Of a stretch of 64,000 nucleotides of DNA, positions 1-64,000 are shown piece after piece. The notes beneath the pieces were generated by a model that was given only the letters and a program-made list of their open reading frames with translations, was not told where the DNA came from and made no database searches. The stretch comes from an uncultured Acidobacteriota bacterium (lineage in GTDB: Bacteria; Acidobacteriota; Terriglobia; Acidiferrales; UBA7541). Location of the stretch: NCBI GenBank assembly GCA_963759485.1, contig CAVWZE010000002.1, forward strand, positions 1,498,618-1,562,617, in the 5' to 3' direction. Position 1 is the stretch's first letter; the number at the start of each line of letters is the position of its first letter. The position numbers and the translations under genes were made by a program.

Positions 1-383
1 AGAGTTTTGATGACGCCCCCGACGTTAACTCCGCGAATTTCGTTGATCTCGGGTACGGTGACCGGCTGCTTGTAGGCGATCACGGCGAGCGTTTCGAGAG
101 CGGGCATCGTCAAGCGCAACGGCGGCTGGAGGCTCTTGATGAATTTGCGCACCACGTCGTGATGTTGCGGCTTGGTGTAAAACTTCCAGCCGCCGGCAAC
201 CTTGCGGACTTCGATGCCGCGCTGATCGATTTGATAGGACGCGACAAGAAGATCTAGCCCTGCGCGCGCGACGGTTTTCTCGACGCCGAGAGCGCTGGCG
301 ATCTGGTCTAGCGTAGCGGGCTCGTCCGCTGCGTAGACGATGGCTTCGAGCGCGGCTTGAATTTCTTCTGGCGTTGTGGTCAC
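1..383 (-). CDS. scpB: Segregation and condensation protein B (partial, 3' end outside window)
   Basis: Manual minus-strand translation from GTG at 383: VTTTPEEIQAALEAIVYAADEPATLDQIA...VAGGWKFYTKP...ALETLAVIAYKQPVTVPEINEIRGV. The GTG start overlaps the scpA stop (GTGA). Confidence 0.8.
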   Translation of the reverse strand, partial: MTTTPEEIQAALEAIVYAADEPATLDQIASALGVEKTVARAGLDLLVASYQIDQRGIEVRKVAGGWKFYTKPQHHDVVRKFIKSLQPPLRLTMPALETLAVIAYKQPVTVPEINEIRGVNVGGVIKT

Positions 384-1156
384 AAGTACTGCTCCTCGAT
401 TTTCGACATGGCGTCGGGGCCGGCGAAGACGGCGTCGAACATTTTGTGTTTTCGCAAGGCGATATCCGCAAACAACTCCGACTGAACCAGGATTACGGCC
501 TGCATGCGCACCATTTCGAGCACGGCCAGCAGAGCGACGATCATGGCATTGCGCGTCTCGCAGTTTTCGAAAAAGCCGATGAGCGAAACGGGCTCGTCCG
601 TGACCATCAACCGCTGGCGGAGACGGTCCATCATCTGCGCGATGGTTACGGATTCGTGGCGAAGTTCAAACTTGGTGACTTCCTTGCGGCGTTCGAGCAT
701 CTGCTGAAAAGTCTTGATCAGATCGACGAGCGAGACGACGAGTTCGCCTTCAACCGCGTCGCCCGTGTATAGCGCGCGGTCCGGACGCGACCATACGTGC
801 GCTTCGATTTGCTGTTTTTGATAGAGAAGCTGCGCCGCATTCTTGAACTTTTCGTGCTCCAGCAAGCGATGAACCAGTTCGTCGCGCGGGTCTTCCGGCG
901 CGTTGGGATCGGCGAGCGGATCGGCCGGGAGCAGCATCTTCGATTTAATGTGAATCAGTGTGGCCGCCATGTAAATAAAATCGGCGGAGACGTCGATATC
1001 GAGCTTTTCGAGCTGGTGTAAGTAATCTAAATACTGCTCGGTGACCTTGGCGATGGGAATATTGTGGATATCCATCTCCTGCTTCCGAATTAAATCCAGC
1101 AGAAGATCGAGCGGGCCTTCGTAGCTCGGCAGATTGATCCGATAGGGTGTCGCCAT
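380..1156 (-). CDS. scpA: Segregation and condensation protein A
   Basis: ORF 380..1306. Likely start is the internal ATG at 1156 (MATPYRINLPSYEGPLDLLLDLIRKQEMDIHNIPIAKVTEQYL), a typical ScpA N-terminus. Lies directly upstream of scpB. Confidence 0.85.
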   Translation of the reverse strand: MATPYRINLPSYEGPLDLLLDLIRKQEMDIHNIPIAKVTEQYLDYLHQLEKLDIDVSADFIYMAATLIHIKSKMLLPADPLADPNAPEDPRDELVHRLLEHEKFKNAAQLLYQKQQIEAHVWSRPDRALYTGDAVEGELVVSLVDLIKTFQQMLERRKEVTKFELRHESVTIAQMMDRLRQRLMVTDEPVSLIGFFENCETRNAMIVALLAVLEMVRMQAVILVQSELFADIALRKHKMFDAVFAGPDAMSKIEEQYL

Positions 1157-1163
1157 ATTCAAC

Positions 1164-1932
1164 CTATGCTTGCTTCCACGCGGCAATTCGCAGCCGACGG
1201 TAATCCAGTTCCCAATTTCCATTCCTAAACAGTTCCGGACGAGCCTGCCTTTCGATTTCGCGCAGGAAATCCTTCTGGCGCTCGGCCGGAAAGCGATCCA
1301 AAGCAAATTTCAAGAACATGCGTATCCAAGTCTCCAGGCCTTTCTCGCCATCTTCCAGGCGCGTGGGCCGATCGAAGAGCTTTGCCTCGCGAACTTCGAG
1401 CCCTTCCTTTTCCAAGAGCGTTGCGTACTCCGCCACGCTTGGGTAATACCAAATGTTGTCTGCGAGCCCGCCGTGAATCCCGAATTTAACGTATGCCCTA
1501 TTGATCGCGTCGAGCAGGCGGCTGACATTTCCCTTGCCGCCAAATTCTGCAACGAAGCGTCCTCCGGGCACGAGGGCTGTGGCCACGCCGCGGACCACCA
1601 ATTCCGGTTCGACGATCCAATGCAGCACGGCGTTGGAGAAAACGGCGTCGAATTGCCGCTCGAAATGCATGTGGCGCGCGTCGGCGACTTCAAAGTGCAG
1701 ATCGCGGAACTGTGCGCGCGCTTCGGAAATCATCTCAGGGGACTGGTCGATGCCGATCACGTCTGCGCCCGTTGCTGCGATTTCGGCGGTCAGGCGTCCC
1801 GTGCCGCACCCAAGATCCAGAATGCGCTCGCCGGTCTTGCGGAGATAGAAGCTCGACGACGCCCTTCGCTCTTTCCCACACGAAGGCGTGCTTATCGTCA
1901 TAAAGCTTCGCGTCCCAGGTGATGGCTGTCAT
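1164..1932 (-). pseudogene. Class I SAM-dependent methyltransferase (Tam-like), apparent frameshift near 1855
   Basis: ORF 1164..1901 carries ILDLGCGTGRLT and the rest of the fold. The natural N-terminus MTAITWDAKLYDDKHAFVWERAKGVVELL is in another frame (ORF 1735..1947, ATG at 1932). Confidence 0.75.
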
Positions 1933-1953
1933 TTCTCTTTGCCGCACCTCATG

Positions 1954-3172
1954 CTACTTGAATATTGCGGCGCGGACGCGCTTCATTGTGCGTCGCGCAG
2001 CGGCATGCGCCTTTTTGTCGCCCGCACCGAGAATATCCCAAACTTGCTGCGGATTGGCCTCGAATTCCTTGCGCCGTGCTTGAATCGGCTCAATCCATTT
2101 GACCAGATTATCCGCCATGGCCGCTTTGCATTCGATGCAGCCGATGCCGGCGGTGCGGCAACCGTGGTCCGACCAGGCGATCGTCTCGGGCGGCGAAAAT
2201 AATTTGTGCCATGCGAAAACGGGGCAAACTTCGGGGCGGCCAGGATCGGTCCGGCGCTGGCGCTGCGGGTCCGTGATCATGTTGCGGACTTTTGTGCGAA
2301 TCTCGTCGGGCGGATCGGAGAGCCAGATCGCGTTGCCGTAGCTTTTCGCCATGCGGCGGCCGTCGGTTCCGGGCAATCGCGGCGTTTGCAGTGAGCAAAT
2401 GCCTCAGGCTCGCGCAAAATCCGCGATCGCAGGAATCTTCGTATGCTTCTTGCGCGCCGAGCTGTTCAAGAAAGTTTTCGATGCCGATTCGTCGCAGCGC
2501 CGTTTTTCGGATAACCGAACGAACTACGCCCGACCTCCTCTTCTGAGGGCCGTCCCAATTTGCAGAAGTCCCGAGCTGCCCTGTAAGAGAAGTCTGGTTC
2601 GCAGCGCCCGCTCGAATCTTGGCAGCAGCCGAACAGGACTCTTTGATCTCAACCGCAAATGTGGCGTTGAACCGGCGCACAATCTCGCGCGTCAGCTCCA
2701 CGTGCGGCACCTGATCCTCGCCTACCGGAACAAAATCGGCGTCGTAGATGACGATGTCCGCCGCTTGCAGCAGCGGATAGCCGAGAAAGCCGTAGGTGCC
2801 CAGGTCGCGGTCCTTCAGATTCTCGATCTGCTCTTTGTAGGTGGGCACGCGCTCGAGCCACGAGAGCGGCGTGATCATTGAAAGCAGCACATACAACTCG
2901 GCATGCTCCAGTATGCTCGACTGGACAAACAATGTTGATTTGCCGGGATCGAGCCCGACCGAAAGCCAATCCATCGCCACTTGCAGCGTGTTTTCGGAGA
3001 TGGAAGAAGTGTCCTCGTAATGCGTGGTCAGCGCGTGCCAATCGGCGACGAAAAAGAAGCATTCATATTCTTCCTGGAGCTTGAGCCAATTCTGGAGGGC
3101 GCCGAAATAATGGCCGAGATGCAGACGGCCGGTTGGCCTCATACCGCTTAGAACTCGTTTGCGCTTCGCCAC
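1954..3172 (-). pseudogene. trpS: Tryptophan--tRNA ligase, split by at least 2 apparent frameshifts (about 2380-2450, possibly more in the insertion region)
   Basis: N-terminal part in ORF 2108..3172 (RPTGRLHLGHYFGAL...VPVGEDQVPHVELTREIVRRFN). C-terminal part in ORF 1954..2376 (PGTDGRRMAKSYGNAIWLSDPPDEIRTKV). ILREPEA is readable in the third frame between them. Confidence 0.85.
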
Positions 3173-3253
3173 TCTGTGGGAAAACCTCAGCTAGGAGATT
3201 GAAATGTGAAAAGGAAATGCTCCACGCGATGCTAGCACAGAAGGCCACAGTTC

Positions 3254-3281
3254 AGAGTTGAGAGTTGAGAGTTGAGAGTTG
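3254..3281. repeat. Perfect tandem heptanucleotide repeat (AGAGTTG)x4
   Basis: Read directly from the sequence. Intergenic, between the trpS start and the LytTR regulator stop. Confidence 0.9.
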
Positions 3282-3298
3282 AGGGCAAAGGCGAAGCG

Positions 3299-4084
3299 CT
3301 AGAGCTTCAGCAGTTCGCGCAGGCGCTTGGTTTGGTTGCGCGAGACGGGAATTTCGCTGGCGCGCTTGTCGTTCATCTTTAGCATGAAACTCGACTTGAA
3401 CCACGGCATCACTTCCTTGATGTGGTTGATATTCACCAGATAGGAGCGGTGCGGCCGCCAGAACACACCGGGATCCAGGGCCTCCATCAAATCTTCCACC
3501 GTGCGGTAGTTCGAGACGCCCTCGGCGTCGCGCGAAAATATGGTGATTTCGCCATCCTGAATCGAGGCGTAGATCATTTCGTCCGCATCAATCAAAATCA
3601 TGCGCGATTGCGACTTCACCAAAAGCTTCACGGGGGCCAAGCGGCTGCAGCTTGGGCATGCCCTTGCCTAGCTGTCCGACGAGCGCCTCGAGGCGATCGA
3701 CGGCGATGCGTGCGCGTCCACCATTTTCTTCGCACGCTGTAGGGCCCGTGCGATGCGAGCTTTGTCGAACGGCTTCAGGACGTAGTCCACGGCATTCACT
3801 TCGAAACGCCTGAACGGCGTAATGATCGTAGGCGGTGGCGAAGACGATTTGAGGCATCGGCAGCTTGCGTTCCATCAGTTTTTTGATCACCGCGAAGCCG
3901 TCGAGGCCCGGCATATGCACATCGAGGAACACCAAATCAGGCTCGTGCTCCTTGATCAGCGCGACTGCCTCCAGCCCGTTTTTGCCCTGCGCGACGACAT
4001 TGACCTCGGAAAAACCCTTCAGCAAGAAGCCAGCTCGTCGCGCGCGGGACGTTCGTCGTCCACAATGACGGTGTTGATCTGCAT
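3299..4084 (-). pseudogene. LytR/AlgR-family response regulator (receiver + LytTR DNA-binding domain), about 4 apparent frameshifts
   Basis: MQINTVIVDDERPARDELA (end of ORF 4019..4432), then the receiver core in ORF 3588..4025 (LDVHMPGLDGF...IVFATAYDHYAVQAF). EVNAVDYVLKPFDKARIARALQRAKKM is in another frame. The LytTR domain is in ORF 3299..3640 (HRSYLVNINHIKEV). Confidence 0.8.
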
Positions 4085-4144
4085 GGATGCGCCTGCGAGA
4101 AGTATATAGGAAATCGAGGGCGCGGGACCGAGGCTAGGGTAGAA

Positions 4145-4742
4145 TTGCTGCGCGGTTGCGGCCCAAGGAGCGGGCGTGAAATCGAGGAAGAGCAACGAAA
4201 GCAGCGAAAGGCAAAAATTCTGAGTAGCAAGACTCTGTTTCGCGGGCGCGTATTCGCGCTGAAACGCGATCGAGTGCTCGAGCCCAGCGGCGTGACGGTC
4301 ATTCGGGAATTTGTGCGAGCATCCCGGGTCGGTCGTGGTGTTGCCGGTGTTGCCAGACGGGCGCATCGTGCTGATTCGCCAGTACCGGCATGCCGCCGGA
4401 CAATATTTGTGGGAGCTGGTCGCCGGCCACAAGGAGCCGCACGAGGACTTTCTTCCCGGCGCGCACCGCGAATTGCAGGAAGAAACCGGCTACACCGCGC
4501 GCAAAATCCGCAAGCTGCTTGAAGTGTTCCCTTCCCCAGGTTTGCTCGGCGAGAAAATGGTGATATTTCTGGCGGAGGGTCTCACGAAGGGCAAAGCGCG
4601 TCCGGAAGACGATGAGAAAATCACGCAGCGCATTTTGACGTTGACCGAAGCTCGGAAATGGATTCGCAGCGGCAGAATTCGAGACTCAAAGACCGTGGCG
4701 GGCATTCTCTACTACTCTACGTTTCTTGCGCGGGGAAAATAG
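4145..4742 (+). pseudogene. NUDIX hydrolase (ADP-ribose pyrophosphatase-like), apparent frameshift near 4315
   Basis: KILSSKTLFRGRVFALKRDRVLEPSGVTVIREFV in ORF 4145..4522 continues as HPGSVVVLPVL...GHKEPHEDFLPGAHRELQEETGY (Nudix box) in ORF 4311..4742. Start codon uncertain. Confidence 0.7.
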
Positions 4743-4769
4743 TTAGGCTCGCAAATCGGAGAAGCAGCA

Positions 4770-6563
4770 GTGGAAAACAAAGAAGTCGCGAAAATATTGC
4801 GCGAGACGGCGCAACTACTTGAAATCGATGGCGCTATTATCGGTCGATATCGCAGCTATGAAAAAGTGGCCGAACTGCTTTACAGCATTCACGAGCGCGT
4901 CGAGGACTTGGCCAAAGACCCCAAGAAGCTGAAAGAGCTTCCCGGCGTGGGCGACAGCATGGCCGAGCACATCCGCGAAATCCTTGCCACCGGCGATTAC
5001 GCGCTGCGCCAAAAGCTTCTGAAGAAATATCCGCCCACGCTGCTGGACTTGCTCCATTTGCAATCGCTTGGCCCAAAAAAGGTGGCGTTTCTCTGGAGCA
5101 ATTTCAAAGTGGCTACCGTTGATGGAATCGCAGCACTTGCGCGTGAAGGCAAACTGCGCGACCTTCCGGGCTTTGGCGAAAAGAGCGAACAGAACATTCT
5201 GAAGGCGGCCGAACAGCACAAGAACCTTTCGGGATCGGGGCGCGTACGCCTGAATGTTGCCGACGATGAGGCGCAAAAACTGAGCGCCTACATCACGAAA
5301 GCAGGCGATGTCGTCGAGTCGGTGACGCCGGCGGGATCGTTGCGCCGGGGCCGCGAAACCGTTGGCGATCTCGATCTTCTCGTCACTATGCGTCCCGGAA
5401 AAGACAGGCAGAAAGACATCGATGCGGTGGCCGAGCATATCCTGAAATATCCAGGCATCGATCAAACGCTCGCGCACGGCGAAAACAAAGTCAGCTTTCT
5501 GCTGGGCAACGGCTTGCAAGTGGATGTGCGGCTGCTCGAAAAGAAGTCCTTCGGCGCGGCGCTGCTTTACTTCACGGGATCGAAGGCGCACAACGTCGCG
5601 CTTCGCGGCCGCGCGCTGGATATGGGCTGGACGCTCAATGAATATGCCCTCACCACTTTGAAAGGCGGAAGAGCGGTGGCGGGCAAGACCGAAGAGGAGG
5701 TGTACGCGAAGCTCAAACTCGCCTATATAGAGCCGGAATTACGCGAGATGACGGGCGAGATCGAAGCGGCGGAACAGGGCACGCTGCCGCACCTTGTCAC
5801 GTTGAAGGATATTCGCGGCGACTTGCAGATGCACACCACCGCCTCCGACGGCCGCAACTCAATCGAAGAAATGGGCGAAGCGGCGCACTCGCTCGGCTAT
5901 GAATACATCGCGCTGACCGATCATTCACAGGCGGTGACCGTCGCGAACGGCATGGATGAAGCGCGGACGCTGGCGCAAATCAAGAAAATCCGCGCCGCGC
6001 AGGAGCGCGTTCCCGGCATTCGCCTGCTTGCGGGCATCGAAGTGGACATCAAGAAAAATGGCGCGCTCGATCTCGATAATGAGGTCCTCGCGCAGCTCGA
6101 CGTAGTCGTCGCGTCCGTTCACTCCTACATGAATATGGAGCGCGCCGAGATGACGGACAGGATTTTGGCGGCGATGGAGAATCCCTATACCCAGATCATC
6201 GCGCATCCCACAGGCCGGCTTCTGTTGCGTCGCGAGCCGTTTGACTACGACATGGAGAAGATTCTCGACACGGCCGCCGCCCGCGGCATCGCGATGGAAT
6301 GCAACGCCTATCCCGACCGCCTCGATCTGCGCGACGTTCATCTGCGCATGGCCAAGCACCGCGGCGTGAAGGTCGTCATCTCTACGGACTCGCACGCCAC
6401 GCTTCACTTGCAAATGATGAAATACGGAGTAATCACAGCCCGACGCGGCTGGCTGGAGAAAAAAGATGTGATCAATACCTTGCCGCTCGAGCAATTCCTC
6501 GCCGCCCTTAGGCTCAAGCCCGACGCGGCGAATGCGAAATCGGCCAAGAGGAAATCGGCTTAG
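4770..6563 (+). CDS. polX: DNA polymerase/3'-5' exonuclease PolX (Pol beta-like domain + PHP domain)
   Basis: Intact 597-aa ORF. HhH motifs (LPGVGDSMAEHI, LPGFGEKSEQNI), nucleotidyltransferase GDLDLLV, C-terminal PHP (GDLQMHTTASDG...ALTDHS...STDSH). Confidence 0.9.
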   Translation: MENKEVAKILRETAQLLEIDGAIIGRYRSYEKVAELLYSIHERVEDLAKDPKKLKELPGVGDSMAEHIREILATGDYALRQKLLKKYPPTLLDLLHLQSLGPKKVAFLWSNFKVATVDGIAALAREGKLRDLPGFGEKSEQNILKAAEQHKNLSGSGRVRLNVADDEAQKLSAYITKAGDVVESVTPAGSLRRGRETVGDLDLLVTMRPGKDRQKDIDAVAEHILKYPGIDQTLAHGENKVSFLLGNGLQVDVRLLEKKSFGAALLYFTGSKAHNVALRGRALDMGWTLNEYALTTLKGGRAVAGKTEEEVYAKLKLAYIEPELREMTGEIEAAEQGTLPHLVTLKDIRGDLQMHTTASDGRNSIEEMGEAAHSLGYEYIALTDHSQAVTVANGMDEARTLAQIKKIRAAQERVPGIRLLAGIEVDIKKNGALDLDNEVLAQLDVVVASVHSYMNMERAEMTDRILAAMENPYTQIIAHPTGRLLLRREPFDYDMEKILDTAAARGIAMECNAYPDRLDLRDVHLRMAKHRGVKVVISTDSHATLHLQMMKYGVITARRGWLEKKDVINTLPLEQFLAALRLKPDAANAKSAKRKSA

Positions 6564-6751
6564 GACCCCATTGTTCGTCTATGGCGGAGCCGACATGGCT
6601 GGATACTCAAACTGCCCGGCTCGGCATCCACATCTGCAATCATGTCCTTCGTGGTAGGCGTAGACCGAAACGAAGTATAACGGCGCCGGCGACTCCGAAC
6701 TGCAGGGGCAATACACTTCCAAACCAACTTTCAAAAGACATACCTAATCAG

Positions 6752-7300
6752 CTAAACCGAATAAGACACCGTGTCGTCGTCCGTCGCGCCCACGCGAGCC
6801 GCTTTCGATGTCACGGTCGGCGATTTCGCACCGCGCCGCATGGCTACAAGTCCTGTGCGCACCATTTCGAGCAACCCGTAGGGCGCAAGAAGTTCGAGGA
6901 AGCGGTCTACTTTTTCCTCGCCGCCGGTCATCTCCAGCGTGATCGACTCAGCGGCAATATCCAGCACCCGCGCTTTGAACACCTCAGCCAGCTGCAACAC
7001 TTGCCCGCGATTCTCCTGGGTCGCGCCGACCTTGACGAGCGATAGATCGCGCAGCAGCGCGCCCTGTCCGGTCACATCGTCCACCAGCAGTACATTTACG
7101 AGCTTGTAGATGTTGGCGACGATCCGCCGGGCCTGATCCTCATCCGCGTCCGACACTATGGTCATCCGCGAGACGTCAGGATTCTCCGTGCGGCCGACGG
7201 TGAGTGAGTCAATATTGAAGGCGCGGCGCCGAAACAGGGACACCACGCGCGAGAGAACACCCGGTTTATTTTCAACGTAGACCACGAATGTGTGGAGCAT
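6752..7300 (-). CDS. ilvN: Acetolactate synthase small (regulatory) subunit
   Basis: HTFVVYVENKPGVLSRVVSLFRRRAFNIDSLTVGRTE (ACT domain), directly downstream of ilvB. Confidence 0.9.
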   Translation of the reverse strand: MLHTFVVYVENKPGVLSRVVSLFRRRAFNIDSLTVGRTENPDVSRMTIVSDADEDQARRIVANIYKLVNVLLVDDVTGQGALLRDLSLVKVGATQENRGQVLQLAEVFKARVLDIAAESITLEMTGGEEKVDRFLELLAPYGLLEMVRTGLVAMRRGAKSPTVTSKAARVGATDDDTVSYSV

Positions 7301-7303
7301 GGG

Positions 7304-9031
7304 CTATTCGTCCTCTGCCGTTTCAACCAATGGATTCGGCCTTCGAATCATGTCGTGGAGCGCCGCGCCTGCCGCCACCATCGGATACACGGTGTCTTCC
7401 TGCTCGACTTTGAAATCGATGAGGACCGGGCCTTCGTGCGCGTGCGCCGCCCGGACTGCGGGAATCACGTCGGCCCGCTTTTCCACCACGAAACTTTTGA
7501 TGCCGTAGGCTTGCGCCAGCATCGCGAAATTGGGATTCAGCAGCGGCGTGGCTGCATAGTTGCGATCGTAGAAAAATTCCTGCCACTGCCGGACCATTCC
7601 CAGATAGCCGTTGTTGATGATGGCGATATTCACCTTCAGATTTTCCTGCACGATGGTGGCGAGCTCGGCCATGGTCATCTGGAAGCCACCGTCGCCAACG
7701 ATCGCCCAAACATCGGCATCGGGACGTGCGACTTTTGCGCCAATGGAGGCTGGAAGCGCGAACCCCATCGTTCCCAGACCGCCTGAGGTGATGAGCGAGC
7801 GCGGCTTCTCGTGCTTGTAGTATTGGGCCTCCCACATCTGATGCTGGCCAACGTCGGTGACCACAATTGCATCCGTCGTAAGTGTCTCGTGCCAGATATC
7901 GTTGATCACGTGCGCTGCGTAGAGATGGCCGTTGTCCGGAAGATTCTGAATGTCCCGGACGGCGGTATCTCCCTTGAGCCCGCGAATCTGTTCCAGCCAC
8001 TCGTTGTGGCTCAAAGGTTGGAGCCGCGGCAGCATTTCCTTCAAAATTTTGCGCAGGTCGCCCACGAGCGCGACATCCACCTTCACATTCTTGTTGATTT
8101 CGGCAGGATCGATGTCGACGTGAATCTTCTTGGCGTTCGGAGCATAGTTCTTCAAATTACCGGTCACGCGGTCGTCGAAGCGCATGCCCAGCGCGATCAG
8201 CAGATCGGCCTCCTGGATCGCCTTGTTCACCCAGGCCTCGCCGTGCATGCCCATCATTCCCATGTTCAGCACGTGAGACGCCGGCAAGTGCCCCAGCCCA
8301 AGCAGCGTCATCGCCACGGGGATGCAAGTCCGCTCCGCAAACGTTTGAACCTCGTGCTCGGCTCCCGCAATCGAAATTCCGTGGCCTGCCAGAATCACCG
8401 GCCGCTTGGCCGCGCGAATCAGTTCCAGCGCCTTTTCGTACGCCTTCTCCGCGGGAGAGTTATCGGGGCGGTAACCGCGTGTCTTCGGCGCCGCCGCTTC
8501 CCAATCGAAGTCACACGAGCCCTGTTGAGCGTCCTTGGTGATGTCAACGAGCACGGGCCCTGGGCGTCCAGATTTCGCGATATACATCGCCTCGCGAACG
8601 GCCGGAGCAATTTCGCTGGCGTGCGTCACCAAATAATTGTGCTTGGTAATCGGCAGCGTGACGCCGGTGATGTCGGTTTCCTGAAACGCATCGGAGCCGA
8701 GGAGCTTGCTGCCGACCTGGCCGGTGATGCAGACGATCGGCGAAGAGTCCATCATTGCCGTGGCGATGCCGGTGACCATGTTGGTCGCGCCAGGACCGGA
8801 GGTGGCCACAGCCACGCCGACTTCGCCGGTGGCGCGCGCATAGCCATCGGCCATATGCGTGGCGCCTTGCTCGTGGCGCACCAGAATGTGGCGAATGGAG
8901 CTGTGCCGCAGCGCATCGTAGGCCGGCAGGATGGCGCCGCCCGGATAGCCGAAGACAGTTTTCACGCCCTCGCGTTCCAGACACTCCCACAGAATTCTCG
9001 CGCCGATCATCGTTTCCTTTTTGCTTTCCAT
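7304..9031 (-). CDS. ilvB: Acetolactate synthase large subunit (biosynthetic type)
   Basis: ORF 7304..9052. ThDP-enzyme motifs (GYPGGAILP, GLGTMGFALPASIGA, GDGGFQMT). I prefer the ATG at 9031, preceded by GAGGGGA, over the GTG at 9052. Confidence 0.9.
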   Translation of the reverse strand: MESKKETMIGARILWECLEREGVKTVFGYPGGAILPAYDALRHSSIRHILVRHEQGATHMADGYARATGEVGVAVATSGPGATNMVTGIATAMMDSSPIVCITGQVGSKLLGSDAFQETDITGVTLPITKHNYLVTHASEIAPAVREAMYIAKSGRPGPVLVDITKDAQQGSCDFDWEAAAPKTRGYRPDNSPAEKAYEKALELIRAAKRPVILAGHGISIAGAEHEVQTFAERTCIPVAMTLLGLGHLPASHVLNMGMMGMHGEAWVNKAIQEADLLIALGMRFDDRVTGNLKNYAPNAKKIHVDIDPAEINKNVKVDVALVGDLRKILKEMLPRLQPLSHNEWLEQIRGLKGDTAVRDIQNLPDNGHLYAAHVINDIWHETLTTDAIVVTDVGQHQMWEAQYYKHEKPRSLITSGGLGTMGFALPASIGAKVARPDADVWAIVGDGGFQMTMAELATIVQENLKVNIAIINNGYLGMVRQWQEFFYDRNYAATPLLNPNFAMLAQAYGIKSFVVEKRADVIPAVRAAHAHEGPVLIDFKVEQEDTVYPMVAAGAALHDMIRRPNPLVETAEDE

Positions 9032-9051
9032 CGTCTTCCCCTCAATAGCCA

Positions 9052-9094
9052 CAAAAATAAAAACCCACCTTGCCAGCGTCTCTGGCAGGTGGGT
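9052..9094 (-). terminator. Intrinsic-terminator-like attenuator hairpin in the ilvBN leader
   Basis: Minus strand reads ACCCACCTGCCAG-AGAC-GCTGGCAAGGTGGGT followed by TTTTTATTTTTG, ending about 20 nt before the ilvB ATG. Confidence 0.6.
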
Positions 9095-9126
9095 CTCATG
9101 AGCCTTTTGGATTCTTACTGCTCAGC

Positions 9127-9204
9127 TCAGTGATGCCCTCCAGCCCGGAGCGCGCGTACGAGTCCTACAATTACGAGTTTTACCGAGTTTGCGTAGATTT
9201 CCAT
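9127..9204 (-). CDS. Putative ilv leader peptide (25 aa, MEIYANSVKLVIVGLVRALRAGGHH)
   Basis: Manual translation; too short for the ORF track. Seven of nine consecutive residues (VKLVIVGLV) are Val/Leu/Ile. Lies about 30 nt upstream of the attenuator hairpin. Confidence 0.45.
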   Translation of the reverse strand: MEIYANSVKLVIVGLVRALRAGGHH

Positions 9205-9537
9205 GGCGTCCGCGTCTGGAGATTCAGCAACCGCTACGTTAACCTCCGCGCCCCCGCCTGTCAAGAAGCTCTTGCTGTGGAGATTCTACTGCCTGCTCGC
9301 CAAAGGGTCGGATCGGCGTCGTTTCGCGTCAAAATCCGACCGCTAAGGCACCCTTAACGTATCGAGTTAGTCATTTCTGTGCGTCAGACTCGAACCTTCC
9401 GACGCCTCAAACTTGAAGCTTTACGTGCGCCAAAAGCCGAACTTTGGTAGGTAGCTCATGGTACCCCCGTTCTATAGGAAGGCGCACACCCGTACGTAAA
9501 ATAGGTATGCCCAGCCGTTCGACAGTGGAGGCGACAA

Positions 9538-9885
9538 ATGAGTGCAGCGCCCTGGCCCAACATGCGATCCTCAACCCGAACTTCCGAAAAGGCAGCCCGG
9601 GATGCCCGCCGCCGAAAGAGGCTGAAAGTCTCTCTGCCGCTACACATTCGGCCGTTTGACGCCCGGTTTGCGGAGATCGAAGACGTGGGCCAAGTGATTG
9701 ATTTCACGCGTGATGGCCTCTATTTCACGACGTCCATGCCCCATTATTCAATGGGGATGCGTCTGATGATTACGTTTCCCTTCGGCGACAAAGTCTCGGC
9801 TCATCGGAAGTTTCTCGGGTCGATCGTGCGCCTCGAGGACCGAGGGCCCAACCAGGTTGGCATCGCTGTCAGATTCTTATTGTAG
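9538..9885 (+). CDS. PilZ domain protein (stand-alone)
   Basis: RRRKRLKV (RxxxR) and IDFTRDGLYF (D/NxSxxG-like). GGAGG lies 6 nt upstream of the ATG. Confidence 0.7.
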   Translation: MSAAPWPNMRSSTRTSEKAARDARRRKRLKVSLPLHIRPFDARFAEIEDVGQVIDFTRDGLYFTTSMPHYSMGMRLMITFPFGDKVSAHRKFLGSIVRLEDRGPNQVGIAVRFLL

Positions 9886-9968
9886 CCGCTCTCTGGCCGT
9901 GATTGGCTTTTGGGCAAGACACCGGGGATTGCACTTGTCATTGATGGCGCACGACATTCAGAATACTT

Positions 9969-10547
9969 GTGACAATCGGCATAGTCGAATGGAAGGCGGT
10001 TTGTAATTCTATGTACGACCACGGCAACAAAAAGCATCCACGCGACATCACGGGCGGCAAGGCGGCGACTGGCGAGGCAGAACGGAGGAACGCGGACCGT
10101 CATTCCTTCACTGCATCCGCCGAAGTAATCGAACTCGGCTCCGGCGCTCGTTTTTCAACCCGCACAACCGACCTCGGACCCGGGGGATGCTTCGTCGACA
10201 CCATGGTTCCCTTCCCGGTAGGTGCTCAGGTGAAGGTTGCCGTCCGCAAGGACGAAACGCAATTCGACACGCGCGGAACGGTAGTTTATTCTCAGCACGG
10301 GCTGGGAATGGGCATCGCGTTCGACGCATTGGACACAACCCAGCGTGCGGCGCTCGATAACTGGCTCATGGAATTAACAGGCGCGCGGAAAGTGGCCTCG
10401 CGAGAAGCCGTGCAGACTGCCCGCGAGGGGTCCACCCCGATGGCTGGCAATTCGGCTGCTCTGGTCCGGCTGGTTCGGCTGATGATCGGGAAAGGGATCC
10501 TTACCGAGGCAGAGGGATCCTCCATTCTGTTTGACCCGGTACTCTAG
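9969..10547 (+). CDS. PilZ domain protein (start uncertain; ATG at 10011 is an alternative)
   Basis: ERRNADRHSF and TTDLGPGGCFV motifs, followed by GTVVYSQHGLGMGIAF as in PilZ beta-barrels. Confidence 0.65.
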   Translation: MTIGIVEWKAVCNSMYDHGNKKHPRDITGGKAATGEAERRNADRHSFTASAEVIELGSGARFSTRTTDLGPGGCFVDTMVPFPVGAQVKVAVRKDETQFDTRGTVVYSQHGLGMGIAFDALDTTQRAALDNWLMELTGARKVASREAVQTAREGSTPMAGNSAALVRLVRLMIGKGILTEAEGSSILFDPVL

Positions 10548-10769
10548 ATTTCCAAAGACAGGACGCCAAGCGACGGGATGCTGCTGCCATTGGGGCCGTA
10601 GGATCTTGAGGTTCAGAATGCAGATGTTTCCCGGTTCCGGAAAAAATTCCTTGTTCCGTGTCATTTCGGGGTACTACCTCTGATTTAACCCTTTTAATAT
10701 CAGCGGCACAATTGCTCAATAGGGCTGGCATTCCCCGTGCAACCTAAGACGATCATCAAGGGGGCACTC

Positions 10770-11114
10770 ATGGGTGAACGCAGGAAGGCCCGGAGGTACG
10801 AAGTATACTTGCCATTGCAGGTTTGCCGATCGCGCCGCCGCCCGGCAGAATTCTATACGGCTCATCTTCGCGACATCTCGCGGTCCGGTTTGTATTTCCA
10901 CTCAGAACAGGCAATCGATCCAGGCGCACCTGTTGAACTCACGTTCGCCCTGCCCGCGGACAAGGACCGAGGCGCGTCGGTTCTGGTTCGAGCCAGCGCC
11001 AAAGCTCTGCGTGTATCGCAGCTTTCCGGGGAAGTCGCGCCGATCTACGGAGTGGCTGTCACGATTGACCGAATCGATTTTGTCCGGCCCGTCGCTTCCC
11101 ACGCAGCAGCCTAG
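10770..11114 (+). CDS. PilZ domain protein (stand-alone)
   Basis: ORF 10737..11114. Canonical ERRKARRYEV and LRDISRSGLYF. I prefer the ATG at 10770, preceded by AAGGGGG. Confidence 0.7.
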   Translation: MGERRKARRYEVYLPLQVCRSRRRPAEFYTAHLRDISRSGLYFHSEQAIDPGAPVELTFALPADKDRGASVLVRASAKALRVSQLSGEVAPIYGVAVTIDRIDFVRPVASHAAA

Positions 11115-11215
11115 TGGTCCCCTTGCGGCGAACGAGTGTAGGCCCGCCGAATTTCTGTTTTGAAATATGGAGTGGTGACGAGGAATCTTGATTTAAGATT
11201 CCACACGGCACCAAA

Positions 11216-11584
11216 ATGCGTCCGCCTTCCGAAAAACCACTTCGTATCTCCTCCGAGTCCGCGACTACAACTGAGCTGGAGCTTGATGTATTGCGGGCAC
11301 TTTGCACCAGGCCGGGAAGCGATCCCGCGTACGCAAAGCTAGCCAATGAACTTAAGGAGTATCACTGGAAACGTACCGACCATCGAGTGATCTACGAGGC
11401 TCTGATCAAAACAAATGCTGCGGATATTGAAACGCTGCGGCGGGAGCTTGCCGCTGCAATCACTCGGATGGGATTTCCTGATATCGACTTGGATCGATTC
11501 TTCCCTGCGAACGCCACAGCTGTCCCGCCAGATCGTATTTTGGAATTACTCCGCGAACTGAGAGCTGGAGTTTCCGGGCACTAA
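11216..11584 (+). CDS. Hypothetical protein with faint DnaB N-terminal-domain-like pattern
   Basis: 122-aa ORF. ELDVLRALC...LKEYHWKRTDHRVIYEALIK loosely resembles the DnaB_N pattern. Weak evidence. Confidence 0.3.
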   Translation: MRPPSEKPLRISSESATTTELELDVLRALCTRPGSDPAYAKLANELKEYHWKRTDHRVIYEALIKTNAADIETLRRELAAAITRMGFPDIDLDRFFPANATAVPPDRILELLRELRAGVSGH

Positions 11585-11925
11585 GCAGCCTCGCAATCTG
11601 ATTCGAGGAGCAAGCCCGGGAAAGCTGGAGCGGCAGACAGCGGCTGCAAGCTGCCTCTCCACACGTACGCTCGACCCGGTCATCGAGACGGATGGCGGGC
11701 GCGTAGCCAAGGATGTTCGACGGCTACAGCATGCTGTGCCCGTACGAAGAAAAACATAGGCGCACCGTTGCCCGCGAGGAGGCGCATTGGCGATCGACGA
11801 GACGTCCTTCGACTGCGTTTGCGCGCCAGCGCAAAACGCGGGAAGCAAAAAGGCGAGCAACTTCGCTCAGGATGACGGCGCAAGCGAAAGGCCGGGTGTT
11901 GCGAAGGCAAAATCGGGAACGACGA

Positions 11926-12834
11926 CTACAATTTGAAAGATGTGAGCTTCGAAAATAGGCGTGCGCGCGCGGTGATCTCCGCACGCTTGACCTTGGCAAG
12001 TCGCTCGACACCGAAACGTTCCACCGTGAAGCTGGCCAGCACGGAACCATACACCATGGCAGAACGCAACGTCTGCTCGTTGATCCGGCCTTTGCCCGCG
12101 ATATAGCCCATGAATCCTCCGGCAAAAGTGTCGCCGGCGCCGGTTGGATCAAATACTTCCTCAAGAGGATATGCGGGAACGGAAAATACGAAGTCTTTGT
12201 GCACCATGATGGCGCCATTCTCCCCGCGTTTGATAATCATGGTCTTCGGACCCATCTTGAAAACCAGCTTGGCGGCTCGGAACAGATTGTGTTCCCCGGC
12301 AAGCTGTCGCGTCTCGTCTTCGTTGATCATGAGAATGCCCACGTGCTTGAGCGTTTTGCGCAGTTCTTCGGGAGTCCCGGAAATCCAATAGTTCATGGTA
12401 TCGAGGCCTACGATTTTCGGTTTGGGCCGCACCTGCTCGAGGACGGAGCGCTGCAACGTCGGGTCAATGTTGCCAAGAAATACGTACGGTGAATCGGCAA
12501 AAGACTTCGGCAGCGTGGGGCGGAAGGTAGCGAACACGTTGAGGTCGGTCACCAGCGTGGTGCGCTCGTTCATATTCTGGCTGTACTTGCCGGCCCAAAA
12601 AAATGACTTGCCCTTGGCGTGCTCGAGCCCAGCGAGATCGATCTTTCGGCCTCGAAAAACCGCCTCGTCCTTGACCGTGAAATCCTCGCCCACTACGCCG
12701 ACAAGTCGCACAGGGGCAAAATGGCTGGCCGCAAGGGCGAAGTAGGTTCCCGTGCCTCCGAGCGTTCGATCAACCTTCCCAAACGGCGTTTCGATTCCAT
12801 CAAATGCAACCGATCCGACGACCAGCAGTGACAT
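11926..12834 (-). CDS. PfkB-family carbohydrate/nucleoside kinase
   Basis: Intact 302-aa ORF. C-terminal DPTGAGDTFAGGF motif and N-terminal GG dipeptide region. Confidence 0.85.
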   Translation of the reverse strand: MSLLVVGSVAFDGIETPFGKVDRTLGGTGTYFALAASHFAPVRLVGVVGEDFTVKDEAVFRGRKIDLAGLEHAKGKSFFWAGKYSQNMNERTTLVTDLNVFATFRPTLPKSFADSPYVFLGNIDPTLQRSVLEQVRPKPKIVGLDTMNYWISGTPEELRKTLKHVGILMINEDETRQLAGEHNLFRAAKLVFKMGPKTMIIKRGENGAIMVHKDFVFSVPAYPLEEVFDPTGAGDTFAGGFMGYIAGKGRINEQTLRSAMVYGSVLASFTVERFGVERLAKVKRAEITARARLFSKLTSFKL

Positions 12835-12926
12835 GAGGTCTCCAAGTTTTTAGCGGACCGCCCTGCGGTTCCGCATTTTGACAAAGGACAGGTACCCGCT
12901 CCAAAAGCGATTGCGAGTAGATTCCC

Positions 12927-13826
12927 CTATGAAATGTATTTGCCGGCAATCGGCGCGAGGCGTTTTTTTGCCGAGGCCGGAATCGCCTTCCGATCGGTAA
13001 GGATCGCGTGCGCGAGCGCGGACCCGCACTTGCAATCGCGGTCATTTCCGAGAACACGGACGGCTTCCCGGATGGTGCGCTGCACGTTGTCCGAATTTTT
13101 CGCCATGTTGGAAATAATCTCTTCGAGCGTTACCGAGTCGTGTTCTGGGTGCCAGCAATCATAATCGGTGATCAAAGCGAAGGTAGCGTAGCAAAGTTCG
13201 GCCTCCCGGGCGAGCTTTGCTTCGGTGACTCCAGTCATTCCGATCACGTCAAAACGCAGCTGCCGGTAGGTATGTGACTCGGCGAGCGTGGAAAACTGCG
13301 GCCCTTCCATGCAGACGTACGTCCCGCCGCGGTGGACTTTCACTCCGGCGCGATCGCAGGCGTCGGCTAGCTGGGCGGAAAGCCGCGGGCAGGTGGGCTT
13401 ATCGAATCCCACATGCGCGACGACTCCGCCGCCGAAAAATGTGGCCGTTCGTCCTCGCGTGCGGTCGAAAAACTGATTGGGGATCAGAAAATCGAGAGGC
13501 GGAAGATCGTCGCGGAGAGAACCAACGGCGCTCACGGAAATGATGCGCTCCACGCCAAGCATCTTCATCGCGCAAATGTTCGCGCGATAATTGATCTCGC
13601 TAGGCGACAGACGATGCCCGCGCCCGTGCCGCGAAAGGAATGCCACCCGGCGGCCCTCCAGCGTCCCGATCACCACCGCATCCGATGGCTCGCCGAATGG
13701 CGTCTTTACGCGCATTTCCCGCGTTTCCGTCAGACCTGCCATGTGATAAAGCCCGCTGCCGCCGATGATGCCTGTGGTGACCGGCTCTCCCTTGGCGCTT
13801 CTCTTCCCTTTCTTCGTTTTCGGCAT
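12927..13826 (-). CDS. mtnP: S-methyl-5'-thioadenosine phosphorylase
   Basis: IIGGSGLY...FLSRHGRGH...NYRANICAMKMLGV...GTYVCMEGPQFST...MTGVTEAKLAREAELCYA, typical of MTAP. Confidence 0.9.
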   Translation of the reverse strand: MPKTKKGKRSAKGEPVTTGIIGGSGLYHMAGLTETREMRVKTPFGEPSDAVVIGTLEGRRVAFLSRHGRGHRLSPSEINYRANICAMKMLGVERIISVSAVGSLRDDLPPLDFLIPNQFFDRTRGRTATFFGGGVVAHVGFDKPTCPRLSAQLADACDRAGVKVHRGGTYVCMEGPQFSTLAESHTYRQLRFDVIGMTGVTEAKLAREAELCYATFALITDYDCWHPEHDSVTLEEIISNMAKNSDNVQRTIREAVRVLGNDRDCKCGSALAHAILTDRKAIPASAKKRLAPIAGKYIS

Positions 13827-13841
13827 CCACGCTCCTGAACT

Positions 13842-14678
13842 TCAGTCGATTTGCGCAGGCTCGGCTTCCCAAGTTCCATCCCTCTCGCGGAGATAGGCTG
13901 CCGGCACGCGCGCGTCGTGTCCAAAAAGCGCGAGCCAGCCTCCGCGAATCACCTGCGGAACCCAGCGCTTCTTGTTCTCAAGCGTCGTCATGGGGTAAAG
14001 ATCGTAACCCATAATCCACGGAAGAGGCAGATGCGCGGTGGTGGGAATCAAGTCCGCGAAAAAGAAGGCGGTCTTGCCGCCGCCAGTGAGTTTCAGGCAC
14101 TGCATGTGCGCGGTATGACCAGGGACCACGATAAGCTCGACGCCCGGCACGATGGCATGGTCGCCTTCGACCAGCGACAGCATCCCGGCGGATTCCAGGG
14201 GAACATAGTTTTCTTCAAAATAGCTGGCGCGGTCGCGCTCGTTGGGATTTTTCCCGTGGTCGAATTCTCCGCGTTGCACGACATAGCGGGCGTTGGGAAA
14301 AACGGGTAGCACTTTTCCTTTTTCTGCAAACGTATTGCCTCCGCAGTGGTCGAAGTGGAGATGCGTGTTCACAACGATGTCGATATCCTCCGGCCGCAAA
14401 TCGTAATCGCGAAGACCATCCAGAAGACTGGACCTCTCAATTCCGTAAATGTCCTTCAACTTGCTGTTCCATTTGTCACCCGCGCCGGTTTCTACGAGGA
14501 TGCGCTTGCCTCCAGCGTGAATCAGGAGGCAGTTCATGGCGAGGGTGATGCGGTTGCGCGCGTCGGGCGATATTTTTTTCTCCCAGAGGGTGCGAGGGAT
14601 CACGCCGAACATCGCCCCGCCGTCGAGCATCACGTGCCCGGCGCAAATGATGTGAAATTCGATGTCGCCGAGCTTCAT
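13842..14678 (-). CDS. MBL-fold metallo-hydrolase
   Basis: ORF 13842..14774. VNTHLHFDHCGGN motif. Likely start is MKLGDIEFHII at 14678. Confidence 0.8.
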   Translation of the reverse strand: MKLGDIEFHIICAGHVMLDGGAMFGVIPRTLWEKKISPDARNRITLAMNCLLIHAGGKRILVETGAGDKWNSKLKDIYGIERSSLLDGLRDYDLRPEDIDIVVNTHLHFDHCGGNTFAEKGKVLPVFPNARYVVQRGEFDHGKNPNERDRASYFEENYVPLESAGMLSLVEGDHAIVPGVELIVVPGHTAHMQCLKLTGGGKTAFFFADLIPTTAHLPLPWIMGYDLYPMTTLENKKRWVPQVIRGGWLALFGHDARVPAAYLRERDGTWEAEPAQID

Positions 14679-14740
14679 CTGGCCCCCGACCACAGTGCTT
14701 CGCAATTGAAAAGACGAGCCAACAAAATTAGCAGGCGAGG

Positions 14741-14977
14741 ATGGAAAGTTCAAACTGCCGTTTGCAATCTTCAATGAGGACTTACGCCATCAACGTCTGG
14801 ATGGTGAATTTTCGAGTCCGGGATCCCGACAAAATGGCAGCACAGCTACGAACTGCGGAAATCGAGATCAAGATTGACCCGAAGTCCTATTCCAACGGAC
14901 GGTTTGCCCGCCTGTACGACCCCGAGGGGAATCCGACCAAATTGTGGCAGCCCGCGGGACCAAACGCTCCACGCTAG
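14741..14977 (+). pseudogene. Possible C-terminal remnant of a VOC/glyoxalase-family gene
   Basis: FRVRDPDKMAAQLRTAEIEIKIDPKSYSNGRFARLYDPEGNPTKLWQP resembles the last half of a VOC domain. No N-terminal half is present. Confidence 0.3.
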
Positions 14978-15006
14978 GGTAGTGAGCAGCTCAGGATTAT
15001 TGGGAC

Positions 15007-17298
15007 CTAGTGCCAGGGGATCTCGACGTTGCTGCTGCGCCATTCCCATCCCATATTATCCTCCGTGAAAATCAACCGATGGCCTAATCGGGCATTGAGC
15101 GAGTCAGCATACTCCATTCCCAGGAATCTGGGCGCCTCTTTCACCGTGTCCGCGAACATCGAATATACTCCCAGCATGCGCATGGCTTCCGGATTTTGCG
15201 GGTCGAAAACAGGGGTCCCGTCGATCTTGTATTGTCTTAGAACGTCCAGCCAGTGCTGTTTGTCTACGACGATTGGCGAGTCGCTCACGGCAAGGAAATT
15301 GATCACTCTCAAGCCATAAGGAAAAACGTGGAGTCCCGTGGCGATCGCATCGTCTGATTCGGTTGTGTTGAAAAAATAGACGCCTCCCGGGTTCAGGTGC
15401 TTCCGAACAAGTTGGAGGAACTCGACGGAAAGCAGATGGGAGCTGTGATCCCGCCAGTAATACGAGTCGTTCGCAACGATGGCATCGTATCGCATCTCCG
15501 GATGTGCGGTTAACCATCGCCGTGCGTCACCAATAAAAATGTGCACCTTGGGATTCTTCAGCAACGAACGGACCGAAGGGTATTCGGGAATCAACTGCAA
15601 ATCGCCCGGATTAATCTCGACGACGTCCATCGATTCCAATTGCGGAAGGTTCGCGATGACCTGAGCCCACGACCCCGAGGCCAGTCCGAGCACAAAAACT
15701 CTCTTCGGCGAGGGGGCGAAGGACGAAAGAGCGTAAGGCCGAATGATGAAATTGACCTCATCGGTTGGATCGGTGTTGAAATTTCCGTCGTAAACGCCGC
15801 CGCCGAAAAGCGCTGCGTCTTGGGTTACGGCGATAATGCCGTTTCGATTTTCGACCACACGCGCAAAGGGCACACTCGCCTCCGGCCGAGTGCCAAAGAT
15901 GAGCCGTTCGAAGAGCAAGGAATGAGTTCTACCCCCCCATACCATCAAAGCTATGGCCGCGACGGTGACACCGGCCAACCAGACTGGCAGAATGCGAAAC
16001 TTGCCGCGCGCAAGAAACTGAATCACAGTGCCGCAAACTACAGCTGCGAAACCCAATTGAAGAGATACCTGCCGTAGACCGAAATGGTTCATCAGTACGA
16101 ACCCGATTCCAAAACTCCCCAGCGCTGAACCAAGAATGTTCGAGAGGTAGACGAGACTCACGTTCCGCCCTGCCTTTTCGTCCGCTGAAACAGCAGCCTG
16201 ACAGGTGAGCGGCAGCACAGCCCCCATCAAGGCGGCGGTCAGAAAGAAAGCAGGGGCACTCCAGAGGAACGGAATGCCTTTGGCCATGAAGTTGGCAACC
16301 AGAGACGGCAGATATACAGAGACGGTTCCGGCCGCAAGCATCAATAATCCGATGACGCGCAAAATCGTACCGGTTCCCTTATTTTCGGTAAGCTTTTCGA
16401 TGATAAAGGAACCGGCAGCAATGCCCCCGAGGTAAGTCGAGAGCAAAAGGGCGAACGCCGGGGCTCGATCAGAAGATGCAAGAGAGAGTACCCGAAACCA
16501 CGCGATCTCAAATCCCAGAGCCGTGAAACCGGAGAGACCAGTAATTGACATTGCTATCCAAAGCGGAATTGGCCAATCAATTGGTTTTCGGGGAACCGCA
16601 GCGGTTTCCTGGGCCGCGGGCCCCTTGCTCCTTGCGTAAAGAAAGGCTGTAGCGCCAACCACCGTGTTAACAATCGCCGCCAGCGTCGTCGATCCGGTCT
16701 CCCCGAAATCGCGAAGCAAGAATGTAGCGGAGAGCGCGCAGGCGGTTGCGGAACCGAACGTGTTTACGAAATACAGTGTCGCCACCGAATATCCGACGCG
16801 ACCGGAAGACCGCACCAAATGTTCTACGAGCAGCGGCAGTGTGGCGCCCATCAATACTGTCGGGACGATTAGTAGCAAGAGGCTAAAGACGACCGTACGG
16901 GGCAGGCTTGCCCCAGCGGAGAAGGCTGCCGCCCAGCGGAAGATAGGAAGCGAAAAAAGTCCAAAGACCGCGGTTCCCAATTCCGCAACGGCGAATAAGA
17001 CAATGCCATGGCGTGGGAATCGAGCGGATAGTTTGCCTCCAATGATCGCCCCGATTCCCAGACCCAGCATGAAGGCGCTCACAATGACTGCTACCGATTC
17101 CGCGTTTACGCCATAAATGGCAAATAACGCCCGTTCCCAAACGATCTGGTAAACCAACGCCGGCATCCCCGAGCAGAAGAAGAGAAAGCTAAGAAGCAAT
17201 GCATCGGGCGTTCGGCTCGCTTTGTCGAACAGGAAAACTGCAGAAAGCAAAACGAAGAAGTTGAATCCAAGCAGCGCGAAAACTGGGGCTGTGGCCAT
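15007..17298 (-). CDS. Fused polytopic membrane domain / spermidine synthase-like methyltransferase-fold protein
   Basis: ORF 15007..17583. Likely start is MATAPVFALLGF at 17298. About 500 aa of hydrophobic helices, then VFVLGLASGSW...VVEINPG...IGDARRWL...YDAIVAND...LNPGGVYFFN. Confidence 0.7.
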   Translation of the reverse strand: MATAPVFALLGFNFFVLLSAVFLFDKASRTPDALLLSFLFFCSGMPALVYQIVWERALFAIYGVNAESVAVIVSAFMLGLGIGAIIGGKLSARFPRHGIVLFAVAELGTAVFGLFSLPIFRWAAAFSAGASLPRTVVFSLLLLIVPTVLMGATLPLLVEHLVRSSGRVGYSVATLYFVNTFGSATACALSATFLLRDFGETGSTTLAAIVNTVVGATAFLYARSKGPAAQETAAVPRKPIDWPIPLWIAMSITGLSGFTALGFEIAWFRVLSLASSDRAPAFALLLSTYLGGIAAGSFIIEKLTENKGTGTILRVIGLLMLAAGTVSVYLPSLVANFMAKGIPFLWSAPAFFLTAALMGAVLPLTCQAAVSADEKAGRNVSLVYLSNILGSALGSFGIGFVLMNHFGLRQVSLQLGFAAVVCGTVIQFLARGKFRILPVWLAGVTVAAIALMVWGGRTHSLLFERLIFGTRPEASVPFARVVENRNGIIAVTQDAALFGGGVYDGNFNTDPTDEVNFIIRPYALSSFAPSPKRVFVLGLASGSWAQVIANLPQLESMDVVEINPGDLQLIPEYPSVRSLLKNPKVHIFIGDARRWLTAHPEMRYDAIVANDSYYWRDHSSHLLSVEFLQLVRKHLNPGGVYFFNTTESDDAIATGLHVFPYGLRVINFLAVSDSPIVVDKQHWLDVLRQYKIDGTPVFDPQNPEAMRMLGVYSMFADTVKEAPRFLGMEYADSLNARLGHRLIFTEDNMGWEWRSSNVEIPWH

Positions 17299-17596
17299 GA
17301 CCGAAATACAGTGTCTCTCGAACGATGGCCGAATTGGTACGTCGGGCGCGTCAGTGATTGTCGCGTTAGTACTTGAGGTGAGTACTTTGACGTGTACCCG
17401 CAGCGCGTTTACCGGGGACTGACATAGAAACTTTATGGATGCGAGGTTGAGGTTTGGGGTGCGGGGTAACGATACATTGGCCGTGGAGAGCCGCCAAATG
17501 GGTAGTAACTGATTGACGCACAGGCGTTGATTTGGCGGGTACTCCCCGGGGTGGCGCGTTTTATATTGTGTCTCAAACAGCACACAGAGGGAAAAC

Positions 17597-18973
17597 GTGT
17601 CAAACAGCTCACTTGCAGTTCATTCCGGATCGAAAACGCGGCGCAGTACTCGCGTCAACCGCGCCATTCAACTCGCTGTGGAGGGCGTGGACTCGTTCCG
17701 CGGCCCTTACCACGAGGAAGTATCGACCATAACTGTCAATGCCCACGGCTGCATGTACGAATCGAACCACGAGGTGTTGAATAACGCCTTCGTCGTGCTG
17801 CAATTGAACGGCAAAGATTCGAAGCCGGTTTCCGCTCGCGGCCATGTGAAATGGACGCAGCGCCCGGTTCAAACCGGCGGCCTCCACCTGACTGCGATCG
17901 AACTCGACGCGCCCGGCAACATCTGGGGCATCGATTCGCCGCCCGGCGATTGGCTGCCCTTTTGCGGCCCTCTCAATCCCGAACCCGAGCCCAAACCGAA
18001 GGCGGTGGCGGTTCTCCGGCCGGAGACAACTTCCGTGGCGAAGGAGGAGCGCGGCAAAGGAGCGTCCGTCTCGCCGCAATCTTCCGGCGGAAGGCCGCTC
18101 GGCCAGTTAATCGGCGGTTTTCAGCAACAGATGGAAGCGATGCTCTCCGACGCGGCGGAAGCCGTTGTTCGGGATAAAGCAGACGATCTGCTCAGCGGGA
18201 TGCGCGCCGCCCTCCGGGAAGAGGCGGAGCGAATCGTCGGCGAAGTTATTTCGGCGCAGACCGGCCCATGGATCGATCGCTCTCTCAAGCACTTGAGCCA
18301 GGCCGGCGAACGAACCGTGCAAGCGCGCCACGCCGAATGGACCAAGAAAATCGAAACCGAACTTCAGGAGGCTCTCACTTCGGTGGAAACTCGCAATCGC
18401 GAACTGGAGGAGGTTTCCACGACGCTGACGGCCATGGCCCAAAGCCGGCTTCAGGGATTCCTCGATAGTTCCCGCAAGGACGCAGTGGATCGCATCATCG
18501 CCCGCCTGAAGCAAGAGTCGGGTCCGGTGATCGATCATGCTCGCCAGGTGGTAGCGGATCTGACCAAACGCCAAGAGGACTTCGAAACGCTTTGCCGGCA
18601 GTCTGTGGAGCACTCCGCTGCACGGCTCGAAGAAACGTGCGCTCGGCTGGACAAGCGGCTCGAAACGATTGTTCAGAAGGGCCTCGATAGCGCTCGCCAG
18701 GAAATTGATCGCGCCGTCACCGCCGCTGCGGACTCGGCTCTCCAGACCGTTCGAACTTCGGCCCAGCAGGAGGAGACAGAAACCCAAGCCCGCCTAAAGG
18801 GCGCGTTGGAGCCTGTCGCCGAAGGCGCTCTGGCATCCTTGAAAGAAAAGGCGGCGGAGATATCGCGTCAATTCGCTGCGGAAATGTCGCGACACAGCCG
18901 CAGCCATCTCGAATTTGTCAGCGGCGCGATTTCTCAGCTGGCTCAGGGAATCGGAAAACTGTCCAAGGAATAG
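17597..18973 (+). CDS. PilZ-like N-terminal domain protein with long helical/coiled-coil C-terminal region
   Basis: KTRRSTRVNRAIQL ... TITVNAHGCMY is a degenerate PilZ signature. About 300 aa of Ala/Glu/Arg/Leu-rich helical sequence follows. Confidence 0.5.
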   Translation: MSNSSLAVHSGSKTRRSTRVNRAIQLAVEGVDSFRGPYHEEVSTITVNAHGCMYESNHEVLNNAFVVLQLNGKDSKPVSARGHVKWTQRPVQTGGLHLTAIELDAPGNIWGIDSPPGDWLPFCGPLNPEPEPKPKAVAVLRPETTSVAKEERGKGASVSPQSSGGRPLGQLIGGFQQQMEAMLSDAAEAVVRDKADDLLSGMRAALREEAERIVGEVISAQTGPWIDRSLKHLSQAGERTVQARHAEWTKKIETELQEALTSVETRNRELEEVSTTLTAMAQSRLQGFLDSSRKDAVDRIIARLKQESGPVIDHARQVVADLTKRQEDFETLCRQSVEHSAARLEETCARLDKRLETIVQKGLDSARQEIDRAVTAAADSALQTVRTSAQQEETETQARLKGALEPVAEGALASLKEKAAEISRQFAAEMSRHSRSHLEFVSGAISQLAQGIGKLSKE

Positions 18974-19008
18974 GCGGACCCCTTTCAGGGCCGTTCCCAG
19001 GCGGAGCG

Positions 19009-19623
19009 ATGGAAGGTCAAATCGAAGCGGTGGGCCTCCTACTACTGGCAGCCGGCAATATTTCATGCAGCGTTGAATCCTGCGAAGATGTTGTCTCCGC
19101 AGAAGTCGATTCGCGCCTCTTTTGCCTCAATCATTTCCTTTCAGATTCGTTCCAGGAACTGCAAGCGCGCCACAAACGCTTGCTGCAGAAGCCGGACGCC
19201 ACGGCCGCTGGCGCTTTCAAGGAATTCCTGGCGCAATGGGCGCGCCAAGCCGAGGACCTTGCTGACGATGGGCGCCTCGCGGATCAGCAGATGAAAACGC
19301 GTCTTCAAGATGTTCTCGCGTGGATATCTTCAACGGGCAAGTCTCTCAGGCGAAGCTCCCGCACGGCCACCGCGGTGCCCGTCTGGCTGCGCCGCGAGGA
19401 TCCCCGCCGAACGTGGGAAGAAGATACTTGGACCTCCACGCTGAGCCGCCACGGCGCTGGTTTCGTATGCCGCCATCCGGTTGAAAAGGGCGGAATGGTT
19501 ATACTGACGCGCAAAGACAAGGGCGGCCGCGCGTCAGCCCGCGTGGTCTATTCTCGTATTGACTCCGAAGGCCAGCGCCAGATCGGCGTCGAACTCGTCG
19601 ATCGCGACGACTTCTGGGATTAG
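19009..19623 (+). CDS. Cys-rich N-terminal domain + C-terminal PilZ domain protein
   Basis: LRRSSRTATAV ... TSTLSRHGAGFV ... ARVVYSRIDSEGQRQIGVEL. N-terminus has CSVESC...CLNH. Confidence 0.55.
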   Translation: MEGQIEAVGLLLLAAGNISCSVESCEDVVSAEVDSRLFCLNHFLSDSFQELQARHKRLLQKPDATAAGAFKEFLAQWARQAEDLADDGRLADQQMKTRLQDVLAWISSTGKSLRRSSRTATAVPVWLRREDPRRTWEEDTWTSTLSRHGAGFVCRHPVEKGGMVILTRKDKGGRASARVVYSRIDSEGQRQIGVELVDRDDFWD

Positions 19624-20576
19624 CTGGTCGATCCGGCGCGGGATAGAATCTCGCTCGCGGCGGCGTAGGGGTCCTTCTCTCGCGCTGCCACTTGTGACGC
19701 CAGTGCCTCGAACTTCGCGTCCGTCATCCCGCTGGCTGCAACTTGCTCAAGCAATCGTGACCGGACCAGCCGCATCAGCCATTCCTTCCAGTAGGCTACT
19801 TCGCGACTGCCGCGGCTCGGCGCGCTTGAAAAATGCTCGCGAAAAAGCGCGATTTGCCGCGCCAATTCGTCCACGCCGGTATTTTCAGTTGCAACTGTGC
19901 GGACCACCGGCGCCCTCCAGCCCTCCCGATCCGGCATCAGTTGCAAAATAGCGCGAAGCCGCTCTTCGAATTGCCCCGCGCCTTCGCGATCGCTCTTATT
20001 GAGAACAAAAATATCTCCGATTTCCATCAGGCCGGCCTTCAGGCTTTGCACGTCGTCTCCCATGCCGGGCACGAGCACCACGACCGTGCAATCCGCGAGC
20101 CGCACAATTTCAATTTCGCCCTGCCCTACGCCAACGGTCTCGACGAGGATCATGTCTTTTCCCGCGGCGTCCAATAGCAGCATCACATCGCCCGTGGATT
20201 GCGCAAGCCCTCCCAATTGACCGCGCGTCGCCATCGAACGTATGAAGACCCCTTCGTCGGATGAGTGGCCTTGCATGCGGATGCGATCACCCAGAATCGC
20301 GCCTCCGGTAAACGGGCTGGAGGGATCGACGGCGATGATGCCGACTCCCTTTGCGTGCGCGCGGTAGTGGGCGGCGAGCCGGTCCGCGAGGGTACTCTTG
20401 CCCGTTCCAGGAGCACCGGTGATGCCCACTCGAGAAGCTTTTCCGGTGAAGGGAAAGAGGGCTCGCAGCAGGGCTTCGGCTTCGGTCGCGCGATTCTCAA
20501 TCGCGGACACGGCGCGCGACATGGCGCGCACGTCGCCCGCGCGAATTTGCGCCACCCAGTTTTCAATCGCCGTCAT
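19620..20576 (-). CDS. meaB: MeaB/ArgK-family G3E GTPase (methylmalonyl-CoA mutase-associated)
   Basis: GAPGTGKSTL (P-loop), VETVGVGQ, NKSD motifs. Intact 318-aa ORF. Confidence 0.85.
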   Translation of the reverse strand: MTAIENWVAQIRAGDVRAMSRAVSAIENRATEAEALLRALFPFTGKASRVGITGAPGTGKSTLADRLAAHYRAHAKGVGIIAVDPSSPFTGGAILGDRIRMQGHSSDEGVFIRSMATRGQLGGLAQSTGDVMLLLDAAGKDMILVETVGVGQGEIEIVRLADCTVVVLVPGMGDDVQSLKAGLMEIGDIFVLNKSDREGAGQFEERLRAILQLMPDREGWRAPVVRTVATENTGVDELARQIALFREHFSSAPSRGSREVAYWKEWLMRLVRSRLLEQVAASGMTDAKFEALASQVAAREKDPYAAASEILSRAGSTS

Positions 20577-20612
20577 GGGGATTGGGGCGTTGGACTTGAA
20601 ACTGCTCTCGCC

Positions 20613-21634
20613 TTAATTGTGAGGGCCATTTTCCCGGCTGGAATTCGGGCGGCCAGAGCCTGACGCGCCTCGGCCGGAGTTTCCGCCAGTTTGTCCCCCG
20701 GAATATTCGTCGTAAGCCTTGATAATGCGCTGGACCAAACTGTGCCGCACCACATCGCGCTCGTCAAAATAAACCAGCTCGATGCCTTCGATCTTGCCTA
20801 CCACTTCGATGGCCTCCACGAGGCCCGAACGCCGCGTGTCCGGCAAATCGATTTGCGTCACATCGCCCGTGATCACGGCCTTGGAATTGAAGCCCAGGCG
20901 CGTGAGGAACATTTTCATCTGCTCGCCGGTGGTGTTCTGCGCTTCGTCGAGAATCACAAAGGAATCATTCAGCGTCCGGCCGCGCATGAAAGCCAGCGGA
21001 GCTACTTCGATGATGTCTTTTTCGAGAAACCGCTCGAGTTTGTCCGCTTCCACCAAATCGTGCAGAGCGTCGTAAAGCGGCCGCATGTACGGATCGACTT
21101 TTTCCTGCAGCGTTCCGGGCAAAAATCCCAGCCGCTCACCCGCCTCCACCGCCGGCCGCGCCAAAATAATTCGATTCACTTGCTTGGAAAGCAGCGCGGA
21201 AACCGCCATAGCGACGGCAAGGTAGGTTTTGCCCGTGCCGCCGGGGCCGATGGCGAAAACCATGTCGTAGGTTTCAAGGGCCTCGATGTAGCGCCGCTGG
21301 TTGGGGCTTTTCGGCGCGATGCTCTTTCTGCCCAGCGTTCGCGTGCGCGTGGGAGAGAAAGTTCCCCGCAGAGTCGACGCCGGTTCGTCCACGGCGGCGT
21401 GCAGCAGCGATTTTACTTCCTGGCTACTGGGAATCTGCCCGTGGCGAATTCGCTCGTTGTAGGCATCCAGAATGTGGCTTGCCCGCTCCACCTGCGATGC
21501 TTCGCCTTCAATCTCGAGGTCGTGATCCGTCAGGTGCGTCTGACGTGCAGCGAGGATTCCAGGAATTTCAGGTTTTCGTCGAGCGTGCCGAAGAGCTCGT
21601 TGATTCCTCCGGCGATTCGGACGGTTTGCTTCAT
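20613..21634 (-). pseudogene. phoH: PhoH-family ATPase, apparent frameshift near 21545
   Basis: ORF 20613..21491 has [16 protein letters not shown] and ILDEAQN. The N-terminus [31 protein letters not shown] (ATG at 21634) is in another frame. Confidence 0.8.
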
Positions 21635-21837
21635 CAAGTTTCGTGGTTGCTCAGGTAGCCTATCGCGCCCATCAATTCCGGTCAAGCGCATGTACCGGTC
21701 CAAATGATTGTGACACTTTTCAGATTGTAACTACAGGCGTTACTCAGACTGCGTTCTTGGGATTGCTTGAAGACCGCGAATCGATAGTGCGGAAAACACG
21801 AGAAAAAGAGCGAGAATGGCGCACAGGCGGACGATGT

Positions 21838-21911
21838 TGGTAGGGGCGGTGGGGATCGAACCCACGACCTTCGGCTTAAAAGGCCGCTGCTCTACCACTG
21901 AGCTACGCCCC
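21838..21911 (-). tRNA. tRNA-Lys (anticodon UUU), with encoded CCA
   Basis: Minus strand reads GGGGCGTAGCTCAGTGGTAGAGCAGCGGCCTTTTAAGCCGAAGGTCGTGGGTTCGATCCCCACCGCCCCTACCA. Cloverleaf arms, CTTTTAA anticodon loop and GGTTCGATCC T-arm are present. Confidence 0.9.
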
Positions 21912-21912
21912 T
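21876..21912. repeat. Island-flanking direct repeat, copy 1 (5' half of tRNA-Lys up to the end of the anticodon loop)
   Basis: The 37 nt ttaaaaggccgctgctctaccactgagctacgcccct are identical to 35223..35259. Confidence 0.85.
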
Positions 21913-21916
21913 ATAA

Positions 21917-23181
21917 CTACATGACTGGTAAAGATTTAATTTGTTCCTGCGGCCGCTCAGATTCGGGCTTTGCACTCGATTTCGCCCTTGTTTTGATCGG
22001 CCAAATAGGTTTCCAGCTTCCGCCCGCGTCCAGAATGTCCTTCTCGCTACTGATGTCGTAGCGGTCGAACACGCTGCGCGTCTTGTGTCCGGTGATCGAC
22101 ATGGCGACGCTCTCGGGCACGCCCGCGCGCACGAGATTACGCACTCCCGTGCGCCGCAGATCGTGAAAGATCGTGCCTTCGTAAGTCGATTCGGTCATCT
22201 TGCCGAATCCCAGCTTAACACAGCGGCTCTGCCAAACCTTGCGGAAGTCGCCGATCGGAAGCGGCTTTCCCTTCTCGACGCGGAAGCACACGAGATCGCA
22301 GCCGGGGCGCCGCTTGGCGTGCTGGGCGGTAAGCACGGCGCGCAGGTCGCCGATGAGCGGAGCCGTGCGTCCCTCGTCGTTCTTCGTCTCGCCTGCGTTG
22401 AGGCGGATCACGCCGTTGAGGAAGTCCACCTGACTCCCAGCGCAGGCCGACATATCTCGCCGAGCCGCATCCCGGTGTAGTAACCGACCGCCAGTACGGG
22501 CCGGAAGATAGTCGGGCAACGCTGTCGCGGAGCGCCACATATTTCTCGTGCTCGAAAAAACCTTGTGCGCGGCTTCGGTTCCGTGCTCAGCATCGGGAAG
22601 TGTGGCAATCGTTCTGTCGTAATTTTCCCGTCGCTTCACCGCGAGGTTGAACATCCGCCGCAGCGCCGACAGTGAGCGGTTCGTGGTCGAGTCGGCTCGG
22701 TCCTTCGCGCCTGGTCGGCGATCGAATTCTCCATCAGTTCGGTGTCGATCAATGAAGTCGCGCTGGTATCCCTTGAAAAACTCGTCCAGCCGCTTGACCT
22801 TGTCGAGACGACGGCTCGCCGTCCTTGTCGTAGCGCAGCGATTTGCGGCTTCTGTGTCACGTAGTCGGCCATAGTAGACCGCGCGCAAGTCCTCATAGGT
22901 CAGGCGCCGCAGGGCCGGGTGGTTCCCCGTCGTGACCTCGGCCTGGCTGCAGCTTCAGGCAGCCGCTCGGCATCCTTGCGGGTTGCGTCCCGCCCCGCGC
23001 TCTCCTGGACCTTCCGTCCGCGCGAGTAGTATTGAATCCACCAGACGTTGCCCATCTGCCAGACGCGGCCCGAGCCGCGCTTCGCGAGCCAGCGTCCGGG
23101 GACCAGCTTCCCCTTCATCACGTACTCGGGCTGCCAGACCATTCCCTCTGATGGCGGCCCGCCTTCCGGTTTCTTTTCCAT
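21917..23181 (-). pseudogene. int: Tyrosine-type integrase, fragmented by at least 4 apparent frameshifts
   Basis: Catalytic C-terminus in ORF 21917..22888 (HDLRRTGVRNLVRAG...ITGHKTRSVFDRYDI). Other pieces are VLAVGYYTGMRLGEI (ORF 22408..22608), ADYVTQKP (22636..22896) and the N-terminus MEKKPE...VWWIQYYSRGRKVQESAG (22900..23181). Confidence 0.75.
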
Positions 23182-23193
23182 TTTCGCCCCCTC

Positions 23194-23377
23194 CTATCGC
23201 TTCCCTTTTCGTTTCCGCCACCGTGCCCACCGCGCCTTCACCGCCCGTCGCGCTCGCTCGCTGCGCTGCTCGGGCGTCAGCGTCGCCATGAAACGCCCGC
23301 AAGTTCTTCCCGCCGCTGGCCTTCCCGCCCTTGCGGCCGAGCCGGACGGCGGCCGGGTCCTTGCGCTTCGTCGGCAT
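23194..23377 (-). pseudogene. Small basic protein (KDPAAVxLGRKGG...LTPEQRSExARRAxKARW type), apparent frameshift near 23290
   Basis: Manual translation gives MPTKRKDPAAVRLGRKGGKASGGKNLRAF, then in another frame MATLTPEQRSERARRAVKARWARWRKRKGKR*. AAGGAG RBS is present. Function unknown. Confidence 0.4.
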
Positions 23378-25705
23378 AGGTCTATTATACTCCTTAGCGC
23401 TGATGGTAGCTAGCGAAAAAGAAAGGCGGCAAGGGCAGGAACCCGACTGAGCACTACGTCGGGAGTTCAGATTAGAGATTTCCCGCTCTGGCAACTCTTG
23501 GCCCATTTCCTCTCGCCTGAAGCACCTCGATATCTTGCGGAATAACGCTGCACGGGTTGAGCTTCTTCTGCCGCCGATGAAGAAAGGAAAGCGTGGCCCA
23601 CAGATGCGATCACGTACCTTTGCTTTCCGTACGACAGGGCGAGAGGAATAGACCGTTTTCGCGGTGCCGAGGCGTTCCATCGCCTCCTCGTCGGACCCGG
23701 ACTGATGTCCGTCTCCCCACGGGAACTGGTGCAAGGTGACCGACTACGGCCGCGCGCTCCACGAGGAAACCGAGGCACAGCAGAAGGAATGGAAGGCAGG
23801 CTCCGGTCATTTCGCTGAAGGACGCCGAGAAGGACCAGAGCGATCATCAACGCGGGCGAGAAATCTCCGATCGGGATAGTTCTTCGTGTCCGAAGCTTTT
23901 CAAGCGTGCACGCGCTGCGATCCGGCACCACGATAACTACTGTTCCGGCGAGTAGCTGATGTGGCTGCTACTCGGACCTCCGCGTCAGTCGCAATCCGCA
24001 TCAAGACGTCCGTCGATAGGCGTTGAAGCAAGACCCCGCCTTTGACTCGTTCTGCCGGGCGTTCGCGAACCTGAGGCGCTCGGCGGAATTGCGACCCACG
24101 GGTGGATGAACACGACTGAAAGATGATCATTGATGATCGCGAAGCCTTTCAGGAACGGCGAAGTCGCCTCAAGGACATCGGTCGCAAGGGGACGACGATC
24201 GTGCGACTGAGGCATGTCGCCGAGCACGTTCGCGATGTTCGATCGGCCTCTGAAAACGCGGCGAAGCCGCTCTCGCGACCGTCATGCTTGCGTACCGTGC
24301 GTAAGCATCTGCGGCGTGCGCTACGCCATATTCGAGCGCCTAATATCCGTGCATGGTTCGCTGATTTCACGATCGCGGGAAGCTCCACAAGATCAATCGC
24401 CGCGAGAAGAAGCTCGACGCGATCGGGCTAAGGGTCCTGGCGGAGTCCAAGGAAAATAAGGAACCGACGATCATCGACAATTGCTACGACGATCATTGGC
24501 GGGAGTACGAGTCAAGCCATCGGGACCGACAAGCCTGTGTTGGAGGCCTTGCTGAAACAATTCAATGAGCGCCATCTCCCCAGGGCGGACTACAACGACG
24601 CCAGCAAATGGAATAAGCAAGATGAGGCCGTTCCCCACACGACAGAGATTCGTGCGCACGCCGGTGGCGATGGTAGAGGTTCGGCGGGCCGATCCGCCAG
24701 GAGCGACGAGAACGGCGCGGCAATCTATGATTTGCTCGATGAACATCATAGGAGGGGCCGTCACGATCCTCACCGGGCTGGCGGCCGCTCTCGCGATCGG
24801 TCTGGTGTCGGTCTGGAAACACAAGTGAGAAGGAGACACCGACGATGCAAGGACACGAACGTCTTCGACTCCAAGCGGCTTTGCATTATTCTGGATTACA
24901 AGTACCATCAGCGGTAATCTACACGCCGAGATGGCAACTTTTTGGGGTTCGGAAAAACATCAGAGAGTCGATTTTATTATCACGAGCGCTGAGATCATTC
25001 TCACAGTCGTCATCGTGTTTCAGATCGGTTGTGAGCTCCGAGAGGGCAGCAATCAGGTTCAGGACCTTAGCAAACTGAAAGAGCTGGATTGACCAACTTG
25101 TTGCGAGCACCAATAATTTAGTCACCGCGAACGAGTCCCTGGACGATTGCAACTTAGAAGAAGTCGCTCCCATCTCTGACCGATATGGATGCCGCGCTGC
25201 AAACGTCAGTAAAAAATACGCGGCAGTCAACCAATGCGATGCAGACGCAGTTGAAGGTTCTTCAGAAGGATCAGCAGGACCGTCTGCCGAAATCGCCAAG
25301 AAACCGTCGATTATCGCAAGCATTGGCTCCCTTATCTTAGGCAGCAAGGTAGGAGAATCCATTCAGTCTCTGAAACTAACCTTCCCCGAGGCAGCCTATG
25401 AAATGACGCTCACGAATGGAGGTACCCATCGGTTGCCCGTGGTTGTTCTGTGGGGTTGGAGTTTAGCGGAGGACGGCGCACTCTAGGCAGAGCGCGGAGA
25501 GCAACGGCGTCGCGTACGGGAACGGCTACGTTCCAAATACACCCTCAGCGGCTTTTCGGCGGACCGTCCCCGAGCACCACTGGCAGCGCAGCTTCGCCAG
25601 CATGACGGCGACGTAGTAGCGCTCGCGCGCGTCGGCGCCGCGAATCTGCAAGACATGCTCCAGCGGCCAAAACGACTACGTCGCTGATCAAGACTCGCAT
25701 TCGTT

Positions 25706-26453
25706 CTAGTCGAGCCGCTTCCGCGCGAACGCCTCTTCGAGTTGCTTGAGCGTCGTGATCTGGTGCGGTGGCGCGGCGGGCGCGGCGGAGCGCTTCTCGA
25801 TTCTGGACATCCGCTCTTCGAGCGCGGCGATCCTGACAACCAGGTCTTCGTGGTTCTTGCGGGGGAACAGCTCCCGGACGTCGCTCGGCGTGATGATCTT
25901 GGATTCGAGACGCGCGCGCGATGCAATCCGCGTTGGCCGGCACGTTGACGCAAGAAATTTCGAGCAAATCTTGCGACGTGAACTCGTAGCCGCCCGTGGG
26001 GGTGCCTTCTTCGTCCCTGATCAGCGAGGGTGGCGCTAACGGGAGAAATCCCACGCTGACGGCGCGCAAAAACTTGGCGCGATACATCTGATAGACGGTC
26101 TCTGCGAGCGAATAAACTTCCTTGGCGGCGAACTCGATGCTGGCGACCAGCGCGGGCGCTGGGCTCGCTTCCACGTGAATCTCGGTGCAGCGGCCGATCG
26201 GCGGGTCCGCGTTCCGGTGACTCCACAGGATGACGGGGTTTCGGCGAAAGTTTTCCAGTTTCCAGCCCGAGGTTTTCAGCGAATCGCCGTATCTGTCGAT
26301 GCTCTCCGTCGAAGCAACGAACGTGATCTCGCGCTTGGCCTCGTTTGCCGCCCTGATCTCGCTAGTGAACATCGCCCGCCGCACCGCGCCCACCTCCGGC
26401 TCCGCCGGGCTCCGCTCGACGTACTGGTCGAGCACTGCTTGAATCGCGCTCAT
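25706..26453 (-). pseudogene. HK97-family (S78-like) prohead serine protease, apparent frameshift near 25915
   Basis: ORF 25545..26453 N-terminal 180 aa: FVASTESIDRYGDSLKTSGWKLENFRRNPVILWSHRNADPPIGR...EISCVNVPANADC. A natural-looking C-terminus (KIITPSDVRELF...RIAALEERMSRIEKR...EEAFARKRLD*) is in another frame and ends at 25706. Confidence 0.7.
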
Positions 26454-26476
26454 GTCATCCTCCTAACCGCGAACGA

Positions 26477-26534
26477 GCGAGGTAGTAACCTCGGGGTTCA
26501 TATTAATAGACCCTATTAATATGAACCCCGGTTA
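26477..26534. repeat. Long near-perfect palindrome between the capsid and protease genes
   Basis: cgaggtagtaacc-tc-ggggttcatattaata / gaccc / tattaatatgaacccc-ggttactacctcg. Arms are about 29 nt, with one 2-nt bulge. Confidence 0.85.
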
Positions 26535-26562
26535 CTACCTCGCTGCTCCGAAGCCCTCAGTT

Positions 26563-27723
26563 TTAGTTCACGCCCTTCAGGATCACCACCCCGGCGCTCG
26601 GACTCACCGCCGCGTCGGAGTGCTGTGTTGCCCTGATGGCGACTTGCGATGCGTCGAAAAATCTCTCCGTGCTGATGGCCATCTCAATATTTGAATCCTG
26701 CGCCACGTGCACATATTTCATGTTTGTGAACAGAATCCAGCTCTGATTCGTGCCGCTGCCGTTCGCGAGCGTCTCCTCGACCATCGGCGAAACGAAAACC
26801 GGGAATCCCATCAGAAACCCGACGCTCTGGACCGTGCCCACGCCGGGACCCTGCTCCAGACCTTGGCTCAGGGTGGGGATGTAAATCGGACGGCTGCTGA
26901 GGTCCAGCATTCCGAGGACGCGCTGGTAAAACGTCCGCGGCGACATGATCCACGTGAACGGCGGTTTGCTTTTTACGGTCGATGCTTTCTGGAGCACCGC
27001 CAGGATGTCCGTGAACGCCAGGTTTCCGCCGTTCGCCGAACTGCCGACGAGCAGCGTCGAGGTGCTCGCGGCGGCGTAGATCGGCACCGGCCCGCCGCTC
27101 ACCTGAGAAGAAGACAGCAGCGCCGTGTCCTCGTGCTCGCCCGCAGCGAGTCCGATCAATTCAGCGATCAGCGTGTCGAAAGCAGGTACCGATGTGGCAA
27201 GTAACTGGTTGGGAATCGCGACGAGGCAGCGGCGTTCTTTCAAGTCGAATGCCATCTGCCCGAGGTTCGGATCGGACGGGGGCGTATATTGAGAATTTTG
27301 CGCCATCCAAATCCAGGTGGGCGAGGCAAGTGCGACCGGAACCGTGAGCTTGTTTATTCCGGTGCACGGCCAGATGCGCGCCCCCGCCGCGCGAACCACG
27401 CCGCCGGTCGCGAGGTATTGAATTATTTCGTCCGCCTGGAAAGTCGGAACGAGATAGCTCCCCGGCTGCGCGCCAGTCGTCAGAGCCTTCGTGTAGGCAA
27501 CGTCATCCTCGGCGGTCTGCGGATTGAGGGCCGGGCCTTGCTGAGCCTTCATCCCTCTGATCATTTTCGACAAACTGAACTGCGGCCCGCGCGACGACCT
27601 CTCCTGGGTCCGCTTCACGACATCGGCGATAGCGAGGTCCAGCTCTCGCTTCGTCGCGAAAATTCCTTTCTCCTCCAAAACCTTCGTCAGCGTGTTGATT
27701 ACTTCGTTTGCGATCAGCGTCAT
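26563..27723 (-). CDS. Phage major capsid protein, HK97 family
   Basis: Intact 386-aa ORF. N-terminal helical delta-like segment, then sequence typical of HK97-type capsids (GSYLVPTFQADEIIQYL...LTVPV...DLKERRCLVAIPNQLL...EDTALL). Confidence 0.8.
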   Translation of the reverse strand: MTLIANEVINTLTKVLEEKGIFATKRELDLAIADVVKRTQERSSRGPQFSLSKMIRGMKAQQGPALNPQTAEDDVAYTKALTTGAQPGSYLVPTFQADEIIQYLATGGVVRAAGARIWPCTGINKLTVPVALASPTWIWMAQNSQYTPPSDPNLGQMAFDLKERRCLVAIPNQLLATSVPAFDTLIAELIGLAAGEHEDTALLSSSQVSGGPVPIYAAASTSTLLVGSSANGGNLAFTDILAVLQKASTVKSKPPFTWIMSPRTFYQRVLGMLDLSSRPIYIPTLSQGLEQGPGVGTVQSVGFLMGFPVFVSPMVEETLANGSGTNQSWILFTNMKYVHVAQDSNIEMAISTERFFDASQVAIRATQHSDAAVSPSAGVVILKGVN

Positions 27724-28199
27724 GGCTGAGCTGCTTTCTGATCGCCTTTTTTATTTGCACTTCGCCCCTTCGCGCCCCGAAAAAAGAATCCCGAATCTCC
27801 CGGGGGTCGCTTGGGGCTGCCAACACGACCCCCGGGTTAGGCGGCTCGTTCTACAACGGCGCGGACGCCGCTTCCGGCACGAGTCCCGCCCGGTCGCCGA
27901 ACTCTTTTTCGCGGGGAAGGCCGGTAGGCTGCGCTGCTTCCCGGCCTTTTCCCCGCGTGAGCGCCCGGAAAGGAGGTCGGTGATGGATGCACCGTTTGCG
28001 CCCGGTACGCTCGTGCGCGCAAAATCAAAATCATTGTCTTGGGAACCCGCGCGAACTTCCGCGCGCTAACTCGCATCTGCCTCGATGAGAGGCTTTGGGT
28101 GCCGTCGATGCGTTCAACGGCCGCTCGGCTTCGTTGGTTCCGGGTTGAGCGAGCCCCGGCGCAGGTTGGTTGACCGCAGTCCTGGTCTGCGTAGAAGTA

Positions 28200-28229
28200 A
28201 TTATACCCCGAACGCCCCGCAAAGTATAC
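28200..28229 (-). promoter_or_regulatory. Promoter-like motif GTATAC-N18-TATAAT (minus strand)
   Basis: Minus strand reads GTATACTTTGCGGGGCGTTCGGGGTATAATTAC. A near-identical architecture recurs at 34998..35028. Confidence 0.3.
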
Positions 28230-28496
28230 CTCCGCCGCTTCCTGATGCCCGGCACGCCCCCCTGCCCCTCCCCTAGCCTATTTCCCTACTTCCACGGCAA
28301 AGTCGCCCCCGGCGGCCCTAGAACGCTACGGCGGGCCATTCTAGGGGGTCCCCTGGCCGCGTTTTAGCACCGGTTCGGCGTTGCGGTTTCCGCGGCGCCG
28401 CCACTTCCCGGCCCGCGCGGACGAGTCCTCAAAAAGTTGAATCCCCAAATGGTATTCAACTACCCGCTCCAGCTGGCTGGCCCACATCTGCGTCGT

Positions 28497-30047
28497 CATC
28501 GCCGCGGCCGCCCGAAGCTCGGGACGCGCCCTGGCCCGCCAACCTTGTGCCAAAGTCGCTCCGGACCCTGCCACGATGCATCGTTCCACTGCTCCGGCGT
28601 CGTCACCGACCCGCTGCGAGCGCTAAAAACATCGGGGATCAAATCTTCGAAACTGACCGGAGGCGCAGCCACGCACTTGTGAATCGCCAGCGCGGCGGCG
28701 ATGGCAACGTCGTCATGGCCCGTCGAAGCCTCGCAGCGCTCCCCCGCCGCCCGAACTCCGCACGATCTCCAGCCGGCGCAACTGCGAGATGAGTTCGGGA
28801 TTGTCGGGAAGTTCCAGCTGCCCGGCGAGCACCTTCGCGCGAAGCGTCGAATAAATTCCGCTCGCCCTACGCCCCAACGTGCTCACCTGTTCCAGCGCGA
28901 TTCCCGCCGACGCGAGCCGCTGCTTGACCACTTCGTTCGCGACCTGATCGCTGTACGCCCGCACGCATCCGTAGTGCTGGCAGACCTCGACGATCGCGTC
29001 CATCGTCGACGCGAACTGAATCGCCTTCCCCGGCTTCGGCTTCCACGATCGCGTCAAATCGACAATCACTCGCTCGCCTTCCGCGTGACTCAGCGCGAAC
29101 CCGAACCAATCGCTTCGGAACGCCACGTCGATGCCGGCGACGTAGGCCGCGCCAGGCTTCGGCGGATTCTCCCACCGCTCCCTCGCGACGCACGCGTCCA
29201 AGGCATCGCCCGGAAGTAGAGCCGAGGCCGCGTCCAGGAAGGTCGCGTTGATTTCCCTCTCGAACCGCTCCGGGTCACGCTGCCGTTCCGCTTCGAGCAA
29301 CTCGGCGCTCAGCGTCGGATTGCCCTGCTGCGAAGTCATCCGCATCACCAGCGGGTCCTCGCGTTCCAAACGCTCGGCGAACGCCCGCCACACCGGCCCC
29401 GACTTCGACCACGGCGACGTGATCAGCAGCATCCGGCCGCGCGGGAACTGAAGCAGCGCCGGCCTGACGGCCGCCAGAATCTCTTCGGCCGGATTCGTCA
29501 CGCCGTCTTCCTCGGACCTCCAGAACGCCGGCTCTTCGGCGAGACAGCACGTCACCGCAAATCCGCGGACCGAGCGCAGGTCGCACTTCTGCACGATTAC
29601 GTCGACTCCGTTCCTCAACACGAGCTTCTCGCGACGTGGGAGCAACGGCAGCAGGGATTTGAACGGCGAGTTCTTCAGCACCGCCACGATGCCGCGATGC
29701 GTGATCTCGGCCTGCTCCTTCGTCGGACCCAGGCAGACGACCGTCGCGCGCTCTCCTGGCCGCAGATTCTCATGCCGCTGGAACACTGCCGAGTAGGACG
29801 CGACCGGGACGGCGATATGAAGAGTCTTGCCGAATCTTCTGCCCGCGATCAGTACTCCCTCACGATGGAAACGCCCTGGCGTGTAACTGCTGCGCCCAGT
29901 CGCAGCGCAGTAGAGATCGAGTTCTTCCTGCGTCATCTCCAGGCCGTCGAGCGCCTTCAGAAACGCGCGCTGGCCGAGCGAAAGCGGGATGTTCAACAGC
30001 CGCGGGTGACAGGCCTCGATCAAGTTGACGTCAGGAATTGGAATCAT
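28497..30047 (-). pseudogene. terL: Phage terminase large subunit, apparent frameshift at a G5/C5 run (28741-28745)
   Basis: ORF 28713..30047 has Walker A-like AGRRFGKT and nuclease-domain GIDVAF. The conserved C-terminal TGHDDVAIAAALAI continues in another frame down to a TGA at 28497. Confidence 0.75.
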
Positions 30048-30495
30048 GGCGCGCTCCGTGGATTTCGGCCTCTATGGCCGCGAGTTCTGCGTTGACATCT
30101 GACGGCGCCGGTTCGCCCCCGTCTTTCGGCGTGAGATTCAGCGCCCGGAGGCAGCGCAACAAGCCACCCTGAAGCGGCGTCACCTCCGCGAGCAGCTCCG
30201 CGATGCGCCTGTAGCGCCGCGCCGACCGCAGTCTATCGAGTACCTGGCAAAGCCCGGTGTATGAAGCCGTTGCGGACGTTACCAGGGCGCGCTGCTGGGG
30301 CGTAAGGTCGGCGTCACCGCCTAGTTGCGCCGTCAGGCCGTCCTCGAACGCCCGAGACGCCGCCCTGATCGCGGGTAACGCCCTGATCCGGGCTTCGAGC
30401 GCGGCGGCGGCGTTCCGCCTGCCCGATTCCCGCATCCGCTCGCGCCCGGCGTCGCTGATTCGCGGCGCGGGCTTCTTTGTCGCTCGATTCGGCAC
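30031..30495 (-). CDS. Hypothetical protein; positional candidate for terminase small subunit
   Basis: 154-aa ORF with a GTG start preceded by GGAGGG. Overlaps the terL start by 17 nt. No recognisable motif; the assignment rests on position only. Confidence 0.3.
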   Translation of the reverse strand: MPNRATKKPAPRISDAGRERMRESGRRNAAAALEARIRALPAIRAASRAFEDGLTAQLGGDADLTPQQRALVTSATASYTGLCQVLDRLRSARRYRRIAELLAEVTPLQGGLLRCLRALNLTPKDGGEPAPSDVNAELAAIEAEIHGARHDSNS

Positions 30496-30549
30496 ATTTC
30501 CCTCCCCTTCCGCTCGTAGAGCGTCGGTCTATTAGACCGAGGTACCATC

Positions 30550-30810
30550 CTATGACGCTGGTTTCAAAGGCGTTACGGCACGGCTTACCCGACTCTTACC
30601 CGAAATCTGACCACGTTTCGCCGGTTCCTGCCGCGATCGCGCCCGCTCCAGCCACCGGTTCACGTCGCCCTGAAGCACGCAGAACCGCTTGCCGCACTTC
30701 AAGTACGGCATCTCCTCGTCGGCAAGCAAGCTCCTCACGAACCCCACCGAACAGCGCAATTGCGCGGCGACTTCGGGCAGCGTCAGGACCTTCAATTCCT
30801 CGGGCGACAT
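30550..30810 (-). CDS. Excisionase/MerR-like helix-turn-helix DNA-binding protein
   Basis: ORF 30550..31005, likely start at 30810. MSPEELKVLTLPEVAAQLRCSVGFVRSLLADEEMPYLKCGKRFCVLQGDVNRWLE matches the excisionase-family HTH pattern. Confidence 0.6.
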   Translation of the reverse strand: MSPEELKVLTLPEVAAQLRCSVGFVRSLLADEEMPYLKCGKRFCVLQGDVNRWLERARSRQEPAKRGQISGKSRVSRAVTPLKPAS

Positions 30811-31060
30811 CGCGGTGTTCTCCTGAAACGGAAACGGCCGCCCGAAGGCGGCCGTGAAGTAGGGTTTAAAATGCGACGCAGACGTGTGTGTGGAACCGGG
30901 ATTCCAGGCTAAGTAGTAGCCGGGGGTCACGGGGGTCAGGGGACTTATTTTGCCCTGACAAAGAATCGAAAAAAATAAATCCGTAGCTAGTGCCAAACTG
31001 ACCACCGTGACCCCCGCGTTTCGCGTAACGTAAACCCCCTCAAGCGGTTAACGGGGGGGG

Positions 31061-33488
31061 TCAGGAATGCTTTTCTACCGTCCAACGTGTTGCCTTGCGA
31101 TTTTTGGCGTCTTTTCGCAGGCAAAACTGCCCGATGACGCGATCTCGCCACCGTCTGGCCCAGGAACCGAGGACCCAGGCGTCGATCTTGTCCTTTCGGG
31201 AGCTGGCGACGGCGCTGACGGCGTCGTATAGCGCGGGATGGTCTAGCACGGTTTTCTTCTCGTCCCCGACCGTGTGCGATTGTTTCGCGTGCGTTCGCAC
31301 TTCGCTCAGTGTGAATAAATTTTCGCCGAAGGAACTTGCGAGCTCGCGCAGCGCGACGATGGTGTTCTCGCGTTCGGGGTCGTCGTCGATCACCTGTTCG
31401 CGCGTGAGGTAGGGGTCTTCCATTCCGACCCAAACGATTGCCGAGCGTATCACCTCGGACCATTCGTCGAATCCGCCCCACGGCTTGATCTCTTGCTTCG
31501 GCCGTCCGGCGACGTGGAAGGCGCGCAGGATCGTGAGCGCGGCGGTGACCAGTTCGCAGCGATGCCGGCGGAGATAAGACAGCAGGTTAGGGATTTTGAA
31601 CTCGCGCTCTTCGGGGCGCTCGATGCCGGCGTCGATTCGGCACAAGACGACTCTCGTTGTCAGGTCTCCGCGGAAGGTGATGTTGTTTCCGGTGGCGATC
31701 CAGAGCACGTTGGTCGGCAGCGAGAGTCTTCGCGATTCGCCCAGGACCCTGTCGCTGTATCGCTCCTCGGTGATCACGCGTGCCAGGTCTGGCGATTCCA
31801 GTACCTCGTCGACGTTGTCGAGCGTGATGATGGTTTGCCCTTCTCGCAAGGCGGAAAGGATGGCTTTGCGAATCTCCTCGCGGTCTTTCGAGATGGCGGA
31901 GGCCGCGGCAGGTTGGCCGACGGCCAGGATCGAGACGCCCGCAGCGAGGAGTGATTTTCCGTACCGCATCGTGGGTGCCGAGTAAGCGAACAGCGGGCAG
32001 GCGCCCAACAGTGGCCGTTCGAGTGCGGTCAGGATGGCGGCGACGTGCGTGGCTTTGTCGCCGGCCGAGACGAAGGGAAACTCGCCGAACGGTACTAGCA
32101 GCTTCGCGAGCGCGTGCTTCGCGTCAGCGAGCGTGGGGTGAGGTGGAATGTCTGGCCAGTCGTCATCCGATGCGAAGTACAGCATCGTTTGAGGATCGTA
32201 ACCGGGTTCCTTCAAGACGGTACCGTCGTGGCGAATGATCGGAGCAGAGACGATCCCCGCGAGCACGTCGACCTTCCAACTCCCGGTGCGGCCGCAGTAG
32301 GTTTGCGGGATGCGTGCCGGGCAGTCGATGCGCCGGAAGATGTCCGCGCCGGTGGTCTTGTCCTTGCCTGCCCATCGCTGGAATTCGGCGACGGTCTCGA
32401 ACGTCTCTCGCAGCGCGACGGGGGTGAGGGGTTGCAGTTGTAGCGTCCCCTTTCGGGCGCATCAGGCCCGCGGACTTTCGAGCTTCCGGCAAGCGGATCA
32501 CCTGCGTCAGCTCTCCGGCGCGCTGGAAGATGCATAGGCGCTGCGCGTGCGGTAGCAGCGCGGCTTCCGCCTCGTCGACGGCGGCCGGCATCTCTCCGAT
32601 GCGCACCGTGATGGCCGGCGCGTCGGATGCGACCGGCTTGTCCCCGATGCCGCGTGCGATCTGTTCTATCGCGTCGAGCGGCAATTCGTCCCATCCGGTT
32701 TTGTCGCAGCGGTCGAGGTCGATCTTCAGCTTCGCGATGATTTCCGCTTCGGAGTCCCCGCGCCGCCGGTAGCCCCCCGCGCGGGAGAGGAGCCAGTCGT
32801 AACGCTTGCCCTGCGGGATTTTCCCGTTGGTGCTGTCTTCTGGCGGATTGATTCCGTGCGCGGTCCTCGTGGCCGCGCAGGCGGCGAAGTCCTCGACGCG
32901 GTAGCGGCGGTCCCAGTCGGCGCGCATCAGCTCGACATCCTGGGGCGTGCCGTATTCCGGCTTGAAGTTCTTCGTCCCCGGTGGCCTGAGCACGCGGGCC
33001 AGCTCGGCGCAGGACGGGTCCGCTCCGAGCGCGGCGGTCAAGCCTTCGAGAATCGGCTCGACGCGCGCGTCCTGGGCGTCGATCGGCTCCGAGAGCAGCC
33101 AGTAGACGTGGAATCCGCCGCCCGAGAAGATGATGATCGAAGGCTCCGGGCGAAAAGCGCGGATGCGTTCGAGCGCCGCGGCCAGCGCGTCGGCGCCATC
33201 GACGTCCATGTCCATCCAGAACGCCGTCACCTCCCGGCAGTTTACCTTCCCACCGAGAGTCTTGCTTCCCTCGTGGCGGACGCCGTCGCGCGTGCAGATA
33301 CCGAAATAGACGTTTTCGCCCTTCGCTGTCCGCTGGTCGATGAAATCGGCCAGCTCCGCCATGTCTCGGCTGAAGATGCGCTTGTCGACGGGGCCACGCT
33401 TGCCGTTCTCGCTAGGTTTGAACGTGCGCAGTTCGATCTTGAACTTCGTCCCCGCGTAGAATTTTTCGAGGAACTCCGTCGCGTTCAT
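31061..33488 (-). pseudogene. Primase-polymerase (AEP) fused to P-loop NTPase/helicase-like domain, apparent frameshift at a G4/C4 run (32447-32450)
   Basis: ORF 32163..33527 has VYFGICTR, AFWMDMD, GGGFHVYWLL (AEP motifs) and a PriCT-like IPQGKRYDWLL. Shifting frame at 32447 reads through ...VDVLAGIVSAPIIRHDG into ORF 31061..32266 (APTMRYGKS Walker A, IITLDNVDE Walker B). Confidence 0.75.
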
Positions 33489-33523
33489 CGCTAGCGTTCT
33501 CCCAGTGGACTTTCCCAGTTGGT

Positions 33524-33565
33524 ACAAAAATGAAAAGGGCGCGCCACTGGGAGGAAGCGCGCCCT
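33524..33565 (-). terminator. Intrinsic terminator-like hairpin
   Basis: Minus strand reads AGGGCGCGC-(12 nt loop)-GCGCGCCCT followed by TTTCATTTTTGT. Confidence 0.5.
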
Positions 33566-33705
33566 AGTTCTCGGCTGTGCGGTGGTTGTGCCGCGGCGGC
33601 CGAAATTCTTGTTTACGGAAAGGGGGACCTAGGAGGCTTTTTGTACAGCAGCCGAAGCCTCCTAGGTTTTCGCGGTCCGCCCTCGGAGCGGTGACCGCGA
33701 AACTT

Positions 33706-34350
33706 TTAGTTTTCGTCCGCGTCGACCGGTGCTTGGTGAACTTCGCCGGTGACGACCAACGCCGCGAGATATTCGAGGATTTTCTCTTTGCCGACTTCGT
33801 GGAGCAGTGCCGCGAAGGCGGCGTTCGCGACGGCGGTGAGAGCGGTGTGTGTGTCCGGAAAATTCCGCGCGTATTCGCCGAACGTCACGCCGCCGAGGAC
33901 GTTTTCTATCGAGGCGGTGAATGCGCGGAGCCATCGTTGCGCGGGCGCCGAAAGAATTTCCGCTGCCAGAACGCGGCGGTGGAATTGTGCCGCCGTAAGG
34001 GTCTGCTCCAGCGTGAAGCCGTGCTTAGCGCCCCAATCGACGGCGAATTGTCGCCCCCATACCTGCGGAATTTCAGCCGGCTCCGAGTCGAGTTCCTGCA
34101 GTTTTCGGCGGAGCAATCCAATTCTGACGTTCATGTTTTCGGCGACTCCTCTCTCGCGTAGGATTTTCAACCCTTCGATCACGCGCTGGACTTTCCGGGC
34201 GCGCTCCGGGGACGGCGTGTGGATGTCGTTCATCCAGAAGGAGAGCAGGGTCGCCGAGAGGCCGGTCAGCTTCACGAGCGACTGCTGCTTGATTTCCAGC
34301 TTGCCCATCTCCGTCGCGAGCTGCTCGCCTGTCCAGATTGGCTCGTTCAT
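33706..34350 (-). CDS. Hypothetical protein with N-terminal XRE-like HTH
   Basis: 214-aa ORF. GEQLATEMGKLEIKQQSLVKLTGLSATLLSFWMND resembles a Cro/CI-type HTH. Confidence 0.45.
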   Translation of the reverse strand: MNEPIWTGEQLATEMGKLEIKQQSLVKLTGLSATLLSFWMNDIHTPSPERARKVQRVIEGLKILRERGVAENMNVRIGLLRRKLQELDSEPAEIPQVWGRQFAVDWGAKHGFTLEQTLTAAQFHRRVLAAEILSAPAQRWLRAFTASIENVLGGVTFGEYARNFPDTHTALTAVANAAFAALLHEVGKEKILEYLAALVVTGEVHQAPVDADEN

Positions 34351-34361
34351 TTGCGTGCCTC

Positions 34362-34394
34362 CAAATAAAAATGGCCGCCAGGAATCGGCGGCCA
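34362..34394 (-). terminator. Intrinsic terminator
   Basis: Minus strand reads TGGCCGCC-GATTCCT-GGCGGCCA followed by TTTTTATTT, about 30 nt downstream of the 34426 stop. Confidence 0.6.
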
Positions 34395-34425
34395 GCTAGA
34401 TGCGGTGGGAAAGTGGAATCGCCCG

Positions 34426-34893
34426 CTACGGCAGGCGCGGATATTTTCGCGACGCGATCAACACGTCGCGCAGTTGGCGAAGAAATTCCTGCGGCTCGCG
34501 GACGATCAGCTCGTACGGGACCATGACCAACGATATTCCAGGTCGTCGCTTGAAATAGCCGGGGTCGCTCGCCACGGACAGGTTCCCGGGCTTGTCGCGC
34601 TCGCCGGGGCCAACGATCAGCAGGCCGACATTCGCTCGCCGCCAGTAGAAATCGAGCCGAAAATCTTCGGGCAGTTCATTCTTTTCCTCGAATCGCGGCC
34701 GCGCCCAAAAATGGGCCGTCGCGCCAAACTCGCGCCTGAGAAGGCCGAACGCCCGCTGGTACACGCGCGCCCGCATCTGCGCTCGCGCATCGGCGAGGGT
34801 GACGCCGATGACACGTTCGCCCGCGAACTCGTATTCTTTTGAAAGTCCAGCTTGGATTGCCTTACGACGGAGAGAGGAAGGTAGCAGAGACAC
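34426..34893 (-). CDS. Hypothetical protein (first gene inside the right end of the island)
   Basis: 155-aa ORF. A weak DUF559/endonuclease-like impression (LDFYWRRANVGLLIVGPGE) is not enough to assign function. Confidence 0.35.
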   Translation of the reverse strand: MSLLPSSLRRKAIQAGLSKEYEFAGERVIGVTLADARAQMRARVYQRAFGLLRREFGATAHFWARPRFEEKNELPEDFRLDFYWRRANVGLLIVGPGERDKPGNLSVASDPGYFKRRPGISLVMVPYELIVREPQEFLRQLRDVLIASRKYPRLP

Positions 34894-34997
34894 CTACAGC
34901 GACCCATCCGGCAGCACCGCTACCGGCCTAACTTTGAGTTTGCAGGTTGCCCCGCAACCGGACTCTGATGACGGTCGGTCCGTGACCGTAGTTGCGA

Positions 34998-35028
34998 ATT
35001 ATATAGCTTCGCCGGGGCGAAAGTATAC
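34998..35028 (-). promoter_or_regulatory. Promoter-like motif GTATAC-N19-TATAAT (minus strand)
   Basis: Minus strand reads GTATACTTTCGCCCCGGCGAAGCTATATAATTC, about 100 nt upstream of the 34893 start. Confidence 0.3.
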
Positions 35029-35062
35029 TAAAAATTTTAGCGATTTTAGGGGGCCTGCGATT

Positions 35063-35137
35063 TGACCCGAAATTCACCCGACTTTCACCCGACGGAGCGT
35101 AACGGAGACGTACGGAACGCAACGGAACGTAACGCAA
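35063..35137. repeat. Two arrays of short phased direct repeats next to the island end
   Basis: gacccgaaatt/cacccgacttt/cacccgacgg at about 11-bp spacing, followed by gcgtaacgga/gacgtacgga/acgcaacgga/acgtaacgca at 10-bp spacing. Confidence 0.7.
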
Positions 35138-35222
35138 GAACCGCCCGCAAGTCGTTGATCCTGCGGGTGATGGTAGTGTTTTCAACGGGATACGCCGGAA
35201 ACCGCCAAAGGCCCGATTCGTT

Positions 35223-35259
35223 TTAAAAGGCCGCTGCTCTACCACTGAGCTACGCCCCT
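35223..35259. repeat. Island-flanking direct repeat, copy 2 (orphan 5' half of tRNA-Lys)
   Basis: Identical 37 nt to 21876..21912. No 3' half of a tRNA follows it. Confidence 0.85.
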
Positions 35260-35483
35260 GTGTGTTTTAACATCTTACATGGAAATGATTTAGCTGGCAT
35301 CGATGCTCAGAATAAATATACAGCGCTGTTCGTCGTGGCATTGGGGCCTGCAATTCGCGAATGGCATTGAACAGATTAGCGTGGCTTGGCCGAGCAGGGG
35401 GTCATCAGGATTTCGCGGGGCGCACTCGTCTTCGAATATGTCACCGGCCGAAGTAGATTCTTTGTACCTCGTTGTTTTTTCTA

Positions 35484-35831
35484 CTAAGAACGTGCGCCGT
35501 CCTGATGGGAGTACTTGATCACCTCGACTTCGGACGTGGCGATCAGCCCTTCTTCGACCACTTCATCGAGGAACGGCAGTAGTTTTTGAATTTTGTCCTC
35601 GGAATCGATGACGCTCACCATCACGGGAGCGTCGTGGGAAAAGGATAGCAGGTGAGTCTTTCGGATGAGTGTGCTCGCCCCGTATCCTTCGATGCCTCGC
35701 AGTACGGTAGCGCCCGCAATGTCCAATTCGCGGCATTTCTCAACAATCGCGCGATAAAGCGGTTTGCCCTTCCACTTATCGTCCTCACCGAAGTGGATTC
35801 GCAGCATTTTCGCCTTCCCTGAAAGCTTCAT
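35484..35831 (-). CDS. DUF190 (PII-like, CrcB-associated) domain protein
   Basis: LRIHFGEDDKWKGKPLYRAIVEKCRELDIAGATVLRGIEGYG. Overlaps the upstream gene by 4 nt. Confidence 0.75.
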   Translation of the reverse strand: MKLSGKAKMLRIHFGEDDKWKGKPLYRAIVEKCRELDIAGATVLRGIEGYGASTLIRKTHLLSFSHDAPVMVSVIDSEDKIQKLLPFLDEVVEEGLIATSEVEVIKYSHQDGARS

Positions 35832-36562
35832 GACCGGGCCTCCTTTCTGCGCTCCGTTGTCACAATGTCGTGGGTGTACTTGATGATGTCCACATCGGAC
35901 AAGACAACGAGCCCTTGCTGGACCATCTGATCGAGAATGGGGAAATAAGCCTGCAGCTTTTCCTCGGTTTCGACGACCGATAACATCATGGGCCGGTCAT
36001 GCGAGAGGTGCAGCGCTGAATCCTTGTGGATTCGCCGGTTCGCGCCGTAGCCCAGAATTCCCTGATACACCGTGACACCGGCGATGTCATTTGCGCGCAT
36101 GCTTTCGATCAAAGCCTTGTACAGCGGCTTATCGCTCCACTTATCGTTCTCGCCGACATAAATCCTCATTAGCTTGGCCCTGCCCTCGCGCTTGAGGGAG
36201 GGCGATGATTCTTGCGTGACTTTTTTCCCCGATAGTTCCGCCGGTTTGAGCACCGTCGTGTCTTGAATTTCGATCAGTCCCGTACCTGCTAAATCGTAGA
36301 GTTTCGGCAAAACTTCTTCGACCTTCTCCGCGGACTCGATAAATTCAATCTTCATCGGAAGGTCCTGCGTGAGGGCCTCAATCCGAGTTGTATGGAGGTG
36401 ATGATCAGCTCCAAATCCCGCGATCCCTCGCGTCACGCTGGCGCCGGAGATTCCGCGGTAGAAAAGGAAGTCCAGAATCGCCGAATATAAGGATTGCCCG
36501 TGGTACTGGTGGTCTTCCCCTACATAGATGCTGACCTTTTTGGCAGGTCCTGCCTTGAGCAT
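35828..36562 (-). CDS. Tandem double DUF190 domain protein
   Basis: Two copies of the pattern: VSIYVGEDHQYHGQSLYSAILDFLFYRGISGASVTRGIAGFG and MRIYVGENDKWSDKPLYKALIESMRANDIAGVTVYQGILGYG. Confidence 0.75.
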   Translation of the reverse strand: MLKAGPAKKVSIYVGEDHQYHGQSLYSAILDFLFYRGISGASVTRGIAGFGADHHLHTTRIEALTQDLPMKIEFIESAEKVEEVLPKLYDLAGTGLIEIQDTTVLKPAELSGKKVTQESSPSLKREGRAKLMRIYVGENDKWSDKPLYKALIESMRANDIAGVTVYQGILGYGANRRIHKDSALHLSHDRPMMLSVVETEEKLQAYFPILDQMVQQGLVVLSDVDIIKYTHDIVTTERRKEARS

Positions 36563-36629
36563 GTCGTCCCCCCCAAGCTTCCGATTCCGCAGTGTGCGAT
36601 CGAGAACTCAGCGGCCCTCGCCGCTCTGG

Positions 36630-37007
36630 TTACGAAATGGCTTTTCCGGTGATGACCCCCAGCCATACCGAGACAAAACCAACGGCCACGCTCAGCACGA
36701 TATTCATCGCCGCAACGAGAAGCTCGCCGTCCTGGAAGACACGAAACGTCTCGTACTCAAAAGCGGAAAACGTGCTGTATCCTCCGAGGAATCCAATAGG
36801 AATCAAGTACCTCCAATTCGGATTCCAGTGCGTTCTCTCGGCCAGAAGGGTCATGACAAAACCAATTAAAAACGAGGCCGTGATATTGATGACGAACGTG
36901 CCGTACGGAAAGCGAGCGCCCAACCGGCCGCTCACGTAGCCTCCGGCCCAGAAACGCAATATTGACCCTACGGCTCCTCCGATTCCAACAATAAGATATT
37001 TGGTCAT
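36630..37007 (-). CDS. crcB: Fluoride ion channel CrcB/FluC
   Basis: ORF 36630..37091, start MTKYLIVGIGGAVGSILRF at 37007. FVINITASFLIGF and GFLGGYSTFSAF are typical CrcB motifs. Confidence 0.9.
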   Translation of the reverse strand: MTKYLIVGIGGAVGSILRFWAGGYVSGRLGARFPYGTFVINITASFLIGFVMTLLAERTHWNPNWRYLIPIGFLGGYSTFSAFEYETFRVFQDGELLVAAMNIVLSVAVGFVSVWLGVITGKAIS

Positions 37008-37202
37008 GGTAATGACTCTGCTTTCTCTCCTTTCGAGTTCGTCACACCGAACCGTGGAAGAAAATGAATTGAGATAGTTGGACGGCCGCACGAGGCGAGC
37101 AAATCCAGAGGGGCACGCTTCGGAGCGTATATTTCGATTGTGCGATTTGTTCTGGCTCCTCCCATACCGTCCTCATGCACCAAACTGGTGCTGCAGTAAT
37201 TA

Positions 37203-37262
37203 GGAGGAGTTATCAGCCGTTGAAGAAACGGCGTTTTATCCCCACGAGCGAGGGGAGGCAAA
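37203..37262 (-). promoter_or_regulatory. Fluoride riboswitch (crcB RNA motif)-like element with an extra internal hairpin
   Basis: Minus strand reads GGCAAAGGAGUUUGCC-[UCCCCUCGCUCGUGGGG]-AUAAAACGCCG-UUUCUUCAA-CGGCUGAUAACUCCUCC. Compare the known pattern GGCGAUGGAGUUCGCCAUAAACGC...GCUAAUGACUCCU. Pseudoknot pairing AGGAGU/ACUCCU is possible. Lies upstream of crcB. Confidence 0.6.
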
Positions 37263-37357
37263 CTCCTTTGCCGTAATTATTCAACCACAAGAAGGACGCG
37301 CCTACAAGCAGGTTCCACGCTGTCCGGTTTACTTTCCCGCGAAAGCGCGTTGGCCTT

Positions 37358-37726
37358 TCAGTCCGCCTGCGGGAGCTCCGCGAGCTTCACTGCGCCGCGC
37401 CCGCGCTTTCGTTTCCAAACGTAGTCTTTGCGCAGCTTTTGCTGATGTTTTTTCAGCTGGCTCTCGATTTCGGAGAAGGCCGCCTTTGCGCTGGAGCGCA
37501 CGCTCCCGCCGGAACCCGTGGCATGAAGCACCCCAGTCGGCAGCGTCAAGTTAAGTGAGGAGTTGTACTCGATTCGCCGCGGACTTTTTTCTAACGACAC
37601 ATGCAGCTGTATTGCGTCGGGCGTGTACCGCTTCAGAATCCTATTCAACTTTTCGATATGGCGCGCGCATTCTTTTTCGACCGCTTCGCGAAATTCGATG
37701 TCGATTTGGCTGTAAGCGACATTCAT
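37358..37726 (-). CDS. hpf: Ribosome hibernation factor family protein (HPF/RaiA, S30AE)
   Basis: 122-aa ORF. FREAVEKECARHIEKLNRILKRYTPDAIQLHVSLEK...AAFSEIESQLKKHQQKLR fits the S30AE family layout. Confidence 0.6.
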   Translation of the reverse strand: MNVAYSQIDIEFREAVEKECARHIEKLNRILKRYTPDAIQLHVSLEKSPRRIEYNSSLNLTLPTGVLHATGSGGSVRSSAKAAFSEIESQLKKHQQKLRKDYVWKRKRGRGAVKLAELPQAD

Positions 37727-37882
37727 GAGGCCATCTCCTGCTCAAGAAAGTGACTCCCTGAGGCTCTCAACGAGGCATTCCCACAATAGCGCGCCGGAAA
37801 GTAGCAAGCAACCCGTGTTTGAACATCCGCTTTTCACTCAGCAAACGTCATCACAGCGAAATGTCAAGCCCGGCGACCGCCT

Positions 37883-38674
37883 TTATGAGCGGTGCGACCC
37901 CAGCGAGTCCGTAGGATCGGGATATTCCAGCGAAACGAGGTACAAACCCTCCGGCGGGACGGTCGGTCCCGAGGACGACCGGTCGCGCATTTCCAGAATT
38001 CTGGGAATATCTGAAACTGCGAGCCTTCCCTTCCCCACTTCAATGAGCGTCCCCACGATCTTCCGCACCATATATCTCAAAAACGATCGCCCGCGTACCG
38101 TGTACTCGACTTCCTCATTCGCCGCCTGAACAATCAACTCCGAGGAATGGATCATGCGGATCATATTCCGCCCGCCGTCGTCTTCCTCGGAGCCGGACGA
38201 CGCCGCAAATGAACTAAAGTCGTGCTCACCCGTGAACTGCCGCGCTGCTGTGGCCATGGCATCCTCGTCGAGCGGCCACGGATAGTGCAGCGCGCGGCCG
38301 TAATCGAACGGCGGCAGCACCTGTCCGCGATAAATTCGATAGCGATAGGTCTTGGCCTGCGCCAGCCAGCGCGCATGGAACTCGGGGCCAACCTCCTCCG
38401 CGTCCACTATACGAATTGCCGGCGGCAGCAACGCATTCAGCGCACGCTGAAATTCCGATGCCGGCAGGCCGGACAGCGTCTTGAAGTGCGCCACTTGTCC
38501 CAGCGCGTGCACTCCGCTGTCAGTTCGGCTGGCGCCGTGAACCACAATTTTTTCCTGCGTGATGGTGCATGCAGCATCGTTCAACAGCCCTTGAATTGTC
38601 GGAAGGCCCCGCTGAATCTGCCATCCGTGAAAATTCGTGCCGTCGTATGAGATTGTGAGTTTGATGTTGCGCAT
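37883..38674 (-). CDS. truA: tRNA pseudouridine(38-40) synthase
   Basis: ORF 37883..38860, start MRNIKLTISYDGTNFHGWQIQ at 38674. Catalytic ASRTDSGVHA. Confidence 0.9.
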   Translation of the reverse strand: MRNIKLTISYDGTNFHGWQIQRGLPTIQGLLNDAACTITQEKIVVHGASRTDSGVHALGQVAHFKTLSGLPASEFQRALNALLPPAIRIVDAEEVGPEFHARWLAQAKTYRYRIYRGQVLPPFDYGRALHYPWPLDEDAMATAARQFTGEHDFSSFAASSGSEEDDGGRNMIRMIHSSELIVQAANEEVEYTVRGRSFLRYMVRKIVGTLIEVGKGRLAVSDIPRILEMRDRSSSGPTVPPEGLYLVSLEYPDPTDSLGSHRS

Positions 38675-39180
38675 GCGCAGGGGGATTATCGCACGCGCCG
38701 CCGGATGCAACCGAGCCACAGGCCCAGATAGATCTTCGAGCAGTTGAATGGCGCGGAAGGCGGGTGGAAAAAAAGAGGGGGCCCCGCTTGGGATCGGGAA
38801 CCCCCAAAGTCGCGTTCCATTGGCCCGGCCTAGGCGAGACCGGACCATGGGGTCATCCATCCTAGCTTCCCTCTCAGAGGCAGGTGGGAACGATCCGTTC
38901 CATCAGTAAATGGGCCCCTTCCTCCCCATCCCCCAATAGCGCGGACCGCGTAGGAACGCGACCACGCTCTGCTCATTGCAAACGGCATGCCTCAAAGAAA
39001 CTTATAATTCCTAGCTTCGATTGTTCCATACTCAGGACTTAACGCTCCGGCACTTCTGCGGTTTCTAATCTGGCGTTTCAATTCGGGAAGATCCATCCCG
39101 TAGCGGACCGGAGCCACCATCGCTGAACTCCAAACGATTGTGTGAATCCAGGCTCTGGCTCATAATACTCAAGGAATCGC

Positions 39181-40092
39181 ATGAGGCGGACTTCCACAAT
39201 CTTATTGGCGCTGGGTGCGGCTATTCTCTTGGTGATCGGCCTTGTGACCCTAGTTCGCGCGCGCCGCATCCTAGCCTCGAATCACGCCGCTTCTTCCCAC
39301 TCATTAGCTGCTGATGCCAAAAGCGCCCAAGAGAGCGGCGATGATGCCGATGATTCGGGCGTGCCGTCGGTAATCCGCTTCGCGCGCAATCCCGAGCGCA
39401 TGCCTCCGTTTCTAGTAAACGATCTGGACGGCGGCATCATCTCCACAGCCGGTTTGCGCGGCAAAGTCGTGCTAGTGAACTTTTGGGCCACCTGGTGCCC
39501 GCCTTGCCGCGAGGAGATTCCAGAGCTGATCGAACTCTCCAGCCGCTACAAGGAGAAACTCCAGATCATCGGCGTCTCGATGGACGACTCACCCGCCAGA
39601 GAGGTTCGGGAATTCGCCAAGGAGATTGGCATCACCTATCCGGTGGTGATGGGTAGCGGCGCCATTGAGGCCGAATATGGAGGCGTACCTGCCCTTCCTA
39701 CCTCATTTATTATCTCGCCCGAAGGACGCGTCGTCCAAAAGCACGCCGGCCTCTACCCCATCGGAGTTTATGACACCGAAATCCGGTCGTTGCTCGGCAT
39801 GCCCGTAAAGGCGAAGGTTGAAACATTCCAGGATGTGGGCCAGATTTTCATGAAAAATGCAGCGAACGCGACGGAACTCCCCGGCGTGGATTTTAAGGGG
39901 CTGACTGCGGCGCAAAAGCGCGAAGCTCTGAAGCGCATGAACACGGAGCTTTGTACTTGCGGGTGCAAGTTCACCATCGCGCAATGCCGCATCAACGATT
40001 CAGCCTGCGCCACAAGCAAGGCCCTGGCCGCCAAAATCGTCCACGACATCGTCGCCGGCCACCCCACCCCCACCACCGCCGTCGCAAACTAG
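39181..40092 (+). CDS. TlpA/ResA-family thiol:disulfide oxidoreductase with Cys-rich C-terminal extension
   Basis: N-terminal TM helix, VVLVNFWATWCPPCREEIPEL, C-terminal CTCGCKFTIAQCRINDSAC. Confidence 0.8.
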   Translation: MRRTSTILLALGAAILLVIGLVTLVRARRILASNHAASSHSLAADAKSAQESGDDADDSGVPSVIRFARNPERMPPFLVNDLDGGIISTAGLRGKVVLVNFWATWCPPCREEIPELIELSSRYKEKLQIIGVSMDDSPAREVREFAKEIGITYPVVMGSGAIEAEYGGVPALPTSFIISPEGRVVQKHAGLYPIGVYDTEIRSLLGMPVKAKVETFQDVGQIFMKNAANATELPGVDFKGLTAAQKREALKRMNTELCTCGCKFTIAQCRINDSACATSKALAAKIVHDIVAGHPTPTTAVAN

Positions 40093-40228
40093 CAGCTATT
40101 CAGGGTACGATTTGGCGGCAGGCAACTTCAGTCCCTGCCTGGCAATTGCGATCAAATACCCGAATGGAGTAGCAAGCGAGGCGCTCCCGGAAGGCAACAC
40201 TTTCGATTGGGGATCGTAACGGTTTGAA

Positions 40229-40870
40229 TCACTTTGCTTGAAAGCCGCTGATAGTCTTTTCGAAGATGCGTTCAGCAAAGCGCTTGTCCAACGAAGCATG
40301 CCCCTGCAACCATCGGAAAAAGAGAGGACCATTGAGTGCGTCGATTAGTAACTCCGGATCGGTCGCCCGCTTCAATTCGCCTGACGCGATAGCCTCTTCA
40401 ATAATGCCGCGTTGGATCTGACGCCTTGGCACCACATACCTTTCCAGGAACATTCGCCGGAGCTTCTTGTCTTCGTGGATGCCTGTGATGAGACGTGCCA
40501 TCACAGCGCCATCTTCAGAGGACAGAAACTCACGCGCGCGCAGCACGTAGCGGCGCAGACGCCCTAATGCGGAGCCGGTGCCCGAAATCGCGAGGACGGG
40601 TTTCATATGCTCAAAGCACGCGTCAAACAAGATTTCTTCCTTCGACTTCCACCACCGGTATAAGGTGGCGCTGCTTACGCCAGCCGCTTTAGCAATCTCA
40701 TGGGAGCCCACTGTCTGAAATCCCTTGTTCCTCAAGAGCGTGTATGCAGCACCCAGAATGTCCTGCTTCGCCTGCTCGCTTCTGGGTCGACCACGAGTTC
40801 TGGTCCCGATTTCCTTCGGCATCTCGCCATCCTCAATTACGAAAGTAACTGTTTCGTTTTCTCTTGACAA
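40229..40870 (-). CDS. TetR/AcrR-family transcriptional regulator
   Basis: ILGAAYTLLRNKGFQTVGSHEIAKAAGVSSATLYRWWKSKEEI is an HTH typical of TetR. Divergent from the SDR gene. Confidence 0.85.
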   Translation of the reverse strand: MSRENETVTFVIEDGEMPKEIGTRTRGRPRSEQAKQDILGAAYTLLRNKGFQTVGSHEIAKAAGVSSATLYRWWKSKEEILFDACFEHMKPVLAISGTGSALGRLRRYVLRAREFLSSEDGAVMARLITGIHEDKKLRRMFLERYVVPRRQIQRGIIEEAIASGELKRATDPELLIDALNGPLFFRWLQGHASLDKRFAERIFEKTISGFQAK

Positions 40871-40936
40871 GCAGCGAATCGACAGTATAGAAACTAAACC
40901 AGCGGTTTCGTAATGTCAATAAGACGGAGCAGACAA

Positions 40937-41734
40937 ATGGCTACTTCATCCACGTTTCCTGCAACAGGCGAATTCAGCGGCAAGCAGGTCTTGGTCACCG
41001 GAGGGACAAAGGGCATCGGTAAAGCGGTTGCTGAGCGGTTTCTGCGTGGCGGAGCGACCGTCATCATAACGGCGCGTTCTGCACCCGTGGAAAAAGCGGA
41101 AGCGCACTTTATTCAGGTCGATCTTTCAACCCCTGAGGGGACCATGACAGTCGTTCGCGAGATCCTTGAAGCATTTGGGGGTGTGGATATCATCGTCCAT
41201 AATCTTGGCGGCTCATCCGCTCCCAGCGGCGGTTTCATGACAGTCACCGATGAACTCTGGCAACAAGCTTTGAACGAGAACTTGTTTCCCGCTGTAAGAC
41301 TTGATCGTGGGCTGTTACCCTCAATGATCGCGCGAGGCTTGGGTGTCGTCATACACATCTCGTCGATTCAACGGCGGATGCCGCTTTATGACTCTACCCT
41401 CGCCTATGCCGCCGCTAAAGCCGCGCTCACCAATTACAGCAAAGCCTTATCGAACGAGGTCAGCCCGGAAGGAATTCGAGTGGTGACCGTCTCACCTGGA
41501 TTCGTCGAAACAGATGCCGCAACCAGAATGATCCAACGCATGGCCAGTAAGGACCAGAGCGACTACAAGGCGGCACGACAAAAACTGATGGATATGCTTG
41601 GTGGCATTCCTTTAGGCCGTCCGGACAGGCCGGAAGAGGTTGCGGAACTAGTGGTCTTTCTTGCATCGGAGAGAGCTTCCGCCATTACGGGCGCCGAATA
41701 CGTAATTGATGGAGGCACAATCCCAACGATTTAA
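40937..41734 (+). CDS. SDR-family oxidoreductase
   Basis: ORF 40913..41734. VLVTGGTKGIGKA, NLGG, YAAAKAAL. ATG at 40937 is preceded by GGAG. Confidence 0.85.
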   Translation: MATSSTFPATGEFSGKQVLVTGGTKGIGKAVAERFLRGGATVIITARSAPVEKAEAHFIQVDLSTPEGTMTVVREILEAFGGVDIIVHNLGGSSAPSGGFMTVTDELWQQALNENLFPAVRLDRGLLPSMIARGLGVVIHISSIQRRMPLYDSTLAYAAAKAALTNYSKALSNEVSPEGIRVVTVSPGFVETDAATRMIQRMASKDQSDYKAARQKLMDMLGGIPLGRPDRPEEVAELVVFLASERASAITGAEYVIDGGTIPTI

Positions 41735-41875
41735 GGCGCGGTTTACGACCGTCACGTTCATTCTTTGCTTGGCGAAGTTGCCTCTAATCGAAAGGGAATG
41801 CCGATGCAGATCGAGGGCGCCGGCAACCGGGCTGGAGAATGTAGGGCTGTGCACGGATAAGCTCAGGAGGACTCA

Positions 41876-42169
41876 ATGGCTAAGAAGGGATACTGGGTAG
41901 TGTGCTACGAATCCGTCTCGAATCCAGCCGCGATGTCAGAATATGCGAGGCTTGCGCGCCCTGCGCTGGATGCTTTGGGAGGTCGGGTGATCATTGGAGG
42001 CAAGCCCGCGGAAACCCGCGAGGCGGGAGCAGATCAACTGGTCGTCCTCGTTGAGTTTGAAAGCCTGGAAAAGGCGATCGCCGCATATGAAAGCGACCTG
42101 TACAGGGCCGCGCTAAAAGCCTTCGACAACGCCGCGCAACGGGATTTTCGTATCGTCGAAGCTGCGTGA
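41876..42169 (+). CDS. DUF1330 domain protein
   Basis: 97-aa ORF. KGYWVVCYESVSNPAAMSEYARLARPAL...VVLVEFESLEKAIAAYESDLY is typical of DUF1330. Confidence 0.7.
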   Translation: MAKKGYWVVCYESVSNPAAMSEYARLARPALDALGGRVIIGGKPAETREAGADQLVVLVEFESLEKAIAAYESDLYRAALKAFDNAAQRDFRIVEAA

Positions 42170-42298
42170 CGGCCCAGAGCAGCGAAGAGTCCGCACAATC
42201 CATCGATTCGATTTGGCGCGGCTGCAACGCCATTCCACGGGACTCTCTACTTCGGGGTCGTGTTCGATCCCCCGCCTCCCCGGTCCTCCCTGCGATGG

Positions 42299-43195
42299 CT
42301 ATTTGAGTCCTGCTTCCGCGAGCATTCCAAGGAACTGCTTCTGCGTCCGCATATCGATGGATTGTGCGACCAGTTTGCCGTTGCGGTCATAGACGAAGGT
42401 TTTAGGAATTCCATCGACTTGAAATAAATCGTTCACCTTGCGACCTGGATCGAGCAGGATCGGGTACGTCACTCGATGCTCAGCGATGAACGGCCGCACC
42501 TTGGCCGCATCTTCATCCGAAATGGCAAGCACAACGAGGCCCTGGCCCTTGAACCGATTGTAGAGAGTTTCGAGATCGGGCATTTCCTTGCGGCACGGCG
42601 GACACCAGGTAGCCCAGAAATTCACAACGACAACTTTTCCGCGAAGTCCGCTAAGCGTCCAACTTTTGCCCTCCAGATCTGTAAGCGTGAAATCCGCACG
42701 CTGGCGCCCTTCGTCATCGCTGCTAAGTTTTGCCATTGCCGCTGAAAATTCCGGTGAATCAGACGCCGCTCGCATGTGCTCGTAACGGACCAGTTCCGCA
42801 AGCTCTATGTACGGCGCGGCGGGATGACCCTTTTCTTCGGGGACGGGGTGTTCGCGAAGCGCATCAGCAAGAGTGGTCGTCACCTCCTGCAAGGTCTCGC
42901 GCCCGAAATCACCTTCCGTCGAGAGATTGGCGAGAGAATTCGCCAGTGTCAGTTTGTTGGCGCCGGCCGGCAGTTCCCGAATCTGAAGCGCAAGCTGCTT
43001 CGTCGTCCGCGCGCGAACATCATCTGGCAGCGAACGCAGCGAACTAATCTGTTGCACGATGGGTTTCTCCTGAGCGTTCCAAACGATTTTCTCCTGTCCG
43101 GCGCGCGAGGCCGGTGGTACGAGAACAAAGATCGTTGTCAGGATCACCTCGAAGATTAGGCCGCGCATTTTCACGTCAGCTACTTCTGGCGACAT
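42299..43195 (-). CDS. TlpA-family redoxin with N-terminal extra domain
   Basis: VVVVNFWATWCPPCRKEMPDLETLY...GLVVLAISDED. N-terminal signal/anchor. Confidence 0.8.
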   Translation of the reverse strand: MSPEVADVKMRGLIFEVILTTIFVLVPPASRAGQEKIVWNAQEKPIVQQISSLRSLPDDVRARTTKQLALQIRELPAGANKLTLANSLANLSTEGDFGRETLQEVTTTLADALREHPVPEEKGHPAAPYIELAELVRYEHMRAASDSPEFSAAMAKLSSDDEGRQRADFTLTDLEGKSWTLSGLRGKVVVVNFWATWCPPCRKEMPDLETLYNRFKGQGLVVLAISDEDAAKVRPFIAEHRVTYPILLDPGRKVNDLFQVDGIPKTFVYDRNGKLVAQSIDMRTQKQFLGMLAEAGLK

Positions 43196-43261
43196 TTCGT
43201 CACCGAGGATATTTTACTTCTAAGCGTCTGCCTCCGGCTTGCATCTGTTCCATGTCGCAAG

Positions 43262-43738
43262 TCAAACTTTCGTGACACGCCCGGAAAGCAATGAATTCAG
43301 TCGAGCCACAAACTCGAATTCCGCCGGATGAATTTTGGCGCGCGCCGCATCCAGCGTGAAAAAATCGGCGTGATCGATTTCCGGGAATTCCTTTTGCTTC
43401 CCGGAGTGCGGCGGCCACTCGATTGTGAAAGTATTGCTTTTCAAAACGGCAGGATCGCAATCGCCCTCAAACGCCCATGCGGTAACCGTTTTCCCGCTCT
43501 TGTGCTTCACGCTTCCGAGAGGTTGCACTTCATCGCCCGGATCAAAACCGGTTTCCTCTTTGAATTCGCGCTTGGCCGCCTCAAGTTGGTCTTCGCCGGG
43601 CTCCACTTCTCCCTTGGGCACAAACCAAGCCCCGGCGTCCTTCTTCGCCCAAAACGGCCCTCCCAGATGCGCGAGCAAAACCTCCAACTTTCCCTCCCGC
43701 ACCCGATACATCAGAAGCCCCGCGCTTCTCTTCGCCAT
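43262..43738 (-). CDS. NUDIX hydrolase
   Basis: ORF 43262..43834, start MAKRSAGLLMY at 43738. Nudix box GEVEPGEDQLEAAKREFKEETG. Confidence 0.8.
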   Translation of the reverse strand: MAKRSAGLLMYRVREGKLEVLLAHLGGPFWAKKDAGAWFVPKGEVEPGEDQLEAAKREFKEETGFDPGDEVQPLGSVKHKSGKTVTAWAFEGDCDPAVLKSNTFTIEWPPHSGKQKEFPEIDHADFFTLDAARAKIHPAEFEFVARLNSLLSGRVTKV

Positions 43739-43981
43739 GGTTGATCGCCGCAAAAGTCCACAGGAGTTTGTTCTTGCGCTAGCCGTTCCCTGCTCTAATA
43801 TAGGCGCGTGCCAAATACTAGGGAAGTCGAGCAAAACATGGGCTGCGGCGGCCGAAAGAGAAATCCCGCCGATCCGACGGCGGCCACGCCTCGCTCATCT
43901 CTACTCGCAAGTGAGAGACGATTAGAACGTGGCGCAACTTACAGAAAACAAAGGATCGAGGTAGATTCTACTCGCAACTTT

Positions 43982-45699
43982 TTGCGATGGGTCGCTCTTC
44001 GATCCTCAATTTTCTCTCTGATACTTTCGGGCTTGATCGTCGTCGGAGCGGCATGGACGATATCAGCTCCAAAGTCATCCGCTTCTCAGTCCGCCTCATC
44101 CAAACTGGTTATCGCGCCCGATCTTGCCCAGCAGTTCGCAAAATTCAAGCCTATCAAAATTCCTTTCAACTCGAAGCGATCTCACCCCGCGCGAAAAGGA
44201 AATGGTGGTTAAGCTCGTCGACGCGGCTGGCCTCCTCGACTGCGTCTTCTGGCGTCAGAGCGATCCCGAGGGGCTGAAGCTTTATCTCTCGCTGGCCAAA
44301 AGCAAGAATCCGCAGGACGAAATGCTGCGCGAATATCTAAAAATTAATGGCGGTCGCTACGATCTCATCAACGACAACAAACCCTTCGTCGGCACGCAGC
44401 CGATGCCGCCCGGCCGTGGCTTTTATCCAACGGATCTTACGCGCAGCGCATTCGACGCCTATGTCGCGGCGCATCCCGCGCAAAAAGCGGCTCTGTACAA
44501 CGGTCAAACGATAGTCAGGCGCAAGGGCGATGCTCTCGAAGCCGTTCCCTACCACGTCGCATTTCGCGAATTTCTCGTTCCCATGGCCGCGGATCTTCGC
44601 GCCGCCGCCGCGCTCAGCGACGATCCTGCTTTCGCGAAATTCCTCCGCCTGCGCGCCGATGCCCTGCTCTCTGACGATTACTATCCGAGCGACATCGCCT
44701 GGATGGACCTCGAAAATCCGAAATTCGACGTCGTCTTCGCTCCTTACGAAATTTATCTCGACGATCTGCTCGGCGTGAAAACCTCCTACGGCGCGTCCAT
44801 CATGATTCGCAACGACGCCGAAAGCAAAAAACTCGCCGATGTTCCAGAAATACGTTCCCGATCTGCAGGAATCGCTTCCACTCCCGCACGAGGATTTGCC
44901 TTCCGAACGCGGGCAGCGCTCGCCGATGGAAGTGGTGGACGCCATCTATCGCTCGGGCGACCTGCTCCACGGCTATCAGGCCGTGGCCGATAATCTGCCG
45001 AACGATCCGCGCATCCACCAGGAAAAAGGCTCGAAGAAAATCTTCTGGAAGAATTTCCTCGATGCGCGCGTGAACTTCATCATTTTGCCGCTCGCCGAGC
45101 GCCTCCTGCCGACCGATCAAGCCAAGATGGTTACCGGCGAAGGCACGCTCGACTTTGTTATCCTCCACGAAATCTCCCACGGACTCGGCCCCACATACGT
45201 GCACGGGTCGAATGGCAAGCTTCACATTGGCGAAGCAATCGGCCCGCGATATTCCGCACTCGAGGAATCCAAAGCGGACATCACCGGTCTGCTGTGCGTG
45301 AAGTGGCTGGTGGATCACGGTGTAATTCCAAGCGGCAAGTTAAATGAAATTTATGCGTCCTTTCTCGGCGAAACTTTTCGCACCATCCGCTTCGGAATCG
45401 CCGAGGCCCACGGCGCGGGCGCCATGATGGAGCTGAGCTACCTTACGGAACAGGGTGCGATCCGCCGAAACTCTTCCACCGGCCTCTACGAAGTTGATTT
45501 CAAGAAAATGCCCGGCGCAATCGCGTCGCTCGCCAAGGAATTGCTCGAACAAGAGGCCACGGGGGACCGCGCGCGCACCGAGAAGTGGTTCACAAAATAC
45601 GCAGTTATGCCCCCGCAGCTCTCCGCTGCGCTCGCGAAAGGCTCCGACATTCCGGTGGACGTTGATCCGCAATTTGATTTTCATCCGCCGTTGCGGTAA
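43982..45699 (+). pseudogene. DPP III-like (M49-related) zinc peptidase of the HExxH/EExKAD type, about 2 apparent frameshifts (near 44190 and 44838)
   Basis: Pieces are signal/anchor LRWVALRSSIFSLILSGLIVVG (ORF 43808..44212 frame), DLTPREKEMVVKLVDAAGLLDCVFWRQ (44124..44993), and FQKYVPDLQ...ILHEISHGLGP...ALEESKADITGL (44839..45699). Confidence 0.6.
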
Positions 45700-45791
45700 G
45701 AACGTTTCTTACCCAGCCGATTTGTCCCAGCCTTACACCAACCATTAACGTCCCGCGATGAAGATCGGGACTCACGCCGAAAGGAGAAGTT

Positions 45792-46277
45792 ATGGCAAAA
45801 GTAAAACCAGTTCCGGAAGGTTTTCACACTGTCACACCCTATCTTGTGGTTGATGACGGAGCCCGCGCAATTGAGTTCTATGAGCAGGCGTTTGGCGCCA
45901 AGGAAGTCATGCGCATGCCTGGACCCGATGGGAAAGTTTCGCACGCCGAAGTCAAGATAGGCGACTCGATCATCATGCTGGGCCCTTCGCAGGCAAGTAC
46001 TGGGGTTCGCTCTCCCCAATCGCTTGGCGGCTCCACGGTCAGTATCTTTTTGTATCTCGAGGACGTTGACTCGACCTTCAAGAAGGCATTGTCTGCGGGC
46101 GCCAAGGAAGCACAACCGCTCGCCGACCAGCTCTGGGGCGACCGCTACGGCCGGCTTACCGATCCGTTCGGCCATTCCTGGTCGCTGGCCACTCACAAAG
46201 AGGATGTTTCAGCGGAAGAGATGAGCCGGCGTATGCAGGAAGCAGCGAAGAAGCAGCGCGCGCAGGCAGCCGGTTAG
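45792..46277 (+). CDS. VOC-family protein (PhnB-like glyoxalase fold)
   Basis: PEGFHTVTPYLVVDDGARAIEFYEQAFGAKE...HAEVKIGDSIIML...LWGDRYGRLTDPFGHSWSL. Confidence 0.8.
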   Translation: MAKVKPVPEGFHTVTPYLVVDDGARAIEFYEQAFGAKEVMRMPGPDGKVSHAEVKIGDSIIMLGPSQASTGVRSPQSLGGSTVSIFLYLEDVDSTFKKALSAGAKEAQPLADQLWGDRYGRLTDPFGHSWSLATHKEDVSAEEMSRRMQEAAKKQRAQAAG

Positions 46278-46373
46278 AGATGCGTAGATTCGGCGAGGGT
46301 TCAAGGATCGCTCGATTTCCTGATCCGAGAGCTCTCGCCGAAATCGGCCGCCAACCGTCGCGAAAAAAAATGA

Positions 46374-46649
46374 CTAGAGGATGCTCTGGATTTCCGCGTC
46401 AATCGAAACGTGCGTCTGCGGGAAGCCGTTGATCTGGAAATTCGCGCCTGAAGCGCACTCAAAGTGGAAGTAGCGGCTGATGTGGTAGTCCTCATCGAAT
46501 GTGCCGAACACATCCTCGACTTCCTGGGCCGAAAGGCCCAGGGAATCCAGCGGCACCGGCCGCCCATAGCTGCCTGCCGCTCCCAAATACTTCTGGACAA
46601 CCTGGTTTAACTCGATTTTGGCGCCCGAATCCGGCGTTGGCATCGCCAT
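46374..46649 (-). CDS. Hypothetical small protein
   Basis: 91-aa ORF with ordinary composition. No recognisable motif. Confidence 0.35.
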   Translation of the reverse strand: MAMPTPDSGAKIELNQVVQKYLGAAGSYGRPVPLDSLGLSAQEVEDVFGTFDEDYHISRYFHFECASGANFQINGFPQTHVSIDAEIQSIL

Positions 46650-46772
46650 CGACTCCGTTCAAAAGTGTCTCTGCACTTCCAGACGGCGCATGGTAGCAGA
46701 ATACGGCGCGATTATCCCTCGGGTAAAACACCTGCAAAAACGCATCAAAATCAAGCCGCCGGAGGCGGTGGC

Positions 46773-46802
46773 TTGCGTTTCAGGGGTAACCAAGCTTATA
46801 CT
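46773..46802 (+). promoter_or_regulatory. Sigma-70-like promoter candidate upstream of rimP (TTGCGT-N18-TATACT)
   Basis: Read directly from the sequence. Lies about 120 nt upstream of the rimP start. Confidence 0.3.
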
Positions 46803-46832
46803 AAATTTGCTTCCAGATAGGTCGCACAAACT

Positions 46833-46856
46833 AGTGGGCGCGAGCCCACTTTTTTG
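46833..46856 (+). terminator. Intrinsic terminator-like hairpin in the rimP-nusA leader
   Basis: AGTGGGC-GCGA-GCCCACT followed by TTTTTTG. No plus-strand gene ends upstream of it. Confidence 0.55.
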
Positions 46857-46919
46857 TTGGCCGCATGAAACTGGGACGCGGTTCCGCCGGTTGGGGGTAA
46901 CTGCTGCGATTAGAAGAGA

Positions 46920-47393
46920 ATGGACCTAGAAAGGATTCGACAGGCGGCGGAGAGGGTGGCCCATTCCGAGGGTCTGGAAATCTTCGACGTCGAGTGGAAG
47001 GTCGGAAAGCAGCGGCTGCTGCGGGTTTATATCGACCGCCTGCCCGATCCGGAACACCTCGACGCTGCCGTGAGCCACAGCGACTGCCAGCGGGTGAGCG
47101 AGCAGTTGAGCGTAATTTTGGACGTGGAAGAGCTGATCCCTGGAACAGGCAGTTATGTACTGGAGATCAGTTCACCGGGGCTGGATCGAAAGCTGATCAA
47201 GCCGGGCGACTACGAACGGTTTGCGGGAAGGCTGGCAAAAATCTGGCTGACGGAGCCAGTCGAGAACCAGAAGTACTGGGAAGGCCGGCTGGCCGGCCAC
47301 GACAATGGCGTCGTAAAGCTGGCGGTGCGCGATCGTGAGGTTGCCGTGCCGTATAACCAGATTCGGAAGGCGAATTTGGTCGTGGAATTGTGA
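46920..47393 (+). CDS. rimP: Ribosome maturation factor RimP
   Basis: LRVYIDR...VLEISSPGLDRKL. First gene of the nusA-infB operon. Confidence 0.9.
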   Translation: MDLERIRQAAERVAHSEGLEIFDVEWKVGKQRLLRVYIDRLPDPEHLDAAVSHSDCQRVSEQLSVILDVEELIPGTGSYVLEISSPGLDRKLIKPGDYERFAGRLAKIWLTEPVENQKYWEGRLAGHDNGVVKLAVRDREVAVPYNQIRKANLVVEL

Positions 47394-47431
47394 TGGGCCA
47401 TAAGGGCATCGGGGGGAGAAGGAAGAGACAG

Positions 47432-48967
47432 ATGGTCAGTCTGCTATACCAGACAATCGAGCAGATCAGCCGGGAGAAGCACATTGAACCGGAGATCATC
47501 GTCGCGGCCATCGAGGACGCGATGGTCGTGGCGGCACGCAAATACTACCGGACTGAGGAAGAGCTGCGCTCGAAATTCAACCCCGAAAGCGGCCAGATTG
47601 ATGTTTTTTCAGTTCACATGGTAGTGGACGAAGTAGCGGATCCTGTTCGAGAAATTTCCCTCACGGACGCCCGCAAGCGAAACCCGGAAATCGAGGTCGG
47701 CGGCGAAATTACGCAGACCAAACCTACCGACGTGCTCGGGAGAATTGCCGCGCAGACCGCCAAGCAGGTGATCCTGCAAAAAGTGCGCGAAGCCGAGCGG
47801 GATACGATCTACAACGAATTTCACACCCGGGTGGGCGAGCTGATCAATAGCGTGGTAAAGCGTATGGAGGGTCCGGACATGATCGTGGACCTCGGCCGCA
47901 CGGAAGCGCGGCTGCCAAAGCGCGAACAGTCGCGCCTTGAGGCCTACAATGTCGGCGACCGGCTCCGCGTAACGATTCGAGCGGTCGAGCGCGCTGCAAA
48001 AGGACCGCAGGTGGTTGTTTCCCGCGCCGACCCGGCCTTGGTGCAGCGGCTCTTCGAAATGGAAGTTCCGGAAATTTATGACGGCACCGTACAAATCCGC
48101 GCCGTGGCGCGCGAAGCGGGCGAGCGCACAAAAATCGCAGTCGAAAGCCGTGACAAAGATGTGGACCCCGTGGGCGCGTGCGTCGGGATGAAGGGCATGC
48201 GCGTCCAGTCGATCATCCGCGAACTTCGCGGTGAAAAGATCGACATCATTCCGTACAGCGAAGAAACAGTCGCTTTCGCCCAAAAAGCCCTCAGCCCCGC
48301 GAAAGTTACTCGCGTGCAGATCGTGGACCCGGAGGAAAAGCGCCTCGAAGTGATCGTCGAGGATACCCAATTGTCGCTGGCCATCGGCAAGAAGGGGCAG
48401 AACGTCCGCCTCGCCAGCAAGCTGATCGGCTGGAATGTGGATATCAAGAGCGAGGAAGAAAAGCGACGCGAAATCGAAGCGCAGATGGCTGCGCTCACCG
48501 CTCCCGGCACCGCGCTTACCGAACTCAGCGGCGTCGGCCCGAAAACAATTGAGAAGCTCGAAGCCGCGGGAATCACCTCGATCGAAAAACTCGCCGACAT
48601 GACCCCTGAGCAACTAGTAGAAATTCCTGGCATCGGCGAGAAAATGGTGGAAAAGATTCACCAATCGGTCGCGGCGTACTTCGAGGCCCTTGAAGCGCAG
48701 CCGATCGCTCCGATTGAACCATCGACTGAAGACGAAGCGGCGGCGGAAGCAATGCCGCAAGCGAGTGAAGCAAGTGTTGAAGCGCCGGAGGCAACGGAGG
48801 CGGAGGACGAGGCGGGAACGGCCGACTTGACCGAAGAGGCGCAAGTCGAGCCGGTGCCGAGCGCAGAGGAACCGTCTGAAGAGGCTGAAGAAACCACTCC
48901 GGCGGATAAGGAAGCAGCCTCCACGGTAGACGAAAGCGCCGAGAAGAGAGAAACTCCCGAGGAATAG
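47432..48967 (+). CDS. nusA: Transcription termination/antitermination factor NusA (with acidic C-terminal tail)
   Basis: ORF 47390..48967. I prefer the ATG at 47432 (MVSLLYQTIEQISREKHIE), preceded by GGAGAAGGAAG. S1/KH regions (AVGACVGMKGMRVQSI, SLAIGKKGQNVRLASKL) and HhH repeats are present. Confidence 0.9.
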   Translation: MVSLLYQTIEQISREKHIEPEIIVAAIEDAMVVAARKYYRTEEELRSKFNPESGQIDVFSVHMVVDEVADPVREISLTDARKRNPEIEVGGEITQTKPTDVLGRIAAQTAKQVILQKVREAERDTIYNEFHTRVGELINSVVKRMEGPDMIVDLGRTEARLPKREQSRLEAYNVGDRLRVTIRAVERAAKGPQVVVSRADPALVQRLFEMEVPEIYDGTVQIRAVAREAGERTKIAVESRDKDVDPVGACVGMKGMRVQSIIRELRGEKIDIIPYSEETVAFAQKALSPAKVTRVQIVDPEEKRLEVIVEDTQLSLAIGKKGQNVRLASKLIGWNVDIKSEEEKRREIEAQMAALTAPGTALTELSGVGPKTIEKLEAAGITSIEKLADMTPEQLVEIPGIGEKMVEKIHQSVAAYFEALEAQPIAPIEPSTEDEAAAEAMPQASEASVEAPEATEAEDEAGTADLTEEAQVEPVPSAEEPSEEAEETTPADKEAASTVDESAEKRETPEE

Positions 48968-49036
48968 CACCGGCTCCCGGCGGAATCGGCGCCGGGCAAA
49001 AGAGTTTTGGACGACTTGTTCAAAGAATAGAGGCTG

Positions 49037-51856
49037 ATGTCAGATTCCAACCAAATCCGCATCAACGAACTGGCGCGAGAGCTTGAGATCAAAGCTAAGG
49101 TGCTGATCGACTTTCTGCCCCAGATCGGAGTCACGGAGAAAAAGACCCACTCGAGCTCACTCGACATTGAGCATGCCGAGCTGGCGCGAAAACATTTTCG
49201 CGAGCTAGCCGACGCGGAAGCGGCGGCGGAGGCGGCCAAGACAGCCGCAAAGTCAAAGGTCGTCCGGCCTGCCGCGGCACCCGCGAAGCCCGCTGGACCT
49301 GCCCCGGCACCGGCTGTGCATGCTGCCCCCGGTTCGCCAACGGTTCCGGCAAGGACGACACCCGCGCCTGGCGTGGCGCCACCTGCAGCGGCTCCGTCTG
49401 CGCCAGTGCGTCCGACTGTTTCGCCGGCCGCCCCGGCAGCTGCGACTCGGCCAGCGGCGCCTTCGGCTTCGCCAACTGCACCACGGACTGTGCCACCGAA
49501 CCGCCCGTCCCCTCCAGGAACGGCAACGGGACAGCCGTCCGCCCCCGGGACTATGCGTCCGGCAGCGGCTTCTTCAGCTCCCGCCACAGGCGCTCCGAGC
49601 GCGCCAAGGCCCGCAGGTCCGCCGCAAGCAGGACAGCCTGGTCGATTCCCGGCGCGTCCTGGTCAAGGCTTCGGCCAAAGTCGGCCGGGCGCTCCTCAAG
49701 GAATGCGCCCTGCGGCTGCACCGGGTCAGTCCAGACCGAGCGGCCCACCGAGACCTGGTGGAGCGCCGCCACCAAGATTTCCGCAGCGGCCAGGCACCAG
49801 TCGTCCCGGTCAGGGACCCATTGGAAGCCAGCGACCCGGCGCAACGGGCGTTTCAGGTCTGCCCAAGGCAGAACCAGGAAAGCCCCTCTACCAGCGAAAA
49901 CCGCCCGCTTCACGCGGACGTCCGACGATCGAAAAACGCTATGCCGAAGGCGAGCGCAGGCTGCACCCGGTTCGAACGCGCGCTGGTGTGGGAGCAGGAC
50001 GCGCGGCTCACGCTGAACCTGTGGCCCCTGTGCAACGCGAGCCGCGGAACGTCACGGTTACGGAAGGCATCACCGTACGCGAGCTTGCTGAGAAGATGGA
50101 TATTCGCGCCAAGGACTTGCTGAAAACCCTACTCGACCGCGGCGTTTTCGCCAGCATCAATCAAGCTCTCGATGTCCCCACTGCGACCAGTCTGGCGGAA
50201 GCGTTCAATGGAATCGTCCAAGTTGTGACCTTTGAAGAGCAGGTGGTCCAGGAAGAAAAAATTAAGGAAGAGCGCAGTGGAAACCAACTGCCGCGCGCTC
50301 CGGTAGTCACCGTGATGGGCCACGTGGACCACGGCAAGACCAGCTTGCTTGACGCCATCCGCGAAACCGAAGTAGCGGCAGGCGAAGCAGGCGGAATTAC
50401 CCAGCATATCGGCGCCTATGAAGCGCACGTGGACCAGCGGCGGATTGTTTTTATCGACACACCGGGCCACGAAGCGTTCACGCGAATGCGCGCGCGCGGA
50501 GCAAAGGTCACGGACATTGTCGTTTTGGTCGTAGCCGCGGACGATGGCGTGATGCCGCAGACGGAAGAAGCTATTGCGCACGCCAAAGCCGCCAACGTGC
50601 CCATCATTGTCGCCATAAATAAAATCGACAAGCCCGAGGCTCTGCCCGAGCGTGTGAAGCGCCAGCTTGCCGACCGCGGCTTGATGCCCGAGGAATGGGG
50701 CGGCGACACGGTGATGGTGGAAGTCTCCGCCAAGGCCAAGAAAAATCTGCCGCGCTTGCTCGAGATGATTCTGCTCGTCAGCGATTTGCGCGAACTCAAG
50801 GCCGATCCCGACGCTCCAGGCAGCGGCACCGTTCTCGAATCCCGCATGGATAAGGGCCGCGGACCTGTCGCTACCGTGCTGGTACAGAACGGAACCCTGC
50901 GCGTCGGCGACGTTTTCATCGTCGGCGCAGTGTACGGCAAAGTTCGCGCTATGTTTGACGATCGCGGCCAGGCCATTCAGAAGGCCGAACCGTCCACTCC
51001 CGTGGAAGTTCTCGGACTGCAAGGCGTGCCCGAAGCAGGCGACCAATTCCAGGTCGCGGACGAAGCCAAGGCCCGCCACATCGTCGAGTACCGTCAAGGA
51101 AAGCAGCGCGAGGCGGCTCTGGCAAAGACCGGCCCCTCCGGCCGCCTCACACTCGATCAACTGCACGAACAGCTTCGAGCAGGCGAAATGAAAGAATTGC
51201 CGGTGGTGGTGAAAGCGGACGTGCAAGGTTCTGTGGAAGTCCTCAACGAACTGCTGCCGGGACTTTCGAACGATCAGGTGCGGCTGAAAGTGATTCAGGC
51301 GAGCGTGGGTGCAGTGACCGAACGCGACGTGCTGCTCGCCTCGGCTTCCAATGCGATTATCGTGGCGTTCAACGTAAGGCCCGAGCGCAAAGCGTCCGAT
51401 CTCGCGCAGCGCGAAGGCGTGGACATCCGCCTCCACACGATTATCTACGAGCTGATTGACGAGCTGAAGAAAGCCGTCTCCGGACTGCTGGCGCCGCTCA
51501 TCAAGGAAACCTACCTGGGCCGCGCCGAAGTTCGCGACACCTTCCGCGTGAAGGGCGTGGGCATGATTGCGGGATGCTCCGTGCAGGAAGGCATCTTGAA
51601 GCGCGACGCGGACGTGCGCGTGCTTCGCGACAACGTGGTGATCTACACGGGCAAAATCAGCTCCCTACGGCGGTTCAAGGAAGACGCGAGCGAAGTACGC
51701 GCCGGCTTCGAGTGCGGCGCAGGCATCTCCAATTTCAACGACGTCAAAGTTGGCGATTCTCTGGAATGCTTCAAGATCGAGAAGGTCGCGCCGGTCGAAG
51801 CTCCGCCCGATCGAGCGGCACGGCCGCAAGCGGTGGTGGAAGCCAGGCGCGGCTAG
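49037..51856 (+). CDS. infB: Translation initiation factor IF-2
   Basis: Intact 939-aa ORF. Pro/Ala-rich N-terminal region, G domain ([26 protein letters not shown]). Confidence 0.95.
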
Positions 51857-51969
51857 AAGCGCGCGCCGGCGCACCGCGCGAAGTTTTTCGGTGCGGACCG
51901 GAGCTCCTCGGCTCGCTCCGGTTTTGCCTCCGAAAAGGGCGCGCCTTTACTGCCTCGGGATGAACGGAA

Positions 51970-52263
51970 ATGCCGGTCGGCCTCCTCACACTGGAAATTC
52001 ACATTTCTGACGCGCAGTCTTTGAAAGACAAGCGGCAGGTGCTTCGCGGCCTGAAAGACCGATTGCGCGCCCACTTCAACGTGGCCGTCTCCGAGCTGGA
52101 TCATCAAGAAGTTTGGCAGCGGTCGCGCGTCGGTGTGGTCACCATTTCTGGCGACGGCAAGCATCTCGAGGAATCGGTTCAAGCGATCGCCGCTGAATCG
52201 GAGCGCATCCTGGGGCGCGATCTGGTTTCAAGCCAAATCGAATATTTTGAGGATGGGGAATGA
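51970..52263 (+). CDS. DUF503 (YlxP-like) protein
   Basis: LEIHISDAQSLKDKRQVLRGLKDRLRAHFNVAVSE. Conserved position between infB and rbfA. Confidence 0.8.
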   Translation: MPVGLLTLEIHISDAQSLKDKRQVLRGLKDRLRAHFNVAVSELDHQEVWQRSRVGVVTISGDGKHLEESVQAIAAESERILGRDLVSSQIEYFEDGE

Positions 52264-52622
52264 CCGTCGGCGGATTTCGCGCGGAACGAATTGCGGAAGA
52301 AATCCGCAATGAAGTTGGCCTGATGCTGGCCGGTGAGTTGAAAGATCCGCGCTTGGCGGTGCCGCTTAGCGTCACGGAGGTTCGCGTCGCGCCCGGCATG
52401 CGCGCGGTGCGCGTTTTCGTGCAGATTCCCGGAGAAGATGCGGAGAGATCCAAAGCGCTGGCGGGCTTGAAAGCCGCCGCGGGTTTCGTCCGCCACGAAT
52501 TAGTCGAGCGGCTTCGGCTCCGGCGCGCTCCCGAGATCATTTTCCTCGTCGATGAATCCGAGGAGTACGGCGAGCATATCGACGAGCTGCTGCGGAAAGT
52601 ACATCAGCCGGAGAAATCGTAG
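52260..52622 (+). CDS. rbfA: Ribosome-binding factor A
   Basis: RAERIAEEIRNEVGLMLAGELKDPRL...VTEVRVAPGMRAVRVFV...LRRAPEIIF. Confidence 0.9.
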   Translation: MTVGGFRAERIAEEIRNEVGLMLAGELKDPRLAVPLSVTEVRVAPGMRAVRVFVQIPGEDAERSKALAGLKAAAGFVRHELVERLRLRRAPEIIFLVDESEEYGEHIDELLRKVHQPEKS

Positions 52623-52678
52623 CGGGCGTCGCCCGAAGTTTTGCCGGCTCCGAATCCGGCGCTGCGAATAAAGCCAAA

Positions 52679-53653
52679 ATGTCGCGAATCCCCCAACCGC
52701 CTCCACTCGATGGAATCCTCGTAGTCGATAAGCCGCGGGGAAAGACGTCTCACGACGTGGTCGAAACCGTGCGCCGCCTCGTCGGCTTCCGCCAAATCGG
52801 ACACCTTGGCACGCTCGACCCGCTGGCCACGGGTGTGCTGGTGCTCGCGCTCGGCAAAGCCACTCGGCTCGCGCGCTTCTACAAGGGACGGCGTAAACGC
52901 TACACTTGCGCCGTGCGCTTCGGCTTCGCCACGGATACGTATGACGCCGATGGCGAAGCCCAGGGCGCGGATTCGGCGCCCGTGCTCGATGAGGCGCAAA
53001 TTCAGGGGCTGGCCGCGCAATTCACAGGGAAAATCCAACAGACTCCTCCGTCCTTTTCGGCCAAAAAAATTCACGGGCGGCCGGCGCACGAACTCGCGCG
53101 CAAAAATAAACCCGTGAAGCTGGAACCGATTGACGTGGAAGTGTACGAATTCAGACTAACGGGAATCGAAGGCGCCATCGCTCGCTTCTCGGTCGAGTGC
53201 GGGGCGGGCACCTACATTCGTTCGCTGGCGCACGACCTGGGCAAGCTCCACGGCTCGGGCGCTCACCTGGCGGAAATAACCCGCACCGCGGTGGGGGAGT
53301 TTACTCTCGACCACGCCGTGCCGCTCGCCGAGCTTGCCGAAGAGGCAAAATCGGGGAAGATCTCCGCGCGGGTGATCCGGCTCGAAGGACTGCTCTCCGA
53401 ATTGCCGCGTGCCACTGTTCTGCCCATCGTCGAGAAGCGCGTGCGCCACGGCGCCAAGTTTAATTTGCCGCTCGCGCAAATTCAGCCCGGCCGTGCGACA
53501 GCCGCGCAAGGCGCGCCGGCCGAGCTTGATTCCGGGGAGTGGCAACCCTCGCGATTGCGGGTCTTCAGTCAGCAGGGACATTTAATCGCCATTGCCGAGC
53601 CTGTGGTTCCGCGCACGTATCAGCCGGTGGTCGTGCTCGACGCAACACAATAG
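52679..53653 (+). CDS. truB: tRNA pseudouridine(55) synthase
   Basis: GILVVDKPRGKTSHDVV...GHLGTLDPLATGVLVLALG...QTPPSFSAKKI. Confidence 0.9.
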   Translation: MSRIPQPPPLDGILVVDKPRGKTSHDVVETVRRLVGFRQIGHLGTLDPLATGVLVLALGKATRLARFYKGRRKRYTCAVRFGFATDTYDADGEAQGADSAPVLDEAQIQGLAAQFTGKIQQTPPSFSAKKIHGRPAHELARKNKPVKLEPIDVEVYEFRLTGIEGAIARFSVECGAGTYIRSLAHDLGKLHGSGAHLAEITRTAVGEFTLDHAVPLAELAEEAKSGKISARVIRLEGLLSELPRATVLPIVEKRVRHGAKFNLPLAQIQPGRATAAQGAPAELDSGEWQPSRLRVFSQQGHLIAIAEPVVPRTYQPVVVLDATQ

Positions 53654-53687
53654 ACATTTCCGCCGTTCCAGACGTTGCGCCAAATCT

Positions 53688-56600
53688 CTATTGGTCCGGC
53701 AAAGGCCGGACGCCCCGCTGCGTCGGCAGGTTTGCGGGGTTTTGTTCCAGCGGCTCTCGCCCTGGCTGCGGAACTGGCTGTGGTGGCACGAACGTGTTTC
53801 CCACTGTTCCAGCGCCTTCGCCCTCCACCGACCCCTGCCCCGCGTAAATCGTATGATCCTTGCGTGGGGCGAGCCGCACCATCCGCGGCGTGACCAGGAT
53901 AAGCAACTCGGTCTCCTGCTGCTGCGCGTTTTGGTTCTGATCGAGAAGACCGATTCCCGGAATGTCGGCGATTCCTGGGTTGCCGGTGATCGCGTTGCTG
54001 AGCTGCGTTTCGAGGAACCCTGCCAGCGCCGCCGTTTCGTTGGGCCTCACCCGAACTGTCTGATCCACTTCGTCATTGCTGATGATGGGGATTGCATTGA
54101 TGCTCTGGCCGCTCAGGCTGCTCATATTGAAGTTCAGATCAAGAGTAACGTCGTCGTTGGGATGGATTCGCGGCGTGGCCTTCACCTTCAGGCCGATGTC
54201 GAGGTACTGCACTCCTGGATACGGCGTGCCGAAAGAATTGAGCCCTACACCGCTGCCAAAAAGGCTGGCGGAATTGATGACGACGGTCGCCTGAGCCGAT
54301 CCGTTGTCTGCCGTGGCCGCATCTATCAGGCCGTCGCCATTAAAATCAGCCGTCGCGATGGAAGCAGGAGCAGCGCCCACCGGTATTTCCGGAAGCGCCG
54401 TGAAAAGCTCGCTGCCGCTGTTTAGAAGGACCGTTATGGCATTGTCCGTTTGGTCGGAGACCGCGATATCGGGAACGCCGTCCGCATTGTAATCTGCCAC
54501 GGAGATACTGGTTGGACCGTTGCCCGCGACGAAATCGCGGGTGGCGCCCGCTACGAATTTGCCAAGGGGCGCCGAGTTGGCGGTGCTGATTTGATTGTAG
54601 TAGACCGTCACGGAGTTTCCGCCGAGGTTCGCTACCGCGATGTCCTCGGCGCCATCGGCGTTAAAGTCTCCAAACGCCACTGATACGGGAGCGTCTCCGG
54701 TGGGATAGTCGGTGCGATTCTGAAAAGTTCCGTCGCCATTACCTAAGAAGACAGAGATGGTGTTGTGGCCTTGGTCCGCGACGACTAGGTCCGCGTGGCC
54801 GTCGCCATTCAGATCCGTGGCCGCAAGAGCGGCAGGTGAAAAACCGGTGGGAAGCTGGATCAATGCTGGCGCCTGGAAAGTACCGTCGCCATTTCCCTGA
54901 AAGACGGAAATCGAATTGTCGTCCTGGTTGGCGACCGCAAGATCGAGAAATCCCGTTCCGCTGAGATCGTGAAAATCGGTGGCGATCACTGAAACAGGCC
55001 CTCTGCCTGTTGGTATGTCCACTTTGGGCTGGAACGTGCCGTCGCCTTTCCCGAGCAAAATCGAAACCGTATTTGCGGCCTTATTGGCAACCGCCAAATC
55101 CAAAATGTTATCGCTATTTGCGGCGGCCGCGCCGTTATTGAATTGCCCGCTCGCAATCCAAACTGGAGTTGTCCCCGTCGGGAACGTCGTCTGCGCGCCG
55201 AATGTCCCGTCGCCATTTCCAAGCAACACCGACACGGTATTGTCGGCCGAATTCGCGACGATCAGGTCGTTCATACTAGTGCCGCGCAGGTCGGCTGTGG
55301 CCACGAAAGCAGGTGAATTCCCCGCCGCATAGTTGGTGAGCGGAGCCACTGTTGCCGCGCCGGCGCTGACGCTGCTGATTCCCGCCGATGTGATACTCGG
55401 AGCAAAAGTCGTAAGGGAGACCGGAACGCGGTCGCCCACAAAAAACGTCGCGGGCTGGCCGTCCTGCGCACGGAGCAAAATGCGCCGGCCCTGCCGGACA
55501 ACGGAGAGCATCTCGGCAAAATTGGCCGCCGCACCGGGAAGGGTGGCGAGAAACGTCGTCTTGCCTCCGCCGAAAGCAATGACCGGCGGAAGCGATGAGG
55601 TCCCGAAGATTTGGTTGATCACGTCAATGAGACCCTGGGCGGATTGTTCCGCCTCCTGAATTTGCTGCGAGCTGAGCGAATAAACCGTTGCGGTTTGAGG
55701 CGGGGTAATTCCAAGCTGCCGCGCGCGATTGCGGTCCACCTCGAGAACTTCAATTTCTAAAACCACTTCTCCCGTGGGCTGCTCGAGATTGCCAATCAGG
55801 TCCGAGGCCACCGCAATCGCTTGCGGAGACGCGCGCAGCGTGATCGTGCGGCTGTTCGCATCGAGGTCAGAGCGGGTGATGCCGGTGATATCGCGAACCA
55901 TTCGCAGCATTTCCGTCATCTGCTCGGGCGTTTCCGAAGACGGAAGCAAAACGGTGCGGACCACCGAAGCGTCGTAGTCTTTTCGTTTTTGCGGCGTATT
56001 GTCGGTGACGAAAAAGAGACGCGACGTGAGCGGCCGCCAAAATGTTGCGGTCAAGTCGCCCAGCACGCGCGCGGCGGTCGGGAAATCCATGTCGGTTACC
56101 TGGAAGTGAACCGTTCGAGCATGGAGATCGACGTCGAATGCCGCTTCCACACCAAATTGCGACGCCAACTGTTGGTACGCTCCCTGCGTATCGCCGCGAT
56201 AGTCGAAGCTCCGTTTGCCAGGCCGGTATTCGAGATCCGGCTCGCCCGTGATTTCCGGCTCATCGATTTCTCGAACCCTCTCCGGCTCCGCGGCCGTCAG
56301 TTCCACGATCCGTTCCTGCACTGTCCTATTCGAAGGATCGATGTAGCTGGCGTCGAGCAGTTCCCTGCGGGCTGCGTCCAGCCGCCCTGAGACGGCATCG
56401 CGCTCGGCGGCGTCAACCTTTTTTTGAACGATTCGACTTTTCGCGATTGCTAGACGCAGTAGGTATTCCCGGTCGCTTGGATCCCAGTGCGCCGCGTCGG
56501 AGTACGCGGCAAAAGCGGCGTCCCAATCCAGCCGCTGCTCCGCCCGTACGCCGTCTTCATAGGCTGCTTTCGCTTTTTTCGCATCGGCCTTGGACTCTAC

Positions 56601-56759
56601 CGGCGAGACGGCGGGTTTGACAGCGGGTGATTGCGAGGGTGCCTGAGCTGCGGTTGCACAGATCGCCAAAGTGCCGGCAAAAAGCAGCAAGCAGAAGCCG
56701 CTCGAGATTGCAACGCGACGGGGCCCTCGGACCTTGTCGGGATAATTCTGATCGGCCAT
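53688..56759 (-). CDS. Secretin-family outer-membrane channel protein with inserted seven-repeat FG-GAP/VCBS block
   Basis: ORF 53688..57833, likely start MADQNYPDK...signal peptide...ATAAQA at 56759 (1023 aa). Secretin N-domains and secretin core are split: ...VLEIEVLEVDRNRARQLGI...ILLRAQDGQPATFFVGDRVPV // YLDIGLKVKATPRIHPNDDVTLDL...IPIISNDEVDQTVRVRPNETAALAGF...ELLILVTPRMV. Between them are 7 repeats of D(x)NGDGxxDLxVAN...VSVxLGNGDGTF. Confidence 0.8.
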   Translation of the reverse strand: MADQNYPDKVRGPRRVAISSGFCLLLFAGTLAICATAAQAPSQSPAVKPAVSPVESKADAKKAKAAYEDGVRAEQRLDWDAAFAAYSDAAHWDPSDREYLLRLAIAKSRIVQKKVDAAERDAVSGRLDAARRELLDASYIDPSNRTVQERIVELTAAEPERVREIDEPEITGEPDLEYRPGKRSFDYRGDTQGAYQQLASQFGVEAAFDVDLHARTVHFQVTDMDFPTAARVLGDLTATFWRPLTSRLFFVTDNTPQKRKDYDASVVRTVLLPSSETPEQMTEMLRMVRDITGITRSDLDANSRTITLRASPQAIAVASDLIGNLEQPTGEVVLEIEVLEVDRNRARQLGITPPQTATVYSLSSQQIQEAEQSAQGLIDVINQIFGTSSLPPVIAFGGGKTTFLATLPGAAANFAEMLSVVRQGRRILLRAQDGQPATFFVGDRVPVSLTTFAPSITSAGISSVSAGAATVAPLTNYAAGNSPAFVATADLRGTSMNDLIVANSADNTVSVLLGNGDGTFGAQTTFPTGTTPVWIASGQFNNGAAAANSDNILDLAVANKAANTVSILLGKGDGTFQPKVDIPTGRGPVSVIATDFHDLSGTGFLDLAVANQDDNSISVFQGNGDGTFQAPALIQLPTGFSPAALAATDLNGDGHADLVVADQGHNTISVFLGNGDGTFQNRTDYPTGDAPVSVAFGDFNADGAEDIAVANLGGNSVTVYYNQISTANSAPLGKFVAGATRDFVAGNGPTSISVADYNADGVPDIAVSDQTDNAITVLLNSGSELFTALPEIPVGAAPASIATADFNGDGLIDAATADNGSAQATVVINSASLFGSGVGLNSFGTPYPGVQYLDIGLKVKATPRIHPNDDVTLDLNFNMSSLSGQSINAIPIISNDEVDQTVRVRPNETAALAGFLETQLSNAITGNPGIADIPGIGLLDQNQNAQQQETELLILVTPRMVRLAPRKDHTIYAGQGSVEGEGAGTVGNTFVPPQPVPQPGREPLEQNPANLPTQRGVRPLPDQ

Positions 56760-56903
56760 AGCTAATGTGTGATGCCATTGTACAAAGGAACGTAAACCGT
56801 GCGGCTGTAAAGCAGAACGATGTTGTTCAAAGAGCTTGAATTTGAGCCAGTACCTCGCTAGACTTGAAATGCCAGTTGCAACTCGTTTACAACTGAGAAT
56901 TCT

Positions 56904-57962
56904 ATGATTCCAGCTCTCCTTGTAGCTCTTCGGGAAGGTGTCGAGGCCGCGCTCATCGTCGGCATTGTACTCGTCTATTTGGACCGCAGCGGCCGCCGTG
57001 CATTGAAAAGCTATGCCTGGGGAGGAGTTATCCTCGCGTGTGCGGCCAGCGTCGCCGCCGCAGTGCTCTTGCAGAGCTGGGCAATTAGCGAAGACGGCTT
57101 CGAAGGCCTGCTGATGCTGCTGGCCTCCGCGCTGGTCGTCACCATGATTATATGGATGAACCGCGTGGCGCGGAGCCTGCGAGAAAACATCGAAGCGCGC
57201 GTGGAGGCTTATGCGCAGCGGTCCACGAGCGCCGCGGGATGGGCCATCGGCGCATTTGTTTTCTTCATGGTTGTGCGCGAGGGCGCGGAGCTCGTTCTGA
57301 TCCTGCGGGCGGTGCAGCTTTCCACCGCAGGCGTGCAAGTGTGGATTGGGACACTGCTCGGCATTGCGATTGCGGTCGGCGTGGGCGTTTTCTTCTTCCA
57401 GGGAACGCTGCGGATTCCGCTGCATCGCTTCTTTCGTGCCACAAGCATCATCCTTATGGTCGTCGCGTTCCAACTCGCCCTCACTGGCGTGCACGAGTTG
57501 AGCGAGGCCCAGTGGATATGGTCCAGCAAAACCGAGATGGCCACTGTCGGGCCGATCGTGCGCAATGAAGTTTTCTTTTTCGTGGTGATTCTGGGAGTGG
57601 CCGCGCTCGTGGTGATGCGCGAATGGTTCGGCGCGCGGCGGCCGTCCGAGGACGGCCGCCGCCAATCCCGCCGAACGCCGCTTGCGCGAATGGGAGTTTC
57701 GCCGCCAGCGCCGATGGAGCTTTGCCGCTGCAATCCTGTGCGTGCTGGTGGTCGTATCGCTGGCAGCGGAATTCGCGTACACGCACGCCATGAACGCCCC
57801 GCAACCCGCGCAGATGCTGACCGCGCAAAACAACGAAGTCCGAATTCCGCTTTCGGAATTGACCGATTCCAGCCTGCACTTTTACACGGCCGAGGTGAAT
57901 GGCACCTCCGTTCGATTTATGGTAATTCACCGTACCAACGGCGACTATGCCACGGCGCTTGA
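56904..57962 (+). CDS. FTR1-family iron permease (C-terminal ~95 aa of the ORF overlap the next gene and look artefactual)
   Basis: Two REGxE motifs (LREGVEAAL, VREGAELVL) and about 7 TM helices. After ...VVMREWFGARR the frame becomes Arg-rich and overlaps ORF 57682..58167 by 281 nt. Confidence 0.75.
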   Translation: MIPALLVALREGVEAALIVGIVLVYLDRSGRRALKSYAWGGVILACAASVAAAVLLQSWAISEDGFEGLLMLLASALVVTMIIWMNRVARSLRENIEARVEAYAQRSTSAAGWAIGAFVFFMVVREGAELVLILRAVQLSTAGVQVWIGTLLGIAIAVGVGVFFFQGTLRIPLHRFFRATSIILMVVAFQLALTGVHELSEAQWIWSSKTEMATVGPIVRNEVFFFVVILGVAALVVMREWFGARRPSEDGRRQSRRTPLARMGVSPPAPMELCRCNPVRAGGRIAGSGIRVHARHERPATRADADRAKQRSPNSAFGIDRFQPALLHGRGEWHLRSIYGNSPYQRRLCHGA

Positions 57963-58167
57963 TGCCTGCGAGATTTGCGGACGCGCGGGCTACCGTCAGG
58001 AAGGGCAAAACCTCATCTGCAAGAATTGCGGCTCTGCGATTTACATTCCTTCGATTGGCGATCGCGGTGGCTGCAATCCGATTCCAGTGAAATCGAGAGT
58101 CGCGGGAGGAGAAGTGGTCGTCGATCTCTCGGCGCTGGCCAACGCCAACGCGATGATTCACTCTTAA
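57682..58167 (+). CDS. DUF2318-type membrane-anchored Cys-rich (putative metal/Fe-S binding) protein
   Basis: TM helix AAAILCVLVVVSLAA, then FYTAEVNGTSVRFMVI...ALDACEICGRAGYRQEGQNLICKNCGSAI. TTG start is uncertain. Confidence 0.65.
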   Translation: MREWEFRRQRRWSFAAAILCVLVVVSLAAEFAYTHAMNAPQPAQMLTAQNNEVRIPLSELTDSSLHFYTAEVNGTSVRFMVIHRTNGDYATALDACEICGRAGYRQEGQNLICKNCGSAIYIPSIGDRGGCNPIPVKSRVAGGEVVVDLSALANANAMIHS

Positions 58168-58170
58168 ATA

Positions 58171-59469
58171 ATGTTCGCAAGAATCGTACGCCAATCGTTC
58201 GCTCGCAACGCGCGCCGCAAGATTCTGACCGCTGCGGCGCTGGTGGTGGGAATGGCCGTGGCGACGGCAACGCTGACCGTCGCGCTCGAAGTGGGCGACC
58301 GCATGGCGCGCGAATTTCGCAGCCTGGGCGCGAACCTGCTGGTTACGCCGCAATCGGACACGTTGCCCGTTGAAATCGGCGGCGTCGATTACCGCCCAGT
58401 TGACCAGGGCGCCTATCTCCCAGAAGCGGATCTGGGCAAATTGAAAACGATTTTCTGGCGCCACAATATTCTCGGTTTCACTCCATTCCTCGACGTTCCC
58501 GCATATTTCAGTCCCGGCGACGCGCAGGCGAAAACCGCCGCAACCGTTATCGGCACATGGTATGACCATGAGGTTCCTGTGCCGGACGGAACGGCGTTCA
58601 AAACGGGCGCAAGCGTCACGCATCCGTGGTGGACAATTCAAGGCCGCTGGTTTCATGACGACGCACAGGAAGTAGTGGTGGGCGAGGCACTGGCTGCGAC
58701 GCATCCAGACACTCTCGCGATTGGCAAGACGATATACGTAGCGGAGAGCGAGAATTCCGGCTCTACGCGCCCGCTGGTCGTGACAGGCATCGTTTCAGCA
58801 GGTGACAATGAGGACAATGCCCTGCTGGTTCCTCTTTCCGTCGCGCAAAATCTCTCCGGCCATCCCGGGCAGTTTCGGCAGCTTTTTGTAAGCGCGCTCA
58901 CCAAGCCGGCCGACGCGCTGGCCAGCCGCGATCCGAAGACGCTGACGCCGACGGAATACGACCGCTGGTTCTGCTCGCCCTACATTTCGTCGATCAGTTA
59001 CCAGATTGAAGAAGTGCTGCCCGGAACGGATGTGCATGCGATCCGGCGCGTGGCGGATTCCGAGGGCAAGATTCTTTCTCATGTGAGCACGCTGCTGTGG
59101 ATCGTAACGCTGGCCGCGCTGGTGGGCGCGGGACTTGCCGTGGCGGCCACTTCCGCCGCCGCCATTCTCGAGAGGCGCGCGGAGATCGGAGTTATGAAAG
59201 CGATCGGCGCGACGAATACGTCCATCTCGGCGCTATTTCTGACGGAGCACTTGATGCTCGCGCTCATCGGCGGAGCGATCGGATTCATCTTTGGCACAGG
59301 TCTTGCGCGTTTTCTCGGAGAAAGTGTCTTCGGTGCGCCGGCATCTCCGCGAATCATCCTTCTGCCAATTGTTCTCGGGCTTGCGGCGCTCGTGGCGCTG
59401 GCTGGCGGTCTGATTCCCTTGCGGCGGGCGGCGCATTTCGATCCTGCGCCGATCCTGCGGGGCGAATGA
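58171..59469 (+). CDS. ABC transporter permease, FtsX/MacB-like
   Basis: 432 aa. N-terminal TM, large periplasmic domain, C-terminal FtsX domain (ERRAEIGVMKAIGATNTSISALFLTEHLMLALIGGAIGF). Confidence 0.85.
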   Translation: MFARIVRQSFARNARRKILTAAALVVGMAVATATLTVALEVGDRMAREFRSLGANLLVTPQSDTLPVEIGGVDYRPVDQGAYLPEADLGKLKTIFWRHNILGFTPFLDVPAYFSPGDAQAKTAATVIGTWYDHEVPVPDGTAFKTGASVTHPWWTIQGRWFHDDAQEVVVGEALAATHPDTLAIGKTIYVAESENSGSTRPLVVTGIVSAGDNEDNALLVPLSVAQNLSGHPGQFRQLFVSALTKPADALASRDPKTLTPTEYDRWFCSPYISSISYQIEEVLPGTDVHAIRRVADSEGKILSHVSTLLWIVTLAALVGAGLAVAATSAAAILERRAEIGVMKAIGATNTSISALFLTEHLMLALIGGAIGFIFGTGLARFLGESVFGAPASPRIILLPIVLGLAALVALAGGLIPLRRAAHFDPAPILRGE

Positions 59470-60621
59470 TGTTCGGCCGTATACTCTGGAAACTGCTGCG
59501 CGGCAATCGCGGCCGCCTTGCCGTGGCACTTGTCGCAGTGGCCAGTGGCGCGACGGTAATCTCGGGACTTCTGAATCTTCAGTTCGACATGCGGGAAAAG
59601 CTGACGCACGAGTTTCGCCTGTTGGGCGCAAATCTGGTTATTTCCCGCGGCGGGACGTCGGGGGCGGGCGGTGGCGCCGTGGGCACGCCGGGTTCGCCAG
59701 CTTTGATGGATCAAGGCGCCGTGCTGAATCAACTCCAGCGGCTGCAGACGCCCGATGTGGTGGGCGCCGCGCCGTTTCTGTATATTGTGGCCCGCAATCA
59801 AGATACTCCCGTGGTGGTGGCCGGCACCTGGCTCGACCAGCTTCCGAAACTCGATCCTACGTGGAAGATTGATGGCCAATGGATCGCGTCGCGCGAGGAT
59901 GACGCGCAGTGCATCATCGGCCGCAACGCCGCCCGGCAGTTTCATTTTTCTCCCGGCGACAAGATCACGTTGAACTATCTCGGCCGCAGCGCAAGCTTTG
60001 AAATCGCGGGCGTGGTTGACGCTGGCGCCGCTGCGGACAATCAAGTTTTCGTAAGCCTTCTGGCAGCGCAGCAACTCGCCGCGACGGGCGCGCAAATCGA
60101 ATTGGTGCAGATGAGCGTAAGTGGCACGGCGGCGAGCATTGGCAGCCTACGCGGCGAAACTGGCGAGTTCCCTTCCCGGCTATGATGTGCGTCCCATCCG
60201 GCAGGTGACGGAAGCCGAGGGCAATCTGCTGCAGCGCACGCGGTTGCTGATCGCGTCGATGGTGGTGCTGATTCTGACGCTGACAGCGCTGTGCGTGCTG
60301 GCGACGATGGCCGCGCTCGCGATGGAGCGGCGTGAAGACGTCGGCTTGATGAAGGCGCTCGGTGGATCGATGGCGCGCATCGTGGGATTGTTTCTCGCCG
60401 AAGTGGGAGTGCTCGGTGCGGCGGGGGGGCTGATCGGCAGCATCGCGGGAATCGCACTGGCGCATTGGATGGGCGAGCGCGTCTTCGGCGCGTCCATTGC
60501 GGCGCGCTGGGAAGTTTTCCCGCTGACGATTGCGATGATGGTGATTGCGTCGATGGCCGGTGCGCTGCCGCTGCGCGCGCTGGGAAAGGTGAAGCCCGCG
60601 GTAATTCTGCGCGGCGAATAA
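59466..60621 (+). pseudogene. Second FtsX/MacB-like ABC permease, apparent frameshift near 60120-60150
   Basis: MMFGRILWKLLRGNRGRLAVALVAV... in ORF 59097..60185 (ATG at 59466, ATGA overlap with the upstream stop) continues in ORF 60121..60621 (ERREDVGLMKALGGSMARIVGLFLAEV). Confidence 0.8.
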
Positions 60622-60630
60622 AGGACAATC

Positions 60631-61296
60631 TTGGCGCCACTGGTACAAATCGAGGATCTGCGCAAAGAGTTTGGGAGTGTTCGCGCGCTCGATGGAGTGT
60701 CGTTTGACGTGGACGCCGGGGAATGGATCGCGATCATGGGGCCTTCGGGCTCGGGCAAGACCACGCTGATAAATATTCTGGGCGGCCTGGACACGCCGAC
60801 CTCGGGACGCGCGCTGGTGGACGACACCGAGGTGGCGCGGCTGGACGAAAGCGGGCTCGCCAAATTTCGCGCGCAGAAAATCGGGTTTATCTTTCAGCAG
60901 TTTCACCTGGTTCCTTATCTGAGTGCGCTGGAAAACGTGATGCTGGCGCAGTATTTTCACAGCACCACGGATGAGACCGAGGCGCGGCAGGCGCTCGGGC
61001 GCGTGGGCCTCGCGGATCGCATCGAGCATTTGCCCGGTCAGCTTTCCGGCGGCGAACAGCAGCGCGTGGCTGTGGCGCGGGCGCTGATCAATCATCCGAA
61101 ACTGGTTCTCGCGGATGAGCCGACGGGAAATCTTGATGAAGCGAACGAGGAGATTGTTCTGCGACTGCTGCGCGAACTTCACTCGGAGGGCCACACGATT
61201 CTGATGGTCACGCACGCGCCGTCGATTGGCGCACTCGCCGACCGGCGGATCGATTTGGCCCATGGCCGACTGGCGCAGGTTGTGATCCGCGCTTGA
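60631..61296 (+). CDS. ABC transporter ATP-binding protein (MacB/LolD-like)
   Basis: GPSGSGKTTL, LSGGEQQRVAVARAL, LADEPTGNLD. Confidence 0.9.
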   Translation: MAPLVQIEDLRKEFGSVRALDGVSFDVDAGEWIAIMGPSGSGKTTLINILGGLDTPTSGRALVDDTEVARLDESGLAKFRAQKIGFIFQQFHLVPYLSALENVMLAQYFHSTTDETEARQALGRVGLADRIEHLPGQLSGGEQQRVAVARALINHPKLVLADEPTGNLDEANEEIVLRLLRELHSEGHTILMVTHAPSIGALADRRIDLAHGRLAQVVIRA

Positions 61297-61597
61297 GGAG
61301 TCCCATTCAACCCCTTCGCAATAGTGTCGAGTAGAGTGTGCGCCGATCCTTTGTTTTGAATGACTTGCGTCACATTCTACTCGGCTCGTTGTGTCGAGTA
61401 GACTGGGGAGGACTCGAGCGGCTTCACGAGGCGCGGCGCCCGCTAGGAGAGGGCGCACTGCGAGCCCCCCAGGCCGGAGCCGCTTTTCTTCGCCGCCACA
61501 ATCCATGGTTCTCATCGTCACGGGCTCAGACTAGCAAACAGATGACAAACGCAAGGAAGAAAAGCCTGTGGACTCCTGTGTGGGCTAACTCTAGTGA

Positions 61598-61984
61598 TTA
61601 CGAGCCGGCGAGGAATTTGTATTGGTCGGCGGTGAGAGGGACGACGGAGAGGCGTCCTTGGCGGACTAAAGGCGAGTCGGAGAATAGCTTGTTGGCTTTG
61701 ATTTGCGCGAGGGTGATTGGCTTTGGTAGCGGCTTCCCTGTTTTGATTTTCACTTCGGGGTTTTTCGGGTTTGAAGCATCAACCGAGACGACTGTCGCGG
61801 TGCCTACTGCGCTTTTGCGGTCGCCCGTTTCGTAAATCACGAGTTTCGCGCCCGGCTGCATTTCGCGCAGGTTCCGTAGGGCAACTGGATTCGAGACGCC
61901 GTCCCAGACTGTGGTGCCGTCACGCTGAAGGTCCTCGAAGGAATAGGCGGAAGCTTCGGTTTTTAGCAGGTAGCTGTTGGCCAT
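61598..61984 (-). CDS. EVE (PUA-like) domain protein
   Basis: ORF 61598..62014, start MANSYLLKTE at 61984. WDGVSNPVALRNLREMQPGAKLVIYETG. Confidence 0.75.
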   Translation of the reverse strand: MANSYLLKTEASAYSFEDLQRDGTTVWDGVSNPVALRNLREMQPGAKLVIYETGDRKSAVGTATVVSVDASNPKNPEVKIKTGKPLPKPITLAQIKANKLFSDSPLVRQGRLSVVPLTADQYKFLAGS

Positions 61985-62337
61985 GGCGATAGCCTCCGTA
62001 GGAAGAAAGACCATTCTACACGGCGGAGAAGCTCTTTCTAAGCTACACGCTGATTTGGTCTCGATCGAAGAGAGATCCCTCTGCTGCGCGTCCCGGCCTT
62101 AGCGTAAAGGCAAAGGCGCGGGACACTCCACTCGGAGTGACGGCGCGAGACAGAACTGCGAACTGCACAGCCCGCGCGGGCTATGCTCCCTTACTTGCTG
62201 AGGGCAGGCAGAGGGACGAAACGCGAACGGGCGCCGCTGATTCTTTGTCGCATCGGTTTCGGACTCGTCAAAAGAGCCGCATTGGCGTGTGACCAACGAC
62301 TGCGGATAAGAGGCAGCGGTGTATAATTGTGTTCCCC

Positions 62338-63171
62338 ATGCAACGGATCGGAAGAGTTTTTCCATTGATGGTGGCGCTGGCGCTTCCTGCGTCGGGCCTC
62401 GCGCGAAATATTCGGACAGCCGCGCTAAATGGTGCTGTGGACTCAATGAATAGCTGCCCGACGAGGTCGCTGCTGCTGAATTTCGACGTTTATCGGGGTG
62501 GGCAGGCTGTTCGGCAGGTGCCGATCTGGCGGCTGCAGAACGACGCAGCTTTTTTCTTTACGTCCAGCCTGACGATTGACGCTGACGGAGCGCCGAACGC
62601 CTACAATCCGGAAGACACTGGGTTGGACGACCTTTCTAACGCAGGGCAACCGGGCCATTGGGACGGCATCATTGCCGACGAGGGAGGAAATCCGGTGGTT
62701 CAAGGGCCTAATGACCCGTTCCCTGGATACTACATTTCCTGCACGGCGCTTTCGGATTGGACGAAAGAGCGCGTCGATCCTACACGATATGTGAATGCTT
62801 CGAAGATCCGTTACATCGCGCTGCCCGAAGAATTGGCCCACGAAGCGGGCGCGCGGTTGGGGGATTTGGCGGTTGTGGTGAACACGCGAAGCGGCAGGTC
62901 CGCGTACGCAATTTTCGCGGACATCGGCAGGCTTGGGGAGGGTTCGATTGCGCTTGCGGATAATCTGGGAATCTGGTCGGATGCGCGCCGCGGCGGGAGA
63001 TGGGGCGGCATTCTGTACCTGGTGTTTCCAGGCTCGGGCGAGCATCGACCGATGTCACTTGAAGAGATCAACGAGCGGACCGAAACGCTATTCCACGAGT
63101 GGGGCGGCATCGAACACGTCCGTTCCTGCGCGGACCCCGCACCCCAGGACCCACCGTTCCGGTTTGAATAG
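62338..63171 (+). CDS. Secreted glycoside hydrolase family 75-like protein (chitosanase-like)
   Basis: Signal peptide MQRIGRVFPLMVALALPASGLA. TIDADGAPNAYNP, IRYIALP, GDLAVVVN...SAYAIFADIG..GEGSIALADNLGI as in GH75. Confidence 0.65.
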   Translation: MQRIGRVFPLMVALALPASGLARNIRTAALNGAVDSMNSCPTRSLLLNFDVYRGGQAVRQVPIWRLQNDAAFFFTSSLTIDADGAPNAYNPEDTGLDDLSNAGQPGHWDGIIADEGGNPVVQGPNDPFPGYYISCTALSDWTKERVDPTRYVNASKIRYIALPEELAHEAGARLGDLAVVVNTRSGRSAYAIFADIGRLGEGSIALADNLGIWSDARRGGRWGGILYLVFPGSGEHRPMSLEEINERTETLFHEWGGIEHVRSCADPAPQDPPFRFE

Positions 63172-63350
63172 AGCTCGGTGGCTCTGGTGAGACATCCTCC
63201 GGTTTTGTCGCTAGTGGAGGAACGGGGGGCTGCTGGCGATCCAAGAGAGATTCTTCGACGGATCTCCCGGCGCTTCGCGCAAAACAAAAGGCGCGGGACA
63301 GTCTGCTCAGAATGACAGCCTACACTTCTCCCTTTGCTAGAATAATCTGA

Positions 63351-63743
63351 ATGCCGATACCGATTGATCCGCGGAAGAAGCCGGTGGACGTAAAAGTGTA
63401 CGTGTCCACGGGCGAGGGCGTGGCGGTTACCTGGTCCGATGGGCACACGAGCCGCTACGATTTTCCCTACTTGCGCGAGAACTGCCCCTGCGCGACATGC
63501 AACGATGAACGCGCGAAGAAGGAAGCCGATCCGAAAGCGGCGGCCGCTGCGGCGGTGCTGCCGATGTACAAGCCGCGCGTGACGGCTAAAGCAGCCAAGG
63601 CCGTTGGCAATTACGCAATTCAGATCGAGTTCTCCGACACACACACAACAGGAATCTATAGCTTCGCTTGCCTGCGGGAGCTTTGCCCTTGCGATGAATG
63701 CGAGAGAGAGTTTCGCGCGACGGAAAAGAAGCGCGCTTCGTAG
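63351..63743 (+). CDS. DUF971 (gamma-butyrobetaine hydroxylase-like N-terminal) domain protein
   Basis: VAVTWSDGHTSRYDFPYLRENCPCATC...YAIQIEFSDTHTTGIYSFACLRELCPCDEC. Confidence 0.75.
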   Translation: MPIPIDPRKKPVDVKVYVSTGEGVAVTWSDGHTSRYDFPYLRENCPCATCNDERAKKEADPKAAAAAAVLPMYKPRVTAKAAKAVGNYAIQIEFSDTHTTGIYSFACLRELCPCDECEREFRATEKKRAS

Positions 63744-63773
63744 CGCTAGGACTTCCCCTTCCAGCGAGGTGGG

Positions 63774-64000
63774 CTACTTTGGGGCGAACCAGTGCCAGGC
63801 CAGCCAGACGACCGGGCTGGCGAGAATCAAGCTATCGATGCGATCCAGCATCCCGCCATGCCCTGGCAAAAGCGTGCCAGAATCCTTCACGGAAGCGGCG
63901 CGCTTATAGGCCGACTTGATCAAATCTCCCATTTGACCGGCGATGTTTGCGAGCCCCGCGACAGCCGTGAGGGTAACGACGCTCACTTGCGTCCAACGCG
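63774..64000 (-). CDS. cdsA: Phosphatidate cytidylyltransferase (partial; 5' end outside window)
   Basis: C-terminal KDSGTLLPGHGGMLDRIDSLILASPV motif. The reading frame stays open to the window edge. Confidence 0.8.
   Translation of the reverse strand, partial: RWTQVSVVTLTAVAGLANIAGQMGDLIKSAYKRAASVKDSGTLLPGHGGMLDRIDSLILASPVVWLAWHWFAPK

Follow-up and report, generated by a model that had tools for sequence, protein, structure and literature searches.

An island integrated at a tRNA-Lys gene

The window analyzed here is a 64,000-nucleotide stretch of DNA from an uncultured Acidobacteriota bacterium. Within it lies an island with an att-to-att length of 13,347 bp (window 21876–35259) that is bounded by two exact 37-bp repeats and carries every one of its assigned genes on the minus strand. 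The repeats and the Pfam and PHROGs matches confirm an earlier note's reading of the locus as a discrete tRNA-Lys island with integrase, replication, packaging, and capsid genes. The features are as follows.

21838–21912, minus: complete tRNA-Lys(UUU) (ARAGORN; Rfam tRNA, 75 bits; sequence)
21876–21912: att repeat, integrase side (extended 43-nt copy, 21870–21912)
21917–23181, minus: tyrosine integrase, ~420 aa (matching ORF 21917–22888; PF00589; phrog_1, 6.5e-20)
23194–23377, minus: small basic protein (MPTKRKDPAAVRLGRKGGK... / ...LTPEQRSERARRAVKARW...), from a six-frame reading
23378–25525: cargo region, ~2.1 kb, with lower G+C and weak codon periodicity (GC3 plot)
24471–24908 and 24919–25362, minus: candidate cargo ORFs
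about 25526–25675: short candidate ORF just 3' of the protease
25706–26453, minus: S78 prohead serine protease, about 249 aa (matching ORF 25545–26453; PF04586; phrog_80, 1.2e-18; phrog_617)
26476–26543, minus: perfect hairpin with a ~32-bp stem, between the capsid and protease genes
26563–27723, minus: HK97-fold major capsid protein, 386 aa, intact (PF05065, 4e-23)
27724–28495: terL–capsid intergenic stretch, 772 bp
28496–30047, minus: large terminase TerL (matching ORF 28713–30047; phrog_2, 1.1e-19; phrog_9)
30031–30495, minus: all-helical 154-aa family-specific protein, directly 5' of terL and overlapping the terL start
30550–30810, minus: HTH_17 (excisionase/AlpA-like) DNA-binding protein, 86 aa as called on short-read contig L013 (ORF 30550–31005)
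31061–33488, minus: primase-polymerase (RepB_primase and PriCT_1) with a C-terminal NTPase-like domain
33706–34350, minus: 214-aa conserved protein with a weak XRE-type HTH (HTH_3, 0.0046, below the cut-off)
34426–34776, minus: hypothetical protein, 116 aa as called on short-read contig L020, the first gene inside the distal att
35223–35259: distal att repeat (extended copy, 35217–35259, with 2 mismatches)

The direct repeat spans 43 nt at 95% (21870–21912 and 35217–35259) around the exact 37-nt core (21876–21912 and 35223–35259), which corresponds to tRNA positions 1–37, i.e., the 5' half as far as the anticodon loop. The crossover is within or before the anticodon loop of tRNA-Lys(UUU). The complete tRNA gene begins 4 nt past the integrase stop codon and received its 5' 37–43 nt from the element upon integration; the distal att is what the insertion displaced, a 5' fragment of the tRNA-Lys originally there, with the native upstream region retained at 35260–35320. 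An unoccupied copy of the site was found on a 940-kb contig (L070) that is 99.4–99.6% identical to both flanks and has an uninterrupted tRNA-Lys; its alignments to the two flanks share exactly the 43-nt att core. We conclude that the island integrated via its tyrosine integrase at the tRNA-Lys(UUU) anticodon loop, duplicating the 5' 37–43 nt of the gene. The insertion appears to be recent.

The G+C content is 0.61–0.66 over most of the island and close to the flank value at 24–26 kb; that of the flanks is mostly 0.52–0.58, reaching about 0.61 at 18–21 kb. The flanking genes are housekeeping genes, with MeaB and PhoH on one side and DUF190, S30AE, TruA, and AhpC on the other. The cluster name of a flanking gene places the host, a soil acidobacterium, in the order Candidatus Acidiferrales, which, together with the Acidobacteriota metagenome-assembled genomes (MAGs) that carry relatives of the island, agrees with the Acidobacteria-like host proposed earlier.

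Capsid, packaging, replication, and cargo genes

The major capsid protein has 133 homologues, with identities of 43–66% among the 120 matches listed. Its AF2 model matches phage and gene transfer agent (GTA) HK97-fold capsids with a probability of 1.0; phage capsids are the top structural matches, the RcGTA capsid is also found, and encapsulins appear lower down. The N-terminal ~87 residues are modeled as helical and resemble a delta domain. The protease is 44–52% identical to those of related elements. Between the two genes, the hairpin has a fold energy of −61.8 kcal/mol (z = −9.3), and in the relatives that were folded, the same junction holds a hairpin rich in G+C with a U tract after it, like an intrinsic terminator. 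An Rfam match at the hairpin was sub-threshold and spurious.

TerL has the Walker A motif GRRFGKT, and the TerLs of relatives match TerL_ATPase and Terminase_6N/6C. As the earlier note had described, the terL–capsid stretch of some 770 bp contains no convincing or conserved ORF, and in relatives this gap is 145–587 bp and not conserved. The small ORF overlapping terL, also noted before, aligns weakly with equivalent ORFs of relatives (124–200 aa) and has no informative match in Pfam, PDB, or Foldseek; its position makes it a candidate small terminase. The neighboring HTH_17 protein matches PF12728 (1.5e-6), phrog_66, and phrog_1840.

The primase-polymerase is read in the window from two ORFs (32163–33527 and 31061–32266) and matches phrog_29234 (9e-71). 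The 214-aa protein at 33706–34350, a candidate regulator, is 39–47% identical to ORFs at the same position in two relatives (L001 and L006) and is encoded identically on L020; the 34426–34776 protein has no family match. At the other end of the island, the small basic protein has a weak match to phrog_12127 (8e-4), and six-frame translation of 23150–25600, which includes the cargo region, gave zero Pfam matches. Relatives hold variable cargo at the same position.

Frameshifts in the window sequence

The integrase, protease, terL, primase-polymerase, and small basic ORFs of the window are all frameshifted, as the earlier note reported for the first four, but an interpretation as decay is not supported. 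Two short-read contigs from run ERR11718638 (L013 and L020) cover window 26492–35252 (8.8 kb) and differ from it by 0 substitutions and 3 single-base indels. On these contigs, TerL is intact at 516 aa (L013) and the primase-polymerase at 808 aa (L020); the window has an extra G at 28745, which cuts the terL ORF to 444 aa, and an extra G near 32450. Since short reads of the same element assemble without the terL and primase-polymerase frameshifts, these two are assembly errors of the long-contig consensus.

The remaining frameshifts are most likely consensus errors too. The small basic ORF has one, near 23295, and the protease has one near 25905, where the GC3 plot switches phase and the frames join as ...NADCIARA/RLESKIITPSDV.... 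The integrase has many single-base indels, mostly +1 insertions, at 22436–22872, plus one shift near 22945. Its DNA is 85% identical, with 19 gap openings, to the gene for an intact 392-aa integrase in a relative (L069). Once the indels are removed, 324 aa can be read with 0 stops and 85% identity to that protein, and the mismatches fall on codon positions 1, 2, and 3 in the ratio 31:24:68, which looks like a signature of purifying selection. Alternatively, the integrase may have undergone a real, very recent inactivation.

A family of related elements in Acidobacteriota

At least 10 intact syntenic relatives were found (L001, L004, L006, L007, L008, L014, L018, L027, L050, and L069), with capsids 42–63% identical to that of the island. 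They share a core order of HTH_17 protein, small protein, TerL, capsid, protease, cargo, integrase, and tRNA; the capsid-before-protease order, singled out earlier as atypical, is thus real and a trait common to the family. Sizes from att to att, the island's included, are 12,028, 12,200, 12,318, 12,326, 13,347, 13,566, and 17,995 bp, and two further att-bounded contigs measure 13.5 and 13.9 kb. Degraded copies also occur, including one with a split capsid gene and neither TerL nor integrase (L009), one with a capsid gene but no protease (L038), and four with a capsid fragment only (L054–L056 and L061).

The replication module is swapped among relatives (RepB-type primase, Prim-Pol, D5_N/DUF5906, DUF3854 with AAA_25, or VapE), and the cargo varies, with a CAP12/Pycsar-type TIR domain among its contents; both are satellite-like traits. 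Several relatives encode large cargo proteins (1209–1259, 1052, and 379 aa) that are not conserved family-wide. All named hosts of relatives are Acidobacteriota. IMG/VR viral contigs contain no member of the family, the capsids found there being only 24–25% identical, and we found no paper describing satellites in Acidobacteriota, in line with the earlier note's impression. On the sequence evidence, the island belongs to a conserved, undescribed family of tRNA-integrating elements of Acidobacteriota (class Terriglobia), typically 12–14 kb in size.

In agreement with the earlier note, Pfam and PHROGs detect no portal, connector, tail, or lysis gene in the island. The three minus-strand frames of 22850–25650 and 27650–28800 gave no PHROG match, and no portal was detected in the 2.1-kb cargo, where search power is limited because this part of the assembly has indel errors. 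Among 92 ORFs of nine intact relatives, Pfam identified only TerL, protease, replication, HTH, and cargo families, and PHROGs returned no portal, tail, or lysis family among the top 25 of 71 families. Neither the island nor its intact relatives encode a recognizable portal, connector, tail, or lysis protein.

Comparison with known systems

The phiRv1 element of M. tuberculosis encodes an integrase, excisionase, primase, terminase, prohead protease, and capsid, has no portal (PMC12268328), and is classed as PICI-like (PMC10085698, PMC10654092); particles have never been shown for it (PMC12268328). Like the island, phiRv1/phiRv2 and the mycobacterial "candidate PICIs" are small (roughly 10–13 kb) and have this gene set, with an excisionase-type HTH protein and an HK97-type capsid, although they belong to a different phylum. 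Their published gene lists include no portal, tail, or lysis genes (PMC12268328, PMC10654092). Because their gene set is the same, the absence of a portal in the island is not unprecedented, contrary to the suggestion that it would be a new variant (PMC12268328). The phiRv1 order is terminase, protease, capsid (Rv gene numbering), as opposed to terL, capsid, protease in the family, and phiRv1 uses a serine integrase and a non-tRNA site, whereas the island has a tyrosine integrase and occupies tRNA-Lys. Those mycobacterial candidate PICIs that have tyrosine integrases insert at tRNA genes (PMC10654092).

The cf-PICIs of Proteobacteria and Firmicutes are also integrative, with a median size of about 14 kb; they carry an HK97 capsid, protease, and terminase of their own and depend on a helper phage for remaining functions, as the island presumably would. 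However, they encode a portal, head–tail connectors, and an HNH nuclease and borrow only tails; none of these genes was detected in the family from Acidobacteriota. Classical PICIs/SaPIs and P4 resemble the family in size, site-specific integration, a replication module of their own, and an AlpA/Xis-type HTH protein, and they form small capsids sized to the satellite genome, as the genome size of the family suggests for it as well. They do so by remodeling capsid protein from the helper, whose terminase they use or redirect, whereas the family encodes its own capsid, protease, and TerL.

Alternative explanations

The earlier note's competing explanation was a decaying prophage remnant; in that case the portal, tail, and lysis genes of a tailed prophage would have been deleted while the rest gained frameshifts. 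The window's five frameshifted genes and the degraded family copies elsewhere would fit such a remnant, yet we regard it as highly improbable and largely refuted: short-read contigs of the same element lack the terL and primase-polymerase frameshifts, the integrase without its indels has no stop and diverges mainly at third positions, the gene content and order recur in intact relatives with only distantly similar capsids, element sizes span a narrow range, the same site is empty in a 99.5%-identical genome, and a search of 7 genome loci, 44 metagenome loci, and the phage collection turned up no full-length prophage related to the island.

An autonomous minimal virus-like element, with a portal and possibly a delivery device too divergent to recognize, would be the simplest design, since TerL normally docks on a portal and packaging would be self-sufficient. 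Candidates for such a portal are the variable cargo, given the large proteins of several relatives and the unreadable 2.1-kb cargo of the window, or the conserved small protein 5' of terL. We consider this reading unlikely: the only conserved candidate is 124–200 aa, all-helical, and without a portal-like match, the large cargo proteins are not kept across the family, none of the relatives yielded a tail or lysis gene, and the terL–capsid gap, the usual place of a portal, is just 145–191 bp in some relatives. Distinctly unlikely is another use of the HK97 shell, in tail-less transfer particles, a GTA-like function, or an encapsulin-like compartment. The structural matches to the RcGTA capsid and encapsulins would accommodate it, and it would resemble the "mini viral entities" from metagenomes, which are likewise small, integrative HK97-fold elements without portal or tail (bioRxiv 10.1101/2025.06.18.659913). 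Those entities, however, have encapsulin-like shells and no terminase or packaging genes (bioRxiv 10.1101/2025.06.18.659913), whereas the family always has TerL, with ATPase and nuclease domains, as well as an S78 prohead protease and a phage-like capsid. TerL and the prohead protease point to phage-type DNA packaging and maturation.

A probable helper-dependent phage satellite

The island is thus probably an intact, recently integrated family member that acts as a helper-dependent phage satellite, with the window's frameshifts being consensus errors. A satellite-like lifestyle, already proposed in the earlier note, remains the best reading, and helper dependence is its most likely form. When a helper phage infects or is induced, the island would excise and replicate and build small procapsids of its own; the conserved genome size of about 12–14 kb suggests that their shell would be far smaller than a T=7 head of roughly 40 kb. 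Its own terminase would then package island DNA. We know of no system in which a satellite-encoded shell and terminase have been demonstrated to use a foreign portal. By analogy with what has been proposed for phiRv1/phiRv2, the missing parts are most likely borrowed, and the island would recruit the portal, head-completion proteins, tail, and lysis functions of its helper.

Results

Gene content, boundaries and mobility of the element

Pfam and PHROGs searches recovered every gene that the earlier note had named in the element, all on the minus strand.

Table. Genes of the element (window 21876-35259) and the searches that support them.
Tyrosine integrase, minus strand: Pfam, PHROGs
S78 prohead protease, minus strand: Pfam, PHROGs
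HK97-type capsid, minus strand: Pfam, PHROGs
Large terminase (TerL), minus strand: Pfam, PHROGs
HTH_17 excisionase-like protein, minus strand: Pfam, PHROGs
RepB-type primase-polymerase, PriCT_1 plus a long C-terminal domain, minus strand: phrog_29234, 9e-71
XRE-type HTH protein, weak match, minus strand: Pfam, PHROGs

An AF2 model of the capsid protein, of modest quality (pLDDT 61), matches the HK97-fold capsids of phages, RcGTA and SaPI1-type heads with a probability of 1.0; phage capsids are the best matches, and encapsulins stand lower in the structural match list. An Rfam scan of the window returned nothing but the tRNA, and counts from a promoter and terminator scan did not rise above those of shuffled sequence. 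The flanking genes have housekeeping functions (MeaB and PhoH on one side; two DUF190 proteins, a ribosome hibernation factor, TruA and AhpC on the other), so that no phage genes adjoin the element. The host stretches 14974-17531, 40089-41651 and 43741-44806 contain no long ORF with strong codon periodicity and may be frameshifted genes resulting from assembly indel errors, or non-coding. The G+C content of the element is mostly 0.61-0.66, above that of its flanks, with a dip to near the flank value at 24-26 kb; the flanks lie mostly at 0.52-0.58 and reach ≈0.61 at 18-21 kb.

The element is bounded by a repeat derived from its tRNA target.

21838-21912, minus strand: tRNA-Lys(UUU), the single tRNA in the window (ARAGORN)
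21870-21912 and 35217-35259: direct repeat of 43 nt, 95% identical, 37 nt exact (repeat finder)

The repeat corresponds to the 5' part of tRNA-Lys, positions 1-37, as far as the anticodon loop. An intact tDNA, a displaced and co-oriented tDNA end fragment and a tyrosine integrase between the two make up the arrangement by which Islander recognizes tRNA-integrating islands. The DUF190 protein beside the distal repeat is also encoded on L070, a 940-kb contig from another sample that matches window 35217-42564 at 99.6% identity and 16482-21912 at 99.4%. In L070, these two flank blocks are contiguous, overlap by exactly the 43-nt att core and carry an intact tRNA-Lys(UUU) at the insertion point. 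This unoccupied site, which the earlier note had suggested looking for, fixes the boundaries of the element and shows that it is present or absent between near-identical genomes. The element has therefore moved recently, integrating site-specifically at the tRNA anticodon loop.

In the window and in four distinct relatives at six loci (L006, L007/L035, L008 and L050/L051), integration has duplicated positions 1 to 37-42 of the tRNA, its 5' half, where the 3' part is usual; islands with 5' fragments are the minority in Islander, 159 of 3919 (PMC4383910). The native upstream region of tRNA-Lys (35260-35320) now faces into the co-oriented 13-kb gene array, and the rebuilt tRNA-Lys begins 4 nt past the integrase stop codon, so its expression must originate inside the element or depend on read-through. 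Contig L069 (ENA ERZ25039537 contig_136194) carries another element of the family, distinct from the first, with a Prim-Pol replication module, other cargo and an integrase gene 85% identical in DNA to that of the window; the contig ends at the same att/tRNA-Lys sequence. At least two elements probably compete for this tRNA-Lys site in the same environment.

Frameshifts in the window

The interrupted reading frames had been offered in the earlier note as support for a decaying prophage remnant. The capsid protein of the window is also encoded on L013 and the 214-aa HTH protein on L020, both short-read Logan contigs from run ERR11718638. Across window 26492-35252, which they cover together, these contigs show no substitutions relative to the window and three single-base indels.

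Table. Differences of the window from the short-read contigs.
28745: extra G
near 28026: missing C
near 32450: extra G

On L013 and L020, TerL (516 aa) and the primase-polymerase (808 aa) are uninterrupted. Elsewhere in the element, a phase switch occurs once in the protease, near 25905, and once in the small basic ORF upstream of the integrase, near 23295.

The integrase is the most disturbed gene, with 19 gap openings in 1 kb against the intact L069 gene. The indels are mostly +1 insertions at non-homopolymer positions, often in threes that restore the frame, and ≈11 single-base +1 insertions cluster at 22436-22872. With the indels removed, the integrase reads as 324 residues with no stops, 85% identical to that of L069, and the 123 nucleotide mismatches fall 31:24:68 at codon positions 1, 2, and 3. 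Such a pattern marks a gene maintained by selection, with noise superimposed on it. Decay of bacterial genes does not produce an insertion-only pattern of this kind. The host flanks show one gap per ≈6 kb against an independent assembly, a rate low enough to make the integrase cluster a local one, and the rest of the element has 3 indels in 8.8 kb. The cluster looks like a local consensus artifact, plausibly from mixed reads of two related elements. L069 carries a distinct element with an integrase 85% identical to this one, and that contig ends at the same att sequence. Neither the integrase nor the 147-aa cargo ORF has a short-read copy on record, and a real, very recent inactivation of the integrase alone is possible. 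With TerL and the primase-polymerase intact on the short-read contigs and the integrase bearing a signature of selection, we reject the remnant reading: the frameshifts of the element are errors of the consensus, shown as such in terL and the primase-polymerase and most likely so in the other genes. In contigs of long-read MAGs, what looks like a pseudogene can stem from a consensus error, and here such errors misled interpretation toward decay.

A family of related elements in Acidobacteriota

Searches identified 133 capsid homologues, 43-66% identical among the 120 listed, many of them on contigs of 12-14 kb. The relatives share a common gene order: small genes and an HTH regulator (variably present), replication module, HTH_17, a small protein of 124-200 aa, TerL (483-546 aa), a gap, capsid, protease, variable cargo, in some cases a second HTH_17, integrase and tRNA. 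The capsid-before-protease order, singled out as atypical in the earlier note, is therefore real and a trait of the family, not a rearrangement in the window copy.

Table. tRNA targets, duplicated tRNA fragments and att-to-att lengths of family members.
L006: tRNA-Cys, 5' fragment, 12,028 bp
L050/L051: tRNA-Leu-CAA, 5' fragment, 12,200 bp
L007/L035: tRNA-Leu-UAG, 5' fragment, 12,318 bp
L008: tRNA-Leu-CAA, 5' fragment, 12,326 bp
Window: tRNA-Lys-UUU, 5' fragment, 13,347 bp
L027: tRNA-Arg-CCG, 3' fragment, 13,566 bp
L004: tRNA-Met, 3' fragment, 17,995 bp

Two further contigs, L014 (13.5 kb) and L018 (13.9 kb), have tRNA 3' fragments at both ends. All named host genomes are Acidobacteriota (Terriglobia, Candidatus Acidiferrum), and the cluster name of a flanking gene places the window host in Candidatus Acidiferrales. 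The replication modules vary among relatives (RepB-type primase, Prim-Pol, D5_N/DUF5906, DUF3854 with AAA_25, and VapE), as does the cargo between protease and integrase, which includes a CAP12/Pycsar-type TIR protein, a trypsin-like protease, a CheB methylesterase, and SprT-like and cold-shock proteins. Cargo proteins of 1209-1259 aa without an assigned family are common to L004 and L007/L035.

Active and decayed copies of the family both exist in Acidobacteriota genomes. In the degraded copies (L009, L054-L056, L061 and L011), a split or truncated capsid gene lies among non-phage genes, with no TerL or integrase; the L054-type loci were set aside, each having a capsid fragment only. Locus L038, whose capsid is 50% identical, was considered as a full phage and rejected: its capsid gene is followed by RusA, an adaptor-like ORF and then sugar-metabolism genes, and it is a decayed copy without protease or TerL. 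The adaptor-like ORF (L038 3080-3703, 208 aa) is weakly similar both to phrog_442, a head-tail adaptor (3.8e-13), and to a major tail protein that has an Ig-like domain, and is the only connector-like match in any relative. Outside the family, IMG/VR yielded only capsids of 24-25% identity. In cultured phages, identity to the best-matching capsid, from the Burkholderia phiE125 group, is ≈25%, and for the best-matching TerL it is 22-28%. "Virus Rctr16k," whose TerL match covers the most sequence, is an incomplete genome that carries a tail gene and is not related to the element.

Absence of recognizable portal, connector, tail, and lysis genes

In the window, PHROGs searches of the three minus-strand frames of 22850-25650 and 27650-28800 found no portal, connector, tail or lysis protein and a single weak match, to the small basic ORF; Pfam searches of all six frames of 23150-25600 found no such family. 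The search was then extended to nine intact relatives and covered 92 of their ORFs, each 95 aa or longer and none a capsid or integrase. Pfam assigned these to protease, TerL, replication, HTH/sigma-r4 and cargo families, with no portal or connector, and the best 25 of the 71 PHROGs families matched comprised TerL (nine of nine relatives), protease and primase/helicase, with no portal. At the level of sequence, a portal conserved across the family is excluded, and one confined to a single relative is possible. The lack of portal, connector, tail and lysis genes reported in the earlier note thus holds for the unassigned stretches of the element, its flanks and, at the family level, its relatives.

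The terL-capsid gap, the usual portal position in an HK97-like head module, measures 145-587 bp in relatives and 772 bp in the window. A gene hidden there was rejected, as the gap is not conserved and a short peptide is common to L014 and L027 only. The sole conserved protein without a family in the relatives is the small helical protein upstream of terL, which is too small for a portal and has no informative Pfam or PDB sequence match. Its PDB matches to RecA are artifacts with no matched stretch, a word-based homologue search returned only the protein itself, and Foldseek searches of PDB and BFVD with a single-sequence AF2 model (pLDDT 68, all helices) gave nothing at E ≤ 0.001. By its position, and with neither sequence nor fold match, it may be the small terminase.

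A hairpin between capsid and protease genes

The intergenic region between capsid and protease contains a conserved hairpin.

26476-26543, minus strand: perfect 32-bp stem, -61.8 kcal/mol, z = -9.3

In eight relatives (L001, L003, L004, L014, L018, L025, L027 and L033), the same intergenic region differs in sequence and has a G+C-rich stem with a U tract after it, as in an intrinsic terminator. The hairpin probably acts as an attenuator, lowering protease relative to capsid expression and so setting the capsid:protease ratio, which would make sense of the unusual capsid-before-protease order.

Discussion

The element differs from an HK97-like tailed prophage in scale and content: it is 13.3 kb between att sites, with no portal, connector, tail, holin or endolysin gene inside or beside it. 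Functional HK97-like tailed prophage genomes are typically at least 30 kb. Classical PICIs and P4 also differ, as they use the capsid protein of a helper. The portal-less HK97 "mini viral entities" (bioRxiv 10.1101/2025.06.18.659913, a 2025 preprint) and encapsulin-like elements resemble the family in lacking a portal, but elements of this kind have neither terminase nor other packaging genes and an HK97 protein of encapsulin type, whereas TerL is present and conserved here and the best structural matches of the capsid are phage proteins.

Like capsid-forming PICIs (cf-PICIs), the element encodes its own major capsid protein, prohead protease and large terminase, and lacks tail and holin genes, which are forbidden components in cf-PICIs. 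However, cf-PICIs have a portal and connectors of their own and need the helper for tails alone, and it is these portal and connector/adaptor components that separate cf-PICI from PICI in SatelliteFinder (PMC10085698). Neither the window nor the 92 ORFs of its relatives encode a portal or head-tail connector/adaptor, so the element falls outside the cf-PICI definition. Compared by gene content alone, the closest known design, and one whose defining gene set the element carries, is that of phiRv1 and phiRv2, prophage-like elements of Mycobacterium tuberculosis. These encode integrase, excisionase, primase, terminase, prohead protease and capsid, and no portal is given for them (PMC12268328). 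They are currently regarded as candidate satellites of PICI-like type (PMC10085698, PMC10654092) and have never been shown to form particles. Given this precedent, the lack of a portal is not unprecedented, and calling it a new variant, as the earlier note did, was an overstatement. The novelty lies in finding this portal-less design across a large, coherent and evidently active family in Acidobacteriota, with the capsid-protease order reversed.

The replication, packaging and shell gene set of the element is intact and under selection, and the size range of the family is narrow. The functions that are missing, the conserved size of the elements and the polymorphism of the insertion lend indirect support to dependence on a helper phage. 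A satellite lifestyle is the most likely one, and the satellite-like reading of the earlier note is reasonable as a hypothesis. Such an element would excise and replicate, assemble its own small procapsids and fill them with its own terminase, and a helper phage would supply the portal vertex, head completion, tail and lysis. The 12-14 kb size constraint fits a head much smaller than a ≈40-kb T=7 head. With somewhat less than even confidence, we tentatively propose that this division, with shell (a scaffold-like capsid domain and protease) and motor from the satellite and the remaining functions from the helper, represents a hijacking strategy undemonstrated in any satellite and that the family is the first satellite family described in Acidobacteriota, a phylum for which we found no paper describing satellites. 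A foreign portal would then have to nucleate or enter the satellite procapsid and dock the satellite terminase.

If the satellite reading is true, phage satellites extend to Acidobacteriota, a dominant soil phylum, and the family would be a second, independent lineage of elements with capsid, protease and terminase but no portal, beside the mycobacterial phiRv-type elements. Convergence of two unrelated phyla on a portal-less design would suggest that the design works and is not debris. The long-standing question of what phiRv1 and phiRv2 are for, and whether a terminase and a shell can work with a borrowed portal, would also become open to test.

What the first reader, a model, noticed from the sequence alone, without database searches (positions are those of the whole stretch)
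53688..56759. Orphan secretin with a seven-repeat FG-GAP/VCBS block (about 365 aa) inserted into the secretin core
**Domain layout of the 1023-aa protein.**
- Signal peptide.
- TPR-like helical region.
- Secretin N-domains.
- First part of the secretin domain, up to ...ILLRAQDGQPATFFVGDRVPV, about aa 447.
- About aa 470-835 (nt about 54255-55352): seven tandem repeats of the FG-GAP/VCBS type, with D-x-N/D-G-D-G-x-x-D-L/I-x-V-A-N/D calcium-loop-like motifs and LGNGDGTF. Seven such repeats would be enough for a complete beta-propeller.
- The remainder of the secretin domain: YLDIGLKVKATPRI...ELLILVTPRMV.

**Genomic context.**
- No type II secretion, type IV pilus, Tad or type III genes lie nearby.
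- The gene sits between truB and an iron-uptake-type cluster.

**Why it matters.** A propeller inserted in a loop of the secretin barrel could sit on the extracellular or periplasmic face of the channel. There it might act as a cap, an adhesin or a substrate-recognition module. I am not aware of this architecture being characterised.
Basis: partly seen in the sequence, partly recalled or inferred. Interest (0 to 1): 0.75.

Follow-up and report, generated by a model that had tools for sequence, protein, structure and literature searches.

The report
Secretin with propeller in its gate
This soil acidobacterium encodes an outer-membrane secretin channel protein whose central gate loop, normally a 30-residue flap that seals the pore, carries a complete seven-bladed calcium-binding-type propeller domain; the design is conserved in hundreds of related genomes, has not been described, and cannot close the way known secretins do.

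Summary
Window 53688-56759 (-) encodes a 1023-aa secretin: signal peptide, TPR-like helices, N0- and N3-like domains, and a secretin domain split by about 386 aa.

The insert is a seven-bladed FG-GAP propeller (aa 474-830, pLDDT above 90) on two poorly conserved, low-confidence linkers. It does not lie in a barrel-wall or lip loop. It lies between the two invariant pivot glycines of Gate 1 (G442 and G856, equivalent to XcpD G466/G496 and pIV G267/G297), at the loop tip that meets at the pore centre.

It is not a chimera:
- 232 species-level Acidobacteriota genomes encode a relative.
- dN/dS is about 0.1 in both the propeller and the secretin core.
- Insert-less orthologs with a 41-aa gate sit at the same truB / FTR1-operon locus.
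- Some relatives nest Big_2 or He_PIG domains inside the propeller.

No T2SS, type IV pilus or pilin genes are nearby.

Twelve to fifteen propellers cannot fit inside a secretin lumen. I therefore infer that they project from the barrel, most likely at the extracellular mouth with the gate hairpins held up, as a cap and ligand-binding crown. The architecture is shown. The topology, the function and the partner machinery are inferred. I classify it as a new variant of a known kind.

The parts
53688..56759 (-). Complete CDS (1023 aa plus stop) of the gate-insert secretin
   Evidence: Homolog P0001 is 100% identical and the family is full length.
56643..56759 (-). N-terminal signal-peptide-like region (aa 1-39). 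It has a hydrophobic core and A-x-A-Q, and no canonical lipobox, unlike the cohesin-type paralogs.
   Evidence: Sequence. A-x-A-Q is conserved in the consensus. The paralogs carry A-G-C. Not tested with a signal-peptide predictor.
56289..56591 (-). TPR-like helical domain (aa 57-157, five helices)
   Evidence: AlphaFold pLDDT 84-91. Pfam TPR hits occur only in relatives P0196, P0325 and P0131. Weak NCBIfam TraC-like hit.
55971..56213 (-). N0-like periplasmic domain (aa 183-263)
   Evidence: beta-alpha-beta-beta-alpha-beta-beta pattern with pLDDT 80-90. The ortholog model matches the N0 domains of XcpQ, GspD, MxiD and EscC.
55734..55970 (-). N3-like (Secretin_N-type) domain (aa 264-342)
   Evidence: Aligns to XcpQ N3. 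PF03958 hits at the equivalent position in relatives P0325, P0327 and P0320.
55419..55733 (-). First half of the secretin C-module (aa 343-447): lip region and the strands leading into Gate 1. It includes the first pivot glycine G442 (nt 55434-55436).
   Evidence: The Secretin profile extends to positions 17-50 only when spliced. G442 is invariant and aligns to XcpD G466.
55341..55418 (-). Linker A (aa 448-473), Ser/Ala/Gly-rich tether
   Evidence: pLDDT below 50. 32% conservation. dN/dS 0.27-0.9.
54270..55340 (-). Seven-bladed FG-GAP/VCBS beta-propeller (aa 474-830), with four Ca-binding-type loops in blades 4-7
   Evidence: Pfam. pLDDT above 90. Foldseek. Blades and motifs. dN/dS 0.07-0.2.
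54213..54269 (-). Linker B (aa 831-849)
   Evidence: pLDDT below 50. 53% conservation.
53868..54212 (-). Second half of the secretin C-module (aa 850-964): returning Gate 1 strand with the second pivot glycine G856 (nt 54192-54194), Gate 2, the PGIADIPGIG loop and the last barrel strand
   Evidence: PF00263 profile 51-169. G856 is invariant and aligns to XcpD G496.
53691..53867 (-). Pro-rich low-complexity C-terminal tail (aa 965-1023)
   Evidence: pLDDT below 50. 40% conservation. The cohesin-type paralogs continue here into a cohesin domain.
56904..61296 (+). Context, not shown to be functionally linked: divergent FTR1+FtrD-like permease, two MacB/FtsX-type permeases and an ABC ATPase. Several of these reading frames are broken in this window.
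   Evidence: Pfam. Intact homologous operons in L001, L004 and L008. Synteny table.
52679..53653 (+). Context: truB, convergent, ending 35 nt from the secretin stop codon
   Evidence: Pfam. Synteny.

Best explanation
**Shown**
- The gene encodes a genuine secretin-family outer-membrane channel subunit: signal peptide, TPR-like region, N0, N3, secretin C-module.
- The tip of its Gate 1 (central gate) loop has been replaced by a seven-bladed FG-GAP beta-propeller with calcium-binding-type loops.
- The propeller is held on two flexible tethers of about 26 and 19 residues.
- Both the channel part and the propeller are maintained by purifying selection across an order of Acidobacteriota.
- Insert-less orthologs with a 41-residue gate occupy the same locus.

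**Inferred**
- In the usual 12-15-mer, the 12-15 propellers (about 39 kDa each) cannot be housed inside the barrel, and they cannot converge at the pore centre as normal gate tips do.
- The Gate 1 hairpins are therefore most likely held in the flipped-up, open-like position seen in the open InvG structure. The tethers would then let the propellers emerge at the extracellular mouth.
- There they would form a multivalent crown. The crown would replace the lost central seal, acting as a cap, and would bind an external ligand or surface.
- Ligand or partner engagement could move the propellers and so open or close the channel.

**Unknown**
- Which inner-membrane machine or cargo uses the channel, if any.
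For: **Secretin identity**
- PF00263 scores 95 bits on the native protein and 104.8 bits over profile 17-169 after splicing.
- The spliced protein aligns colinearly to solved secretins.
- The model of the insert-less ortholog matches every secretin class plus N0 domains.

**Insertion site**
- Window G442 and G856 are invariant.
- They align to XcpD G466 and G496, which are the 'pivot' glycines bounding the central gate (aa 466-496). The splice point aligns to the XcpD loop tip around T477/S480, which cross-link between subunits.

**Propeller**
-.

**Flexible tethers**
- pLDDT below 50, 32-53% conservation, and relaxed dN/dS for linker A.

**The gene is real and functional**
- 232 species-level genomes encode a relative; the 80 best loci all carry the insert.
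- dN/dS is 0.07-0.2 for the propeller and 0.06-0.29 for the core.

**Positional orthologs without the insert**
- P0196 in L008/L009 and P0167 in L007.

**Steric argument**
- The pIV barrel has an inner diameter of 90 A and is 96 A tall, so the whole lumen is about 6x10^5 A^3.
- Fifteen propellers of 357 aa occupy about 7x10^5 A^3 (my calculation).

**Upward flip on opening**
- PMC10550240 and PMC8563730.

**Hint towards an extracellular role**
- Relatives nest Big_2 (P0340), He_PIG (P0327) or other Ig-like repeats (P0299) inside the propeller. From my own knowledge, these domain types are typical of cell-surface proteins.
Against: - I obtained no coordinates, no multimer model and no experimental data. 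The side of the membrane on which the propellers sit is therefore not shown.
- Reaching the outside would require each propeller to cross the nascent channel, folded or unfolded. No precedent is known.
- Propellers also occur in the periplasm (TolB, BamB, PpgL), and Ca2+ is available there too.
- The oligomeric state could differ from 12-15.
- A constitutively flipped gate would threaten the outer-membrane barrier unless the crown seals it. That sealing is speculation.
- No ligand is suggested by context.
- The secretin core in the monomer model is of low confidence (pLDDT 30-70).
Confidence: 0.4

Rival explanations
1. Periplasmic topology. The gate hairpins point down or inward and the propellers hang in or below the periplasmic vestibule. 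There they would act as a docking or substrate-recognition platform, a peptidoglycan or partner-binding module, or a plug removed by an inner-membrane partner.
For: - The secretin folds and assembles from the periplasmic side, so no translocation of a folded 39-kDa domain is needed (established secretin biogenesis, from my own knowledge).
- Periplasmic propellers exist: PpgL appears among the Foldseek hits.
- The tethers of 19-26 residues could reach about 60-90 A.
Against: - The vestibule is bounded by the N3 and N0 rings (74 A constriction in pIV) and is too small for 12-15 propellers.
- With only N0 and N3 domains, the periplasmic part is short.
- The shorter tether limits the reach to about 65 A.
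- The nested Big_2 and He_PIG variants look more like surface proteins.
- Known gate motion is upward.
Confidence: 0.25
2. Outer-membrane partner of the neighbouring FTR1/FtrD-like plus MacB-type ABC iron-uptake operon. The secretin would provide a large gated outer-membrane conduit, and the propeller would capture an iron source for that system.
For: - The divergent adjacency is conserved in 73 of the 80 insert-bearing GTDB species loci (L010-L089).
- It is also kept in the insert-less ortholog P0196 at only 37% identity.
- It survives in L030 and L085, where truB linkage is lost.
- The operon has a conserved promoter and operator in the shared spacer.
Against: - Linkage to truB-rbfA-infB-nusA on the other side is equally conserved, so the pattern fits plain synteny within one order.
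- Linkage to the FTR1 operon is lost in L052, L067 and L069, and no FTR1 is seen on the short contig L058, with the secretin intact.
- The operator abuts the FTR1 start, and its distance to the secretin start varies from 91 to 1868 nt.
- The neighbour proteins are much more conserved than the secretin.
- No secretin is known to serve metal uptake.
- In this window, the iron operon itself looks frameshifted.
Confidence: 0.1
3. The secretin no longer conducts any cargo. The barrel has become only an oligomeric outer-membrane anchor that presents 12-15 propellers, permanently plugged by the tethers.
For: - No T2SS, T4P or pilin genes occur within +/-10 kb in any of the 88 truB-locus loci or in the 64-kb window.
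- By contrast, the cohesin-type paralogs are followed by prepilin-motif genes.
- Thirty tether chains would run through the lumen (inference).
Against: - Both pivot glycines, the gate-flanking strands (87% conserved) and the N0/N3 domains remain under strong constraint. That is not expected if gating and periplasmic coupling were dispensable.
- Insert-less orthologs at the same locus are equally orphan, so the orphan status predates the insert.
Confidence: 0.15
4. Artefact: an assembly chimera, a fused pair of genes or a decaying pseudogene. Alternatively, the insert lies in an external lip or cap loop, as in Vibrio-type cap gates.
For: - The native Pfam Secretin hit covers only the C-terminal part.
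- Neighbouring genes in this window show frame breaks.
Against: - The same uninterrupted architecture occurs in independent assemblies from many samples and 232 species-level genomes.
- dN/dS is about 0.1.
- The flanks align colinearly to solved secretins and to insert-less orthologs.
- The site maps between the Gate 1 pivots, downstream of the lip region, which is residues 199-234 in pIV.
Confidence: 0.02

Closest known systems
T2SS secretins GspD / XcpD(XcpQ) (PDB 5WLN, 5WQ7, 5WQ8)
   Same: - Secretin C-module with an inner and outer barrel.
- Two pivot glycines bounding Gate 1, a Gate 2 region and the PxxGxIPxxG loop.
- N0 and N3-type periplasmic domains.
- Best sequence matches in PDB and NCBIfam.
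   Different: - Scores far below the GspD equivalog cutoff (90.9 against 351 bits).
- No N1/N2 or S-domain, and no gsp genes nearby.
- N-terminal TPR-like domain.
- Gate 1 is 414 aa instead of 30 and carries a propeller.
Vibrio-type GspD with a cap (top) gate
   Same: A secretin that has gained an additional structure affecting closure of the channel mouth. A propeller crown would be functionally analogous to a cap.
   Different: - The cap gate is a roughly 20-30-residue extension of the beta-lip hairpins.
- Here the addition is a 386-aa globular domain, and it sits in the central gate loop rather than the lip.
Filamentous-phage secretin pIV (PDB 7OFH)
   Same: - Minimal N0-N3-secretin layout without an S-domain.
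- Gate 1 hinges 30 residues apart, mapping onto G442 and G856.
- Encoded away from a classical T2SS or T4P operon.
   Different: - pIV has a normal Gate 1 that seals the pore.
- It works with the phage proteins pI/pXI.
- It has no TPR region and no propeller.
Insert-less and cohesin-type TPR-secretins of Acidobacteriota (P0196, P0162, P0167; P0212, P0221)
   Same: - Same family: 37-51% identity for the insert-less forms and 27-29% for the cohesin-type forms, with the same TPR-N0-N3-secretin order.
- The insert-less forms occupy the same truB / FTR1 locus.
   Different: - Gate 1 is 41 aa in the plain forms and 29-39 aa in the cohesin type.
- The cohesin-type forms have a lipobox, a C-terminal cohesin domain and downstream prepilin-motif genes.
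- None of these is characterised either.
Integrin-alpha-type FG-GAP / VCBS seven-bladed propellers
   Same: - Seven FG-GAP blades.
- D-x-N-x-D-G-x-x-D Ca-binding-type loops in blades 4-7, as in integrin alpha.
- Foldseek matches to integrin alpha headpieces and to the KICSTOR chain 9v9n_B.
   Different: - Here the propeller is an internal insert, with both termini tied to a channel gate hairpin.
- No beta-subunit-like partner is known, and the ligand is unknown.
Inverse autotransporters (intimin/invasin) - analogy only
   Same: Extracellular-type domains attached to an outer-membrane beta-barrel through its lumen. These would be the propeller here, and Big_2 or He_PIG in relatives (my own knowledge of intimin).
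   Different: - Intimin and invasin have a monomeric 12-stranded BAM-dependent barrel with a terminal passenger.
- Here the barrel is a giant multimeric secretin and the 'passenger' is an internal loop insert.
- Surface exposure is not shown here.

Membership tests
Secretin superfamily (Pfam PF00263) | C-terminal secretin domain scoring above the curated threshold | tested here: met
   95.1 bits against a cutoff of 27.5 on the native protein. 104.8 bits over profile 17-169 once the insert is spliced out.
Secretin superfamily (Pfam PF00263) | Two conserved pivot/hinge glycines flanking Gate 1 | tested here: met
   G442 and G856 are invariant in alignments A1-A3. They align to XcpD G466/G496 and to the pIV G267/G297 pattern.
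Secretin superfamily (Pfam PF00263) | Short Gate 1 loop (about 30-45 aa) whose tips converge to close the pore | tested here: not met
   The pivot-to-pivot distance is 414 aa here and 386-701 aa in insert-bearing relatives. It is 29-45 aa in the rest of the family and 30 aa in XcpD and pIV.
Secretin superfamily (Pfam PF00263) | Periplasmic N-domains (N0, N3 / Secretin_N) | tested here: inconclusive
   - No PF03958 hit in the window protein itself.
- The N3 region aligns to XcpQ N3.
- PF03958 hits in relatives.
- N0 structural matches for the ortholog model.
Secretin superfamily (Pfam PF00263) | Forms a 12-15-mer channel in the outer membrane | not testable with these tools
   Only monomer models were available.
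T2SS secretin GspD (TIGR02517) | Equivalog score and gsp operon context | tested here: not met
   90.9 bits against a cutoff of 351.35. No gsp genes in the window or in the related loci examined.
Type IV pilus secretin PilQ (TIGR02515) | Subfamily score, AMIN domains and pilMNOP context | tested here: not met
   71.7 bits against a cutoff of 284.35. No AMIN domain hit. No pil genes or prepilin motifs nearby.
FG-GAP / VCBS beta-propeller | Seven FG-GAP repeats folding into one closed propeller | tested here: met
   PF13517 scores 161.8 bits against a cutoff of 26.9. Seven blades. pLDDT above 90. Foldseek TM up to 0.79 to seven-bladed propellers.
FG-GAP / VCBS beta-propeller | Ca2+ binding by DxNxDGxxD loops | not testable with these tools
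   The motifs are present in blades 4-7, and their last Asp is invariant among the 46 homologs. Binding itself was not tested.
Vibrio-type cap-gate secretins | Extra residues in the beta-lip forming a top gate | tested here: not met
   The insert lies between the Gate 1 pivots, C-terminal to the lip region.
FTR1/P19-type (Fet/Ftr-like) iron uptake system component | Co-inheritance and co-regulation with the permease operon | tested here: inconclusive
   - Adjacent in 73 of the 80 insert-bearing GTDB species loci, but the truB linkage is equally conserved.
- The linkage is broken in L052, L067 and L069, and no FTR1 is seen on the short contig L058.
- The operator is proximal to FTR1 only.

The most novel reading that the evidence does not exclude
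The central gate of a secretin has been turned into an attachment point for a self-displayed, 12-15-valent receptor or adhesin crown of propellers, further elaborated with Ig-like domains in relatives. This would create a new kind of outer-membrane device that works without a T2SS or type IV pilus. It could be a ligand-gated giant pore, in which binding at the propellers pulls the gate hairpins open or shut. Alternatively it could be a secretin-based surface-display ('auto-secretin') system, in which the barrel exports its own loop insert.
Probability: 0.25. Interest if true: 0.85.

Novelty: new variant of a known kind. Interest (0 to 1): 0.72.

Why it matters
**Why it is unexpected.** In every secretin structure cited in the two papers read here, the pore is closed by short Gate 1 loops that meet at its centre. 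The pivot glycines and loop tips are the best-validated functional elements of the family: leaky mutants, and cross-links that block secretion. Here a lineage-wide, selected variant places a 39-kDa domain, or up to about 75 kDa with nested Ig domains, on each of those tips. The canonical gating model does not predict this.

**What it could show.** Solving the multimer would show one of three things: a new way to seal and open a 5-8 nm outer-membrane pore, a new route for surface display, or a non-canonical secretin stoichiometry.

**A natural comparison set.** Orthologs at the same locus exist with a 41-aa gate, with a propeller, and with a propeller plus Big_2 or He_PIG domains. This series can be used to dissect gate function.

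**Possible wider relevance.**
- The gate tip is marked as a permissive insertion site, which is of interest for engineering.
- The protein is a conserved cell-envelope feature of Ca. Acidiferrales, an order represented in these data only by metagenome-assembled genomes.

Tried and rejected
1. **Chimera or pseudogene.** Rejected by the breadth of homologs and by dN/dS.

2. **Insert in a barrel or lip loop.** Rejected by the mapping to the Gate 1 pivots.

3. **Assignment to a secretin class.** NCBIfam equivalogs are all far below cutoff. Foldseek of the insert-less ortholog hits PilQ, InvG, GspD, BfpB, pIV and RcpA about equally. No class can be assigned.

4. **Context search for a partner machine.**
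   - Nothing was found in the window ORFs scanned, in related loci, or in a locus where synteny is broken. In L069 the neighbours are DNA polymerase X, a methyltransferase and Mo-hydroxylase subunits.
   - Only the distant cohesin-type paralogs have prepilin-motif genes.

5. **Shared iron regulation.** One conserved operator was found, but it belongs to the FTR1 promoter and has no fixed spacing to the secretin. This is inconclusive.

6. **Promoter and terminator scan of the gene region.** Uninformative.

7. **Third homolog search, with the C-terminal 187 aa.** It returned only fragments.

8. **Literature searches.** Searches for secretin with FG-GAP, VCBS, propeller, gate insertion or TPR found nothing relevant. 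The slime-nozzle secretin paper does not describe such variants.

9. **NJ tree.**
   - It suggests one clade of insert-bearing genes, with three insert-less (41-aa gate) sequences nested inside it.
   - Without support values I do not decide between loss, recombination and tree error.

Full report
**1. What is in the sequence.**
- The minus-strand ORF 53688-56759 encodes 1023 aa.
- Pfam finds FG-GAP_3 (5.6e-48, six stretches), FG-GAP (7.5e-15) and Secretin PF00263 (4.5e-27). The Secretin match covers only aa 845-962, which is profile positions 51-169.
- The N-terminal 463 aa alone give no Secretin hit.
- When aa 455-836 are deleted in silico, the Secretin match becomes continuous over profile 17-169 and rises to 104.8 bits.
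- The spliced sequence aligns colinearly across the junction to solved GspD/XcpQ, PilQ, RcpA and pIV chains.
- So the secretin domain really is split by an insert.
- The insert contains seven FG-GAP repeats (aa 483-835). Four carry G-N/K-G-D-G-T-F motifs, and four D-x-N-x-D-G-x-x-D loops lie in blades 4-7, the integrin-alpha arrangement.

**2. Structure prediction.**
- I ran AlphaFold2 with a 47-sequence alignment.
- It gives a seven-bladed propeller for aa 474-830 with pLDDT above 90.
- The propeller is flanked by two segments with pLDDT below 50 (aa 444-471 and 835-852).
- It also gives a confident five-helix TPR-like domain (aa 60-156), an N0-like domain (183-263) and an N3-like domain (266-342).
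- The barrel part has low confidence, as expected for a monomer taken out of a multimeric barrel.
- Foldseek against the PDB returns seven-bladed propellers: LGI1 EPTP with TM 0.78, the KICSTOR chain 9v9n_B, integrin alpha and the BBSome.
- A model of the insert-less ortholog P0162 matches all secretin classes (PilQ 5e-19, InvG, GspD, BfpB, pIV, RcpA). It also matches isolated N0 domains of XcpQ, GspD, MxiD and EscC.

**3. Where exactly the insert sits.**
- In XcpD the central gate is the loop aa 466-496, between two conserved 'pivot' glycines. Residues T477 and S480 at its tip cross-link between subunits around an orifice of less than 15 A (PMC10550240).
- In f1 pIV the hinges are Gly267 and Gly297. 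[quoted passage not shown]
- In the phmmer alignment the window motif FFVG442DRVPV aligns with XcpD LVG466QNVPF, and YLDIG856LKV aligns with RKDIG496VSL. The splice point falls opposite the XcpD tip.
- G442 and G856 are invariant in every alignment made.
- The pivot-to-pivot distance is 414 aa here and 400-441 aa in 46 homologs, against 30 aa in XcpD and pIV.
- BLASTP against the insert-less relative P0162 shows that 386 aa (459-844) replace 13 aa, while the gate-stem sequences on both sides are retained.

**4. It is a real, selected gene family.**
- More than 1000 database proteins match at E<=1e-10. The best 120 are all about 1000-1120 aa with the same three Pfam families.
- A scan of one genome per GTDB species found 232 genomes encoding a relative. 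The best 80 all carry the insert.
- Nearly all 80 are titled Acidobacteriota, mostly Ca. Acidiferrales (class Terriglobia). About nine carry titles from other phyla, such as Verrucomicrobiia, Ca. Dormiibacterota and Ca. Baltobacteraceae, which I suspect are mislabels but did not check.
- Mean identity of the homologs to the window protein, by region:

| Region | Identity |
|---|---|
| Propeller | 64% |
| N3 | 76% |
| Secretin C-half | 70% |
| Pre-gate strands | 87% |
| Linker A | 32% |
| Linker B | 53% |

- Pairwise dN/dS is 0.07-0.2 for the propeller, 0.06-0.29 for the core and 0.27-0.9 for linker A.

**5. Family structure.**
- A profile search of 1.84 billion cluster representatives shows a large TPR-secretin family.
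- Among the top 150 representatives, Gate 1 length is bimodal: 29-45 aa, or 386-459 aa.
- Three representatives are longer still:
  - P0327, 603 aa, with two He_PIG domains nested in the propeller.
  - P0299, 695 aa, with three Ig-like repeats between blades 3 and 4.
  - P0340, 701 aa, with Big_2 repeats after blade 1.
- An NJ tree of the core places all insert-bearing sequences in one subclade of a clade whose basal members have 41-45-aa gates.
- Three 41-aa-gate sequences (P0293, and P0162 with P0167) are nested inside that subclade. This is unresolved: it could reflect loss, recombination or tree error.
- A second large clade has gates of 29-39 aa. It includes forms with a lipobox and a C-terminal cohesin domain.

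**6. Genomic context.**
- In the window the gene is convergent with truB (nusA-infB-...-truB). It is divergent from an operon encoding FTR1+FtrD-like, two MacB/FtsX permeases and an ABC ATPase.
- This arrangement holds in 73 of the 80 insert-bearing GTDB species loci.
- It also holds for the insert-less ortholog P0196 at 37% identity (L008/L009). P0167 (L007) and the Big_2 variant P0340 (L090) likewise lie near truB.
- Both linkages are occasionally broken. FTR1 linkage is lost in L052, and no FTR1 is seen on the short contig L058. truB linkage is lost in L030 and L085. Neither neighbour is present in L067 and L069. The neighbours in L069 are unrelated enzymes.
- A conserved promoter and inverted-repeat operator lies just upstream of FTR1. 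It occurs once per spacer, at a variable distance from the secretin start.
- I read the adjacency as order-level synteny, with at most weak support for a functional link.
- No T2SS, T4P, Tad or T3SS domain was found among the window ORFs that I scanned.
- No prepilin motif occurs in the window or in any of the 88 truB-locus loci.
- The cohesin-type paralogs, in contrast, are followed by prepilin-motif genes.

**7. Mechanism.**
- Shown: a secretin subunit with a tethered propeller at the tip of Gate 1.
- Inferred:
  - The lumen of a pIV-sized barrel (90 A inner diameter, 96 A tall) is about 6x10^5 A^3.
  - Fifteen 357-aa propellers need about 7x10^5 A^3, and twelve need about 5.7x10^5 A^3.
  - The propellers therefore cannot sit inside the barrel or converge at the centre.
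  - On opening, known gates flip upward against the barrel wall.
  - Tethers of 26 and 19 residues (up to about 88 and 65 A when extended) would then let the propellers emerge at the extracellular mouth, where space is unbounded.
  - There the crown could both replace the lost central seal and bind a ligand.
  - The nested Big_2 and He_PIG variants fit a surface-exposed role.
- The main rival is a periplasmic location, which avoids the problem of translocating the propeller but is sterically tight.
- I put about 0.4 on the extracellular cap/crown reading, 0.25 on the periplasmic reading, 0.15 on a non-conducting scaffold and 0.1 on a role with the iron operon. These categories partly overlap.

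**8. Comparison and novelty.**
- It is a member of the secretin superfamily by domain score and pivot glycines.
- It fails the GspD and PilQ family models.
- It fails the short-gate feature common to the solved secretins compared here.
- It differs from Vibrio-type cap gates, which are short extensions of the lip.
- Searches of the held literature found no description.
- Source databases label these proteins only 'FG-GAP-like repeat-containing protein' or generic GspD/CpaC.
- I rate it a new variant of a known kind, surprising to secretin specialists and directly testable by multimer modelling or cryo-EM.

Noticed in passing
window 56836-56895 (+), and the equivalent spacer in L001-L089: A conserved promoter-like CTTGAwTTT..(17)..TAGACT is followed by an inverted repeat AGTTGnAAC-n-TTnCAACT (window 56874-56895), just upstream of the FTR1/FtrD-like gene. 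It occurs exactly once per spacer in 73 of 80 loci and only once in the 64-kb window. It is a candidate repressor operator for the iron-uptake operon. It does not resemble a classical Fur box.
   Followed up: partly
window 56904-61296 (+): The iron-uptake operon looks frame-broken in this window. FTR1 (ORF 56904-57962) and its FtrD-like part (57682-58167) are in different frames, and the second FtsX permease is split (59097-60185 and 60121-60621). Homologous loci have single intact genes of about 420 and 389 aa. The cause could be assembly errors or pseudogenisation.
   Followed up: partly
L001 4898-5974, L008 602-1702: In related loci, the ABC ATPase of the FTR1 operon carries a C-terminal Fe_dep_repr_C (DtxR/FeoA-like) domain. 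This is an unusual fusion that may sense iron directly.
   Followed up: no
L091 6180-9565; L005 10001-13216: Distant paralogs (27-29% identity) are TPR lipo-secretins with a C-terminal cohesin domain. They are encoded next to smpB and followed by one or two small genes with a prepilin GFTLIE motif. This may be an uncharacterised type IV filament-like system with a cohesin on its secretin.
   Followed up: partly
P0340 (L090 317-4303), P0327, P0299: Relatives in which the gate propeller itself carries nested Big_2 (3-4 copies), He_PIG (2 copies) or other Ig-like (3 copies) domains between blades. Their Gate 1 'loops' are 603-701 aa long.
   Followed up: partly
NJ tree (P0293, P0162, P0167): Three insert-less sequences with exactly the ancestral 41-aa gate are nested within the insert-bearing clade. 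This suggests precise loss, allelic recombination at the conserved locus, or tree error.
   Followed up: no
window 21917-33527 (-): An integrase (21917-22888), a prohead protease (25545-26453), a major capsid protein (26563-27723) and a RepB-type primase (32163-33527) lie together. This is probably a prophage or integrated element.
   Followed up: no
L005 13669-17752: A CBASS-like defence cluster (CD-NTase C-terminal domain, Cap15-like effector, AAA ATPase) lies just downstream of the cohesin-type secretin locus.
   Followed up: no
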